NCBI GenBank assembly: GCA_002269645.1
Contig: NIVC01001762.1
Span: 1-64,000, forward strand
DNA from: Macrostomum lignano
Taxonomy: Eukaryota
Direction: 5' to 3'
Length of the DNA: 64,000 nt
This document shows positions 1 through 64,000 of this stretch, one piece after another; the stretch's first letter is position 1; each line of letters opens with the position of its first letter. Below the pieces are notes generated by a model. The model did not search any database. It had not been told where the DNA came from and saw only the letters and a program-made list of their open reading frames with translations. A program made the position numbers and the translations under genes.

Positions 1-225
1 CAATGCGATTTCCTTGCCAACATAGCAACACCACCCAGTGACCAAATGAGCCATTGTGCTGAAGTAGGACAAAAACAAACTTGTTTTCAAAGGAAATTGA
101 TGATCTAAATTTTCTTTTTACATTCAAGGGCAGAGAATTTTTATAGCGCAAATGTAAAGTAACTATGAGAAATTTTGGTAAGGCAAAAATTTTCTGGCGA
201 GATTAAGTAGTTGAATTGCATCCAT
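1..225 (-). pseudogene. Adenain-like (adenovirus/Ulp1-type) cysteine protease, N-terminal part, one apparent frameshift, truncated by the window edge
   Basis: ATG at 225 gives MDAIQLLNLARKFLPYQN; after a one-base shift the frame reads FLIVTLHLRYKNSLP...FVFVLLQHNGSFGHWVVLLCW. GHW plus a hydrophobic strand fits the catalytic-His motif; it lies directly after the hexon. Confidence 0.65.
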
Positions 226-226
226 G

Positions 227-1513
227 TCAATTAAGAGGAATAGTCAGCAAAAGCTCTCGGTGCTTGGTGACCTCAATCAGCGAGTCATACAGGCACATAG
301 CAATCAGGGACACCGCTTCATTCAGAGCCTGTTGGAAGCGAATCTCCAGCCGCAGGTTGCCGCTCCTTCTGTCCGTACCACAGAGCCGCTCCCTCGGGTG
401 TGAGATCGAATGCAAACACCGTGGTGTTGTTGGAGAAGAGCTGGTAGGGGATCCACGGGACCGAGTTTGTGTGGCCTTGCAGATTGACAGCTTTTCAGGT
501 AGTGCAAGTATTCTCTTACGAAGGAATTGTTTTCAGGTGTGAAGGCGCCGTGGCACACGGTTTCCCCACCTTTCTTTAGAGCAATCGGCTAAGGTTGAAG
601 CTCTGGAACTGTAACGGGCTCGCGTGATGATGACCGTTGAATGCTCGGTGGCTCACGAAGGCCAGCATGATGAACTTCGGCAATTTTCCATGAGTGAATC
701 CTTCAATGTTTTTTGACTGAATACCCTGGGGTAGGATGAAGTTCTGCATTTCAGTTCGCTCGATGGGATACAGTGCATTTTGGTTTGTCAGCCCCTGCTC
801 ATGGGCCAGGCTGATGTGGGGCATCACTTTGACTCGGCGAAGATGCAGAATGCTGTGAGAGATTTCCATTCGGTATGCCCGCGTTGTTTGCATTCGGGGT
901 TCTGATGGCAAAGGCCCCATCGCTGGGGACCAGTTTGATGTGCAGGTGCAGATTGCTTAGCAGAAACACTGGGCACTGGAAAACATCGCTGAAGAGCGGC
1001 CCCGCATACTCCATCCATTGGGATTCCCTGTGGCTCTCTCCGTGTGCTCTTCAGCTGCGAGTTCGGCTCCAGGAAGCCAGCAGGGTAAAGTTTTAGTTGC
1101 TGGGCATCGGATGAGCTCATTAGTGCTTTGAAGTACGCATGGTAGGATAGAGCTGGTCTCCACCAGACACCACTCGCTGGTTAATGCTCACAATTACATC
1201 TGAGAAGGCTGTAGACAGAACAAAATTTTCTGGGTGCACGTCACTGTCTCTGCGCTCGGTGATGATGCCATCTCCATCTCGAACATCCTCCCTCAGCAAA
1301 CCCCCATCCAGTCTCACAAGGCGGCAGCGAATATAAAGAAAAGAATTAAGCAGATCTGTATATTCATCGGCAGATTGGTGGCAGTCAAATTCAATGGAGA
1401 GTTTGCAACAATGGAATTAACTGGTGAATATCAACATAAGTAGCTTTTTCAATGCAGGTTTGTAGAACGGGCGTCTTAAATAAATCAAGTCTGGGATTGA
1501 ATCCGTAAGCCAT
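227..1513 (-). pseudogene. Major capsid protein (hexon, double jelly-roll) of Polinton/adintovirus type, at least 8 frameshifts
   Basis: Hexon motifs occur in order across frames: LDLFKTPVLQTCIE, (I)EFD...EYTDLLNSFLYIRCRL, VHPENFVLSTAFSDVIVSIN, YP(Y)HAYFKAL, EYAGPLFSDVF...LHIKL, LRRVKV...LAH...ALYPIER, GKLPKFIMLAFV...AFNG, FVREY, VFAFDLTPE, GNLRLEIRFQQAL...YDSLIEV. Span about 430 codons. Confidence 0.85.
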
Positions 1514-1515
1514 GT

Positions 1516-1892
1516 CTATGACAGAGAGTCGAGCACGCGTTTCACAGTTTTCTTGCTGACTTTTTGCTTTCGCTTTCCTCCGCCTGCTCTATTCTTCTTT
1601 GCTTTCGTCTTCCTATTCTTAAGCTTTTTCCCACTAGCCTTGCTCGACCTCTTACTGCGATTTCCACCAGTTGCCTTTCGGGTGCCCTTCTTTTTCTTCA
1701 ATCGTTTCGGACTTGCTTCAGTATTTCTTTTGCGCCTGACGTTGCTAAGCGTCGAGGCTGATGATGATGATATAGCCGCTGGCGGAGGCTGGTATGTCAT
1801 GATCCCTGGGAAGCTCCCACAGCCATAGAGTGCAGGCTTTTCGTGTCCTGTCCTCACCCCGAATATTGCTGGATTAGCTGCTGGTAGTTCAT
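1516..1892 (-). CDS. Small Lys/Arg-rich putative virion core protein (pVII-like); one G apparently missing in the run at 1857-1860
   Basis: Lies between penton and hexon. The C-terminal half is very basic (KRLKKKKGTRK...GGGKRKQKVSKK). The ATG at 1892 overlaps the penton stop. Restoring one G gives MNYQQLIQQYSGVRTGHEKPALYGCGSFPGIMTYQ... Without repair, an intact ORF starts at 1800. Confidence 0.6.
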
Positions 1893-2706
1893 TGAATGCG
1901 TTTCTCCTGAATTTGAACTGTAAGCAGAACAGGGCTGTGAGTCTGTGCAATCAGTGGGCAACCATAGATGTCCCGCAGCTGAACTCGAATGCTGTGAAGA
2001 AGACTGATTCGTTGAATCGGGAAGAATATTGTTTTCTTAAATATTTTTGTTTGATAGTTGCCCCATTCAATGCCAGCTTTCATTCCAACTGTTCTCAACA
2101 AGGAGCTCCAGTTGCAATTAGTTGACTCAACGATACTGCAGTGCACATTGATTAAGCTGGTGCGCGGGCAGCCAATGCAATGCTCGATACGCGGCTCCCT
2201 GGCTGGATTTTCACAGCCTGGTTTCCAAATCCCAGCCAATGCAGAATTTTACTAGATGGAAGAAACAGCTCTGCTCTCGCAGTGTTGTTGTGCACCACAG
2301 TTCGTGAGTTGCGGATTTCGAACTTCATACCAAATTCCCTGTTGCCACTACGCCCCATCAGGCCGGACTCATCAGCCTCCATCTCAGACTCCCTGTCACT
2401 CATTGCATCAAAGAACAGCGAATCAGAGTTGGCCAGCAGCTCATTCAGGCGCTCCACCAGCTCCTCCACTCTAGCAAAGCGTCCGGGTTGAAGAACCAGG
2501 GCCTCATGCTCTCTTCCATCTGAGACAGTGAAGCAGTAAGGCTCGTCAACATTGAACCATGCAGCAGGCAGATGGATTTCAGCCAGACCTGCCTCATAGT
2601 CCACATTTCGATCCAAGTAAATAGGTGAAGGCAGGTAAAAATTAAAGTCACTAGGAGTACCTTCAGCATGCTCACTGTTAATCAAAATAGTTCGCATTAT
2701 AATCAT
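1889..2706 (-). pseudogene. Minor capsid protein (penton) of Polinton/adintovirus type, one frameshift near 2170
   Basis: N-part FNFYLPSPIYLD...YEAGLAEIHLPAAWFNV (ORF 2152-2706) continues in the -1 frame as SLINVHCSIVES...SLLRTV...FFPI...IRVQLRDIYG (ORF 1889-2239); both halves resemble adintovirus penton motifs. Confidence 0.75.
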
Positions 2707-2734
2707 AAACTACATGATGAGGGCTGTGCCAAAG

Positions 2735-3805
2735 CTAAACCTTTCTTAAGTCTTTTTCATCCACCCAGCCAGTCGAGTCGTAGCCCGCCCATTTCACCAG
2801 ATAGCGAATTTTTCCCTTCCGCTTCTCCGTTTTCAGGATCTTCTCAATCACATACAGCCGCTGTGAGTCCGGGACAGCCTGCAGCTCGTGCTCATGGAAG
2901 AGTCCTCGAATCTCTTGCCCCCGCATGTCTTTAATCTTGTACATGTAGGGATAATGTTTTGGGGCTCTGCTCACCACGGTGTACACTTCCTCACTCCAGC
3001 TCGCTTTGTATCCCTTTTTGAATATCCGTGGAGCATTGGAAATTCTCACTGACTGGTTTTCAGCGAACTTAGGCTTCTTTAATTTTTCTAGAGTCTCGAC
3101 TGCTTTTCCATCGTACAGGTTCATCCACACTTCAGATTCATTCTCTTTGCAGACACTAGTGGGTGCCATTTTGATGCTTCTGTGGTAGGTATTGTTGTAG
3201 GATTTTACCAGCTTAGGCAGCACATCAAGCCAGTGCAGTGTGCTCTTGTAGGTGAAGTAGCGCCACATTCTACTTTTCAGAGTTCGATTCCATCGCTCAA
3301 TGACAGCTGCCTTCTGCTCGCTGTTAGTTGGGAAAGCCAGAATCCCTCTGTCAATGCAGTATTGACGGAAAGTGGAGTTGATAAATTCCTTCCCCTGATC
3401 TGTGCGAACTGTGCGTGGCTGGCGCTTTGAACTTCTCAGTATGCTCTCGAATGCTGACTTCACTTCTGCAGCAGATTTATTTTTCAGTGCCTTGGCCCAA
3501 GCACATTTTGAGAGCACGTCAATGCATGTGAGAATATATTTGTAGCCTTTATTATGCTTTGCGAATGGAATCATTTCCACTAAGTCAAGTTCCCACTGAT
3601 CATCGATTGCGCGCACTATGATTGGGGCCCTTGGATATCGCCTCCTAGCTGGCTTGTGCAGAGTGTGCACTGGCTGCTCGCTGAGCCACTGCTCAATGCT
3701 CTTTGCAGATATTCGATCACCTCTTTGCCTCACTTCATGCAGCAACTTTGAGGCACAAGAAAAACTAGCCGGTTGCTCAGGTTTCAAATAAATTTTCTCC
3801 ATCAT
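2735..3805 (-). CDS. Polinton-type retroviral-like (rve/DDE) integrase with C-terminal chromodomain, intact, 356 aa
   Basis: DDE core: QWELDLVEM, YILTCIDVLSK, VRTDQGKEF, IERWNRTLK. Typical N-terminus IYLKPEQPASF. C-terminal chromodomain YVIEKILK...YLVKWAGY...GWV. Confidence 0.93.
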   Translation of the reverse strand: MMEKIYLKPEQPASFSCASKLLHEVRQRGDRISAKSIEQWLSEQPVHTLHKPARRRYPRAPIIVRAIDDQWELDLVEMIPFAKHNKGYKYILTCIDVLSKCAWAKALKNKSAAEVKSAFESILRSSKRQPRTVRTDQGKEFINSTFRQYCIDRGILAFPTNSEQKAAVIERWNRTLKSRMWRYFTYKSTLHWLDVLPKLVKSYNNTYHRSIKMAPTSVCKENESEVWMNLYDGKAVETLEKLKKPKFAENQSVRISNAPRIFKKGYKASWSEEVYTVVSRAPKHYPYMYKIKDMRGQEIRGLFHEHELQAVPDSQRLYVIEKILKTEKRKGKIRYLVKWAGYDSTGWVDEKDLRKV

Positions 3806-4125
3806 GGGTTTATCAAGATACGTGCCTATCCACCTGCTCTAGCTGTACAGTATTTTTTCTTAAGTAGAAATTTATATTCCAATTAAATGATAGAGAAACG
3901 AGTGGCAAATTAATTTATTACTGTCAGATTGAAACCTCTAACATCGTAACAGTCGGTGTATTTTCCGAAAGCAAACAATCCATAAAAACGAACACTAAAA
4001 CACTCGCACACCAGCATTTCAGAAATAGCAGAGATAAAAAACAGCATAGTGCCGTCAGGCTGGATAATCATGTGCAAGCTAAAAGTAATTTAGTTAGTCC
4101 AATGCATTCAAAGCATTCTAGCTGT

Positions 4126-4902
4126 TCAGTTATCAAAGCGAACATTGGGCTGCAGCCTCATCGCGTCCTGCCGACGAAGTTGAAATGGCAGCTTTCGCTT
4201 CCTGCTGCTGCTGCTCACCGTCGAAGCCGCTGCATGCGCCCTGAACTGATACCACACCGGATCTTCCTCAAGGTTGGTGTCCCGCTGCGGAAGCAGTCCA
4301 GCATCAGAATCAACCGAAGGTATCGGTGTGGATGTGATTGGCTCAGTCACAATGCGCGGCCTTGTGGGCGAGCTAACGTCCTCGTCATCAGCATGATCTC
4401 CGCCCTCATCAGTCTCCATTATGGGCTTCGTGTCCTGGTCAGCCTCCAACTTGAGCTTCTTGTCCTCTTCCTCCTCTTCCTCATCAGACTCCAGCTCGTA
4501 CTGCATTGTGTTCCTCAAGGGAGCCACCAGCTGACCGTCGATCCAGGAGGCGATTTTCCAGAGCTTCTGCCACAGCGGCGGAGTCAGTGGTACGGCGTTT
4601 CGTCTCAAAAACTCCTCGCAGCAATCTTCCGGCAGCCGTTTGAGCCAAATGATGCCGCCTTTGACTTCCACAAACTTATCGAAGCCGAGTTTCACGACCT
4701 TGGGCTCGTTGTTGCGTGCAGAAATCACAAGTGAGCGTTTCACCTCCTTCAATTTCTTCCATTGGTGAACATTCAGGTTGAATCCTGGGACGCCTGGCTT
4801 CAGACTTGCCGTGCTGCCGTGTCGGTAAAATTTGCGAATAGCGATAAATTTTTGTCCTTCAAACTCCTGGACTTGTGCCTTATAGCCTTCACAGATGTCC
4901 AT
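4126..4902 (-). CDS. Protein with two tandem PC4/Sub1-like ssDNA-binding domains and an acidic tail, 258 aa
   Basis: Domain 1 AQVQEFEGQKFIAIRKFY...LKPGVPGFNLNVHQWKKLKE matches the PC4 pattern (V.EF.G...I.IR.YY...LKPG..GI.L...QW..L). Domain 2 LGFDKFVEVKGGIIWLKR...NAVPLTPPLWQKL is a more degenerate copy. Acidic run EEEEEED; basic patch RKRK. Confidence 0.75.
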   Translation of the reverse strand: MDICEGYKAQVQEFEGQKFIAIRKFYRHGSTASLKPGVPGFNLNVHQWKKLKEVKRSLVISARNNEPKVVKLGFDKFVEVKGGIIWLKRLPEDCCEEFLRRNAVPLTPPLWQKLWKIASWIDGQLVAPLRNTMQYELESDEEEEEEDKKLKLEADQDTKPIMETDEGGDHADDEDVSSPTRPRIVTEPITSTPIPSVDSDAGLLPQRDTNLEEDPVWYQFRAHAAASTVSSSSRKRKLPFQLRRQDAMRLQPNVRFDN

Positions 4903-5007
4903 TTTCCTTTCGCAATTGAAAACTCACAAAAGTTAAAAGCTGAGGAAAATTTCGGATGAAATTTTGGATTTGAAAAATTGAGAATTCTTTCTTGTCAATT
5001 TCGGGGC

Positions 5008-5067
5008 TTATATACCCTCGACCGAACCACCCCAAACCACCCATCCCACTCCGGGCTCTGTGATTGG
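5008..5067 (-). promoter_or_regulatory. Pol II core promoter for the Polinton minus-strand cassette
   Basis: Minus-strand TATATAA at 5014-5008 and CCAAT at 5067-5063 with GGGTGG-like boxes between, about 105 nt upstream of the PC4-like ATG. Confidence 0.5.
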
Positions 5068-5108
5068 CTCTTTCGCAAACATTATTTCCAATTACATAGA
5101 TTAACATC

Positions 5109-5650
5109 TTATCTCTGCAGTGTTAACCACCCCAATGCAAAGAGATAGGCCGCCTCTCCTCCTATCTCTGCAGTGCTAACCACCCCCAATGCAAAGAGAT
5201 AGGCCGCCTCTCCTCCTATCTCTGCAGTGTTAACCACCCCCAATGCAAAGAGATAGGCCGCCTCTCCTCCTATCTCTGCAGTGTTAACCATCTCCAGTGT
5301 AAAGAAATAGGCCGCCTCTTCTCCTATCACTCCTGTGTTAAGCAGAGATAGAGCTCATATCTCTGCAGTGCTTAGCCGTCCCCAATGCACAGAGATAGAG
5401 CTCATATCTCTGCAGTGCTTAGCCGTCCCCAATGCACAGAGATAGAGCTCATATCTCTGCAGTGCTTAGCCGTCCCCAATGCACAGAGATAGAGCTCATA
5501 TCTCTGCAGTGCTTAGCCGTCCCCAATGCACAGAGATAGAGCTCATATCTCTGCAGTGCTTAGCCGTCCCCAATGCACAGAGATAGAGCTCATATCTCTG
5601 CAGTGCTTAGCCGTCCCCAATGCACAGAGATAGGGCTCATATCTCCGCAG
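5109..5650. repeat. Subterminal tandem repeats of the Polinton TIR (about 4 x 53-54 bp, then about 6.5 x 47 bp)
   Basis: The two unit types are related and each carries an AGAGATA...TATCTCT inverted repeat. Confidence 0.8.
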
Positions 5651-5898
5651 TGTATTTTTCCCTGTACATTTGCATTGCCGCCTATCTCGCCAGTGCTAGT
5701 GCGGCAGTATCATAATTCGCCCTACTACTGGCACAATCTGCCCTATGACCTCCACACTTGAGATAAGAGAGCAATGCCTTCCTGCTGGAGCTCAGTAGCT
5801 CACTGCAGCAGCCCAAACCCACACACTCAAGTTCGTTCTGATCAATACAAGGTCGAGTTTTTTTAATAGAAAGCTGCTTTACATTTCAGAAATATATT

Positions 5899-6730
5899 TT
5901 GCATAATCCTGCTGTCTGTACAGGAGTTTTTATACTCAGCAACATTAGTTTGCATAATCCTGCTGTCTGTACAGGAGTTTTTATACTCAGCAACATTAGT
6001 TTGTATAATCCTGCTGTCTGTACAGGAGTTTTAATACTCAGCAACATTAGTTTGTATAATCCTGCTGTCTGTACAGGAGTTTTTATACTCAGCAACATTA
6101 GTTTGTATAATCCTGCTATATGTACAGGAGTTTTTATACTCAGCAACATTAGTTTGTATAATCCTGCTGTCTGTACAGGAGTTTTTATACTCAGCAACAT
6201 TAGTTTGTATAATCCTGCTGTCTGTACAGGAGTTTTTATACTCAGCAACATTAGTTTGTATAATCCTGCTATATGTACAGGAGTTTTAATACTCAGCAAC
6301 ATTAGTTTGTATAATCCTGCTGTCTGTACAGGAGTTTTTATACTCAGCAGCATTAGTTTGTATAATCCTGCTGTCTATATAGGAGTTTTTATACTCAGCA
6401 GCATTAGTTTGTATAATCCTGCTGTCTGTATAGGAGTTTTTATACTCAGCAGCATTAGTTTGTATAATCCTGCTGTCTGTATAGGAGTTTTTATACTCAG
6501 CAGCATTAGTTTGTATAATCCTGCTGTCTGTATAGGAGTTTTTATACTCAGCAGCATTAGTTTGTATAATCCTGCTGTCTGTATAGGAGTTTTTATACTC
6601 AGCGGCATTAGTTTGTATAATCCTGCTGTCTGTATAGGAGTTTTTATACTCAGCAGCATTAGTTTGTATAATCCTGCTGTCTGTATAGGAGTTTTTATAC
6701 TCAGCAACATTAGTTTGTATAATCCTGCTA
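5899..6730. repeat. 51-bp minisatellite, about 16 copies
   Basis: Unit TTAGTTTGTATAATCCTGCTGTCTGTACAGGAGTTTTTATACTCAGCAACA (17-aa periodicity in the spurious ORFs). Confidence 0.95.
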
Positions 6731-7629
6731 TCTGGAGCAGGTGCTGATAACTGATAAAGTGCTGATAAATGCCATTTGAAGTTATCAGCACCAAAGGTGA
6801 TTATTTTGATTAACTTTACTTATTAGACAATTTTATTTTATTATATATTTAAAACAAAAATAGACAAAAATCATTTAATCTAATACTATAGCAACTATGC
6901 TTGGAGTATGATATTCAGATAATAAAACAAACTTTTAAAATCAGCTTTTAGGGCCTATTGTCAATCAGAGGTTGGCAAACTCCAGCCTATAGGCTAGAGC
7001 TAGCTTACTATATCTTTAAGTCTGGCCTATAGCACTCTTACTAATTAACAATATAAAAGTAGCCTATAAATCAATTTTTGTATTGAAACATTTAACTTTA
7101 TAAAGAAAATTAGCTTTTATCCCATCATTCCTATAAGACTATGAGTTTTGATTATGAAGTTGTTGGTTGTATTAGCTTAAATTGTCAATTTTTTTAGCAA
7201 AATACCTTTAGGAATGGATACTGTCATCAAAAAGATTTTTTCCTACATAGGCATGATATAAAGACTAGGCCTATAGTAGTCATGCATCCTAATGTACATT
7301 CATAGTGAACATTAGGATGGGCCTATTATTAGGCCTAGACATATGGCTATAAATTTATCAAGGCATAAATCAAGATATAAATAGATAATCAATGCAAAAT
7401 GCAAACTTTTTTTGGGAAAAATGATATGATAATGATTTTTAATTAGATACAAGATGTTTTAAAAATAAAAATAAGTTACATTGTCATTAAAAATAAGTTA
7501 TTAACGAAAGTTATAAATACAATAATAAATTTACATTACTGCTTAGGCTGGCAATCTTCTAGTTTACTGTGTTAAATAAATTATTTGCCTACTTTCAAAA
7601 TTTTTAGCCTACCTACTGACTGCCCATAT

Positions 7630-7875
7630 GGCTAGGAGGCCTAGAGCACCAACTACAATCACCAACTTTACTTTGTGGACCCCCACAACTTGACTATCCA
7701 CACAAACACCATTGAGAAGTCTTGGGCATATGTCAAGGCCAAATTCAGGGCGATGTATGGCACCAGCAATACCCTGTTTGAGACCCACCTCAATGAGTAC
7801 CTGTGGCGCCGCCTCTTCCCGAAAAAGGAGCTTGGGAAATTCCTATATTGGGTTGTGGCTGTGCATTATTATTGA
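7630..7875 (+). mobile_element. Merlin (IS1595/ISXO2-like) DNA transposase C-terminal relic
   Basis: NHQLYFVDPHNLTIHTNTIEKSWAYVKAKFRAMYGTSNTLFETHLNEYLWRR matches the Merlin NH..FVDP..G.HTN.IE..W...K......G.......YL.E..WR pattern; the upstream frame is broken by a stop. Confidence 0.72.
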
Positions 7876-10419
7876 TACTTTGGACTGCCCTCTAACTACT
7901 ATCAACTATTGAAATATGTAACTTTTCATTTTCTACACAAAAATAATTTAATGGCTCATTTTATATAAGATAGACATATTTGGAAAATAAAAAAAAATCA
8001 ATATTTTTACTTGCCATTGCCTTATCAGCCAATTTTTTTGCCTAATTTTTTTTATATGTAATATATACAATCTAAGAATAAATAAATGATAAAACGTTGG
8101 ATTAGTATGTTATCAATTGGCAAAAAGCCATTTTTGTAAAAATTTGGACATTTTTCTAAGCAAAAGACATCATTAACTTTGTGTACCTCTTGAAAACAAA
8201 TGAAAAGCTTTGGAAGGTTGAAACAAAATATAGATAAAATTATAGTATTTGCATAATCAGATAAAAACATTAGTGACTATATAATCTAGTATATTTTTAA
8301 TATATTGGTAACTCAAAGTTACTGAATTGATAGAAAAAATATGTTACGACCATAATGTTACGACTATAAGGCTGCCTTTTCTTTTGTATCTTTGTTGCCT
8401 TTATAAGTTTATATATTCTAATAAAAGAGTATGATTTCTTAAGATGTTCTTAGACAATCTTAGTCAAATTTAAAAAATGTATTGCAAAATATCAAAAATG
8501 AAAAATGTTATAAGACTTTTACCTTTTAGTTTCTATATGTCAAAAATCCTATTGTTACAACCATAAGTGCCATTCAAGGTTTAATAGCATCTATACTATT
8601 GATGATATATATATAAAACTATATAAACATATTCTTGACAAAATAATATTTTATTGAAAATATTGGTTTAGTATATTCAATGATTAGATTTCATTTTATA
8701 AGTAAAAATAGCCTGTCATGTTACAACCATAATTATATAGAATGGCCCTAATGCAGTAAACTAGGAGATAGCCACTTATGCCTAGTTAGAATTATTTTCT
8801 GGCATAGACCTAAAGGTTTTAAGCCTTGGACTAGGAAAAAGATTAAATAAAAACCATTATTTCTCTATAGTGGTAAGAAAATAATAGGTTTGAAATTGTA
8901 TAACTATAACTATATTCTAGGCATAGGCATAGCCAGAGATAGGGATTAGGCATATACCCTAGACTCTTGACTCTACAATTTTAGTTATAGAAGTTATAAT
9001 TACAAACTATACAAGACAGTTAGCATTAATGAAGCTCTATTGGCTCTAAGTCTAGATAAAAGCTAAAAAATACAAAAAGCATATGGGGCATAGGCTTATC
9101 TGGACTGTATACAATACAAATAGTAATATGGGGCATTCACTTTGAAAATTGACACTAATAGGGGCCTAATATTTTCCGTATATCAATTCATAGACGTAAG
9201 TGCAACTTTATTGACAATTAAATCAAGCAACAATCCCCGCGGGATAACAGCACACGCACCACCAAGGCTACTCAACTTGCTAACCGTTGCTACTCTAGTA
9301 GTACTCTGCAGGTGCTCACCTAATTTTAAATATTTACAATACGCTAGATAAATGCAGACATAAAATTGTCTTAAGACATTCAAAATGAACAAAAATTTAA
9401 CTGTAACCAATTATTTCGCAAAGATATTTTCTTTAAACACTAGCAATAAAACTCAGAACTTGAAATGTGTTAAAACTTCAGAAATTATAGTAGAGAATTT
9501 TAATTTTTTTCGTGATTATTTTTTAAACCATGCAGGTATAATAATATTATTATCACATCATAGCTTGGCTCAGTTTAGTCCCAGAACGATCAATCGAGCG
9601 GACAATTGATAAATGATATACTTAGGACCTTATACAATACAATGACTATGTATTCTTATGATCACTTACAGGCGTAATCCTGCTGTGCTGTTAATTTATA
9701 ACTAGGCCTAGTGATAAATCAAATAACTGTATGCCGTGTATGGCTACTCTACTGGTCTAGTGGTCTCTAGTTAGAGTTGGACCTCCGCCTCATTAACCTA
9801 GGCCTAGACCAGGCATACATAGGCCTAGGCCTATATTATACTCCTATGGCTTCAGCAAGATGTGACACTTGTTACGTTTCTCATAAGACTGCCTAATGGA
9901 AAGAAAACATGGTTTATAATTGTGATAAAACCTGCTAGTCTATGGGTCTAGGCCTAGTGCTTGACTGCACATCTTCTTTCATTTTAATCACAGGCTTTGA
10001 ATTTTCCATACAAGTGTGCTCAAGTTCTCCTATTTTCAGCTGACATATGCACAGTTTGCATGTTGTATGCTATTATGGCTATTACAAGAATATGCACCTA
10101 CATTATCCTATCCTTCTTACAATGCCACAAGGCCCAAGCAAGGATTCCATCTTGTTCTTGGGTAACTATAAAGTGTTAGAATAGACCTAGGTCAACACTA
10201 GGCCTAGTATCTTGACTTGGCAATTGGTATTAGCCCTATTGAAATAAAATGCCAATAATAGTAGGGCCTAATTTTAATGATAGGTAAGCCTATCTATATA
10301 GGCCTACATTTTGATTTTGTTCAGAGATTTCTATGATTATTTACTAAATTAAACAAAATAAGAATTGAGTAAAATGAATGAGCAAACAAATATTAATTTG
10401 TTTTTTTTTATTTTAATTT

Positions 10420-10468
10420 AATTGCCAATGCATTTTGACCCTTATAGGTCATCGTCAAGGCAGTAATG
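10420..10468 (-). ncRNA. Degenerate Penelope-type hammerhead ribozyme motif (core mutated)
   Basis: Minus strand TACTGCC TTGACGA TGACC TATAAG GGTC AAAA TGCATT GGCAAT; inverted paralogue of 10696-10742 with C3 and G12 substituted. Confidence 0.5.
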
Positions 10469-10695
10469 AAATTGAAATTTTCAATTTACTGATACCCCAG
10501 CTTAAACTGCCAGCTAGGCCTAGCTATGGCCTGGGGGGTGCCAGATGCCAACTCAGCATGTTTTAGCCTCGAGGTAGCTATTGCACCATGTGTTAGAACT
10601 TGTTTCAATTGAAAACTATATACATTAATTTATATTGTATATTCAACTTATAATAGATATATTTATTTAACTGTTTATTAAAATTTTCAATTTTA

Positions 10696-10742
10696 TTACT
10701 GCCCTGATGATGACCTATAAGGATCGAAATGCATTGGCAATT
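10696..10742 (+). ncRNA. Minimal type I hammerhead ribozyme motif of Penelope-like retroelement type
   Basis: TACTGCC-CTGATGA-TGACCTATAAGGATC-GAAA-TGCA-TT-GGCAAT: intact CUGANGA and GAAA core, short stem II, palindromic AUGCAU stem III, AUU cleavage triplet, stem I UGCC/GGCA. Confidence 0.65.
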
Positions 10743-11239
10743 AAATTAAAGTAAATAAAAACAAGTTAATGGTTGTTCTTTCATTTATTTTATTCCTATT
10801 TAGTATTTTAAGTGAGCTATTCTTCCAGAAAAATTGAATATTTTATAGGCCATGATTAAAATCTAGGCCTACTTATAGGTTATAAGACAAACCATAACTA
10901 GATAGGCCTATAACTAAAAATAAAATAAATATTGAAAAATACTTTAAACTTAAAAACTGCTACTTTCTAATCTATTCTAGGCTAACTCAAAATAACAATT
11001 ATTTAAAAGTTTTTTACTATTAATCAATTATATCACTTACTTTGATTTTTAGCTTAAGGTATTTAATTTATAACTTAAAATTATTTAAGTTTTTAACTAG
11101 CAATATTCGCCTCCCGATAGGGGATATCTAGATAGAATCCTTATTCTTTACAAATAAAGACTCTAAGAGAAATAACAAATAGACAGCAAAATAAAGCCTT
11201 CATGAAAAAGCAACAGACATTTCCTCTAAAAAAACATCC

Positions 11240-11650
11240 AAAGACAGCAAGCATCCCCAGATAGCATTCAAGCATCAATCCCTAAATAGTAAACATCACC
11301 CAAATAGCAAGCATCCACCCGATAGCAAGCAACCCCAGATAGCAAGCATCCCCCAAATAGCAAGCATCTCCCAGACCCCAGATAGCAAGCATCCCCCAAA
11401 CTGCAAGCAACCCCAGATAGCAAGCATAACCTAGATACAAAGAGACCTTATAGATATCTAGCAACCTCCTCTCAAGATAGCAAGTACCCTCCACCCCCCA
11501 AAAGCAAGCATCTCCCAATAGCAAGTTACCCCAGTAGCAAGCATCCTTCCAATAGCAAGCATCCTACCAATAGCAAGCATCCCTCAGATAGCAAGCATCC
11601 ATCAGATAGCAAGCATCCCCCTGATAGCAAGTATCCATCCTTAAATAGCA
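11240..11650. repeat. Degenerate minisatellite, about 17-bp unit
   Basis: Repeated GATAGCAAGCATCCCC-like unit. Confidence 0.8.
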
Positions 11651-11749
11651 ATCATCCAACAGAGAACAAGTAGCTAGTGCAACAATTTCCTTAGCTTTAT
11701 AATGGCTCCATTTTGTTTGGCATGACACTTCTTTTTATGTTTGAAACAA

Positions 11750-12068
11750 TGTCTCTTTTATGTTTGAAACGGTGGCTCTTTAATGTTTGAAATTGTGGCT
11801 CTTCTATGTTTAACATGGTGGCTCTTCAATGTTTGACATGGAGTTACATATATGTTTGACATGATGGCTCTTTTATGTTTGACATAGTGGCACTTTAATG
11901 TTTGATATGGTGATTCTTTTATGTTTGACATGGTGGCTCTTTTATATCTTACATGGTGGCTCTTTTATGTTTGACATGGTGTCTCTTCTGTGTTCAACAT
12001 GGTGGCACTTTTATGTTTGGCATGGTGGCTCTTTTATATTTGACATGGTGGCTCTTTTATATCTGACA
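11750..12068. repeat. 23-bp minisatellite, left half of an interrupted array
   Basis: Unit GGTGGCTCTTTTATGTTTGACAT; the array resumes at 14354. Confidence 0.85.
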
Positions 12069-13215
12069 CAAGCTGTTGAAACCCGCGGATTTTGAACCTG
12101 GGAAACTCTATTCCCCGGAATTATTTTTACATGCATTCTAAAATCGGAGTCAAACTCAAACAAAAACTTGTTAATAGTTGGATAGAGTTAAACATAAAAT
12201 ATATACATTTGTGTAAAATTAGGACATTTGAAGCAAGCATTGATATTGATATTAGCTGGGATGCTACACAGAGTGTCAGGCAAACTCTGGCCTCTGCCAC
12301 TGCCTCTCCATCTCTTCTCTCTCTTCTCATCTCTTCTTTTTCTCTCCTCTTTCCTCTCTCCCCTCTTCTCTCGTCTCTTCCCTTTCCCCTCTATTCTTTT
12401 CTCTCTCCTCTCATCTCTTTTATCCTCTCTTCCCTCAACTCTCTTCTCTCTTGTCTTTGCTCTCTTATCTCTCCTTTCTCTTCCTTTATCTTCTCTCTTG
12501 TCTTTTTTCATTTCTCTTTGCTCTCTCTCCTCACATATCTCTGCTCTCTCCTCTATCTCTCTAATCTCTCCCCTCTTTCCTCTCCTCTCTCATCATTTTC
12601 ACCAATTTCTCCTCTCTTCTCGATTCTCTCCCATCTCCTCCTCTCTCCTCACTCACTTCTCATCTCTCCCTTGTCTCCACTCATATCTTATTTCTTATCT
12701 CTCCTCTTTTCTCTCTACTCTCCATCTCTCGCCTGTTTACTCTCGTTTCTGCTCTCGCATCTCCCCTCTCTTATCTGTCATCTTTACTCTCATATGTTCT
12801 CTCACCTCTCTCCTTTCTTCTCTCTTCTTGTCTCTTCTCTTCTCTCTTCTATACTCTCTCCCTCTTTTGTCTTCTCTCTTCCCTCTCTACTTCTCTCCTC
12901 TCATATATCGTCTGTTCATTCTCATCTTTGCTCTCTCATTCCCCTCTCTCTTCTGTCATCTCTACTCCCCTCTCTCTTCTGTCATCTCTACTCCCCTCTC
13001 TCCTGTGTACTCTTCTCTTTCCCCTCTTCTGACTTCTCTTTCCTTACTCCTCTCCTCTCTTCCCTCTTCTATACTCTCTCCCCTCTATTCTCTTCTCTCG
13101 TCTCTCTGTACCCTGCTGTGTATTCCTTAATCTCTCATCTCTACAATCTCATATCTTTCCTCTCTCCTTCTCTTCTCTTTACTCTATCATCTCTCCTTTC
13201 TCCTCTCTTCTTTCT

Positions 13216-13308
<93 letters not shown>

Positions 13309-14353
13309 CCTCTCCCCCTCTTCCCCCTCTTATCTCCTCTCCTTGATCCTTTCTAATCTCTCCTCTCGATCCTCTCATCTCTACTCTCATCTCACTCTTC
13401 TCTACTCTCCTCTCTCATCGATCCTGTCTTATCTCTCCCTCTTCTCTCTCCTTCTTCTCACCTCTACTCTTTCCTCTCTCCCCTCGTCTTGCTTTTTCCT
13501 CACATATTCTCTGCTCTCTCCTCACCCCTCATATCTCTTGTTATCTTCTATCATTTCTCTTATTCCCCTCTCTCTCGCCCCTCCTCTCTTTCCAACAGTC
13601 TATTCCTTCTCCTTTCCACTCTCATCTGGCCCGCAGCCATGAGCTAGATTCTTTATCTGGCCTTTGGGGTAAAAATCTGCCGATCCCTGCCTCGAAAGCC
13701 AGTTTTTGGGATGTAGTTGTTATCATTTCTCATGCTTTAATCATGTCATCTTTCTGGCCAATTAGTAAGCCCTGAGACTGAGAGGACTCTCCAGCTCCAC
13801 GAACACCACCACAGTCTGCAGCAGTCTAACAACCAAGGAAATATGCATTTCTTAGGGGCCATTTAAATTTTAAAGTTACCTTATGCAAATCTTAATGTTA
13901 AAAGTTTAATGGTGTAAGTGTAACTAATTTAGTAAGATTGCATTGTAATCAGTTATTAATTAATTTTTTGCTATTTTTAAAAACCATCCCGCTGTCCGCA
14001 TTGCCTTGGTTTGCCATCTACTATTAAACTGCCGCAGATTTGTCCATATAGAGAAGACAGTGGTTTGAATCTCTCACTAAACTGTCATGGCTAAATGTAG
14101 CCTCTCCACGCGGCTTCTGTTCACACACAGACAGAGTTTTGATTTTTATAGGGATAAGGGTTAAAAAAGCAGTTTTCTGCTTTTTTAGGGATGTTAAATT
14201 GTGAAAATTAAAAATTAAAATTGCCTAAAGCCTGCTCCAGAAAATTTGCAGTTTTCCCATATAAGTTTTGACGCTGACTTGGCAGAATTGTAGGAGTTCA
14301 TTTACAACATACATACAGACAAACATCGCACCACTTTTAGTATTAAAAAGAGA
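12069..14353 (+). mobile_element. Non-autonomous Helitron/Helentron-like (HINE/Lep1-like) insertion
   Basis: Inserted between A12068 and T14354 with no TSD; removal restores the unit TCTGACA|TGGTGGC. Start A|CAAGCTGTTGAAACCCGCGG; end-like motifs ACAGACAGAG...TTTTATAGGGAT (about 14125-14155) and CATACATACAGACAAAC...GAGA|T. Internal CT-rich tract. Confidence 0.55.
12300..13640. repeat. CT-rich low-complexity tract including a perfect (CT)n at about 13220-13287
   Basis: Almost pure pyrimidine on the + strand; explains the Leu/Ser ORFs 12092-13642 and 12228-13130. Confidence 0.95.
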
Positions 14354-14880
14354 TGGTGGCTCTTTTATGTTTGACATGGTGTCTCTTCTGTGTTCAACAT
14401 GGTGGCACTTTTATATTTGACATAGTGGCTCTTTTATATTCAACATGGTGCTCTTTTATGTTTGGCATGGTGGCTCTTTAATGTTCGACATGGTGGCTCT
14501 TTAATGTTCGACATGGTGGCTCTTTAATGTTTGATACGGAGTGACATATATGTTTGAAGAAATGGCTCTTTAATGTTTGCAATGTTGGCCCTCTTATGTT
14601 TGACATGGAGTCACATATATGTTTAACATGGTGGCTCTTTTATGTTCAACATGGTGGCTCTTTTATGTTTGGCAGGGTGGCTCTTTTATGTTTGACATGG
14701 TGGCTCTTCTATGCCATGGGGGCCCTTTTATGTTTAAAATGGTGTCTCTGTTATGTTTGACATGGTGGCTCTTTTATTTTTGGCATTGTGGCTCTTTTAT
14801 GTTCAACATGATGGCTCTTTTATGTTTGACATGGTAACTCTTTTATGTTTGACTTGGTAGCTCTTTTATGTTTGACATTG
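14354..14880. repeat. 23-bp minisatellite, right half of the interrupted array
   Basis: Same unit as 11750-12068. Confidence 0.85.
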
Positions 14881-14935
14881 TGCTTTTTTGTGATTAGCAT
14901 TTTGTGTTTTTAAAGTGTTTTAAAAAAAATTGTAC

Positions 14936-14998
14936 TACTAAGATTCAAACCCAGGTTGCTACATTAGCAGTCCAGTCTGTTCATATCTAGGCTATCTC
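14936..14998 (-). mobile_element. Degenerate tRNA-derived SINE head
   Basis: Minus strand TAGCCTAGATA (A-box-like) ... GGTTTGAATCT (B-box-like) at tRNA spacing. Confidence 0.35.
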
Positions 14999-17033
14999 TT
15001 TTCAATTGGAGAACATGAACTGTGTCCCTTATAATTCAATTCTTACAGCAAGTTAGTTAGAGTAAAAAGGTATGACATAATAAATTTCTCAGTCAGCCAG
15101 TATCAGTCTCAATTTAAATTAGCTATATTGGTTACGCAATCTAAATCAAGTTGTGTGTGCATTTCTTCGGCACTGTTTTCAACTTGTTGTGATGTAATCT
15201 TTATTAGAATCAGAATTCAACCAGTCAGTTTTGCCTTTAGCATTCTTACAATGTATTTCAAGTAGAAAATTGTGCTTGACCTTTGCAAAAAAGCATGTTT
15301 TTGAATATTGAATCCCTTTAACATTGAGCAATTTCTTAGCCAATATGTACTGTCCCAGGAAAATTTCTGATCAAATGGTGCAAGTTTGAAGAAAATTGGT
15401 TCAGCCATTTTTTATGAAATTTATTGCATACTGACAGTTTAAATTTTAACATTTTTAAAATGTTTTTTGCCTAGTTAATTTTGAGATATTAGGGCCTATA
15501 AAGCACTTTTGGCCCCTATACCTTGCCTAGAATAATTGTCACTCTTATGGTCTATATCTATGACCATGCCTATTCTCTTCCACCTGATGTTAGGTCTAAT
15601 AGGCCTAACTATTTGAGTCAAATATATCAAGCTCAAGTTGCTTTGGCTATGTTAGAGCAAGCTTTTGTCTACATTATCAATATAAACTACTAAATTATTA
15701 TGCTGTCAAGTTCATTTCAAAACTATCATTTGTGATTTAAATAAGTTATTTTGCATTTCTATTTGTTATACCAATATAGCTAGACCTAATTATATCCAAA
15801 TGGCAAAAACAAAAATTAGCAATAAAACAATAATTATATATGAGTACTACACTATAGACTTCCTTGTATAATACTTGAAATTTGAAATATTTTTCAGCAT
15901 AAACAAGCCCAAGGCAATATTTTGGCATAGCATTGTTGATATATAAAATGGTGCAATTGCAGCTGAACACTAGATGTAATGATATCATTGAGGTAAGTTA
16001 TTTTCATTGTTATGACCTTATATATTTTGCAAGTTTGTCTTTTGGTATTGAATTTTTTTCTAGACTAGTCCTTGCTTTTATTAATAGCAGTAGGGCAATG
16101 TGAAAGCTAAGAAAATGATAATGCTTTCATTTGCTTTTTGTTCCATTTCATTTTGCTTTTGTTTTCTTAGCTTTCCTCAAACAATGTACCTTACCTCAAT
16201 TATGTGCACATTGGCATACTTTAAAGCATAACTAGCAATAGACATTATTGCCCATTTTGCTAATTCCTCTGTATAGGCATATAGGTGCAGATACATATAT
16301 AGTTATGCACATAGGCATACACAGTAGTGTATAATGGCCCTAACTTTATTTATCATTAGGCATACATTTCACTATTCCTTAGAAGGTTAGCTCTCAATGG
16401 CATTAATTGTGTTAAGCAAGACCAAGCCAAGATTTCAATTAAGCCCTAAATTAATGTCACTGCACTTGAAATCAAGCCTGGGCTGCTAGTGCATCAGTGT
16501 ATGTCAGACTAAACCACTAGGCTATAGCCCCTAAATAGTCCCTGCTTGGAATAATGTGTAAATGAGTATGTACATGTATTATCTACCCAGTTACCTGGTT
16601 GTCAAGGAGTCCAGTATTAGTATCTGACTTAGAGATTTAGTATATTGTGAAAGAGCATTTCTATGCTGTTTCTATGTCTAGGACCAAGACATAAATCCAG
16701 TTGCTAACATACATGCACAACACCCCTGATTTACACTGGCCATGCCACTTGCCTATGAAAGTAAACAGGAAAAATGAGTGTAATTTGGAGTAACCGGCAG
16801 GAGTTACTATGACTATTATCAAGGCTAAATGCCTCGTTTTCTAATTAGTACTACGACTGTATTTGGGGGTGGCATTTTTGCGATTTAACGTTGCTTGGGC
16901 CCCACGCCATCTGAGTGTTACACCTATGATTACTAATAGTTTTTAACCATATAGCTACCTGATGCTCTGGCTCTCAATTTCTTTGACACAACCAACCAAT
17001 CAATCAAATATCTATTAGAATCTGCTGCCAACC

Positions 17034-20000
17034 ATGGCCCAGCACGAGGTTCGCGAGCTGCTAGTAGTGCTGAATCTCAGTCACAATGGCCGCAAGGCGC
17101 GTCTCTACAGGCGCCTCCTAGCCTGTCTGGACGCTCAATCAGTCCCGATCTCCGCCCTGTTGAAGTGCCGGTCTACTAAGCTTAGGGAAGCCGCCAGACA
17201 GGTCGACTTGCCTCGAATGTTATTTAGTGGCGTCCAGCTGCCCTTCGCGGAAGTACTGGGCAGTTTGATCCCACTGACTCTGTTGATACAGAGCGAGCCT
17301 CTGTCTGCGATGCAGTGCCAGCTGCTGGAGTTCACTGTCAAGCCGGAACACGCCCCCCTGATCAAGGCTGGCGCTCGCCTTATTATGCGTTTCTACAAGC
17401 TGCTGGTGAGTCTGCCTCCTGCTCTCTGCACTCTCACTGTCTGACCCCTCTGCTCCCTCACTGTCTGACCCCTCTGCTCCCTCACTGTCTGACCCCTCTG
17501 CTCCCTCACTGTCTGACCCCTCTGCTCCCTCACTGTCTGACCCCCTCTCTGCACCCTCACTGTCTGACTCTCTCTCTGCACCCTTACTGTCTGACTCTCT
17601 CTCTGCACCCTCACTGTCTGACCCCCTCTGCACCCTCACTGTCTGACCCCTCTGCTCCCTCACTGTCTGACCCCCTCTCTGCACCCTCACTGTCTGACTC
17701 TCTCTCTGCACCCTCACTGTCTGACCCCCTCTGCACCCTCACTGTCTGACTCTCTCTCTGCACTCTCACTGTCTGACCCCTCTGCTCCCTCACTGTCTGA
17801 CCCCTCTGCTCCCTCACTGTCTGACCCCCTCTCTGCACCCTCACTGTCTGACTCTCTCTCTCTGCACCCTTACTGTCTGACTCTCTCTCTGCACCCTCAC
17901 TGTCTGACCCCCTCTGCACCCTTACTGTCTGACTCTCTCTCTGCACTCTCACTGTCTGACCCCTCTGCTCCCTCACTGTCTGACCCCTCTGCTCCCTCAC
18001 TGTCTGACCCCCTCTCTGCACCCTCACTGTCTGACTCTCTCTCTGCACCCTCACTGTCTGACCCCCTCTGCACCCTCACTGTCTGACTCTCTCTCTGCAC
18101 TCTCACTGTCTGACCCCTCTGCTCCCTCACTGTCTGACCCCTCTGCTCCCTCACTGTCTGACCCCCTCTCTGCACTTTCACTGTCTGACTCTCTCTCTGC
18201 ACCCTCACTGTCTGACCCCTCTGCACCCCCACTGTCTGACTCTCTCTCTGCACCCTCACTGTCTGACCCCCTCTGCACCCTCACTGTCTGACTCTCTCTC
18301 TCTGCACCCTCACTGTCTGACTCTCTCTCTGCACCCTCACTGTCGGACCGCCTCTCTGCACTCTCACTGTCTGACCCCTCTGCTCCCTCACTGTCTGACC
18401 CCTCTGCTCCCTCACTGTCTGACCCCTCTGCTCTCTCACTGTCTGACCCCTCTGCACCCTCACTGTCTGACCCCCTCTCTGCACCCTCACTGTCGGACCG
18501 CCTCTCTGCACTCTCACTGTCTGACCCCTCTGCTCCCTCACTGTCTGACCCCTCTGCACCCTCACTGTCTGACTCTCTCTCTGCACCCTCACTGTCTGAC
18601 CCCTCTGCTCCCTCACTGTCTGACCCCTCTGCTCCCTCACTGTCTGACCCCTCTGCTCCCTCACTGTCTGACTCTCTCTCTGCACTCTCACTGTCTGACT
18701 CTCTCTCTGCACCCTTACTGTCTGACTCTCTCTCTGCACCCTCACTGTCTGACCCCCTCTCTGCACCCTCACTGTCGGACCGCCTCTCTGCACTCTCACT
18801 GTCTGACCCCTCTGCTCCCTCACTGTCTGACCCCCTCTCTGCACCCTCACTGTCTGACTCTCTCTCTGCACCCTCACTGTCTGACCCCTCTGCTCCCTCA
18901 CTGTCTGACCCCTCTCTGCACTCTCACTGTCTGACCCCTCTGCTCCCTCACTGTCTGACCCCCTCTCTGCACCCTCACTGTCTGACCCCCTCTCTGCACC
19001 CTCACTGTCTGACTCTCTCTCTGCACCCTCACTGTCTGACCCCCTCTGCACCCTCACTGTCTGACTCTCTCTCTGCACCCTCACTGTCTGAATCTCTCTC
19101 TGCACCCTCACTGTCTGACCCCCTCTGCACCCTCACTGTCTGAATCTCTCTCTGCACCCTCACTGTCTGACCGCCTCTGCTCCCTCACTGTCTGACCCCC
19201 TCTGCTCCCTTACTGTCTGACCCCCTCTCTGCACCCTCACTGTCTGAACCCTCTGCTCCCTTACTGTCTGACCCCTCTGCTCCCTCACTGTCTGACTCCT
19301 CTGCTCCCTCACTGTCTGACCCCTCTGCACCCTCACTGTCTGACCCCCTCTCTGCACTCTCACTGTCTGACTCCTGTTTGCCAAGCAAGCCGAGATCGCA
19401 TACTGAGCACTCGCCTCAATCCCCTCTGTGTTCTCAGGGCCAAGGCGAAAGCCGAGTAGACGAGTTTCCCGAGCAGCTGAGCATCCGGCTGAATTCCAAC
19501 GTCCTGCAGAGCGAGCAGCTCGCCCAGATGCGCGGCCGCGTCGCCGGAGTCCCCGTGGACATTACGGATCACTCCAAGACTGATTTATGCGAGAGTAATA
19601 AAGTCACAGTCACCTGGTGCCAGCCAGACGGCCAGCGCTTCTGCTTGGAGACGCTGCTCATCCGCTATAGAAGCGTCGAAGCTGAGCTGGCGAGAATCCC
19701 GCGCGGCTCCTGCAAATCCACTCTGTTTGGCTCTTTATCTAGCGGCGACTGCCAGGTGGCCAAGCAGCCAGCCTCCCTGACCTGCCCCATCAGTATGACC
19801 CGCATTGTCCGACCTGTCCGCGGCGTTCTGTGCCGGCATCTGCAGTGCTTCGATGCGGCCTCCTACCTGAGCGTGAACCGGTCCCGTCTCGACTGGCGCT
19901 GCCCCTGCTGCAAGTTGCCGACCCAGCCGCGCCAGCTGTACGTGGACACCGAGTTCCAAGAGATCCTCGCCGCCGCCAGTCACGACGACGGCTACGTTGA

Positions 20001-21300
20001 ATTCGACGGGCCCAGCTCATGGAAGCTGATCAAGTCGGAATCGTCTCGGGGTGGCGCAGGTGCCGCCGCCAGTCAGCAGACAGTCGCTAGCGGCGGCGGA
20101 GTCAAGCTGGCGGCATCGAGCAACCCGGCAGCCAGCAACGCGGTGTGGACGCTGGCCGATTCGGAGTCCGAGTCCTCCGACATGGAAATCGCCCACAGCG
20201 ACGACGAGCTCAATGACGCGCCGTCGCGTCCTCCGCTGCCTGTGATTATTTCTCCGCCTGTTTCCATGGCAACAGCTAGTGCAGTCCCAGCCGCACCTGC
20301 CGCCGCCGCCGCCGCCGCCGCTTCCGCTGCGCCAATCGTCATCGACCTGACAGAAGATGACGACACTGTACCAAAGGAGGAGACGCCGGATAATGTCTCC
20401 ACAGCTGCGGCCAATTCTGTCTCAGCTGCCGCGCCAGAAGCGGCGGGCGCATTCAAGAATGGCACGGCAACATTCGTCACGCGCCAAGAGCAATGGCCAA
20501 CAGCCAATGCCGGCCAGTCCAAGTGCCAAGCCTACCAGCCGCAGCCGTCAGCCAAGAAGCAGGAGTGCCAGTTGCAGCAGGCGGCCTCTGACTCATTGCC
20601 AGACGATCAGAATGAGAGGCAAGCGTACCTGCACTTGCTCCCGCCAACCAGAGAGCAGACCGCGGCCTTCCAGCTGCCGACCCCGGCCGAGGTTATCCGG
20701 CGTAGCGGCCGGGTGGCGTCAGCTGATCTGACTGGCGCAGAGGAGGAGCCGAAAATGCTGATCCTGCGCCAGCCGCCCAGCAACAGCCTGCGGCAGTTCC
20801 AGCAGCAGCGCCAAAAGCAGCCGTCTCAGTTCGGATTCGGGCCAGCCGCTCAAGCCAAGCCGGGTAGCAACAGCAACACCTCGCCTTCGCCGATGCCGTG
20901 GGACTCCCGGCCGAATCGCTCGCGCTCGCCATCGCGTCATTCCTCCGGGTCGCGTCACAGCCGCCAGCGTTCGCCTCAGCGAGACCTCCCGCTGACCAAT
21001 CCCCGTGGTTCTCGACCAGATCATCGGCGACCTCAGCAGCAGCAGAAAGGCCGCGACCTGCCGTTCTACAGCAGATCGTTTCTGGTGAATCAACAGCGTC
21101 GGCAGCAGCCAGCAGCCGCTCTCAGGACCGTCAGTGGCAGCGCTGATCATCCTCGGCCGCAGGCGTCGTCTTTAAAACGGCACCTGTCGCCGCCACAGAT
21201 TCCAAATATGCAGCAGCCAGGCAGCGCTGGAGTCCATCAACCGCAGTGGAATGGAAATGACGACTCCAGTGATGATGAGAGCCTGGAGTACTGGCAGTGA
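17034..21300 (+). CDS. PIAS: PIAS/Siz-family SUMO E3 ligase (SAP, PINIT, SP-RING, SIM); exons 17034-17405 and 19438-21300, about 744 aa
   Basis: SAP-like EVRELLVVLNLSHNGRKARLYRRLL; PINIT pieces LPFAEVL, DEFPEQL, PVDIT; SP-RING LTCPISMTRIVRPVRGVLCRHLQCFD...WRCPCC; SIM IVIDLTEDDD. Phase-0 intron CTG|gtgagt...ttctcag|GGC. Confidence 0.88.
17420..19372. repeat. Minisatellite (24-29 bp variants) filling the PIAS intron
   Basis: Unit CTCACTGTCTGACCCCTCTGCTCC with length variants. Confidence 0.95.
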
Positions 21301-21374
21301 GCAAAGTGATATTTCCAACCCGAACTCAAAACGAAATCCTACACAACGCTGTGTAGGAGTGGGGCCCTGGAGAG

Positions 21375-21860
21375 GATATGGCACAATGGAGGCTGGGGCA
21401 CAGAGGAGGATGGGGCAGAGGAGGATGGGGCACAATGGAGGCTGGGGCACAATGGAGGCTGGAGCACAGAGGAGGATGAAGCACAGAGGAGGATGGGGCA
21501 CAGAGGAGGATGGGGCACAGAGGAGGATGGGGCACAATGGAGGCTGGAGCACAGAGGAGGATGAAGCACAGAGGAGGATGGGGCACAGAGCAGGATGGGG
21601 CACAGAGGAGGATGGGGCACAATGGAGGCTGGGGCACAATGGAGGCTGGAGCACAGAGGAGGATGAAGCACAGAGGAGGATGGGGCACAGAGGAGGATGG
21701 GGCACAGAGGAGGATGGGGCACAATGGAGGCTGGGGCACAATGGAGGCTGGAGCACAGAGGAGGATGAAGCACAGAGGAGGATGGGGCACAGAGGAGGAT
21801 GGGGCACAGAGGAGGATGGGGCACAATGGAGGCTGGAGCACAGAGGAGGATGAAGCACAA
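21375..21860. repeat. Purine-rich minisatellite of about 18-21 bp, just 3' of the PIAS stop
   Basis: GCACAGAGGAGGATGGG and GCACAATGGAGGCTGG units. Confidence 0.9.
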
Positions 21861-22256
21861 AGAAGGATGGAGTACAGAGTAGGTTGGGGCGCGGTGGAAG
21901 TGACATCGAAAATAGAGGCACAGTGAAGTGAAGTAATTGTTCATTCAAAACTCGGGGTTATTAATGCTTCTACTAATTCTATTTCATAAAGTGATCAATA
22001 TTGGAAACTCCAAACAGCCCAGAGCAGTCCGGTTTAGCCCTGCCAGGTAAAGCTAACAATCCACTGTTATACGCTCGTAATTGTTGGCGTGCCTTTTTTA
22101 ATATTATGGCTTATTACCGTTTGTGCTACTTAGTTTTAATCATGATTTAAGTACCGGTAGTGTGCTCTCTATTCAGTAAATTTACCAAATACATGCAGGT
22201 ACAATTACAGATATTCGTTCTTTACCGTTTAATAAACCCAGGTATTTGTTCGATAA

Positions 22257-22962
22257 TGAACCTGAAATTCGCCCCTGTACTGAACCTGAGAATCGCCCCT
22301 GTACTGAACCTGAGAATCGCCCCTGTACTGAACCTGAGAATCGCCCCTGTACTGAACCTGAGAATCGCCCCTGTACTGAACCTGAGAATCGCCCCTGTAC
22401 TGAACCTGAGAATCGCCCCTGTACTGAACCTGAGAATCGCCCCTGTACTGAACCTGAGAATCGCCCCTGTACTGAACCTGAGAATCGCCCCTGTACTGAA
22501 CCTGAGAATCGCCCCTGTACTGAACCTGAGAATCGCCCCTGTACTGAACCTGAGAATCGCCCCTGTACTGAACCTGAGAATCGCCCCTGTACTGAACCTG
22601 AGAATCGCCCCTGTACTGAACCTGAGAATCGCCCCTGTACTGAACCTGAGAATCGCCCCTGTACTGAACCTGAGAATCGCCCCTGTACTGAACCTGAGAA
22701 TCGCCCCTGTACTGAACCTGAGAATCGCCCCTGTACTGAACCTGAGAATCGCCCCTGTACTGAACCTGAGAATCGCCCCTGTACTGAACCTGAGAATCGC
22801 CCCTGTACTGAACCTGAGAATCGCCCCTGTACTGAACCTGAGAATCGCCCCTGTACTGAACCTGAGAATCGCCCCTGTACTGAACCTGAGAATCGCCCCT
22901 GTACTGAACCTGAGAATCGCCCCTGTACTGAACCTGAGAATCGCCCCTGTACTGAACCCGAG
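22257..22962. repeat. Near-perfect 24-bp minisatellite, about 29 copies
   Basis: Unit TGAACCTGAGAATCGCCCCTGTAC; internal copies appear identical. Confidence 0.97.
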
Positions 22963-23274
22963 ATCACTGGACCAACGCGCAGCTGCTATATCAATCAGCA
23001 GAAGTCTTGTATCTTCTCTTTTAGCTTAACGTCTCGATGCATTTTATTACTTTAAAACGCAGTTTTAACTGTTATTTTTAAGAAAAGCTTTTGATAGCAA
23101 TAGAATTATCAGTAAAATAAATATATTCTGCAAGTTCTTGCTATCCATTTAGTATTTGTTAATATAATTTATTTCACTATGTTATTCATGAATTCAATTT
23201 TCTATTTCATGTTCATGCTTTCATTGTAGTTTAACAGGCGTTTTCTCTAGTTTTTATGTACAATTAGACCAAGC

Positions 23275-26200
23275 TGCTCTCTGCCACCCAGTCCTCAGGC
23301 TGAGCCACCCTCTGCCACCCAGTCTTCAGGCTGAGCCACCCTCTGCCACCCAGTCCTCAGGCTGAGCCACCCTCTGCCACCCAGTCCTCAGGCTGAGCCA
23401 CCATCTGCCACCCAGTCCTCAGGCTGAGCCACCCTCTGCCACCCAGTCCTCAGGCTGAGCCACCCTCTGCCACCCAGTCCTCAGGCTGAGCCACCCTCTG
23501 CCACCCAGTCCTCAGGCTGAGCCACCCTCTGCCACCCAGTCCTCAGGCTGAGCCACCCTCTGCCACCCAGTCCTCAGGCTGAGCCACCCTCTGCCACCCA
23601 GTCCTCAGGCTAAGCCACCATCTGCCACCCAGTCCTCAGGCTGAGCCACCCTCTGCCACCCAGTCTTCAGGCTGAGCCACCCTCTGCCACCCAGTCCTCA
23701 GGCTGAGCCACCCTCTGCCACCCAGTCCTCAGGCTGAGCCACCCTCTGCCACCCAGTCTTCAGGCTGAGCCACCCTCTGCCACCCAGTCCTCAGGCTAAG
23801 CCACCATCTGCCACCCAGTCCTCAGGCTGAGCCACCCAGTCCTCAGGATGAGCCACCCAGTCCTCAGGCTGAGCCACCATCTGCCACCCAGTCCTCAGGC
23901 TGAGCCACCCTCTGCCACCCAGTCCTCAGGCTGAGCCACCCTCTGCCACCCAGTCCTCAGGCTGTGCCACCCTCTGCCACCCAGTCTTCAGGCTGAGCCA
24001 CCCTCTGCCACCCAGTCCTCAGGCTGAGCCACCCTCTGCCACCCAGTCCTCAGGCTGAGCCACCATCTGCCACCCAGTCCTCAGGCTGAGCCACCCTCTG
24101 CCACCCAGTCCTCAGGCTGAGCCACCCTCTGCCACCCAGTCCTCAGGCTGAGCCACCCTCTGCCACCCAGTCTTCAGGCTGAGCCACCCTCTGCCACCCA
24201 GTCCTCAGGCTGAGCCACCCTCTGCCACCCAGTCCTCAGGCTGAGCCACCCTCTGCCACCCAGTCCTCAGGCTGAGCCACCATCTGCCACCCAGTCCTCA
24301 GGCTGAGCCACCCTCTGCCACCCAGTCCTCAGGCTGAGCCACCATCTGCCTTCCAGTCCTCAGGCTGAGCCACCCTCTGCCACCCAGTCTTCAGGCTGAG
24401 CCACCCTCTGCCACCCAGTCCTCAGGCTGAGCCACCCTCTGCCACCCAGTCCTCAGGCTGAGCCACCCTCTGCCACCCAGTCCTCAGGCTGAGCCACCCT
24501 CTGCCACCCAGTCCTCAGGCTGAGCCACCCTCTGCCACCCAGTCCTCAGGCTAAGCCACCATCTGCCACCCAGTCCTCAGGCTGAGCCACCCAGTCCTCA
24601 GGATGAGCCACCGAGTCCTCAGGCTGAGCCACCATCTGCCACCCAGTCTTCAGGCTGAGCCACCCTCTGCCACCCAGTCCTCAGGCTGAGCCACCCTCTG
24701 CCACCCAGTCCTCAGGCTGAGCCACCATCTGCCACCCAGTCCTCAGGCTGAGCCACCCTCTGCCACCCAGTCCTCAGGCTGAGCCACCCTCTGCCACCCA
24801 GTCCTCAGGCTGAGCCACCCTCTGCCACCCAGTCCTCAGGCTGAGCCACCCTCTGCCACCCAGTCCTCAGGCTGAGCCACCCTCTGCCACCCAGTCCTCA
24901 GGCTGAGCCACCCTCTGCCACCCAGTCCTCAGGCTGAGCCACCCTCTGCCACCCAGTCCTCAGGCTGAGCCACCCTCTGCCACCCAGTCCTCAGGCTAAG
25001 CCACCATCTGCCACCCAGTCCTCAGGCTGAGCCACCCTCTGCCACCCAGTCCTCAGGCTGAGCCACCCTCTGCCACCCAGTCCTCAGGCTGAGCCACCCT
25101 CTGCCACCCAGTCCTCAGGCTGAGCCACCCTCTGCCACCCAGTCCTCAGGCTAAGCCACCATCTGCCACCCAGTCCTCAGGCTGAGCCACCCAGTCCTCA
25201 GGATGAGCCACCCAGTCCTCAGGCTGAGCCACCATCTGCCACCCAGTCCTCAGGCTGAGCCATCCTCTGCCACCCAGTCCTCAGGCTGAGCCACCCTCTG
25301 CCACCCAGTCCTCAGGCTGAGCCACCCTCTGCCACCCAGTCCTCAGGCTGTGCCACCCTCTGCCACCCAGTCTTCAGGCTGAGCCACCCTCTGCCACCCA
25401 GTCCTCAGGCTGAGCCACCCTCTGCCACCCAGTCCTCAGGCTGAGCCACCATCTGCCACCCAGTCCTCAGGCTGAGCCACCCAGTCCTCAGGATGAGCCA
25501 CCCAGTCCTCAGGCTGAGCCACCATCTGCCACCCAGTCCTCAGGCTAAGCCACCATCTGCCACCCAGTCCTCAGGCTGAGCCACCCAGTCCTCAGGATGA
25601 GCCACCCAGTCCTCAGGCTGAGCCACCATCTGCCACCCAGTCCTCAGGCTGAGCCACCCTCTGCCACCCAGTCCTCAGGCTGAGCCACCCTCTGCCACCC
25701 AGTCCTCAGGCTGTGCCACCCTCTGCCACCCAGTCTTCAGGCTGAGCCACCCTCTGCCACCCAGTCTTCAGGCTGAGCCACCCTCTGCCACCCAGTCCTC
25801 AGGCTGAGCCACCCTCTGCCACCCAGTCCTCAGGCTGAGCCACCATCTGCCACCCAGTCCTCAGGCTGAGCCACCCTCTGCCACCCAGTCCTCAGGCTGA
25901 GCCACCCTCTGCCACCCAGTCCTCAGGCTAAGCCACCCTCTGCCACCCAGTCTTCAGGCTGAGCCACCCTCTGCCACCCAGTCCTCAGGCTGAGCCACCC
26001 TCTGCCACCCAGTCCTCAGGCTGAGCCACCCTCTGCCACCCAGTCCTCAGGCTGAGCCACCCTCTGCCACCCAGTCCTCAGGCTGAGCCACCCTCTGCCA
26101 CCCAGTCCTCAGGCTAAGCCACCATCTGCCACCCAGTCCTCAGGCTGAGCCACCCAGTCCTCAGGATGAGCCACCCAGTCCTCAGGCTGAGCCACCATCT

Positions 26201-27020
26201 GCCACCCAGTCTTCAGGCTGAGCCACCCTCTGCCACCCAGTCCTCAGGCTGAGCCACCCTCTGCCACCCAGTCCTCAGGCTGAGCCACCATCTGCCACCC
26301 AGTCTTCAGGCTGAGCCACCCTCTGCCACCCAGTCCTCAGGCTGAGCCACCCTCTGCCACCCAGTCCTCAGGCTGAGCCACCCTCTGCCACCCAGTCCTC
26401 AGGCTGAGCCACCCTCTGCCACCCAGTCCTCAGGCTGAGCCACCCTCTGCCACCCAGTTTTCAGGCTAAGCCACCATCTGCCACCCAGTCCTCAGGCTGA
26501 GCCACCCAGTCCTCAGGATGAGCCACCCAGTCCTCAGGCTGAGCCACCATCTGCCACCCAGTCCTCAGGCTAAGCCACCCTCTGCCACCCAGTCCTCAGG
26601 CTGAGCCACCCTCTGCCACCCAGTCCTCAGGCTGTGCCACCCTCTGCCACCCAGTCTTCAGGCTGAGCCACCCTCTGTCACCCAGTCCTCAGGCTGAGCC
26701 ACCCTCTGCCACCCAGTCCTCAGGCTGAGCCACCCTCTGCCACCCAGTCCTCAGGCTGAGCCACCATCTGCCACCCAGTCCTCAGGCTGAGCCACCCTCT
26801 GCCACCCAGTCCTCAGGCTGAGCCACCCTCTGCCACCCAGTCCTCAGGCTGAGCCACCCTCTGCCATCCAGTCTTCAGGCTGAGCCACCATCTGCCACCC
26901 AGTCCTCAGGCTGTGCCACCATCTGCCTTCCAGTCCTCAGGCTGAGCCACCATCTGCCTTCCAGTCCTCAGGCTGTGCCACCCTCTGCCACCCAGTCCTC
27001 AGGCTGAGCCACCCTCTGCC
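23275..27020. repeat. 31-bp minisatellite, about 120 copies
   Basis: Unit CTGCCACCCAGTCCTCAGGCTGAGCCACCCT with recurring shortened variants. Confidence 0.97.
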
Positions 27021-27361
27021 CATTCCTCCGCCCATGCCATAAACAGCGGACTAACCAATCGCTGTTTTATTGGTCACAAACAATTTAACCGCTCGAAATT
27101 TCTCTGCCCCCCGGCTCTCCTAAATCAACCCGCGCTGGCGATAAAAACCGATGTTCTAGCTTTCAGTTCAGAATCATTTTTGCTGCATTCGGTAATTAAA
27201 TTTCTGCAACAAATTGTTCCATTGCATGCCAAGACCTGCGCCGCAGCAATGGCGTAGCGAATCGCGGCAGCCCCAATATCTTGCCAGCATTAAATGCATG
27301 CAGTTGATTCTGGTTTGGCAAGCAGCCAAGCAAATTCTAAGGCGCCTTAATCGAGGCCCTC

Positions 27362-30300
27362 ATGTTGCTGCAATTCAAATTCAAAGCTGGTCTGCCGTTA
27401 GGCCTTGTGCTGAACGACTGCGGCTGCTGTACTGCTGAGGAAGATCAAGGAGGCTGCGGTAATGGCGATCATGCCGTTGGGGTTTCCGTGAAAGAGGTGA
27501 GACCAATGGTGAATTTAAGATGTGTTAGCTCTTCCCTCCTGTTTCCCATCGCTATTTTTGTCTGGATAAAAGCAGAATGTTCCCCAATCCCTGTCCCCAG
27601 CTCCCATTCCCTGTCACCAGCTCCAAGACACCAGCTTCCATTCCCTGTCCCCATCTCCAAGACAACAGCTCCCATTCCCTGTCCCCATCTCCAAGACACC
27701 AGCTTCCATTCCCTGTCACCAGCTCCAAGACACCAGCTCCCATTCCCTGTCCCCATATCCAAGACACCAGCTCCCATTCCCTGTCCCCATCTCCAAGACA
27801 CCAGCTTCCATTCCCTGTCCCCAGCTCCAAGACACCAGCTCCCATTCCCTGTCCCCAGCTCCAAGACAACAGCTCCCATTCCCTGTCCCCAGCTCCAAGA
27901 CACCAGCTCCCATTCCCTGTCCCCAGCTCCAATACACCAGCTCCCATTCCCTGTCCCCAGCTCCAAGACACCAGCTTCCATTCCCTGTCCCCAGCTCCAA
28001 GACACCAGCTCCCATTCCCTGTCCCCAGCTCCAAGACACCAGCAGCTCCGATGCACACCAATGAGGGCCAACCCCGAAGGCGCTGTGAGTGTACATGCCT
28101 GACGATTAGAAAGTCAGGGCTAAGTGTACACCCTGTGTGAGCGCTCAGGAGTCAGCGGAATAAGCGCTGATTGTAGGACGATGTCTCCGTAGACGTGTTG
28201 GAGTGCCCACAGCCCTGCAATTATTATTATTATTATTATTAATACCCACAGTTGTACTGCACTACTTCAAGTAGTTCCGCGCCAATCCCTCAGATAATCT
28301 GCGGCGGCCTGGTCTTCCTCGACGGCCAAATGAGGGTTGGCGACGTAGTGTTGGAAGTGAACGGCGCGGCTCCGGCAAACGGAAAAGAGGCAACTCGCCT
28401 CATGGAGGAGGCCAGCGGCACTGTCTGCCTCACTGTCAGACGGTTAGTTGCCTAGCTGCTTGCATTGGAGCTGGGGAAGGAAAGGAAAGAATAAGGGTAG
28501 TAATAATAGTGAAGGTAGAGTACGAGTAGGGAGTGTAGAGTAAGAATGAGGGTGGAGTGGAGAGAGGGTAGGAGTAGGAGCAGGGTAGAGTAGAGTGAGG
28601 GTAGAGTAGAGAGTAAGGGTAGAGTAGAGAGTGAGGGTAGAGTAGAGAGTGAGGGTAGAGTAGAGAGTGAGGGTAGAGTAGAGAGTGAGGGTAGAGTAGA
28701 GAGTGAGGGTAGAGTAGAGAGTGAGGGTAGAGTAGAGAGTGAGGGTTGAGTAGAGAGTGAGGGTTGAGTAGAGATTTAGGGTAGAGTAGAGAGTGAGGTT
28801 AGAGTAGAGAGTGAGGGTAGAGTAGAGAGTGAGGGTTGAGTAGAGAGTAAGGGTTGAGTAGAGACTGAGGGTAGAGTAGAGAGTGAGGGTTGAGTAGAGA
28901 GTGAGGGTTGAGTAGAGACTGAGGGTAGAGAGTGAGGGTAGAGTGAGGGTTGAGTAGAGAGTGAGGGTAGAGTGAGGGTAGAGACAGGGTAGAGAGTGAG
29001 GGTAGAGAGTGAGGGTAGACTGAGGGTAGAGAGTGAGGGTAGAGAGTGAGGGTAGAATGAGGGTAGAGAGTGAGGGTAGACTGAGGGTAGAGAGTGAGGG
29101 TAGACTGAGGGTAGAGAGTGAGGGTAGACTGAGGGTAGAGAGTGAGGGTAGACTGAGGGAAGAGTAAAGAGTGAAGGTAGAGTAGAGAGTGAGGGTTGAG
29201 TAGAGAGTGAGGGTTGAGTAGAGAGTGAGGGTTGAGTAGAGAGTGAGGGTTGAGTAGAGAGTGAGGGTAGAGTGAGGGTTGAGTAGAGAGTGAGGGTTGA
29301 GTAGAGAGTGAGGGTTGAGTAGAGAGTGAGGGTTGAGTAGAGAGTGAGGGTTGAGTAGAGACTGAGGGTGGAGAGTGAGGGTAGAGTGAGGGTAGAGAGA
29401 GAGTAGAGTGAGGGTAGAGAGTGAGGGTAGAGTGAGGGTAGAGAGTGAGGGTAGAGTGAGGGAAGAGAGTGAGGGTAGAGTGAGGGTAGAGAGTGAGGGT
29501 AGAGTGAGGGAAGAGTAAAGAGTGAGGGTAGAGTAGAGGGTAGAATTGTGTGAGGTAAGATTTGAGAAATTGTTGGAGTAGAGTGAGGGGCAGAGTTAAG
29601 GCATAGGGAGTGTGATGGTGATAGCATGAGTATACATCAAGCAGGGGTAAGGTGAAAAGTACAAATGCACAGGGGAAAGTGTCCTGCTGCATTCGGAATT
29701 CAAGACAGGCCTGTCTGTTTCAATCGCGAAATGCAAAATGAGAAACCCCGATTGACAGCTGATCATCATTTCACTGTTTTACTGCCGTGTCACTGACATT
29801 CCATTGCCTGTATTGGCCGAGTCAATACAGTCTGTGTGGTGTTTGAATAAAAAGTTCTCTCCGGCTCCCTGAGTGCAGATTTATTTTATCTTGACAAGCT
29901 AGAAAGTGACTAAAGAAAGGACTAACAGCCTTCTCGTGTGCACTAAGGGCACATCCTGCTGCAAATTTGCACTCAAACATGAGCGCTTGGCGTTATTCTG
30001 CTTTCTTAGAAATGGTCGGGTTTTTAATTTATAAAAGGATTTTTTAAAAATCGTATTTCAATGATTTCCAGTCGGGAACCGGCTCAGCCGGTGTCCACTG
30101 CCGAGCGGCACAGCCAATCCGCTGAAGAGGTCTCGCTGGCTCCCGCATCTCCCACCGACTGCAGCGCCGTCTTGAACTCGTCGAAGATGTCGCACAGCCG
30201 GAGCTTCGATTTGCTGCTCACAACGCCGGAACGGGGACCCGAGTCGCTCTGGTTTGAGGCGTAAGTTTCCATGCTGTGCGATTCTCTGCTTTGAAATCCC

Positions 30301-33300
30301 CCCTCAACTGCCAGTAGGAATCGCCCCTCAACTGCCAGTAGAAATCGCCCCTCAACTGCCAGTAGAAATCGCCCCTCAACTGCCAGTAGGAATCCCCCTC
30401 AACTGCCAGTAGGAATCGCCCCTCAACTGCCAGTAGAAATCGCCCCTCAACTGCCAGTAGGAATCGCCCCTCAACTGCCAGTAGGAATCGCCCCTCAACT
30501 GCCAGTAGAAATCGCCCCTCAACTGCCAGTAGAAATCGCCCCTCAACTGCCAGTAGGAATCGCTCCTCAACTACCAGTAGAAATCGCCCCTCAACTGCCA
30601 GTAAAAATCGCCCCTCAACTGCCAGTAGAAATCGCCCCTCAACTGCCAGTAGAAATCCCCCCTCAACTGCCAGTAGAAATCGCCCCTCAACTGCCAGTAG
30701 AAATCGCCCCTCAACTACCAGTAGGAATCGCTCCTCAACTACCAGTAGAAATCGCCCCTCAACTGCCAGTAGGAATCGCCCCTCAACTGCCAGTAGGAAT
30801 CGCCCCTCAACTGCCAGTAGGAATCGCCCCTCAACTGCCAGTAGGAATCGCCCCTCAACTGCCAGTAGAAATCGCCCCTCAACTGCCAGTAGAAATCGCC
30901 CCTCAACTGCCAGTAGAAATCGCCCCTCAACTGCCAGTAAAAATCGCCCCTCAACTGCCAGTAGGAATCGCCCCTCAACTGCCAGTAGGAATCGCCCCTC
31001 AACTGCCAGTAGAAATCGCCCCTCAACTGCCAGTAGGAATCGCCCCTCAACTGCCAGTAAAAATCGCCCCTCAACTGCCAGTAGAAATCGCCCCTCAACT
31101 GCCAGTAGAAATCGCCCCTCAACTGCCAGTAGAAATCGCCCCTTAACTGCCAGTAGAAATCGCCCCTCAACTGCCAGTAAAAATCGCCCCTCAACTGCCA
31201 GTAGAAATCGCCCCTCAACTGCCAGTAAAAATCGCCCCTCAACTGCCAGTAGAAATCGCCCCTCAACTGCCAGTAGAAATCGCCCCTCAACTGCCAGTAG
31301 GAATCGCCCCTCAACTGCCAGTAGGAATCGCTCCTCAACTACCAGTAGAAATCGCCCCTCAACTGCCAGTAAAAATCGCCCCTCAACTGCCAGTAGAAAT
31401 CGCCCCTCAACTGCCAGTAGAAATCCCCCCTCAACTGCCAGTAGAAATCGCCCCTCAACTGCCAGTAGAAATCGCCCCTCAACTACCAGTAGGAATCGCT
31501 CCTCAACTACCAGTAGAAATCGCCCCTCAACTGCCAGTAGGAATCGCCCCTCAACTGCCAGTAGGAATCGCCCCTCAACTGCCAGTAGGAATCGCCCCTC
31601 AACTGCCAGTAGGAATCGCCCCTCAACTGCCAGTAGAAATCGCCCCTCAACTGCCAGTAGAAATCGCCCCTCAACTGCCAGTAGAAATCGCCCCTCAACT
31701 GCCAGTAGGAATCGCCCCTCAACTGCCAGTAGAAATCGCCCCTCAACTGCCAGTAGAAATCGCCCCTCAACTACCAGTAGGAATCGCTCCTCAACTACCA
31801 GTAGAAATCGCCCCTCAACTGCCAGTAGGAATCGCCCCTCAACTGCCAGTAGGAATCGCCCCTCAACTGCCAGTAGGAATCGCCCCTCAACTGCCAGTAG
31901 GAATCGCCCCTCAACTGCCAGTAGGAATCGCCCCTCAACTGCCAGTAGGAATCGCCCCTCAACTGCCAGTAGAAATCGCCCCTCAACTGCCAGTAGGAAT
32001 CGCCCCTCAACTGCCAGTAGGAATCGCCCCTCAACTGCCAGTAGGAATCGCCCCTCAACTGCCAGTAGAAATCGCCCCTCAACTGCCAGTAGGAATCGCC
32101 CCTCAACTGCCAGTAGGAATCGCCCCTCAACTGCCAGTAGAAATCGCCCCTCAACTGCCAGTAGAAATCGCCCCTCAACTGCCAGTAGAAATCGCTCCTC
32201 AACTGCCAGTAGAAATCGCCCACTAAAGCTGTCCCTTTAACAGAGCCCAGACAAGCTGCCGTGATGTTAAATGAAATGTTCAATTGGAGGTCATGCAGTT
32301 AGACATTTTAGGGATAATAAAGGAGCATTACCATGCCAGGGGTCGGTCGGTGCAGTTTTTTCTATTCTCCCCTTTTCTATTATTAGTGTATGTATTGTAA
32401 TACAGTAAGCTACTTAGCGCGCGCAAATCCCAATAACACACCGGATGAATTCTGCCTGCCGCAGACAGGCGTGTGTTTCTCTCTCTGTGTGTGTATGTGT
32501 GTGTGAAAATGTGTGCGTGTGTGCATGTGCGTGTGCGTGTGCCCGTAACTGTGTGGGTTCGTGCGCGCGTTTCCACATTGTTCTTTAAATTGTTTAGCAA
32601 TCCGAGAGCTGAGATTCTAACAGTCGAATTGGCTTGGGTTTTTTATAGTAAATAAAAGGAAAGAAATCTCATGACAGTTAATCGCGCTGGGTGAGCTGGT
32701 GTTGTTGGCTTGCCTGACTGGGTGCATTAAATATGTATGCGCCAGAGAGAGAGAGAGAGAGAGAGTAGACAGTTTGGCGAGAGATAGGCGAGGACAGAGC
32801 AAAGTCCGCGCCTCACATGCAGCCGCACAGCCGGGGAGGGAGGGGGGGGTGGCGACAGCCAGTAGGAAGGCTTGATGGAACCAGCCCCCTCTGGCGGTAT
32901 TAAAACTGGGCAATCAAAAAAAAGAATTCTGATCCAGTGTCCGTTCCGCACAGTTATTTTCCCTGATAGCTGAATAGTTTTTTATTGAATATTTGTTAAA
33001 CTTCTCCCATTCCCATTCGCAGCGGCGACTGCACTGACTTGGCCAGCCAATGCCAGCGGGGTGGCCAACAGCTGCAGCACGACAGAGCCGTCTCCTTGCC
33101 AGCTGAGGCAACCGCCGTTGCGATGCCTGCCGCTTCTCTCATGCCGCCTAGTTCAACAAGTTCCAGGCCGACCTCCTGGCACGAGGAGCCGCCGCCGCAG
33201 CAGCCGCAGCGCCAGAGGCAGTCGCCGCCGCCGCCTCCGCTGCCTGCCCGATCCTCACAGCCGCTGCCGCAGCAGCTGGCTCGTAAATTCAGCGTCCAGC

Positions 33301-36300
33301 TGCCTTTGCGGTCTCAGCAGCAGCCGCAGAAGCAGCAGCCGCCGCCTCTGCCGCCGCACCAGCGGAATCCGCAGCATCAGCGGCACGGCTCCCTGATGGT
33401 GCCGACTATGCAGCAGATTCAGCAAACCCATCGGGCTCTCCGGGTTGCCCAGGACGATCAGCAGGGCGGCTTTCTGGCTTTTCAGGCGCTCCGCTCTGGC
33501 GGCCCCAGCCGGCGCGGCCCCCTCATCGCGCGCGCTTCCGACCCGGACGTGGCTGCCACCATCCAGGCCGCGGTGGCCGCCGCCGCCGGCAGCTCCCCGC
33601 CGGAGGTCGCCAGACGCGGCTCAGCCGACGATTTGCTCGACTCGCCGTCTGACGACAACAACGATACTGGGGAGAACGGCGGCGGAGTCGTTGAAATCCT
33701 CGATGGTGTCCACGGCGGCGGCGGGCCCGCCGAGGACGAAGAGGACGACGACGCCACCATCGTGGAAGACGAGTCAACGGCCGCGCCACTGCAGCAGCTG
33801 TCGCGGTCAGCGATGGTCAACAGGTGTGGCGCGTCTCCCTCAGTGTTTTCTCTTTTATCAGGGCGACCCCGTGTGAGCTGGTAATGTGGCACCTCAATGG
33901 GGTCACATGTTTCTTAACAAGCTTTGGTCTGATCCCCAGGCCCTTATCAATCCCATCCCCCTGATCCCCAGGCCCTTATCAATCCCATCCCCTGATCCCC
34001 AGGCCCTTACCAATCCCATCCCCTGATCCCCAGGCCCTTATCAATCCCATCCCCTGATCCCCAGGCCCTTATCAATCCCATCCCCTGATCCCCAGGCCCT
34101 TACCAATCCCATCCCCTGATCCTCAGGCCCTTATCAATCCCATCCCCTGATCCTCAGGCCCTTACCAATCCCATCCCCTGATCCCCAGGCCCTTATCAAT
34201 CCCATCCCCTGATCCCCAGGCCCTTATCAATCCCATCCCCTGATCCCCAGGCCCTCATCAATCCCATCCCCTGGTTCCGAGGCCCTTATCAATCCCATCC
34301 CCTGATCCCCAGGCCCTTATCAATCCCATCCCCTGATCCTCAGGCCCTTACCAATCCCATCCCCTGATCCCCAGGCCCTTATCAATCCCATCCCCTGATC
34401 CCCAGGCCCTTACCAATCCCATCCTCTGATCCCCAGGCCCTTATCAATCACATCCCCTGATCCCCAGGCCCTTATCAATCCCATCCCCTGATCCCCAGGC
34501 CCTTATCAATCCCATCCCCTGATCCCCAGGCCCTTATCAATCCCATCCCCTGATCCCCAGGCCCTTACCAATCCCATCCCCTGATCCCCAGGCCCTTATC
34601 AATCCCATCCCCTGATCCCCAGGCCCTTATCAATCCCATCCCCTGATCCCCAGGCCCTTACCAATCCCATCCCCTGATCCCCAGGCCCTTATCAATCCCA
34701 TCCCCTGATCCTCAGGCCCTTACCAATCCCATCCCCTGATCCCCAGGCCCTTATCAATCCCATCCCCTGATCCCCAGGCCCTTATCAATCCCATCCCCTG
34801 ATCCCCAGGCCCTTATCAATCCCATTCCCTGATCCCCAGGCCCTTATCAATCCCATCCCCTGATCCCCAGGCCCTTATCAATCCCATCCCCTGATCCTCA
34901 GGCCCTTACCAATCCCATCCCCTGATCCCCAGGCCCTTATCAATCCCATCCCCTGATCCCCAGGCCCTTACCAATCCCATCCTCTGATCCCCAGGCCCTT
35001 ATCAATCACATCCCCTGATCCCCAGGCCCTTATCAATCCCATCCCCTGATCCCCAGGCCCTTACCAATCCCATCCCCTGATCCCCAGGCCCTTATCAATC
35101 CCATCCCCTGATCCCCAGGCCCTTACCAATCCCATCCCCTGATCCCCAGGCCCTTATCAATCCCATCCCCCTGATCCCCAGGCCCTTATCAATCCCATCC
35201 TCTGATCCCCAGGCCCTTATCAATCCCATCCCCTGATCCCCAGGCCCTTACCAATCCCATTCCCTGATCCCCAGGCCCTTATCAATCACATCCCCTAATC
35301 CCCAGGCCCTTATCAATCCCATCCCCTGATCCTCAGGCCCTTATCAATCCCATCCCCTGGTTCCGAGGCCCTTATCAATCCCATCCCCTGATTCCCAGGC
35401 CCTTATCAATCCCATCCCCTGATCCTCAGGCCCTCATCAATCCCATCCCCTGGTTCCGAGGCCCTTATCAATCCCATCCCCTGATTCCCAGGCCCTTATC
35501 AATCCCATCCCCTGATTCCCAGGCCCTTATCAATCCCATCTCATGATCCACCTGGGTTCTTACTTAGAGACCTCAAGAATTTTTATTATCTAATATAAAC
35601 TCTCTGCCCTGTCTGTCCTGTTGAGTTTAAGAAGTGTCAACCGTATATACGCGAGTCTGTTTATGCGCAGACCTCACGCCTGCATTCTAGTCCCACTCTA
35701 GAGCTCCGCAACAAGATAAGGCTGAGTACAGACTTGACCCCCTGCAGCTCCAGCCAGCCTTACGCGGATAGTTCAAAATAAACACATGACGCATTCTTTT
35801 TCAAACTGCTCAACCCAGCTCAATAAGTAGTGACGCGTTTGCGTAATTGACATTATTATTTCGCGATCGTGTCAGTCTCTCTGTGTGTGTTTGTTAAAAT
35901 GCGTGCGCTCAATGTGGACTTTGGAGTTGGGTGGTTGGTGTTAAACGGGGTGCTTTCACAAGGTCGAAATTTCACAACGTCGAAAAGTAAATTATTTCAC
36001 AAGGTCGAAACTTCACAAGGTCGAAATTTCACAACATCGAAAACTTTAGCAAGAGGCTTCATAAGGTCGAAATTTCATAAGGTCGAAATTTCATAACATC
36101 GAAAACTCAAATAGCAGCCACTTTCACAAGGTCGAAACTTCACAAGGTCGAAATTTCACAACATCGAAAAATCTAGCAAGAGATTTCATAAGGTCGAAAT
36201 TTCACAAGGTCGAAATTTCATAACATCGAAAACTCAAGTGCAGCCACTTTCACAAGGTCGAAACTTCATAAGCTCGAAATTTCACAAAGTCGAAAATTTT

Positions 36301-39300
36301 ATATATCAAGAACCATACAGTAGTTTTCTACGTATGGTCGAAATAGTCGAAATTTCGACCTTGTGAAAGAAGGTGCTTTCGACGTTGTGAAATTTCGAGT
36401 TTGTGAAACCCCCCCGTGTTAAACCTTTGTTACGTAATAACTTGCACTGCAAATATTTGCTTGCTTCAGCTGCTGCTCTGGGAAGCGAAGACGCAGGCTT
36501 AAATCTATTCTAAGAAATCTTTAAAAATGAATTTAAGAAGCCCCTGAGCTGCTCCATTCGGTTCTCAGCAGAAACAATAATAAAGGCTGCATTCCTTTCT
36601 TGTTATAATTATTAACACTGAGCGCAATTGTCTCTCAATCCTGTCCCCTAGGGGGGGGGGCACACGGCACTTTCCCCCTTCCTGTATGCTCTGACCACTC
36701 TCTCCCTCTCTCTCTCTCTCTCCACTCACTTATTCTCTTCTTGACCACCGCAGACTTCAACTCAGAAAACTTTATTAGAGCTGGCTAGCCATATGCATAG
36801 TTGTATCTATTTTTAGCTATAGAGCTGTGTACATCCATTGTACACACGCGCGTGGCCGGAGCTTGACTGGCGCAGCGGGTGAGACTGGAGGTTTAGAGGG
36901 CCATATATCCCAGGCTGAGCGCGAGAGAGAGAGTCCAGCCCGCTCAGCGGGATCTCACTCAAACAAGGTGAGAGAAGTCGACAGCAGAGAGAAGGGGGGA
37001 GAGTTGAGTTCAGTTAGTTTGAGTGTTCTTCAGTCTTTATGATTGACGGCTACAATTTCAGGTTGGGCCCTTGGCTAGCTGATTCCCCACCTGGAGTCTC
37101 GCTCTCGCTCCCCCCCAAGCTCACTCAATCAACTGCTAAATCCCCGATGCCATGGAATTCCAGTTAGAGGGCGTCCAAGTGTGATACAGACACCTTATTG
37201 TCTCTTCCATCTGGCTTGTCTTCTCCTGCTTCTGGGTGGAATTGGAACTGGGGATCGATTTTTGTATGCTGCTTTTTTGTTGTTCTCACCTGTAGTGCAG
37301 TAGGGCTGTCTGTCCTGCTTTTACATTTCTTGTGGCTTGATAATGCTGGCAATTCAGCCGTTTCGGGGTGTATAGCCTCAGTGGCTGCTGTATGGCTGTT
37401 GGAACTTACTATATTTGTGAATGTCCTTGCGTGTCTCCCACTGCCTACCCCAGTGTCTCCCACTGCCTACCCTAGTGTCTCACATTGCCTACTCTAGTGT
37501 CTCCCACTGCCTATCCCAGTGTCTCACATTGCCTACTCTAGTGTCTCCCACTGCATATCCCAGTGTCTCACATTGCCTACTCTAGTGTCTCCCACTGCCT
37601 ACCCCTGTGTCTCACATTGCCTACTCTAGTGTCTCCCACTGCCTACCCTAGTGTCTCACATTGCCTACTCTAGTGTCTCCCACTGCCTACCCTAGTGTCT
37701 CACATTGCCTACTCTAGTGTCTCCCACTGCCTACCCTAGTGTCTCACATTGCCTACTCTAGTGTCTCCCACTGCCTACCCCAGTGTCTCACATTGCCTAC
37801 TCTAGTGTCTCCCACTGCCTACCCTAGTGTCTCACATTGCCTACTCTAGTGTCTCCCACTGCCTACCCTAGTGTCTCACATTGCCTACTCTAGTGTCTCC
37901 CACTGCCTATCCCAGTGTCTCACATTGCCTACTCTAGTGTCTCCCACTGCCTACCCTAGTGTCTCACATTGCCTACTCTAGTGTCTCCCACTGCCTACCC
38001 TAGTGTCTCACATTGCCTACTCTAGTGTCTCCCACTGCCTACCCCTGTGTCTCACATTGCCTACTCTAGTGTCTCCCACTGCCTACCCTAGTGTCTCACA
38101 TTGCCTACTCTAGTGTCTCCCACTGCCTACCCTAGTGTCTCACATTGCCTACTCTAGTGTCTCCCACTGCCTACCCTAGTGTCTCACATTGCCTACTCTA
38201 GTGTCTCCCACTGCCTACCCCAGTGTCTCACATTGCCTACTCTAGTGTCTCCCACTGCCTACCCTAGTGTCTCACATTGCCTACTCTAGTGTCTCCCACT
38301 GCCTACCCCAGTGTCTCACATTGCCTACTCTAGTGTCTCCCACTGCCTACCCTAGTGTCTCCCACTGCCTACCCCAGTGTCTCCCACTGCCTACCCCAGT
38401 ATCTCCCACTGCCTACCCCAGTGTCTCCTATTACTTACCCCTGTGTCCTCCCTTTCCGCCTCCTACAATCCGCTGCTTCCAATCCGCATTCTCAGGTCGC
38501 CGAATTCCTTGGATGACGCGCCGTCGGCAGCATCCATCACCGCCGCTGCTGCCCCTCCGGCTCGGCCGCCTCGCCGCAGGTCATTCGGCCCGCTGTCGGC
38601 CTCCTACCCGTCGCCGCAGCCGCCAGCTCAGACGGCGCCATCGTCCCGTAGCCGGCCGGCCGCGCAGCCTCTCGCCTCGCTGTCTGCCGCGGCCAACGGC
38701 CAGGCGGAGCCGGGCACCACCATCCCGCGGGACAAGTACGCCCAGCAGATCCGGCGCGCCCAGATGTCTCTGCCGAGATCTGTCAGCGGAGCCAAACCTC
38801 CTTCACCGTCGGCTGCGGCTTCGGCCTCAGCCAGTGCTGGAGCCGCCGGGACTCCGCCTCCGGCTGTGCCGCCTCGACGTGGCGCTCGCGACTCTGCGAG
38901 GTGAGTCACTGGCATTTCAGCTTCTTCTCCATCTCCACTTTCTGCTTCTCCGTTCAAGTCGTAGTGTAGAAAATATGTTTCAATACATATCGGGGATGAA
39001 CTGGCTACTCTTGCACTCATTTACGAGGTGTTGAATAAATCTACTGATCTATTTCAAAGTTCATTGGCTACTATAATTCACACTAATTAGACAGCGGCCT
39101 CTCTAATCTCTCTCCCGCCTGGCCTCATCTTGTCTTCCACCACCTCGGCAGGCTGCTTTTCTCTCCATCCACTCCCGGCTGTCTGTACTAATAAAAGCAA
39201 TTTTCAATTTCCTATGAGCGCAGCAGCCCAGCCAACCGTGGGATTAAACATTTTTAGTCTTTTATTGCACCTAATGGCTCACAGGTGGACTGAATGCGGC

Positions 39301-41066
39301 TCCGTTTTCTATTGATTATTCCCAGTCTCTTCGCGTCTGCCCGCCTATGGTAACAATTTCATTGATTTCCTCCTAAAACTGACTATTTATATTTGCATGC
39401 AGATAGGCAGAACTCTTGTGTATCCGGGATGCAGGTCCCGACAACTGCAGTTCCTAGGGGCCACATGGAATTCCTTTCTGCCTGGCATCCTTGCGGAGAG
39501 GCGGAGGCACCAATGCTCGCTTCTTTTCAGCGGGTACACAATTGACTGTTGCGATTTAGGTTAAAGTTTGAGTTTAGGTTGTGGTTTAGGTTGGGGTTAG
39601 GGCTTGGTTCTTTATTCGAGTCAGGGGGGCTGTGTGCACCCTGGCGCACTTCCGCCGACTCCCCTGAGTAGGCACACACGCAGGAGTGTACATCGGCCCT
39701 AACTTTTTTATCATTGGGCATGTACACTTCACTGTGCCTCGGGTGTTGGCCCCCAAGGCCATTAATTGCACGAACAGAGCCAAGCCGAGATTCCTTTTTA
39801 GCCGCGAATTAATGTGACTGCGAATCGAGCCTGGGCCACTGGCTCGTGAGAGCGCCGCGCTGGACCACAGGGCTACAGCCCCCCCCCCCAGGGTTTGGGT
39901 TTACGTTAAGTTTGGGTTTAGGTTAAGGTTTAGGTTTAGGTTAAGGTTTGGGTTTCAGGTTAAGGTTTGGGTTTCAGGTTAAGGTTAGGGTTTCAAGTTA
40001 AGGTTTGGGTTTAGGTTAAGGTTTGGGTTTCAGGTTAAGGTTTGGGTTTAGGTTAAGGTTTGGGTTTAGGTTAAGTTTGGGTTTAGGTTAAGTTTGGGTT
40101 TAGGTTAAGGTTTGGGTTTAGGTTAAGCTTGGGTTTAGGTTAAGGTTTGGGTTTCAGGTTAAGGTTTGGGTTTCAGGTTAAGGTTTGGGTTTAGGTTAAG
40201 ATTTGGGTTTCAGGTTAAGGTTTGGGTTTAGGTTAAGATTTGGGTTTCAGGTTAAGGTTTGGGTTTCAGTTTAAGGTTTGGGTTTCAGGTTAAGATTTGG
40301 GTTTCAGGTTAAGGTTTGGGTTTAGGTTAAGGTTTGGGTTTAGGTTAAGATTTGGGTTTCAGGTTAAGGTTTGGGTTTCAGTTTAAGGTTTGGGTTTCAG
40401 GTTAGGGCTAGGAGGGTTATGACAGTCGGCAGAGTCGTCGTAGACCTTTTTCACCGTGTTCAAAGTCCTGAAGGTTTGCTAAACGCTGCTATACCTTGAA
40501 CGTGTGCAATGGTATCATGGTAGGTGTCAGAATGGGCAGAAAAATTGCCTCACTGAGTCGCCGCACACTGCAGGACTATTATCTATCGCCGACATCGTGC
40601 AGCTAAAACTAATGCTGATGATTGACAGCTATGTAGCCAAGAGCGCTGGGTGGAGCAAGGGTTGGATGGGGAAGGCCGTGACGCCGCGGGTGTTTGAGGG
40701 TTAATTAGGCCGACACCTCTCCCGGGCCTTCGGTCCAGCCTCACTGATTAGCCTGGCTAAATCTCTGCTCAGCTCTATTTTTGACAAGCTCAGACATAGC
40801 AGGCCCTAAAGAGCTGCTAGAGAGGCTGCCCGAGAGTCCCATGGTGTTGCCTTTTTGGGGAGCATTTTTATTCCTATTTGGCTATTTATAGTAGCACGTG
40901 AAGCATGTTTGGCGTCACGTCGGAAATGCGCTGCAGTGAGATAATGCTAATTAGTTATTCGTTATGAGTAGCTAAAAGGTAACAGTTCTCGGCGCTTCTA
41001 ACATTCAGGCCAATAGCATGGCATTTACTCGCTATCTGCGTGTCTCTCTGTCTATCTGCGTGTCTC

Positions 41067-41113
<47 letters not shown>

Positions 41114-41161
41114 GACTGTCTGTCAGTCTGTCTGTCTGTCTGTCTGACTGTCTGTCAGTCA

Positions 41162-41201
<40 letters not shown>

Positions 41202-41217
41202 GACTGTCTGTCTGTCA

Positions 41218-41253
<36 letters not shown>

Positions 41254-41256
41254 GAC

Positions 41257-41317
<61 letters not shown>

Positions 41318-41329
41318 GACTGTCTGTCA

Positions 41330-41373
<44 letters not shown>

Positions 41374-41374
41374 T

Positions 41375-41425
<51 letters not shown>

Positions 41426-41514
41426 GACTGACTGTCTGTCTGACTGTCTGTCTGACTGTCTGTCTCTGTGTCTGTCTGTCTGTATGTCTGTCTGTCTGTC
41501 TGTCTGTCTGTCTT

Positions 41515-41560
<46 letters not shown>

Positions 41561-41561
41561 A

Positions 41562-41597
<36 letters not shown>

Positions 41598-41668
41598 GAC
41601 TGTCTGTCTGACTGTCTGTCTCTGTGTCTGTCTGTCTGTATGTCTGTCTGTCTGTCTCTGTCTGTCTA

Positions 41669-41703
<35 letters not shown>

Positions 41704-41706
41704 GAC

Positions 41707-41759
<53 letters not shown>

Positions 41760-41775
41760 TTCTGTCTGTCTGTCC

Positions 41776-41843
<68 letters not shown>

Positions 41844-41846
41844 TAG

Positions 41847-41879
<33 letters not shown>

Positions 41880-41880
41880 T

Positions 41881-41922
<42 letters not shown>

Positions 41923-41923
41923 A

Positions 41924-41971
<48 letters not shown>

Positions 41972-41972
41972 T

Positions 41973-42014
<42 letters not shown>

Positions 42015-42015
42015 A

Positions 42016-42051
<36 letters not shown>

Positions 42052-42152
42052 GACTGTCTGTCTGACTGTCTGTCTCTGTGTCTGTCTGTCTGTATGTCTG
42101 TCTGTCTGTCTCTGTCTGTCTATCTGTCTGTCTGTCTGTCTGTCTGTCTGAC

Positions 42153-42205
<53 letters not shown>

Positions 42206-42208
42206 TAG

Positions 42209-42249
<41 letters not shown>

Positions 42250-42250
42250 T

Positions 42251-42281
<31 letters not shown>

Positions 42282-42284
42282 GAC

Positions 42285-42337
<53 letters not shown>

Positions 42338-42340
42338 TAG

Positions 42341-42377
<37 letters not shown>

Positions 42378-42963
42378 TTCTGTCTGTCTGTTTGTCTGTC
42401 TGTCACTAGGACCAGAGCTTATCCGCAGGCCCGCACGCAATCTGTGCACTGCACACGCGTCTGACTAACAGAATTCGCTTAGTCAACAACAACTGAAAGG
42501 AATTCCGCTGCTCATTAAATTCTGCTTTTTCTCTTCTTTTCTACCCGTCCCCCGCTCCCTGTTTTCGTGGCGGGCCAGTAGGGGGAGGATGGCTAGGGAG
42601 GGCGAAGCGGTCAATGGTAATTGAGATTTGAAGGCACGGGTCCTTCCTTCGAAGCAGAAATGGAACGGAAAAAGACTAAAAGCTTTTGTTTCCTTTTATT
42701 ACATTACATTATTTCTGGCCATGCAGGAATTCAACCTTGTCATATTTTTCTGCTTATGCGCAGATTTGAGAACGCCAAGCAGGAAAAAATTGAAACATCT
42801 ACTAATGCTGTTTTAGAGTTATATAGAATCAAAAATACTTGTAGTATAGAGCAGCTTTTTATTGGTAATAGCATAGAACTTGCATTGCCTGTGCTGCTTA
42901 TTGATTATTGTTTTTGGAGTAAAGTTTCTTTTCTAAACTCGCGCTTCAATAAGAAAGAATGCG

Positions 42964-43007
<44 letters not shown>

Positions 43008-45175
43008 GGAGTGGCGGCGGGTCCCACTGTACGGGGCAACCCCCTCTCTCTCTCTCTCTTTCTGAGAATTCGCTCCGTTCGTTCAGCTTCGGTCAATTTA
43101 TTTTCAAGCGTGCCGCGGCGCCACCAGACTCTGCTTCAGTCAGGGAGAGAGCGGGAGAGGGCCGCCGAGCCACCCCGCCTGCCGTGCCCAATTCTCGGAC
43201 TCGGGCCGGCCCCAAAGCAGAGAGCGCAATGTAGCCGAGCCGCTCCCCCCCTCCCTCCCTGCCTTTCCGCGCATTCACTGCATTTAACCCGAGGCACCTT
43301 CATTCGGCACCAGCCTGTTAAAAGTGTTAAGCACACCGATGCCTCTAACTGGCGCCCACGCAACTCGGCTCAGTTAAGCAATTGAAGCAGAACTATCAGC
43401 TGAAGAAGAGTTTACCAAAAAAACCTACTCTGTCTGAACTTCTCCTCTGCTGCAGGATCGAGAACCGGGACAGCCAGTACGGCTTGCAGCAGCAGCAGCA
43501 CCGGCACACTTTGTCCTCGCCGCCGCCGAGGTCCGCCTTATTCACTGCTGGCGGCGTTGGAAGCGGCGGCATCTCCAGACTGGTGGCATCGCCGTCTCTT
43601 CAACTGCCCCTGTCCGGCAGCGGCGGCCCCGCCGTCATGCAGCAGCCGCCGGCCGGAGCTCCCAGCGGCAGCCTCGCCAACGCCGAGGTGATCAATGAGC
43701 GCCAGATTCCCAACGTCCGCGAGTTCGTCTCCTCCTTCGAGCGCAGCGGCGGCGGCAACCCGCGGGTGCGAGGTGGCGCAGCCGCCCCAGAAACGCCGCG
43801 CGGCCACGTGTCGGACTTGTCGCGCCGATTCGAGCGCAGCGGCAACGGCAATAATAAAAACGGCGCCAGCCCGTCCTCCTTCCGCGACCTTCGCCACGCG
43901 TTCGACCAGGAGCTGCGCTCCGCCGCCCGCAGCGCGGCTTCAGAAGCGCCTCCTACCACCGCCGCCGCCACCACCGTCACCACTGCCCGCCCGGCCTCCT
44001 CGGACTTTGGCGGCTCTGCCCTGTCGACATCGCCGCTGCCAACCAGTTCCGCAGCCTCCGCGCCCCCGACTCCCTCCGACTCGGCGCCCGCGCCATCGCC
44101 CGCGCCCAACTCGGCAGCCCCAGACGACCTGTCGACGCCGCCCCCGCCCGACGTGTCCACCTTGCCGCTCAAGCAGCCGCAGACGCCGCAGCCTCCGCCT
44201 CCCCAGCCGTCCACGTCGAATTCGCCGCAACAGTCGGCAAAACGGCGATCGCAGCAAAACGGTGACAGCGGCGCCGTCACGTCGCCGGCGCCAGGCGCAG
44301 CAAACACTGCGCCTCTGGCCACGCTCGACTCCTCCGAAGATGACACTGACGTCGAAACCGCGGCAGGCGCCAACGGCAGCGCTGCAATAATCGCTTCGGC
44401 CGCATCGCTGTCGACTCCGACGCCGACTACTTCGCCGGTGTCGACGCCCACGTCGCCCACCGCTCTGGGCCTGGCCTCACCCTACTGGCAGCAGCCGATG
44501 CTCATCGCCCTGGAGCGGCAGCGCCGAGCCGCCGCTGAAGCTGCTGCCGCCGCGGCTGCAGTCGTTGATGCCGCCGGCGCGGACGCGGACACCGACCTGG
44601 ACGCCGAAGAGCTGGCCAGGCGGCGTGAACAGCTCTCAGAGTCGATCTCCGAGAAGCTCGGCCAACTGCGCCTTAGCCGCTCCGAACTGCGCGACGAACT
44701 CGCCGCTTTGGACGCCGAGCTGCGCGGCCGATGGCGCGGCCTCCTGGCTGAACGCGGCTGCGACGCCACTGAACTGGACGCCTTCGATCGGTATGTGGCC
44801 CGCGTCGGCCCGATGGTCCGCCTGCGCTGCCAGCTGGACAGGCGGCGGCTGCGCATTGAGCACGCGCTGGACTCGGCACCGGCCGACCCGGACGATCCGG
44901 AGCGCCGGGAGCTGGCCAGGCGGGGCGCCGAACTCGACGCTAAGCTGGCCGAGGCCGACCGGCTGGGCGAATCGGCGATGCGCAATCAGCGAGCCCTGCT
45001 GGCCGCCCTGGACCGGCGTCTCGAAGGTCGGGAGCTGAGAGAGTGCCGCTCGGCGCTGGAGCTTCGACTCAGCCTGGCTGGCGAGGAGGAGGCGATGCGG
45101 GACCGTCTGGACTGCGCCGAGGAGCAGCTGGAGGCGCTGCAGCAGCTGCAGCAGGCGGGCGGCCCGGCCTCGTGA
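27362..45175 (+). CDS. SHROOM: Shroom-family protein (N-terminal PDZ, C-terminal ASD2); exons 27362-27496, 28294-28442, 30072-30260, 33023-33823, 38496-38900, 43456-45175; 1132 aa
   Basis: All five introns are GT..AG with consistent phases (0,2,2,2,2) and the exons sum to 3399 nt in one frame. PDZ: LPLGLVL...VSVKE|[24 protein letters not shown]...EATRLM...LTVR. ASD2: [14 protein letters not shown]...ELDAFDRYV...RIEHAL...[13 protein letters not shown]...[11 protein letters not shown]. Confidence 0.82.
27580..28045. repeat. 34-bp minisatellite in Shroom intron 1
   Basis: Unit CCAGCTCCCATTCCCTGTCCCCAGCTCCAAGACA; source of spurious ORFs 27469-28140. Confidence 0.92.
28064..28240 (+). mobile_element. 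5'-truncated retroposon copy: structured body plus (ATT)n tail
   Basis: Homologous to 39754-39624 (minus strand); followed directly by ATTATTATT... Confidence 0.6.
28500..29560. repeat. Purine-rich GAGTGAGGGTAGA(GTA) minisatellite in Shroom intron 2
   Basis: Short G-rich units of variable length. Confidence 0.92.
30295..32222. repeat. 24-bp minisatellite in Shroom intron 3, about 80 copies
   Basis: Unit TCAACTGCCAGTAGRAATCGCCCC. Confidence 0.97.
33925..35545. repeat. 31-bp C-rich minisatellite in Shroom intron 4
   Basis: Unit CCCTGATCCCCAGGCCCTTATCAATCCCATC. Confidence 0.96.
35947..36415. mobile_element. Mutator (MULE)-type MITE, 469 bp, 9-bp TSD
   Basis: Exact 9-bp direct repeat GTGTTAAAC at 35938-35946 and 36416-36424. 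Ends GGGG...CCCC with about 39-bp imperfect TIRs. Internal tandem TTTCACAAGGTCGAAA motifs. Confidence 0.8.
37435..38430. repeat. 22-bp minisatellite organised as a 44-bp dimer, ending shortly before Shroom exon 5
   Basis: Alternating CACTGCCTACCCTAGTGTCTCA and CATTGCCTACTCTAGTGTCTCC. Confidence 0.93.
39610..39882 (-). mobile_element. tRNA-derived SINE with a highly structured body
   Basis: A box TAGCCCTGTGG (39875-39865), B box GGCTCGATTCG (39831-39821), then a body homologous to 28064-28216. Confidence 0.65.
39891..40410. repeat. Interstitial telomere-like G/T-rich minisatellite (18-19 bp)
   Basis: Unit GGTTTGGGTTT(C)AGGTTAA; related degenerate repeats at about 39555-39605. Confidence 0.85.
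41060..42405. repeat. (TCTG)n microsatellite with internal block duplications
   Basis: About 1.35 kb of TCTG with recurring variant blocks. Confidence 0.97.
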
Positions 45176-45264
45176 GCGGCGTGACTGACTGGCGGCTTTT
45201 CTTACTGACTTAGTGAGAGAGTTTTGCTGTTGCACGATGCGGCATTCAAAATAGTTTACAAGAC

Positions 45265-46290
45265 TTCTGTGTACAGGATGCTACAGACTAAGCAGTGTTC
45301 TGTGTACAGGATGCTACAGACTAAACAGTGTTCTGTGCACAGGATGCTACAGACTAAGCAGTGTTCTGTGTACAGGATGCTACAGACTAAGCAGTGTTCT
45401 GTGCACAGGATGCTACAGACTAAGCAGTGTTCTGTGTACAGGATGCTACAGACTAAGCAGTGTTCTGTGTACAGGATGCTACAGACTAAGCAGTGTCCTG
45501 TGTACAGGATGCTACAGACCAAGCAGTGTTCTGTGTACAGGATGCTACAGACTAAACAGTGTTCTGTGTACAGGATGCTACAGACTAAGCAGTGTTCTGT
45601 GTACAGGATGCTACAGACTAAGCAGTGTTCTGTGCACAGGATGCTACAGACTAAGCAGTGTTCTGTGTACAGGATGCTACAGACTAAGCAGTGTTCTGTG
45701 TACAGGATGCTACAGACTAAACAGTGTTCTGTGTACAGGATGCTACAGACTAAACAGTGTTCTGTGTACAGGATGCTACAGACTAAGCAGTGTTCTGTGC
45801 ACAGGATGCTACAGACTAAGCAGTGTTCTGTGTACAGGATGCTACAGACTAAGCAGTGTTCTGTGTACAGGATGCTTCAGACTAAACAGTGTTCTGTGTA
45901 CAGGATGCTACAGACCAAGCAGTATTCTGTGTACAGGATGCTACAGACTAAGCAGTGTTCTGTGCACAGGATGCTACAGACTAAACAGTGTTCTGTGTAC
46001 AGGATGCTACAGACCAAGCAGTATTCTGTGTACAGGATGCTACAGACTAAACAGTGTTCTGTGTACAGGATGCTACAGACCAAGCAGTGTTCTGTGCACA
46101 GGATGCTACAGACTAAACAGTGTTCTGTGTACAGGATGCTACAGACCAAGCAGTGTTCTGTGTACAGGATGCTACAGACTAAGCAGTGTTCTGTGTACAG
46201 GATGCTACAGACTAAACAGTGTTCTGTGTACAGGATGCTACAGACTAAACAGTGTTCTGTGTACAGGATGCTACAGACTAAGCAGTGTTG
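45265..46290. repeat. 33-bp minisatellite 3' of the Shroom stop, about 31 copies
   Basis: Unit CTGTGTACAGGATGCTACAGACTAAGCAGTGTT; explains ORF 45224-46339. Confidence 0.96.
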
Positions 46291-48189
46291 TGTTTACAGT
46301 ACACGCTACTATAGACTAAAGCAAGCAGGGATATCCTGATGCAGATTAATACAGATTGTGCAGAGGTGCCGTACAGCTAAATCTTGCAACTGCATAAAAA
46401 ATGGTTGGAATGTCCTTCGGAGACAAAGTTTTGCGCTATCCAGTTAATATCGCTGTTGTGCAGTAGTAACTGTGTCACCGCCCTCTTCAGTAAATTTGTA
46501 TCCGATTGTCTGTTTTTGCGCTGTTTTACTGCAACTTCAATTCAATTCGCATGCCTGTGCCCATCTGCGTCTGTGTCGTCTTTCACAAGCATTTTCTTTA
46601 ATCAACCCCCCTCTCTCTTCCCCGGATCGCATCCCCGCACATTCCTTTCTCCTTTCTCACATTCTCACAACTCTGTTAGTAACCTGCCCGCCTGCAGTCG
46701 GCCCACGTCTAATCTCAGCCGTCTTCTCCGTTCTCCTGTCTCTAGTCTCAACTCTCAATCTGTCTCTCAACTGTCACTGTTATTATTTCAATCTAAATCG
46801 GTCTTTCTCTCCCTCTTAACTCGCTCCAGTGCCGGGCCAATAGTTGCTGGATATCCACACACGCGCGCACGCATGGTGTAAGCTGTATTTCTCAATTGCA
46901 AACACTGCAGTCTTTTTGGTATTTTTTTACTCTCACGCGGAAGAAAGCATATATATATAATATATACCATTGCTAAATGAAACCGATTCCTGCTGCACTC
47001 AAGTCCACGCTGTACATTCCTCTCCCTATTGGCTATTGAATATCTATGTATTATTATTATGCTTAGACTAATCCGCCTCTCAATCCGTGGGCCGGCTTGA
47101 CCATTGCTTGCGCTGCTTTCAGTGCATTGCCACCTTTGTTTTACTGTGCGTAGAAGGCTGTAAAAGCAAGCACATATCCTGTACCACTGGCGTGTGGCAT
47201 GTATTCAAATATAATTTATGAAGGTACCGTGTCCGAGTCTACTGTTGCTAGGGACACCGAAACTTCCAATTTTCATTTGTATTCACAATGGAGCTTGGCC
47301 AAGTCTATCAAGCAGAAACGCTTTCTGCTCATTGTGACTGCTTTTTTCTGAATTTTGAAATAATTCTCTAATCTCACTGTGCTTCTGCATCTATTCTCTA
47401 ATCTCACTGTCTAACCTGTATGTCCTCTCTATCTCACTGTCTATCTGAATATATTCTCTAATCTCACTGTCTATCTGCATCTATTCTCTAATATCATTGT
47501 CTATCTGCATATATTCTCTAATCTCACTGTGCATCTGCATCTATACTCTAATGTCCCTGTGTATATGAATCTCCTCTTTAAATCTCTTACATCACTGCCA
47601 TCTACGAATCGAATCAAAAAGTGAATCAGATTTTCGTTAGAGCATTTCTAATGAGGCTACTGAAAGTAATATCGCAAGTGATTTTTGAAAACTTCCATAT
47701 TTTTGCTTTAATCTTACACTCTTGAAATTAAACTCAAACTTAAAATTTCCTTTGTCTGTCGAATTGTGTACAGAGGAATTAAAACAAATTTATACTGCCA
47801 ATATATTTACTAATTGGACATGCACAGGACAGGTCGATACTGAACACGCCAGACAATCAATATTACAGGGCATCGCCATGATTCAGCAGTGCAAACTATA
47901 ACAAAACGGGGCAACAGCGAGTGAGAGGTAAAATTTCTGATTAACGCGCAGCAACTTCCGAGGATAAAAACGCATGCATCGGCATTGGATAAAAAATATA
48001 ATGCAAACCAGTAACAACAATTTGTAATTACATAACAGTCAATAATTCAATGCCTCACTAGTGAAATTTCTCAGCATACAAGTATCATTAACTTATATAG
48101 CTGGCTCGGCACAGGGCAAACACGATTAGGGGTTTTGTTTGACGGATTAAATTAATCAGACCAGCCTGGGGATCTGGTAGGCTGGTGAT

Positions 48190-49015
48190 GGCCCAGCAAC
48201 TGAGGATCTGTGAAGCTGGCGGTGGCCCAGCAACTGAGGATCTGAGAGGCTGGCCCAGCAACTGAGGATCTGGGAGGCTCACCAACAACTGGGAAATTGG
48301 CGGTGGCCTAGCAACGAGAATCTGTGAGGCTGACTCAGAAACTGAGGATCTGGGAGGCGGCCCAGCAACTGAGGATCTGGGAGGCTGACTCAGAAACTGA
48401 GGATCTGGGAGGCTGGCCCAGCAGCTGAGGATCTGGGAGGCTGGCCCAGCAACTGAGGATCTGGGAGGCTGGCCCAGCAGCTGAGAATCTGGGAGGCTGG
48501 CCCAGCAACTGAGGATCTGGGAGGCTGGCCCAGCAGCTGAGGATCTGGGAGGCTGGCCCAGAAACTGAGGATCTGGGAGGCTGGCCCAGAAACTGAGGAT
48601 CTGGGAGGCTGGTCCAGCAACTGAGGATCTGGGAGGCTGGCCCAGCAGCTGAGGATCTGGGAGGCTGGCCCAGCAACTGAGGATCTGGGAGGCTGGCCCA
48701 GCAACTGAGGATCTGGGAGGCTGGCCCAGCAACTGAGGATCTGGGAGGCTGGCCCAGAAACTGAGGATCTGGGAGGCTGGCCCAGCAACGAGAATCTGTG
48801 AGGCTGACTCAGAAACTGAGGATCTGGGAGGCTGGCCCAGCAACTGAGGATCTGGGAGGCTGGCTCAGCAACTGAGGATCTAGGAGGCTGGCCCAGCAAC
48901 TAGGAATGTGGGAGGCTGGCCCAGCAACAGAGGATCTGGGAGGCTGGCCCAGCGACTAAGGGTCTGAGGATCTGGGAGGCTGGCCCAGCGACTAAGGGTC
49001 TGAGACAGGGGTGGC
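48190..49015. repeat. 28-bp minisatellite downstream of presenilin
   Basis: Unit GAGGATCTGGGAGGCTGGCCCAGCAACT. Confidence 0.93.
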
Positions 49016-49357
49016 CCAGTTTAAAGATTCAAAACTTGCTTAATGAACTGTGCTTGGCAGCTCATTATCGAGCATTAAATAAATATTAAACCTACCGCAA
49101 AACGTAACGAATTAACCAAGAACAAAAAATCGCTAGGAGAAAGCCTGCTAGATTAAATAGAATCGCAATCCAGATAGAAAATCACTGACACAATTTCTGA
49201 CACCGAGACTGAACGATGCAGGTTAAAACAGCAGAGTAAATAACAGGAGGAGAAAACTGGATTCTGGATTAACGTTAAAATCAGTGCGCCTAGAAAAACA
49301 GGGGGAAGAACCCAATACTACTTACTGAGTGTTACAGTCAGTAGTATCAGCAGATTT

Positions 49358-51002
49358 TCAGATGAAGAACTGCTGCGCAGTCAGGGCGTCAACAAACGGC
49401 GACACGATCAGGCTGGTGAGGAAGTAGAAGATGACGCCGAACGTAATGCTGATGGGCAGTGCGGGCAGGGCTCGACGGCCGATGGCCAGCAGCAACAGGG
49501 TGAGCGACAGGCCGATCAGGATGGCGAAGTAGCACGACAGGGTGGTGTTCCAGTCGCCGGCGCTGCTGGCCCTGCCAACCAGGATGGAGTAGAACACAAA
49601 GTCGCCGAGGCCCAACTTCACGCCGTGGCTCTCGTCATGGAAGGCCTTGTTGCGGACTCTGAGGCCGTTGCTGCCAGCTCCGGCTGCGTCAGGGCCGTCT
49701 GCGGATGACAGGCATTGGCATTTTCTACGTGCACTTTGATAATTGTAAGGCGGGTTAATAAACGCGCATTGAGTTTTGAGCGCGCATTGAGAGTTCTAAG
49801 CGCGTATTGAGAGTTCTTAGCGCGCATTAAGAGTTCTGAGCGCGCATTGAGAGTTCTTTAGTGCGCATTGAGAGTTCTAAGCGCGCATTGAGAGATCTGA
49901 GTGCGCATTGAGAGTCTTTAGCGCGCATTGAGAGATCTGAGTGCGCATTGAGAGTCTTTAGCGCGCATTGAGAGATCTGAGTGCGCATTGAGAGTCTTTA
50001 GCGCGCATTGAGAGATCTGAGCGCGCATGGGCAGTTCTGCAGCCCTTATACAAAAGCGCGGATTCGAGGAAGCGTGGAATGTAAGAAACGCATTATTTAT
50101 CGCATGAAATTAGGAGGCACATACTCGCAAGGCAACTAATTAGAAGCTGCTTTACACATTCATACACTAAAAGTACATCGCACTAGAAGTACTCTGTAAC
50201 TCTCTAAATTCGCACCTCCATCGTGACCGCCGCTAACACCGGCTTCTCCGCCGTCGCCGCCGCCTCCGTTGAGAACCTGGGCAGCCGCCTGGTGCTGCTG
50301 CTGGTGGCTGCCAGATTCGTCCAGATCGGATGACACGTTGCCGTCCTGCTGCTGCTGCTGCTGCTGCTGCTGCGGCTGCTCAGCGGTGCCCACAGACATG
50401 TAGGCGGCAGTTGTAGAGTAGATGAGGCTGGGAAACAGCGACTCGTTCCGCTCCTGGGCAGTTTCAACCAGCATTCTGAGCGGCCCCTTGGGGCAGAGCA
50501 CGGCCACCAGGTCCCAGATGCTGATCAGCACCAGCAGCACCCAGGTGGTCCATTCGGGTAGGAATTTGATGAACACCAGGGCCATGAGGGCGCTGATGAA
50601 GATTAAGTACATCTGCTGCAGCAGGAGGGGGCCCTTCCAGTGGATTGCCACCTGCGGGTAGGAATGCGGTTCAGCTACTACTACTAGTACTAGTATACTG
50701 TACTATTGATAATAACTGACTACACCTGCCCCAATTGGGCCAGATGTACAACCGACAGCTCAGCCGCAGCTATTGTGCGGCGCATCTGAAGGCTGCGTAT
50801 GACAGTTCAGTCCAAGGACTGGGGGGGGGGGTCGCCACACACACCTTCAATTACCCCAGCTAATGCTGGCACCTATTTAACAGCTGGGTGAACTGAAGCA
50901 ATGTAGAGTTAAGTGTCTTGCTCAAGGACACAAATTGTTCCAGTGGGATCGGGAATCGAACCCCGACCGTCAAGTCGTTAGTCCGACGCTCTAACCACTA
51001 GG

Positions 51003-51061
<59 letters not shown>

Positions 51062-51483
51062 GATACTACTACTACTGCTACTGATACTACTACTACTGCT
51101 ACTACTAATACTACTACTACTGATACTACTGCTGCTACTACTACTACACTACTACTGCTACTACTACTACTAATACTACTAACTACTACTCTACTACTAC
51201 TACTGCTACTAGTCTTACCACTACTAAGCACTCACCTGGCCAACCAGACCGAAGTTCCAGACGCACACAGCCATAGTGATGTAGTCGAAGGCCAAGTTCA
51301 GAGTGCTGAGCAATACTCCAAAGAAAATGAGGCTGAAGAAGAACAATATCAGCACGCTGGTGACGTACAGCCAGCCTTGGATCACTTTGTAGCAGCGCAG
51401 TTTGTACAGCACAATCAGCACGATGGTCATGACAATGACCAAGCCCAGGATGATCAAAGCATTCAGTATTGACTGCCAGACAA
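49358..51483 (-). CDS. PSEN: Presenilin (gamma-secretase catalytic subunit), TM2 to C-terminus; exons about 51483-51236, 50651-50216, 49698-49358; 5' exon(s) not found
   Basis: SILNAL...[10 protein letters not shown]...WNFGLVGQ|[35 protein letters not shown]...[25 protein letters not shown] (first catalytic Asp); [13 protein letters not shown] (GxGD Asp); ALPALPISI (PALP). Intron phases 0 and 1 are consistent. The 51483 acceptor is uncertain (51472 is an alternative). Confidence 0.93.
49765..50030. repeat. 20-bp minisatellite in the last presenilin intron
   Basis: GCGCGCATTGAGAGTTCTRA-like units, partly 40-bp dimers. Confidence 0.9.
50680..51012 (-). mobile_element. tRNA-derived SINE with CORE-like central domain in a presenilin intron
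   Basis: A box TAGCCTAGTGG, B box GGTTCGATTCC, then GTGTCCTTGAGCAAGACACTTAAC...CACCCAGCTGTTAAATAGGT, resembling the CORE-SINE motif TGTGACCTTGGGCAAGTCACTTAAC; flanked by (TAG)n. Confidence 0.75.
51005..51225. repeat. (TAC)n microsatellite
   Basis: Direct reading; explains the poly-Val ORF 50998-51231. Confidence 0.95.
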
Positions 51484-53669
51484 CTTTATTTGAATATTAG
51501 AGTTTATTAAAACTATCAACATTAAAGTTTTGCTATCTATCATGTATTAAATATTCATAGGCCATAGACATAGACTTCTAAATTAAGATTTATTACTAAG
51601 AAAAAAATCCAGATCTTTCATAAATTCTAATACCTTCACATAGGCAGTACCCTATCAAAAAAGTCTATAAATATAAGTTATTAGCACTAGGAGTATAGCC
51701 AAAGGGGGACACTAGAGATATCTCCCCCCCCCCCTAGATAGAAGAGGAGTTGTTTTATTGCCTTTGTATTTTGCTTCCATTTTCAACATTGGAGATAGAT
51801 TAATATTCTGTCCCCTCCTTTTAGGCCTAATATAAATCTTGACTACATGCTTGAATAGCACTATTATAGATTTTGATAATATTGAATCTCCTAAAATTGA
51901 TTGCATCACACCAAGCTTTCTATTTATCGTCTGTGTACTAGATGAATTTTAACACTGAATTCAATTGCACCACTTTGAAGTACACAGTGTGGAAGCATAT
52001 AGCACAAGACTTGATTCATATTGTATAATTGAATTGCTTACTTTAATTGTGACTGACACGGACTGAATGAGAAATAAATTACATCATGACTTTTACTCTA
52101 ACTGACATGATGTAAGTTGAATTATAAGTGCTATAATTCATATATACGCATATTGATCAATGAAAGCTAGCCCAGATGCAAACAGACAGAGCTGCTGAAG
52201 CAGCAACTACATTCAAATTTCAGTAGAATAATTTTTTTTTATTTTTTAAGCTTCATGATTAAAGCTTATAAAAAGGATCACTATGTGAAAAAAGTATTAT
52301 GCTAAACATAAAAGAAGCACAAGTTCAACTCAAGCATAAATGGAGCATCTTGTAAAACAAAAAATATTTATTGATAAATTGCTAAAATGTCAAGACTTGC
52401 TAAGAGAACTGCTAAGACATTGAGGCTTATGGAGGGATTTGCAGAGATGTTAAGGCTTATAGGGAATTGCTGGAATGGAATGTCAAGGCTTATGGGGGGA
52501 ATAGCTGGGATGTCAAGCCCTATGGGGGAATTACTAGGATATCAAAGGCTTATAGGGGAATTGCTGAGATGTCAAGGAGCATAGGTCCATTCTTTAATAT
52601 TTTCAGCCATAATTTTTATTTTCATTTTTGTGCTTCCCAAATAGGCTGGATTGCTAGTATCAGTATCAGTATCAGTTTCAGTATCAGTATCAGTAACTGA
52701 TCAGTATCAGTTAATAATAAAACAAAAAAATATTGACCATAAAGTTTGTTATAGGCCTAATGAAATCCATACAACTCATCATGTATAGGCCTATTTTGTT
52801 TATTATTATTATTAATATTATTATTTATTATTGTTATTAGACAATCAATAATTTATTGTCATATAATGCAATGAACAATTTTAGCTCTATGAATGCTATA
52901 TAAAGAGACAGATTTAGAAATATAAAATGAAGAGGGGAAAATTTTAACATAGCATACTGCATAACATAAGAGTGGAGGTGCTATAATATATTGAAACTAA
53001 AGATAAAATACCTTTTTGATAAAGAACTGAGCTGATAAACAATATAAAGTTATTTTAGTCAAGCAACTTTTATGCTTATGTTTTCTAGCACTTTTATTCT
53101 ACATCTTCACTGTTTTGGAGTTAATCACTTATAAATAGTTCAGAAAAAAAACTAGGACTGCCAGCCAAAAGGAAAAGGGGCGCCATCATTGCCAGCCACA
53201 ATTCCACAAAGGGGAAGTGGCCACCCCCTAAATAAATCTGCTCTTGAGAGATGGTAAGATGAGAATGGTAAATCTCCAAGCTAATCCTTCTAATAATCAA
53301 TGTGAAGATAGTGTTGCTATTCTTAGCCAGAGTGTAGACATTCAGCTTGCTAATCTATCTAGAGTTAAAATATCCGTCTCACAAACTGAAATCAACTCTG
53401 ATTGTCTGAAAAATAGTTTTTTTAACTCCGATTGTAACTTTTTTGAAAATTCTGGGCGTATTTGCCTACTTTATAGCTTTTTACATACAGTGATATGATT
53501 CATTTGTTTTTCTACCCAAACCCACGATAAACGGTTTTCGAAGAAACTATATAAGCTTGAAGTAAAAGCGCGCTTGAAGCTTCAAAATTGGTCAATTGGT
53601 CAATCTATTATTTATTCTACAGGTCGTCCGTTCGTTTTAAACTTTTAGCTCCACTTTTGGCCTGCTACT

Positions 53670-56600
53670 ATGGACAACACTAACTACCAGGGTAATATTT
53701 TGATGCGTGAATTATAATATAACAGTGCATTATATTCACATTGATTTCAATGATAGACAGCTATTTTTATTTTTATTTATATAATGTTTATACTTTGATT
53801 CCAAACATGTTTTTATTTTTGTTTCTATGCAAGACTTTGCTTTATTTTAGTAAAATTAAAAATTTAAAGTTGTAACTTTGAGGTTTGATGGCCTGTTTCT
53901 ATGTGTCTCAGTGTCTGCTTTATTTTAGTGAAATTAAATAATTTAAACTCGTACATTTGAGGTTTGATAGCTTTGTGAATAAGTTATTGAGTAAGGTAAT
54001 TGAAATCTTTTCTAAAAATAAAGCCATTTAATTATTATTTGTTTTGATTTAATTTTTTATATCGTTTATTGAATTCATTTATTAGATATAAAATAAAATA
54101 ATTTTCTTTTTTATTGTCATTGATTACCATTTGATTTATTTGACTGTTAAGAAGTATATATAGAAATAATTTTTGGCCAATGAAAATAATTGTATCACAA
54201 TATATAAAAAACTTCAGCCAATTTTCCGATTGTTTAAGTCACTTTCATTGCTTTACTTTGCTATAGTTTTACAGCAATTATACTTTTATTATTTTATAAT
54301 ATAATATGAGTATACTTTTATACTGCTGACTCATTTAGAATCAGTGATATATTATTCTAGTAGCCTTAAAAGTGCTAGCTAACAATTAAAAAAAAGGATT
54401 CTAGGACAAAAAATAGTTAATTTGATAGATTGACCTTAATTTAAGGCTTAAATAATTTAATTAGTGCCTTTGCATTGCATTAGAAAAATATAATTAACCT
54501 CAAGCTTATGAGCCCAACGCTAATACTGACTAGTGTAAAATAATTGCATTAGAAATCAAGCAAGTTGTAAAGATGGCAAAATATTTTCTACCTAAGGCAG
54601 CCATGAACAAGTATGCAGACAAGTTTTAAATCTAAGCTCCAAACCTAGACTTAGAATGTCTAAGTTTAAAGATAAATAAAAATCATTGGCACAGGGTCCC
54701 ACCAAGACTCAAACTTGGCATTCAGAGTTCTAAGTGCTACAACTTGGTAGCTTGTAGACCATTCGATGATTATTTTATTATGTAGCTATAGAACAGAAGA
54801 AAAATCCAAGTCAATTATTAAAGTTTGTTTACTGCCCTTTTTTTCTAAAAAATCCTAAGAGGTTTCCACTTTCTTGCTTTATAGATCCAGGTCTCTATGG
54901 TGACCAGGGCGATCATGGTGACAATGGGCTTGGAGATAGCCAACAGGAGGAAGCTGACAGACTGCAGGCCATGTCACCTGAGGAGCGAGAGCACCAGCGC
55001 AGGGAGTGGGCTCAGGAGCTGGAAAAGGTGATAATTCTGACCTTTTTTAAATTTGTGGTTATTTGTCCATTTCCTTGACCAGTTTGGGTCGCATCAATGC
55101 CCTTAGTGAGTGCCTATGACCATTATGACCCATGGGTCGCATTTATGACCATTATGACTCACAGGCCTCACCATTATGACTCGCAGGTCACATGATTATG
55201 ACCATTGACTCGCAGGCCTGACTATTATGAATCGCGGGTCACATGATTATGACCATTATGACTCACGAGTTACATGATTATAACCATTATGACTCACGAG
55301 TTACATGATTATAACCATTATGACTCACGAGTTACATGATTATAACCATTATGACTCGCGGGTCACATCTCTGACCATTATGACTCACGGGTCACATGAT
55401 TATGACCATTATGACTCACGGGTCACATGATTATGACCATTATGGCTCACGGGTCACATGACTATGACCATTATAACTCACGGGTCACATCTCTGACCAT
55501 TATGACTCACGGGTCATATGTTTATGACCATTATGACTCACGGGTCACATGATTATGACCATTATGGCTCACGGGTCACATGATTATGACCATTATGACT
55601 CACGGGTCACATCTCTTGACCATTATGGCTCACGGGTCGGAGTTCGAGTCTGTGTCCCAGTTCAATATGGACTGATCTTGTCAATTTTATCATTGAAATG
55701 CTTTATTATTGTGCCATATTGCTCTGGCTAATAATTGGCTTCCGGCTCTACAATACGGTATAAACGATAAGAAGGCTAGCTGTTTCTCGAAGTGTACCTC
55801 CGCCTCGGAGGGGAGGTCGGAGAGGTCGGTCTGAGCGGTGAATTATTGATGCAGAATATATTCACTGAAGACCCGACAGAACGGATTAATGGGCAGGCTA
55901 ATCCACTTGGACTTAAGGTTGGCTTTCATTTGCCTCTTAACTGCTTTCCGGCCGGGTTTCCATTCTTCACCCGGTTCCTTCGCGCTCTGTCGCTTCAGTC
56001 TGAGGAAGGGGATCGGAGACACAAGTCTGCGAATTCTGTCTGGTGTATCTAGTCTGTGGCGGCAAGATTAAAGTGAATAATTGTTTGTGTCTGTATTCTA
56101 TTTTAATAGTGCCACTCTTATTAAAATATCGAAAATAGTTAAAATTTGAAGATTTGTACGAAAAGGTAAGGACATGCAATGAAGATGAAGTTTAATCAAA
56201 GAATTAAAGAGGCTCTATTAACTAAAAGCGACATTCAATAGACCTGATCTATTCTAGCCTCTGGATTAGCGTAGCCTGATCTACTCGTATTCTAGCCTCT
56301 AAATTAGTGAAGCCTGCTCTACTCTAGCCTCTAGATTAGCTAAGCCTGATCTATTCTAGCCTCTAGATTAGCTAAGCCTGATCTATTCTAGCCTCTAGAT
56401 TAGCTAAGCCTGATTTATCTATTTTAGCCTCTAGATTAGCTAAGCCTGATTTATCTATTCTAGCCTCTAGATTAGCTAAGCCTGATTTATCTATTCTAGC
56501 CTCTAGATAAGCTAAGCCTGATTTATCTATTCTAGCGTCTAGATAAGCTAAGACTGATTTATTCTAGCCTCTAGATAAGCTAAGCCTGATTTATCTATTC

Positions 56601-59600
56601 TAGCGTCTAGATTAGCTAAGCCTGATTTATCTATTCTAGCCTCTAGATTAGCTAAGCCTGATTTATCTATTCTAGCCTCTAGATTAGCTAAGCCTGATTT
56701 ATCTATTCTAGTCTCTATATTAGCTAAGACTGATCTATTCTAGTCTCTAGATTAGCTAAGGCTGATCTATTCTAGTCTCTAGATTAGCTAAGACTGATCT
56801 ATTCTAGCCTCTAGATTAGCTAAGCCTGATCTATTCTAGCTTCTAAATGACTTAAAATTTCAATGACTTAGCTTTAGTAGACTGAAAACTGCAATGTTAT
56901 TTTTTTCCAATATGTTGCGTAATTCACTTTCGTATATACAAATTTTAAAGCTAAGCAACAATAGGAAAATAAGAAACTGAAGTTGGGACAAAAATGGCAC
57001 AGTGAACAGATTTTAAAATCCCATTTTACAGCGGACAAATCCTCCCTACCGCACGAGGGGTGGCTCGTTTTCTCTCCTTGGCTTTCACTCCCCCATTTTC
57101 CCATTTTTCTCTCGATCTGTGTGCGGCTTGGAGCGATTTGAGGGAAAATTGCTGGACCCGGGAAGTGGACCGTAGGGAGAGCAGAGGAGGGAGATTAGTT
57201 TGGTCCGCTTTACAACCGTCCGTCTTTCTCCTTCAGCTGCTCCTGCTGGTGCTTTATGCCAATATTTTATTTTTTTCATGATTCTGCCCTGACTTCTTTT
57301 GTGACGTGTTTGCCTTAATATATTCGTGCCGCTTGGTCCTCTTGGTTATTCATTTCGTCATTGTCTTGTACCTGATGCTTGCCCGCGTGTAAGAACTTCC
57401 CCACAAAAGGTCTGGATTCTCTAGGTGGTTATGACCTTATCTACTAAGGCAGTGGATACAGTGGATAACCTCACTTCTCCTCAGGTAATCATGGAAGGTA
57501 TGAATTCTCCCCAGTGTGTTACGGAGGGTATGAATACTCCTCAGTGTGTTATGAATGGTATAAATTCTCCTCAGTGTATTATAGATGGTATGAATTCTCC
57601 TCAGTGTGTTATGGAGGGTATGAATTCTCCTCAGTGTGTTATGGAGGGTATGAATTCTCCTCAGTGTGTTATGGAGGGTATGTATTCTCCCCAGTGTGTT
57701 ATGGAGGGTATGAATTCTCCCAGTGTGTTATGGAGGGTATGAATTCTCCTCAGTGTGTTATGGAGGGTATGAATTCTCCTCAGTGTGTTATGGAGGGTAT
57801 GAATTCTCCTCAGTGTGTTATGGAGGGTATGAATTCTCCTCAGTGTGTTATGGAGGGTATAAATTCTCCTCAGTGTATTATGGAGGGTATGAATTCTCCC
57901 CAGTGTGTTATGGAGGGTATGAATTCTCCTCAGTGTGTTATGGAGGGTATTAATTCTCCCCAGTGTGTTATGGAGGGTATGAATTCTCCTCAGTGTGTTA
58001 TGGAGGGTATGAATTCTCCCCAGTGTGTTATGGAGGGTATGAATTCTCCTCAGTGTGTTATGGAGGGTATGAATTCTCCCCAGTGTGTTATGGAGGGTAT
58101 GAATTCTCCTCAGTGTGTTATGGAGGGTATGAATTCTCCTCAGTGTGTTATGGAGGGTATGAATTCTCCTTAGTACGTTATGGAGGGTATGAATTCTCCT
58201 GAGTGTGTTATGGAGGGTATTAATTCTCCCCAGTGTGTTATGGAGGGTGTGAATTCTCCTCAGTGTGTTATGGAGGGTATGAATTCTCCTCAGTGTGTTA
58301 TGGAGGGTATGAATTCTCCCTAGTGTGTTATGGAGGGTATTAATTCTCCTCAGTGTGTTATGGAGGGTATGAATTCTCCCCAGTGTGTTATGGAGGGTAT
58401 GAATTCTCCCTAGTGTGTTATGGAGGGTATGAATTCTCCCCAGCGTATTATGTAGGGTATGAATTCTCCTCAGTGTGTTATGGAGGGTATGTATTCTCCC
58501 CAGTGTGTTATGGAGGGTATGAATTCTCCCAGTGTGTTATGGAGGGTATGAATTCTCCTCAGTGTGTTATGGAGGGTATGAATTCTCCTCAGTGTGTTAT
58601 GGAGGGTATGAATTCTCCTCAGTGTGTTATGGAGGGTATGAATTCTCCTCAGTGTGTTATGGAGGGTATAAATTCTCGTCAGTGTATTATGGAGGGTATG
58701 AATTCTCCCCAGTGTGTTATGGAGGGTATGAATTCTCCTCAGTGTGTTATGGAGGGTATTAATTCTCCCCAGTGTGTTATGGAGGGTATGAATTCTCCTC
58801 AGTGTGTTATGGAGGGTATGAATTCTCCCCAGTGTGTTATGGAGGGTATGAATTCTCCTCAGTGTGTTATGGAGGGTATGAATTCTCCCCAGTGTGTTAT
58901 GGGGGGTATGAATTCTCCTCAGTGTGTTATGGAGGGTATGAATTCTCCTCAGTGTGTTATGGAGGGTATGAATTCTCCTTAGTACGTTATGGAGGGTATG
59001 AATTCTCCTGAGTGTGTTATGGAGGGTATTAATTCTCCCCAGTGTGTTATGGAGGGTGTGAATTCTCCTCAGTGTGTTATGGAGGGTATTAATTCTCCTC
59101 AGTGTGTTATGGAGGGTATGAATTCTCCCTAGTGTGTTATGGAGGGTATTAATTCTCCTCAGTGTGTTATGGAGGGTATGAATTCTCCCCAGTGTGTTAT
59201 GGAGGGTATGAATTCTCCCTAGTGTGTTATGGAGGGTATGAATTCTCCCCAGCGTATTATGTAGGGTATGAATTCTCCCCAGTGTGTTATGGAGGGTATG
59301 AATTCTCCTCAGTGTGTTATGGAGGGTATGAATTCTCCTCAGTGTGTTATGGAGGGTATAAATTCTCCTCAGTGTATTATGGAGGGTATGAATTCTCCCC
59401 AGTGTGTTATGGAGGGTATGAATTCTCCTCAGTGTGTTATGGAGGGTATTAATTCTCCCAGTGTGTTATGGAGGGTATGAATTCTCCTCAGTGTGTTATG
59501 GAGGGTATGAATTCTCCCCAGTGTGTTATGGAGGGTATGAATTCTCCTCAGTGTGTTATGGAGGGTATGAATTCTCCCCAGTGTGTTATGGAGGGTATGA

Positions 59601-62024
59601 ATTCTCCTCAGTGTGTTATGGAGGGTATGAATTCTCCTCAGTGTGTTATGGAGGGTATGAATTCTCCTTAGTACGTTATGGAGGGTATGAATTCTCCTGA
59701 GTGTGTTATGGAGGGTATTAATTCTCCCCAGTGTGTTATGGAGGGTGTGAATTCTCCTCAGTGTGTTATGGAGGGTATGAATTCTCCTCAGTGTGTTATG
59801 GAGGGTATGAATTCTCCCTAGTGTGTTATGGAGGGTATGAATTCTCCTCAGTGTGTTATGGAGGGTATGAATTCTCCTCAGTGTGTTATGGAGGGTATTA
59901 ATTCTCCTCAGTGTGTTATGGAGGGTATGAATTCTCCCCAGTGTGTTATGGAGGGTATGAATTCTCCCTAGTGTGTTATGGAGGGTATGAATTCTCCCCA
60001 GCGTATTATGTAGGGTATGAATTCTCCCCAGTGTGTTATGGAGGGTATGAATTCTCCTCAAGTGTGTTTTGGAGGGTATGAATTCTCCCCCAGTGTGTTA
60101 TGGAGGGTATGAATTCTCCTTAGTACGTTATGGAGGGTATGAATTCTCCTGAGTGTGTTATGGAGGGTATTAATTCTCCCCAGTGCGTTATGGAGGGTGT
60201 GAATTCTCCTCAGTGTGTTATGGAGGGTATGAATTCTCCTCAGTGTGTTATGGAGGGTATGAATTCTCCTCAGTGTGTTATGGAGGGTATGAATTCTCCC
60301 TAGTGTGTTATGAAGGGTATGAATTCTCCCTAGTGTGTTATGGAGGGTATGAATTCTCCCCAGCGTATTATGTAGGGTATGAATTCTCCCCAGTGTGTTA
60401 TGGAGGGTATGAATTCTCCTCAAGTGTGTTATGGAGGGTATGAATTCTCCCCAGTGTGTTATGGAGGGTATGAATTCTCCCCAGTGTGTTATGGAGGGTA
60501 TGAATTCTCCTTAGTGTGTTATGGAGGGTATGAATTCTCCTCAGTGTGTTATGGAGGGTATGAATTCTCCTCAGTGTGTTATGGAGGGTATGAATTCTCC
60601 CCAGTGTGTTATGGAGGGTATGAATTCTCCTCAGTGTGTTATGGAGGGTATGAATTCTCCTGAGTGTGTTATGGAGGGTATGAATTCTCCCCAGTGTGTT
60701 ATGGAGGGTATGAATTCTCCTCAAGTGTGTTATGGAGGGTATGAATTCTCCTTAGTGTGTTATGGAGGGTATGAATTCTCCTCAGTGTGTTATGGAGGGT
60801 ATGAATTCTCCTCAGTGTGTTATGGAGGGTATGAATTCTCCTCAGTGTGTTATGGAGGGTATGAATTCTCCTCAGTGTGTTATGGAGGGTATGAATTCTC
60901 CTCAGTGTGTTATGGAGGGTATGAATTCTCCTCAGTGTTTATGGAGGGTATAAATTCTCCTCAGTGTATTATGGAGGGTATGAATTCTCCCCAGTGTGTT
61001 ATGGAGGGTATGAATTCTCCTCAGTGTGTTATGGAGGGTATTAATTCTCCCCAGTGTGTTATGGAGGGTATGAATTCTCCTCAGTGTGTTATGGAGGGTA
61101 TGAATTCTCCCCAGTGTGTTATGGAGGGTATGAATTCTCCTCAGTGTGTTATGGAGGGTATGAATTCTCCCAGTGTGTTATGGAGGGTATGAATTCTCCT
61201 CAGTGTGTTATGGAGGGTATGAATTCTCCTCAGTGTGTTATGGAGGGTATGAATTCTCCTCAGTGTGTTATGGAGGGTATGAATTCTCTCCAGTGTGTTA
61301 TGGAGGGTATGGATTCTCCTGAGTGTGTTATGGAGGGTATGAATTCTCCCCAGTGTGTTATGGAGAGTATGAATTCTCTCCAGTGTGTTATGGAGGGTAT
61401 GGATTCTCCCCAGTGTGTTATGGAGGGTATGAATTCTCCTCAGTGTGTTATGGAGGGTATGAATTCTCCTTAGTATGTTATGGAGGGTATGAATTCTCCC
61501 CAGTGTGTTATGGAGGGTATCAGTTCTCCCCAGTGTGTTATGGAGGGTATAAATTCTCCCCAGTGTGTTATGGAGAGTATGAATTCTCCTCAGTGTGTTA
61601 TGGAGGGTATGAATTCTCCTCAGTGTGTTATGGAGGGTATGAATTCTCCTCAGTGTGTTATAGAGGGTATGAATTCTCCTCAAGTGTGTCATGGAGGGTA
61701 TGGATTCTCATCAAGTGTGTCATGAATGGATAAAAATTCACCTCAGTGTGTTATGGAAAGGTATGAATTCTCCATATTTGGTCATAGAGGATAACTGGAA
61801 TGTATCCAGGTGGTCACAAAAAGCCAAATCTGCATAGTTAATGCCCGGTATCCTCACTGCTATTCCCACCCTCTCGCTTGCCTGCAGACAGAGGAGGAGA
61901 TCCAGACGCTCCGCCAGGTGCTATCGTCCAAGATCCGGCACGCCAACGATTTGAAACGGAAGCTGGGCATCACCGTGTTTGGCGAGCTGCGCAGCTCCCT
62001 GCAGCACTGGAAGGAGTCTGACAC
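53670..62024 (+). CDS. TPD52: Tumor protein D52-family protein; exons 53670-53691, 54885-55027, 61888-62024; continues past the window
   Basis: MDNTNYQ|DPGLY...MSPEEREHQRREWAQELEK|TEEEIQTLRQVLSSKIRHANDLKRKLGITVFGELRSSLQHWKESDT matches the D52 coiled-coil (EL.K.EEEI.TL.QVL..K......KRKLG). Intron phases 1 and 0 are consistent. Confidence 0.87.
55120..55640. repeat. 31-bp minisatellite in TPD52 intron 2
   Basis: Unit TGACCATTATGACTCACGGGTCACATGATTA. Confidence 0.9.
56245..56845. repeat. 32-36 bp minisatellite in TPD52 intron 2
   Basis: Unit CTATTCTAGCCTCTAGATTAGCTAAGCCTGAT(TTAT). Confidence 0.9.
57490..61770. repeat. 30-bp minisatellite, about 140 copies, with higher-order duplications
   Basis: Unit CAGTGTGTTATGGAGGGTATGAATTCTCCT; explains all MNSPQCVMEG and CYGGYEFSSV ORFs. 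Confidence 0.97.
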
Positions 62025-62109
62025 GTGAGCTGAATTTGCCTGCGGCTGTCAGTCGTTGGCAACTGACAGATTGAGTTTCAAGCTTGAATCCTGGGGAGTC
62101 ATCCTGAAT

Positions 62110-62775
62110 CTGCACTGAGAAATCCCTGAACCTGCCCTGAGGAATCGCTCCTGAACCTGTCCTGAGAAATCGCCTCTGAACCTGTCCTGAAAATCGCCCC
62201 TGCGTCTGTCCTGAAGAATCGCCCCTGAGCCTGTGCTGAAGAATCGCCCCTGAACCTGTCCTGAGAAATCGCCTCTGAACCTGTCCTGAAGAATCGCCCC
62301 TGCGTCTGTCCTGAAGAATCGCCCCTGAGCCTGTGCTGAAGAATCGCCCCTGAACCTGTCCTGAGGAATCGCCCCTGAACCTGTCCTGAGGAATCGCCTC
62401 TGCAACTGTCCTGAAAAATCGCCCCTGAGCCTGTCCTGAAGAATCGCCCCTGAACCTGTCCTGAAGAATCGCCCCTGAGCCTGTCTCGAAGAATCGCCCC
62501 TGCGTCTGTCCTGAGGAATCGCCCCTGAACCTGTCCTTAAAAATCGCCCCTGAACCTATCCTGAACAATCGCCCCTGAGCCTGTCCTGAAGAATCGCCCC
62601 TGGACCTTTCTCGAAGAATCACCCCTGAAACTGTCCTGAAGAATCGCCCCTGAACCTGTCCTGAAGAATCGCCCCTGAGCCTGTCCTGAAGAATCGCCCC
62701 TGAGCCTATCTCGAAGAATCGCCCCTGAACCTGTCCTGAAGAATCGCCCCTGAGCCTGTGCTGAGGAATCGCCCT
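62110..62775. repeat. 25-bp minisatellite in TPD52 intron 3
   Basis: Unit GAATCGCCCCTGAACCTGTCCTGAA. Confidence 0.93.
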
Positions 62776-63274
62776 TAATATCTACGAGTACTAGGATCCC
62801 AAACCTGAACCCCTTAGAAATCTGACACGCGCTGATAGAAGAGAAAATTGCACTTTGCCAGGTCTTTGCCGCAATCACAATTAGCCAATAATTTTGTTTC
62901 ACAAAATCGGATTCACAGCGAACCCATTTTTGCAGCCCTAGTTTTTGTCCCGCTGCCAGCCCTTGAGCTCCCATTTCTGCTCCGTTCGCTCCCCTTTCAC
63001 TGGACCTCTATTTCCCCTAACACTTGTTTGAACTTCTGCCCCACTGCTTCCCATGAGAGTCCCCCGCCCCCTCCCCCATTTTTATTGCCCCTCCTCCTCC
63101 TCGATTCCCATCTGACCCGGTTCCGCCACTGAGCTCACAGCAGCATTCGACTTCAATTTTTTGCTTTTTATATTGTTTAAAAAAGCGCATATTATCTCGT
63201 GTTGCCTACTAGCAGTAGGCTATTAAATATCTGCGTTTGGTTGCCTTTTTTACAGGCGAATTATCAGAAGTAGC

Positions 63275-64000
63275 AGGAAGGAAGGAAGGAAAGGAAGGAA
63301 AGGAAGGAAGGAAGGAAGGAAGGAAGGAAAGAAAGGAAGGAAGGAAGGAAGGAAGGAAAGAAAGGAAGGAAGGAAGGAAGGAAGGAAGGAAAGAAAGGAA
63401 GGAAGGAAGGAAGAAAGGAAGGAAAGGAAGGAAGGAAGGAAGGAAGGAAGGAAGGAAGGAAGGAAGGAAGGAAAGGAAGGAAGGAAGGAAGGAAGGAAGG
63501 AAAGAAAGGAAGGAAGGAAGGAAGGAAGGAAGGAAGGAAGGAAAGAAAGGAAGGAAGGAAGAAAGGAAGGAAAGGAAGGAAGGAAGGAAGGAAGGAAAGG
63601 AAGGAAGGAAAGAAGGAAGGAAAGAAAGGAAGGAAGGAAGGAAGGAAGGAAGGAAGGAAGGAAGGAAAGAAAGGAAGGAAGAAAGGAAGGAAAGGAAGGA
63701 AAGGAAGGAAGGAAAGAAAGGAAGGAAAGAAAAGAAGGAAGGAAGAAAGGAAGGAACGAAGGAAAGAAAGGAAGGAAGAAAGGAAGGAAAGGAAGAAAGG
63801 AAGGAAGGAAGGAAGGAAGGAAGGAAGGAAAGAAAGGAAGGAAGGAAGGAAGGAAGAAAGGAAGGAAAGGAAGGAAGGAAAGAAAGGAAGGAAGGAAAGA
63901 AAAGAAGGAAGGAAGAAAGGAAGGAAAGGAAGGAAGGAAGGAAGGAAGGAAGGAAGGAAGGAAGGAAAGAAAGGAAGGAAGGAAGGAAGGAAGGAAGGAA
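63275..64000. repeat. (GGAA)n microsatellite running off the window end
   Basis: Direct reading. Confidence 0.97.

Follow-up and report, generated by a model that had tools for sequence, protein, structure and literature searches.

How does a Polinton time and drive the expression of its genes, and are its capsid genes put to use? Both questions are raised by the start of contig NIVC01001762.1 of Macrostomum lignano (assembly GCA_002269645.1), of which we analyzed positions 1 to 64,000 of the forward strand, a stretch of 64,000 nucleotides referred to here as the window. Positions 1–5729 were confirmed as the integrase-bearing arm of a Polinton, which appears to be of Alpha-type adintovirus-like character. 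An earlier note on this DNA had described its gene order and single-strand layout correctly: inward from the AGTAGT end come the genes for a PC4-domain protein, integrase, penton, basic protein, major capsid protein and protease, and every gene in 1–5729 is on the minus strand. Profiles and folds supported the Polinton/adintovirus-like identity and the complete morphogenesis gene set, and the invertebrate host was borne out. The arm comprises:

1–225, minus strand: adenain-like protease, 5' part, with a break near 190 and cut by the contig start.
230–1513, minus strand: major capsid protein, double jelly-roll, hexon-like, in five pieces and three frames; 3' end approximate.
1516–1892, minus strand: basic protein of 125 aa, candidate core protein, with one break near 1860.
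1889–2706, minus strand: penton, single jelly-roll minor capsid protein, with one frame break near 2180; assigned by fold match.
2735–3805, minus strand: retroviral-like integrase with C-terminal chromodomain, 356 aa, open frame (PF00665 E 3e-13, PF00385 E 2e-5).
4126–4902, minus strand: PC4-domain protein of 258 aa (PF02229 E 6e-8).
5008–5014, minus strand: TATA box TATATAA, candidate early promoter, seen in the sequence 112 nt before the PC4-gene start.
5110–5341, minus strand: 54-bp tandem array, inner subterminal (TRF, 4.3 copies).
5343–5729, minus strand: terminal inverted repeat (TIR), core part, starting AGTAGT; 387 nt, 98–100% against the opposite ends of other copies.
5343–5652, minus strand: 47-bp tandem array inside the TIR (TRF).
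5730–5735, no strand: 6-bp target-site duplication, one copy, host side; the same six bases stand beside the other terminus on C2366.

The window begins at base 1 of its contig, and the same-site contig C2880 was used for the upstream part. C2880 has the identical insertion including the flank and continues into the genes for ATPase, orf112, orf206, orf283, TBP and a 1152-codon pPolB. Contig C2366 holds the opposite end of the insertion with the matching 6-bp duplication and shows 0 substitutions against C2880 over 6.8 kb. The pPolB, A32-like ATPase and matching TIR that had been predicted were all found on these contigs sharing the insertion, and the candidate AGTAGT terminus was verified, with AGTAGTAGGG at 5729. 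TIR pairs lay 16.5–17.9 kb apart in 5 copies, within the 15–20 kb typical of Polintons, with a 340–390 nt core at 99% in 4/6, and the region of the 54-bp array is partly common to the far end of some copies. The 6-bp duplications were exact in 4 of the 6 paired copies; a fifth matched after an extra 3-base terminal unit, and one was mismatched. The 29-nt terminus has 64 exact matches in the genome and family copies diverge by 1–42 substitutions per 5 kb, which marks a young, multi-copy Polinton family that has been spreading recently. Deleted copies with perfect duplications were also observed, such as C754 (8.4 kb). The viral and metagenome contigs scanned yielded no genomic context outside the M. 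lignano genome, and 9 stretches gave no Rfam match for group I introns.

The capsid and penton pieces had no match in Pfam or PDB sequence searches, so fold comparison was needed, and capsid, penton and protease were confirmed from frames that are naturally open in other contigs or in relatives. The capsid pieces of the window span residues 1–423 of P0006, a natural 427-aa relative (78% identical), whose model (pLDDT 77) matched mavirus, Sputnik and PBCV-1 capsids at E about 1e-13. The penton is an open 272-aa frame on the same-site contig, and its model (pLDDT 89.5) best matched the mavirus penton (E 1e-8) and adenovirus penton bases. A match of hexon and penton to jelly-roll capsid profiles had been set as a check, and the folds of these open frames agree with double- and single-jelly-roll capsid proteins. 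The protease forms a 170-aa open frame on the same-site contig (PF00770 E 7e-5, above the cut-off). The basic protein gave no family match in the profile search; it has 33 K/R among its last 75 residues, and this composition and its position suggest a role as core protein. Capsid dN/dS was 0.06. These models indicate that the capsid genes are genuine. A capsid module is expected in a Polinton in the account of PMC4028283, and by itself it is ordinary. Gene content and purifying selection suggest a "virus-capable" lineage, as had been proposed, and the capsid genes are probably put to use for particle formation, at least at times.

Among the remaining genes, the integrase retains its D-D-E residues. 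A candidate GT-AG intron of ~105 nt was noticed in the family 2 integrase, with flanks that align to the uninterrupted family 1 frame. The pPolB frame (1152 codons on C2880 and on the other arm; PF03175 E 2e-12) contains motifs A, B and C, and an OTU-like C-F-x-Y-A-C motif lies near residue 105 in 5/5 polymerases, with no OTU profile match. The ATPase has a Walker A motif and weak profile matches (Pox_A32 E 0.04). No Pfam or PDB match was obtained for orf283; orf112-like and orf206-like genes occur in families 1–4. The PC4-domain protein combines a single PC4 domain with another conserved domain of 65 aa and an acidic tail, with dN/dS of 0.04 over residues 1–128, where dS is saturated; it is a candidate ssDNA-binding protein or coactivator. 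The description of this gene as tandem PC4 held for the first repeat, matched by PF02229, and is unproven for the second, since the 65-aa domain gave no Pfam or PDB PC4 match and only an hhalign E of 0.28. The idea that PC4 travels with the polymerase was rejected: elements with 94–98% identical PC4 have polymerases only 56–58% identical. A promoter had also been placed next to the terminus, and the canonical TATA box at 5008–5014 would fit that role; in other lineages examined it is present at −76 to −112.

The gene that bears most on expression is that for TBP, which lies on C2880, past the contig end of the window. Its product matches PF00352 (E 8e-25) with two repeats and has PDB TBP matches, and its Atlas model (pTM 0.79) reached a TM of 0.87 to TBP clusters. 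All related lineages examined have the gene, and six or more element genes accompany it in 18 of 20 TBP-anchored stretches. Like the cellular TBP/TRF family (PF00352), the element protein has a two-repeat saddle, the YEPE.F loop of the second repeat and aromatic residues at four wedge positions. Unlike its cellular counterparts, it is encoded without introns in >100 copies, is 25–29% identical to host TBP, has KTIT in place of QNMV in the second repeat and carries Trp and Tyr at first-repeat Phe positions. With dN/dS of 0.20–0.37, the comparisons indicate a divergent TBP under purifying selection. The TBPs of families 1 and 2 are only 38% identical; both clades have the same changes at positions presumed to face DNA, in an alignment that leaves out the host TRF-like row.

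A seven-base box, WTAAGAA, recurs before the central genes. In the window it stands at:

3857–3863, minus strand: before the integrase gene; kept in other lineages with a changed spacing (−34 to −59).
2743–2749, minus strand: before the penton gene, within the integrase 3' end.
2034–2040, minus strand: before the basic-protein gene, within the penton gene (−148/−149 in family 1, −139 in family 2).
1616–1622, minus strand: before the major capsid gene, within the basic-protein gene (−110 in family 1, −106 in family 2).

The motif was spotted by eye in the lineage of the window and loosened from YTTAAGAA to WTAAGAA after family 2 had been seen. With gene starts assigned by the analyst, all sense matches in three elements lay ≤160 nt from a start (9/9, 7/7 and 7/7; 23/23), zones that make up 22–23% of element length (P 1e-6 to 4e-5), and the shuffled-sequence means were 1.0–1.3 matches. 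In these three elements the box was absent from the antisense strand and from the PC4 and polymerase arms. Family 2 has almost no alignable DNA with family 1, yet has the box before the same genes. Box-to-start distances range from 11 to 159 nt; the protease and orf206 have no box, and neither the capsid gene of one lineage nor the family 2 TBP gene has an exact one. Enrichment of the bare hexamer CTTAAG was weak or absent.

From these sequence patterns we consider it probable that this Polinton, with its full particle gene set, encodes a divergent TBP that binds the WTAAGAA boxes and drives the integrase, capsid and packaging genes via host Pol II. In the order of events that we favor by a small margin, host TBP would read the terminal genes with canonical TATA boxes (PC4, orf451) early, together with orf283/TBP, which lies behind a TATA-overlapping box; the excised linear genome would then be copied by the protein-primed polymerase, and the element TBP would drive the central block late. 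In two runs that may be RNA, the contigs covered genes and spacers equally and had no splice joint, and with such even coverage they are uninformative on transcription.

Alternatively, the box may be a promoter whose reader is host TBP or one of the other conserved element proteins (orf112, orf206 or orf283); the element TBP would then have some other task, for example to sequester host TFIIB/TBP partners as a decoy or to repress early genes. Family 4, considered as a clean control with neither TBP nor box, failed as such: most of its central genes are preceded by a sense-strand box peculiar to it, TATAAGC. A search of 8 family 4 stretches turned up no TBP-like frame, the best TBP-profile match being a short repeat and not TBP, so a box does not require TBP in cis. 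This TAAG-core box without detectable TBP favors the alternative, as do the single box shared by families 1 and 2 despite their dissimilar TBPs and the spread of orf112- and orf206-like genes through families 1–4. However, CTTAAGAA bears little resemblance to a canonical TATA box, to which the family 4 box comes close; the two TBP clades changed alike at the presumed DNA-facing positions; and in family 3 a different box, TATAAATA, goes together with a different mini-TBP-like frame. We regard this alternative as possible and rather doubtful.

Less probable still, and in our view unlikely, is that the window copy is a truly decayed provirus of a family that spreads only intracellularly, as a transposon without particles. 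Its capsid gene is in five pieces, 17 of 20 assembled capsid frames in the genome are short, and deleted copies with perfect duplications exist (C754). However, comparison of the window with the same-site contig revealed 20 indel events (19 single-base) and 1 substitution, with 14 indels within the first 1560 nt, at the contig start; a copy at another site differed by 34 indels and 1 substitution, and the indels differ from copy to copy. Short-read contigs from 4 runs disagreed with the window at 12/12 listed indel places; these contigs pool all element copies, so they do not prove that the window copy is unbroken. The low capsid dN/dS (0.06) also argues against decay. The same-site contig carries breaks of its own. 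Intact paralogues, a search for which had been suggested, exist as full-length open capsid frames in 3 of the 20 stretches.

The frame breaks of the window are thus likely, for the most part, to be assembly indels, and a biologically cryptic hexon was not supported: the breaks resemble assembly indels and related copies have full-length frames. Frame breaks in long-read repeats can resemble decay, and this locus is a cautionary case.

TAAG, which the box contains, is the core of baculovirus late promoters, and virophage promoters matching those of a helper are known. A virophage-like element whose box is a late promoter for a helper-virus RNA polymerase (baculovirus/nudivirus-type) is nevertheless most improbable, given that the element encodes a Pol II-type initiation factor and that the candidate ~105 nt intron of the family 2 integrase points to nuclear Pol II.

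The element resembles Polintons/Mavericks and the proposed Alpha adintoviruses, as described in PMC8502044 and PMC4028283, in its rve integrase, pfam03175 pPolB with OTU-like Cys motif, FtsK/A32-like ATPase, adenain, double-jelly-roll capsid with the penton one gene upstream, TIRs and 6-bp duplications. It differs from these descriptions in its TBP gene, PC4-domain gene and common non-canonical box; in the text of PMC8502044 consulted, TBP appears only as a label in the Fig. 5 legend (MELD viruses, non-animal datasets section). The late pre-initiation complex of beta/gamma-herpesviruses, as outlined in PMC6541308, uses KSHV ORF24, EBV BcRF1 or HCMV UL87 and a TATT box; it likewise joins a virus-encoded TBP-like factor, a modified TATA box before structural genes and host Pol II, a function that is predicted here. 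The herpesvirus factors mimic TBP, are large and belong to a complex of six proteins (PMC6541308), whereas the element TBP is a 190-aa true PF00352 protein of a 17-kb integrating element, with no known partners and a predicted function. The TBP and strand-specific box suggest a herpesvirus-like late switch. A single TBP-family gene and a 7-base box offer a testable answer to how Polintons time and drive expression; if true, the herpesvirus late complex would have its smallest analogue here, and the re-tuning of TBP specificity a natural case, and a laboratory flatworm host with dozens of young copies suits tests of the TBP and box.

Capsid-bearing Polintons are well known; distinctive here are the divergent TBP, the strand-specific box and the presence of eight pPolB types on near-identical capsid blocks. 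The eight types occur among 12 elements of one genome, and capsid-block DNA is 96–97% identical across four of the other pPolB types. Similarity between lineages stops within the TBP gene, at its 3' end, and TIRs are lineage-specific. From this pattern we are strongly inclined to conclude that lineages swap polymerase arms against a common central block. Our broadest proposal, which is tentative, is that flatworm Polintons are active nuclear viruses in which a captured, re-tuned TBP reads a private box before virion and integrase genes, and in which the shared capsid block carrying it is exchanged between eight or more polymerase lineages of one genome. Replacement of pPolB is described for nematode Polintons (PMC10748475), and mosaicism of replication and morphogenesis modules for Polisuviricotina (10.64898/2026.10.13.758929); as there, distant polymerases occur in otherwise near-identical elements, and an HNH/Endonuclease-VII domain is found in the polymerase. 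The polymerase mosaic provides a within-genome view of module exchange, with eight types among 12 elements in M. lignano compared with the two polymerase classes described for nematodes in PMC10748475.

The integrase arm at window positions 1–5729 belongs to a capsid-bearing Polinton, real and correctly identified by the earlier note, whose gene order and content matched ours. The window starts at the contig end (base 1 of NIVC01001762.1), and the arm comprises the following features:

5729, minus strand: element terminus AGTAGTAGGG, from which the genes read inward
Inward of the terminus at 5729, minus strand: two tandem arrays
5008–5014, minus strand: TATA box
Inward of the TATA box, minus strand: PC4-domain ORF
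Inward of the PC4-domain ORF, minus strand: rve integrase with chromodomain, open frame
Minus strand: penton, broken in the window's assembly by one frame break near 2180
Minus strand: basic protein, broken in the window's assembly by one frame break near 1860
Minus strand: major capsid gene, broken in the window's assembly into five pieces in three frames
Minus strand: protease, start only, frame broken in the window's assembly

Of the proposed tandem PC4 gene, only one repeat was detected; the 65-aa domain that follows is also conserved, but no match linked it to the first repeat or to a PC4 profile. On the host side, a 51-bp tandem array (16 copies, window 5898–6734) lies 170 nt off the insertion site.

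The window's capsid pieces covered residues 1–423 of a natural 427-aa relative, P0006 (78% identical). Its predicted fold (pLDDT 77) matched the double-jelly-roll capsids of mavirus, Sputnik and PBCV-1 (E about 1e-13), and its top viral-library match was a bracovirus protein (27% identity). The open penton frame of contig C2880 gave a fold (pLDDT 89.5) matching the mavirus penton (E 1e-8) and adenovirus penton bases. Both predicted folds therefore agree with the jelly-roll capsids that the earlier note's reading called for.

The pPolB, ATPase and matching other end predicted there were also present. C2880 carries the same insertion as the window, including 4.8 kb of flank, at 99.8% identity. 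Beyond the window's end it encodes the protease (PF00770), ATPase, orf112, orf206, orf283 and a TATA-binding protein (TBP; PF00352, E 8e-25), with a 1152-codon pPolB bearing an Endonuclease-VII domain on the opposite strand. One place in the genome, on contig C2366, had the family terminus preceded by the window site's six flank bases (chance near 3%, given about 130 candidate termini); this polymerase arm differed from C2880 over 6.8 kb by 0 substitutions and 16 gap openings. From about 19370 (L003), short of orf451, C2880 departs from the element and runs out into host-type repeats, either because it is mis-joined or because it represents a homeologous copy that is truncated; C2366, by contrast, holds the full polymerase arm and the matching duplication. 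In the protease, the second triad position, usually Asp or Glu in such enzymes, is Asn in 6 of 6 frames from families 1 and 2 (L002:1342–1854 and homologues).

The genome contains 64 exact 29-nt termini. Five of the six paired copies fetched measured 16.5–17.9 kb and one 8.4 kb; 6-bp duplications were exact in four, followed an extra 3-base unit in one and were missing in one. These footprints show that the rve integrase inserts the element with 6-bp duplications. The window differed from the paired copies by 1–42 substitutions per 5 kb, so the family is young. The 8.4-kb copy (C754:359773–368168, L014) is internally deleted, keeping both TIRs and a perfect duplication without polymerase, ATPase or TBP. 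The copy lacking a matching duplication (C1063:32651–50529; L010, L011) shares its polymerase-side flank with the copy on C2572, is longer by about 700 bases in the interval from protease to ATPase, and is possibly a chimeric assembly. Host TBP (C70, C713, C1301) and a TRF-like gene (C350, C3090, C3513) were each found three times; threefold representation of a locus is thus common in this assembly, and the number of copies exceeds that of insertions.

Frame breaks were compared among copies. The window differed from C2880 by 20 indel events (19 single-base; 14 within the first 1560 nt of the window) and 1 substitution, and from a copy at another site by 34 indels and 1 substitution. Short-read contigs from four runs of four studies, which pool all element copies, disagreed with the window at all 12 listed indel places (of 26 in all), with full depth throughout in two runs and, in the other two, with full depth at 9 of the 12 places. 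Break positions varied from copy to copy, C2880 itself being broken in places; the full 427-codon capsid frame was present in 3 of 20 stretches, and capsid dN/dS between lineages was 0.06. Taken together, these data fit uncorrected long-read error in a repeat. The claim that ORF callers miss the hexon is true of the window's assembly but probably describes no property of the element.

A PF00352 search of the genome gave 330 candidates; among the 150 scored, 12 matches lay at six host-like loci and 138 were weaker. Of 20 TBP-anchored stretches picked for varied frame lengths, 18 contained at least six element genes and the other two a single one. The element TBP is 25–29% identical to host TBP, matches solved TBPs, has an Atlas model at TM 0.87 to TBP clusters and shows dN/dS of 0.20–0.37. 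A 99%-identical TBP is attributed to Macrostomum lignano, so this flatworm is very likely the host. The Asn of the first repeat, the YEPE.F loop and the aromatic residues at the wedge positions are retained in the element TBP, whereas KTIT stands where the host has QNMV, a change that also occurs in a second family of this genome and in three proteins from metagenomes; we take these residues to have DNA-contact and TFIIB-contact roles. In an 18-row tree, unrooted and with long-branch warnings, 13 element-type TBPs fell on one side of a 96/95 branch. In protein clusters 6 and 9, a family-2-like TBP and a capsid relative come from JGI contigs of matching length (6896, 7280, 6283), a hint that TBP-bearing Polintons may exist outside M. 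lignano. In the window's lineage orf283 (L002:3591–4442) and the TBP gene overlap over 110 codons. The orf283 product is conserved only over its first 165–171 residues, where a D-x-[QE]-G motif at the N-terminus resembles that of DEDD exonucleases; neither Pfam nor PDB gave a hit.

Reading the upstream sequence revealed that CTTAAGAA recurs before element genes. The pattern, picked after inspection and relaxed once to WTAAGAA, had all its sense hits no farther than 160 nt from a start: 9/9 in the window's lineage, 7/7 in a lineage 76% alike and 7/7 in family 2, against shuffled means of 1.0–1.3 (maxima 5–6). No antisense hits occurred in the three elements, and none in the PC4 or polymerase arms of the window's lineage; four boxes lie inside the window. 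An unbiased 7-mer count also ranked WTAAGAA first, and the bare hexamer was barely enriched. The family-2 capsid is 38% identical to that of family 1, with almost no alignable DNA. Box-to-gene distances vary across lineages, a pattern that favours a cis-element over coding sequence in common. Canonical TATA boxes precede PC4 and orf451 at the element's two ends, TATA box and WTAAGAA box overlap before orf283, and protease and orf206 have no box. Nine further elements of families 3 and 4 served as controls; the three other families (fetched stretches, L) compare as follows:

Family 2 (L069–L086): central gene order as in family 1; 37 TBP matches
Family 3 (L091–L096, L101–L104): TATAAATA box before most central genes, seen in three counted sets; 142-aa TBP-like frame in the five control elements of this family, with no Pfam hit and a weak match to a profile built in this analysis
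Family 4 (L087–L090, L097–L100): TATAAGC box upstream of most central genes in the two elements examined; no TBP-like frame found in the four control elements of this family; one copy with a dUTPase-like frame (labelled by eye) beside the polymerase

Since family 4 has a box but yielded no TBP-like frame, boxes are general here, and the tie between box and element TBP is suggestive, not exclusive. Protein-primed replication from the TIRs is expected from what is known of the family (PMC11161782). For transcription, we lean towards a model in which host TBP would act early on the terminal genes and orf283/TBP, and the boxes would later let the element TBP drive integrase, penton, core, capsid and ATPase. 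Family 4 leaves some room for the box being read by host TBP or another element protein, a less likely reading. A decayed family without particles is unlikely, as the frame breaks fit read error and the capsid dN/dS is low. Reading of the box by a helper virus polymerase is very improbable.

A capsid-bearing Polinton is a known kind (capsid genes, PMC4028283; adintovirus classes, PMC8502044; accessible text of both); the TBP, the box and a polymerase mosaic set the window's element apart. TBP appears only in figure legends on MELD viruses in PMC8502044 and preprint 10.1101/697771, whose figures and supplements may bear on novelty. The accessible main text of PMC11161782, PMC10748475, PMC11131425, PMC11071296 and 10.64898/2026.10.13.758929 mentions neither TBP nor PC4, and that of PMC10675990 gives TATA-binding proteins only for mirusvirus-like elements. 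The accessible parts of PMC10748475 and 10.64898/2026.10.13.758929 treat polymerase swaps, and that of PMC6541308 a herpesvirus TBP mimic with a TATT box. In the literature outside most subscription papers, we found none that treats Polintons of Macrostomum or describes a Polinton TBP paired with a promoter of its own.

Among 12 elements we distinguished eight pPolB types, 49–75% identical to one another (42–73% by BLASTP). In DNA of the capsid-to-orf283 block, four other types were 96–97% identical to the window's lineage, one 88% and two 76–77%. Similarity between lineages stops within the final 70 nt of TBP or shortly past it, and PC4, integrase and orf451 assort independently of polymerase. 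TIRs are lineage-specific and several combinations turn up again on different contigs, observations that speak against chimeric assembly. Five of six fetched family-2 copies had at most a short polymerase remnant, four copies keep TIR pairs and duplications, and a stretch of about 105 nt in the family-2 integrase is a candidate intron.

Follow-up and report, generated by a model that had tools for sequence, protein, structure and literature searches.

The closest described parallels to the element treated here are LINE-tailed SINEs such as UnaSINE1 with its partner UnaL2, for which recognition is reportedly stringent, a result ascribed to Kajikawa and Okada in 2002. BivaV-SINE2 and BivaCORE-SINE1 have a 3' region in common with their partner LINE, CR1-14_CGi, with a conserved stem-loop, and conserved stem-loops with compensatory mutations have been described for SINE/LINE 3' tails (PMC4824008). 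The 3' ends of RTE LINEs are AT-rich trimer, tetramer or pentamer repeats, (ATT)n being a tail type of the RTE clade (PMC1291365). In flatworms RTE elements are abundant and RTE-derived SINEs have been reported, according to a passage in the same article (Malik and Eickbush, 1998, as cited in PMC1291365). The superfamilies named for a highly conserved central domain (HCD), among them CORE, V, Deu, Ceph, Nin-DC and Meta, likewise combine a head, a conserved body and a tail, and the Macrostomum genome, an invertebrate's, also carries a CORE-like SINE. A flatworm precedent for catalytic RNA in such elements is given by the schistosome Sm-alpha SINE-like elements, which carry hammerhead ribozymes.

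The region analyzed, referred to below as the window, extends over positions 1-64000 at the start of contig NIVC01001762.1 from Macrostomum lignano. A structured RNA predicted there belongs to an ordinary tRNA-Val-derived SINE family, of which it forms the 3' body. The family resembles the LINE-tailed SINEs (UnaSINE1/UnaL2, BivaV-SINE2, BivaCORE-SINE1) in its tRNA-like Pol III head, in a structured region beside a simple-repeat tail, in apparent compensatory changes between relatives, and in the retention of the module in a 5'-truncated copy. On the other hand, the Macrostomum module is multi-helical and 130-150 nt long across copies, whereas the described stem-loops measure about 50-70 nt; its three copies have differing tails, and no partner LINE was found in about 210 kb of sequence. 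The likeness to RTE LINEs is one of tail type only, i.e., the AT-rich trimer (ATT)7 of copy A, whereas copies B and C have no ATT repeat. Like Sm-alpha, it is a Pol III retroposon of a flatworm and has a striking RNA fold, but it has neither a hammerhead core nor another Rfam ribozyme signature. As an overall explanation, we consider it rather probable that this 3' body of a tRNA-Val-derived SINE folds into a recognition handle for a partner LINE.

Anatomy and copies of the SINE

The full-length element, represented by copies B and C, is about 280-290 nt long. A and B boxes lie in its Pol III head; a middle stem domain, a multi-helix domain of about 130 nt and a short tail then follow toward the 3' end. 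It is short and non-coding, and the 64 kb contain three independent, dispersed insertions, which occupy both strands and lie either in introns or in the flanks of genes. These insertions, the tRNA-Val-like head (both boxes plus the CUCACGA remnant of the anticodon loop) and a 5'-truncated copy with a simple-repeat tail bear out the original prediction that the RNA is carried by a SINE. The element had been taken to be present twice; copy C (16244-16531, minus strand), which scores 91 bits with a covariance model, raises the number to three. With the filters off, the covariance model found no copy beyond A, B and C. A 17-bit match at 32420-32533 was rejected as (TG)n-like low complexity. The same window holds a CORE-like SINE at 50703-51006, which matches the family profile in the tRNA head only.

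In copy B, on the minus strand, the tRNA-Val(CAC)-like Pol III head occupies 39814..39882, with the A box at 39865-39875 (TAGCCCTGTGG), the B box at 39821-39831 (GGCTCGATTCG) and an anticodon-loop remnant, CTCACGA, at 39844-39850. This head aligns with a tRNA-Val(CAC)-like one that ARAGORN detects (E 0.0016); the heads of the family are themselves not called as tRNA by ARAGORN or Rfam. The middle domain (39755..39813, minus strand), delimited by alignment and direct reading, is closed by a perfect 8-bp stem of CAUUAAUU (39807-39814) with AAUUAAUG (39760-39767), which is identical in copy C. The folded 3' domain follows at 39624..39754 on the same strand (153 bits with the covariance model). 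The 3' end, TGACTCGAATAAAGAACCAAG (39603..39623, minus strand), has no ATT repeat; it is A-rich (end stretch AATAAAGAACCAAG), contains AATAAA and passes into an AACCT-like satellite.

Copy C (E 4.7e-69), missed in the original prediction, is full-length, AT-rich and decayed. Its minus-strand features are a perfect A box at 16514-16524 (TAGCCTAGTGG), a B box at 16468-16478 (GGCTTGATTTC) and a homologue of the folded domain at 16266-16394; the end sequence is GGGCAATAAT. The 3' ends thus differ among copies, (ATT)7 being restricted to A, with an A-rich AATAAA-containing stretch in B and AATAAT in C. As for target-site duplications, GACTATTTAG and GTCTATTGCTAG may be an imperfect one flanking copy C; this weak candidate is the only one, the site of B being unreadable inside the satellite.

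Copy A is a 5'-truncated SINE copy or else a LINE 3' end. Its folded domain (28064..28216, plus strand; 102 bits with the covariance model, E 3.5e-28) has no tRNA-like head and includes an A-specific extra hairpin of about 32 nt. Homology with the domain of B holds, with 75.7% identity over 107 nt in blastn (E 1e-10) and 29 differences in 120 hand-aligned columns (24%), and the predicted CAAC, CACA, GAGUC and GAA motifs are all present. Also as predicted, B is preceded by the tRNA-like head and A terminates in GCA(ATT)7. This tail, an AT-rich trimer repeat at 28217..28243 (plus strand), reads GCA, then (ATT)7, then AAT, so that 3 nt alone separate the domain from the simple repeat. Upstream, 28049..28063 (ATGC..CCAATG, plus strand) is still B/C-like by alignment and direct reading, and tentatively marks where the 5' truncation probably occurred, beside a 34-bp minisatellite.

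Proposed recognition by a partner LINE

Three functions had been suggested for the RNA: a reverse-transcriptase recognition domain, a processing signal or a new ribozyme. The first is the most likely and agrees best with the anatomy, since the domain adjoins the tail and the 5'-truncated copy still has it. In the mechanism we propose, the sense strand would be transcribed by Pol III, and the long P3/P4 hairpin together with the tail-adjoining P5 hairpin would act as a handle for the reverse transcriptase of the partner LINE. Target-primed reverse transcription would then begin at the 3' end, which would explain why the 5'-truncated copy A retains exactly domain and tail. To judge from the (ATT)n tail in copy A, an RTE-type partner is probable. 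The differences between A and B would reflect distinct source genes, each bound to keep the hairpins. No LINE sequence was found in the approximately 210 kb that could be read, i.e., the 64-kb window and about 150 kb of homeologous loci.

A variant of this explanation, not exclusive of it, is that copy A is itself what heavy 5' truncation has left of a partner LINE, namely its 3' end, and that the SINE (copies B and C) borrowed the module from this LINE. LINE copies are often truncated to a few hundred bases, and copy A consists of the domain and the (ATT)n tail only; the 24% difference from B, the extra 32-nt hairpin and a tail unlike those of B and C also agree with such an origin. However, some 15-20 nt upstream of the domain of A resemble the SINE body of B and C, and what lies further upstream is just minisatellite, with no LINE coding remnant. 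We regard this origin of copy A as possible but not favored.

It is unlikely that the domain instead represents a SINE body of the HCD type (CORE, V, Deu, Nin-DC or Meta like), kept for a reason other than LINE recognition, for instance RNA stability or processing or export of the Pol III transcript, and that the family may belong to a described superfamily. A tRNA head and a middle region do precede the domain, which is also the order in HCD SINEs; many invertebrates have SINEs of this type, and a second SINE with a CORE-like body is found in the same window. In addition, copies B and C have extra non-homologous sequence past the domain, so a true LINE-derived tail may lie downstream. In copy A, however, the domain abuts the simple-repeat tail, and the similarity to the CORE-like SINE is confined to the head. 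A string like that of the CORE domain (CTTGGGCAAGTCACTTAAC...) occurs in none of copies A, B and C.

Fold, covariation and decay

Copies A and B had been predicted to fold into the same multi-stem shape. This applies to P3/P4 and P5, the only hairpins that are robust in both copies (pair probabilities 0.85-1.0), and not to P1 and P2, which fall outside the predicted ensemble of A. In copy B, all helices of the original prediction occur in the minimum free energy (MFE) structure or the ensemble (P1 0.95, P2 0.72, P3 1.0, P5 0.85). The corresponding probabilities in A are 0.05-0.07 for P1 and 0.00 for P2; the best fold of A with P1 and P2 lies 4.1 kcal/mol above the MFE structure, which instead pairs GGC.GCUGUG with CACAGCC. 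The 32-nt insertion specific to A forms a hairpin of its own and leaves the neighboring helices undisturbed. The proposed GAGUC/GACUC pseudoknot has a partner in the B lineage and in no other, and was rejected.

Both copies fold better than dinucleotide-shuffled sequences (z -3.39 for A and -3.33 for B, with 0 of 200 shuffles as good), and the antisense strands equal or surpass them (z -3.73 and -4.11). The consensus fold of A and B gave a z of -4.2 against column shuffles, which none of 500 equaled, and -2.25 for the antisense. Copy C no longer folds better than its shuffles (z 0.0).

Under the pairing of the original prediction, the five double changes between A and B are all there. They comprise one in the closing stem (AGGGC/GCCCU in A vs GGGGC/GCCCC in B), two pairs in GCGCU/AGCGC vs GCACA/UGUGC, one in UGAC/GUCA vs (C)AAU/GUU(A), and one in AGCG/CGCU vs GGCG/CGCC; three of the five sit in P1 and P2. 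The P4 exchange of G-C to A-U is also found in copy C, and in the L005 copy of B a U-A pair is restored. With the predicted structure, 81.8% of cells are paired, vs 20-53% for slid partners, and two-sided change occurs at 6 pairs, a number reached by 1-2 of 500 shuffles. When the structure derived from B was applied to A, 36 of 41 pairs were kept and 4 were compensatory (P ~0.03-0.04). The structure derived from A gave one compensatory pair in B (P 0.17; 0.17-0.72 for that direction overall). Covariation is marginal with two to three informative sequences, its P lying between 0.03 and 0.26 according to the test. Shuffled alignments on which the structure was chosen freely yielded a mean of 2.6 compensatory pairs and at least 4 in 26% of cases, so the observed number is not unusual. 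The A/B differences are not clearly rarer in stems (19 of 82 stem positions and 10 of 38 loop positions, by the fold of B).

The fate of inserted copies can be followed in homeologous M. lignano loci, which were reached via host genes (PIAS-like and Shroom-like) and cover about 150 kb. This DNA contains the same three orthologous insertions and no others. Because all three are common to the two homeologous contigs, no empty site can be read; the identity between homeologous copies equals that of the flanks. The homeologues of B show stem substitutions without compensation. Once inserted, the copies are dead; they decay neutrally, as fast as their flanks do.

These results bear on the reading that no structure is under selection, in which palindromic runs (GTGTACA/TGTACAC and GC-rich tracts) fold on either strand and compensatory pairs arise from the free choice of pairing at 75% identity. 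The yield of the freely chosen structures, the poor transfer of the A-derived fold to B, the loss of P1 and P2 from the ensemble of A, the equal folding of the antisense and the uncompensated decay all speak for such a reading. Against it stand the consensus energy, which is better for the sense than for the antisense strand, the drop in pairing with slid partners, the hairpins retained at high probability in two lineages that differ by 24%, and an insertion in A that folds by itself beside intact neighbors. We consider it improbable. Selection on the fold, probably through recognition by a partner LINE, is plausible, but two to three decaying copies do not suffice to establish it. The original prediction of a selected RNA structure gains from a consensus fold that surpasses column shuffles, and is weakened by marginal covariation, by P1 and P2 not being predicted in A, and by neutral decay of the copies. 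In a wider sense, five 'compensatory' pairs between two repeat copies count as evidence of selection only once the structure has an independent basis and a large number of copies has been compared.

RNA families, further searches and annotation

A scan of the whole window against Rfam 15, with covariance models of self-cleaving ribozymes such as hammerhead, HDV-like, twister, pistol and hatchet, gave 0 matches at gathering scores. Relaxing the threshold to E <= 10 for copies A, B and C returned noise alone (E 0.4-8.6; lncRNA, miRNA and snoRNA models). It is highly doubtful that a flatworm SINE has spread the 130-nt domain as a functional RNA module not described before, be it a new HCD found beyond Macrostomum or an RNA with a role in processing or catalysis whose junction (CAAC, CACA, GAGUC and GAA loop) is conserved. 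Least probable is that the SINE carries a new self-cleaving ribozyme or a signal for RNA processing: a multi-helix junction with conserved single-stranded CAAC, CACA, GAGUC and a GAA loop would suit this, but the conserved motifs are few and based on two sequences, no Rfam match appears even at E <= 10, and a hammerhead core cannot form. A hammerhead reading of CUGACGA...GAAA...GUC in copy A was rejected, as it leaves no room for helix II; the string is absent from B and C.

Further copies were not found in viral and prokaryotic genome scans, and a metagenome scan with the hairpin pattern matched only GTGTACAC-type satellite. With the open frame of the SINE as a protein query, the outcome was nothing or a spurious repeat protein resembling a plant transposase. 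Literature string searches with motifs of the element gave primer coincidences only, and no paper on Macrostomum SINEs was found.

The chief value of the analysis lies in annotation, since it defines a SINE family by head, middle stem, 3' domain and tails. M. lignano serves as a model of regeneration, and most of its repeats are unclassified. The folded domain is a specific candidate for the handle in a partnership of SINE and LINE. Apart from the SINEs, the window contains at its start an integrase plus PC4-like element.

Anatomy and copies of the element

Copies A (28064-28216, +) and B (39624-39754, -) were found where the original prediction had placed them, with 75.7% identity over 107 nt (blastn within the window, E 1e-10) and differences in 29 of the 120 columns of a MAFFT alignment that was hand-corrected by one base. 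Only two copies had been claimed; a third, the AT-rich, decayed but full-length copy C, lies at 16244-16531 (-) and is supported by blastn (E 2e-19), nhmmer (E 4.7e-69) and a covariance model (91 bits). A tRNA-like head, as described earlier for B, opens both B and C. The head of B carries an A box (TAGCCCTGTGG), a B box (GGCTCGATTCG) and the anticodon-loop remnant CTCACGA, and in C the A box is perfect (TAGCCTAGTGG). This head aligns (E 0.0016) to the head, called as tRNA-Val(CAC) by ARAGORN, of another SINE present in the homeologous loci. Next comes a middle region, which a perfect 8-bp stem with the same sequence in B and C, CAUUAAUU/AAUUAAUG, closes; the folded domain is then followed by a short tail. 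Copy A has neither head nor middle region; it begins some 15 nt ahead of the domain and terminates in GCA(ATT)7, the ATT tail expected behind A, which the tails of B and C do not resemble.

Copy A itself could be a truncated LINE 3' end. In anatomy A, B and C are copies of a tRNA-derived SINE, one of them truncated at its 5' end, and the element has the tRNA-like head, the size and the dispersed copies of a SINE. Membership of the CORE-SINEs was rejected, as the CORE-like SINE at 50703-51006 has the head alone in common with the element. A hammerhead was dismissed, the string in A being unable to form helix II and missing from B and C. At gathering scores Rfam gave no match anywhere in the 64-kb window, and at E <= 10 the three copies yielded nothing but noise, indicating that the element belongs to no ribozyme or RNA gene family known so far. 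A literature search found no description of Macrostomum SINEs.

Folding and covariation of the domain

Both A and B are more stable than their dinucleotide shuffles (z -3.39 and -3.33), and their antisense strands fold at least as well (z -3.73 and -4.11). Full-length B reached z -2.3, and whole copy C was no more stable than shuffles (z 0.0). The original prediction assigned A and B one shape, with outer helices P1 and P2, a long hairpin P3/P4 and a hairpin P5. All of these helices are present in the minimum free energy structure and ensemble of B (P1 0.95, P2 0.72, P3 1.0, P5 0.85), while in A only the P3/P4 and P5 hairpins are predicted (0.9-1.0). Pair probabilities in A were 0.05-0.07 for P1 and 0.00 for P2, and imposing P1/P2 costs 4.1 kcal/mol; A favours an alternative GGC.GCUGUG/CACAGCC pairing that B is unable to form. 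The shape is shared only in part. The CAAC, CACA, GAGUC and GAA motifs are all present, and the suggested GAGUC/GACUC pseudoknot finds its GACUC partner in the B lineage and in no other.

The five two-sided changes reported between A and B truly exist under the proposed pairing, three of them in P1 and P2, together with one wobble change and one C·A mismatch in B. Since the homeologous copy of B, like C, has U-A at this pair, the mismatch probably arose after insertion. The RNAalifold consensus energy of A and B gave z -4.2 against 500 column shuffles, compared with just -2.25 for the antisense. With the proposed structure imposed on five sequences, 81.8% of cells were paired, against 20-53% with partners slid by 1-3 columns, and the covariation was matched by only 1-2 of 500 shuffles, figures that the tool itself warns are inflated by the relatedness of the sequences and by the derivation of the structure from them. 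When the fold of B alone was applied to A, 36 of 41 pairs were kept (4 compensatory, P ~0.03-0.04); that of A alone, applied to B, was non-significant (28 of 34 pairs, one compensatory, P 0.17 and 0.72). With free choice of structure, shuffled alignments averaged 2.6 compensatory pairs and 26% of them reached four. Differences between A and B showed no clear depletion in stems relative to loops. The tests disagree, as a set of just two informative sequences permits. Conservation is credible for the two hairpins and uncertain for the outer junction, and covariation in the domain is unproven.

Insertion history and a candidate partner

The locus also occurs on two more contigs of assembly GCA_002269645.1, NIVC01000365.1 and NIVC01000592.1, compared here as the segments L003, L005, L006 and L007, and all three insertions lie at matching places in both, indicating that they are older than the duplication or haplotype split of this polyploid-like genome. 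The three versions, including NIVC01001762.1, are 88-100% identical. The copies are as similar across contigs as their flanks are: identities of copy and flank are 99-100% and 99-100% for A, 100% and 97-100% for C, and 94-95% and 90-99% for B. Substitutions that set the B homeologues apart are mostly at paired positions and uncompensated (P1 G to A and a deletion, P3 G to A, P2 U to A, P1 3' strand G to A). The genomic copies are dead and drifting neutrally; any selection acted on source genes.

Transcription of the sense strand by Pol III would start from the internal promoter, and the hairpins adjoining the 3' end may provide a handle for the reverse transcriptase of a partner LINE. Reverse transcription beginning at the tail would leave truncated copies such as A with domain and tail. 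Bivalve SINEs and CR1 have 3' tails of SINEs and LINEs with conserved stem-loops and compensatory changes (PMC4824008). AT-rich trimer repeats are the hallmark with which elements of the RTE clade end at 3', and flatworms have RTE-derived SINEs on record (PMC1291365); on these two grounds, an RTE LINE is the leading candidate as partner of the A subfamily.

Host locus and neighbouring elements

Copy A ends, in sense orientation, a few tens of bases 5' of the PDZ-domain exon of a Shroom-like gene (window 28217-28304 for this junction). The gene encodes a PDZ/ASD2 protein, for which a concatenated-exon query matches an M. lignano protein at 100%; the locus retrieved for that protein spans 17362-55175 on NIVC01001762.1. 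Position 10679 of this locus, where copy A sits, equals window 28040, which makes the window bases 1-64000 of the contig. Because copy A, this exon and the flanks are all 99-100% identical across the three contigs, the comparison reveals no extra constraint on A. A 640-aa ORF at 19378-21300 has 99% identity to an M. lignano PIAS-like protein. Copy C lies antisense within the range annotated for the PIAS-like gene, at a distance of about 300-600 bp from the annotated gene start and upstream of the SAP-domain ORF at 17034, and may be 5'-UTR or first-intron material of that gene. Copy B is embedded in AACCT/AAACC-type satellite (GGTTTGGGTTTAGGTTAA), with 512 bp on one side (39892-40404) and about 45 bp on the other (39560-39602); the repeats downstream of B are either target DNA or part of the element's own tail.

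The stretch 2152-4902 (-) at the contig start resembles part of an element of Maverick/Polinton-like or LTR type. It holds an integrase ORF with rve core and chromodomain (2735-3805, -), a PC4-like protein ORF (4126-4902, -) and further adjoining ORFs of unassigned identity, and no alignment was obtained to L003, the homeologous contig for that end.

The second SINE family (50703-51006, -; also L005:32022-32117 and L006:23840-24140 in the homeologous loci) consists of a tRNA-Val(CAC)-like head, a CORE-like body (CCTTGAGCAAGACACTTAAC...CAGCTGTTAAATAGGTGCC) and the 3' end ...GTCAGTTATTATCAATAG. ARAGORN recognises the head as a tRNA in the homeologous loci; in the window its anticodon loop is mutated. 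The insertion site is a (TAG)n microsatellite within a presenilin intron, about 50 nt 5' of the exon starting at 50651. Minisatellite arrays (periods 16-44 bp, up to 80 copies) are unusually dense at 25000-42000 and 57500-62600; these arrays and a long (TGTC)n run (41041-42000) generate many long spurious ORFs.
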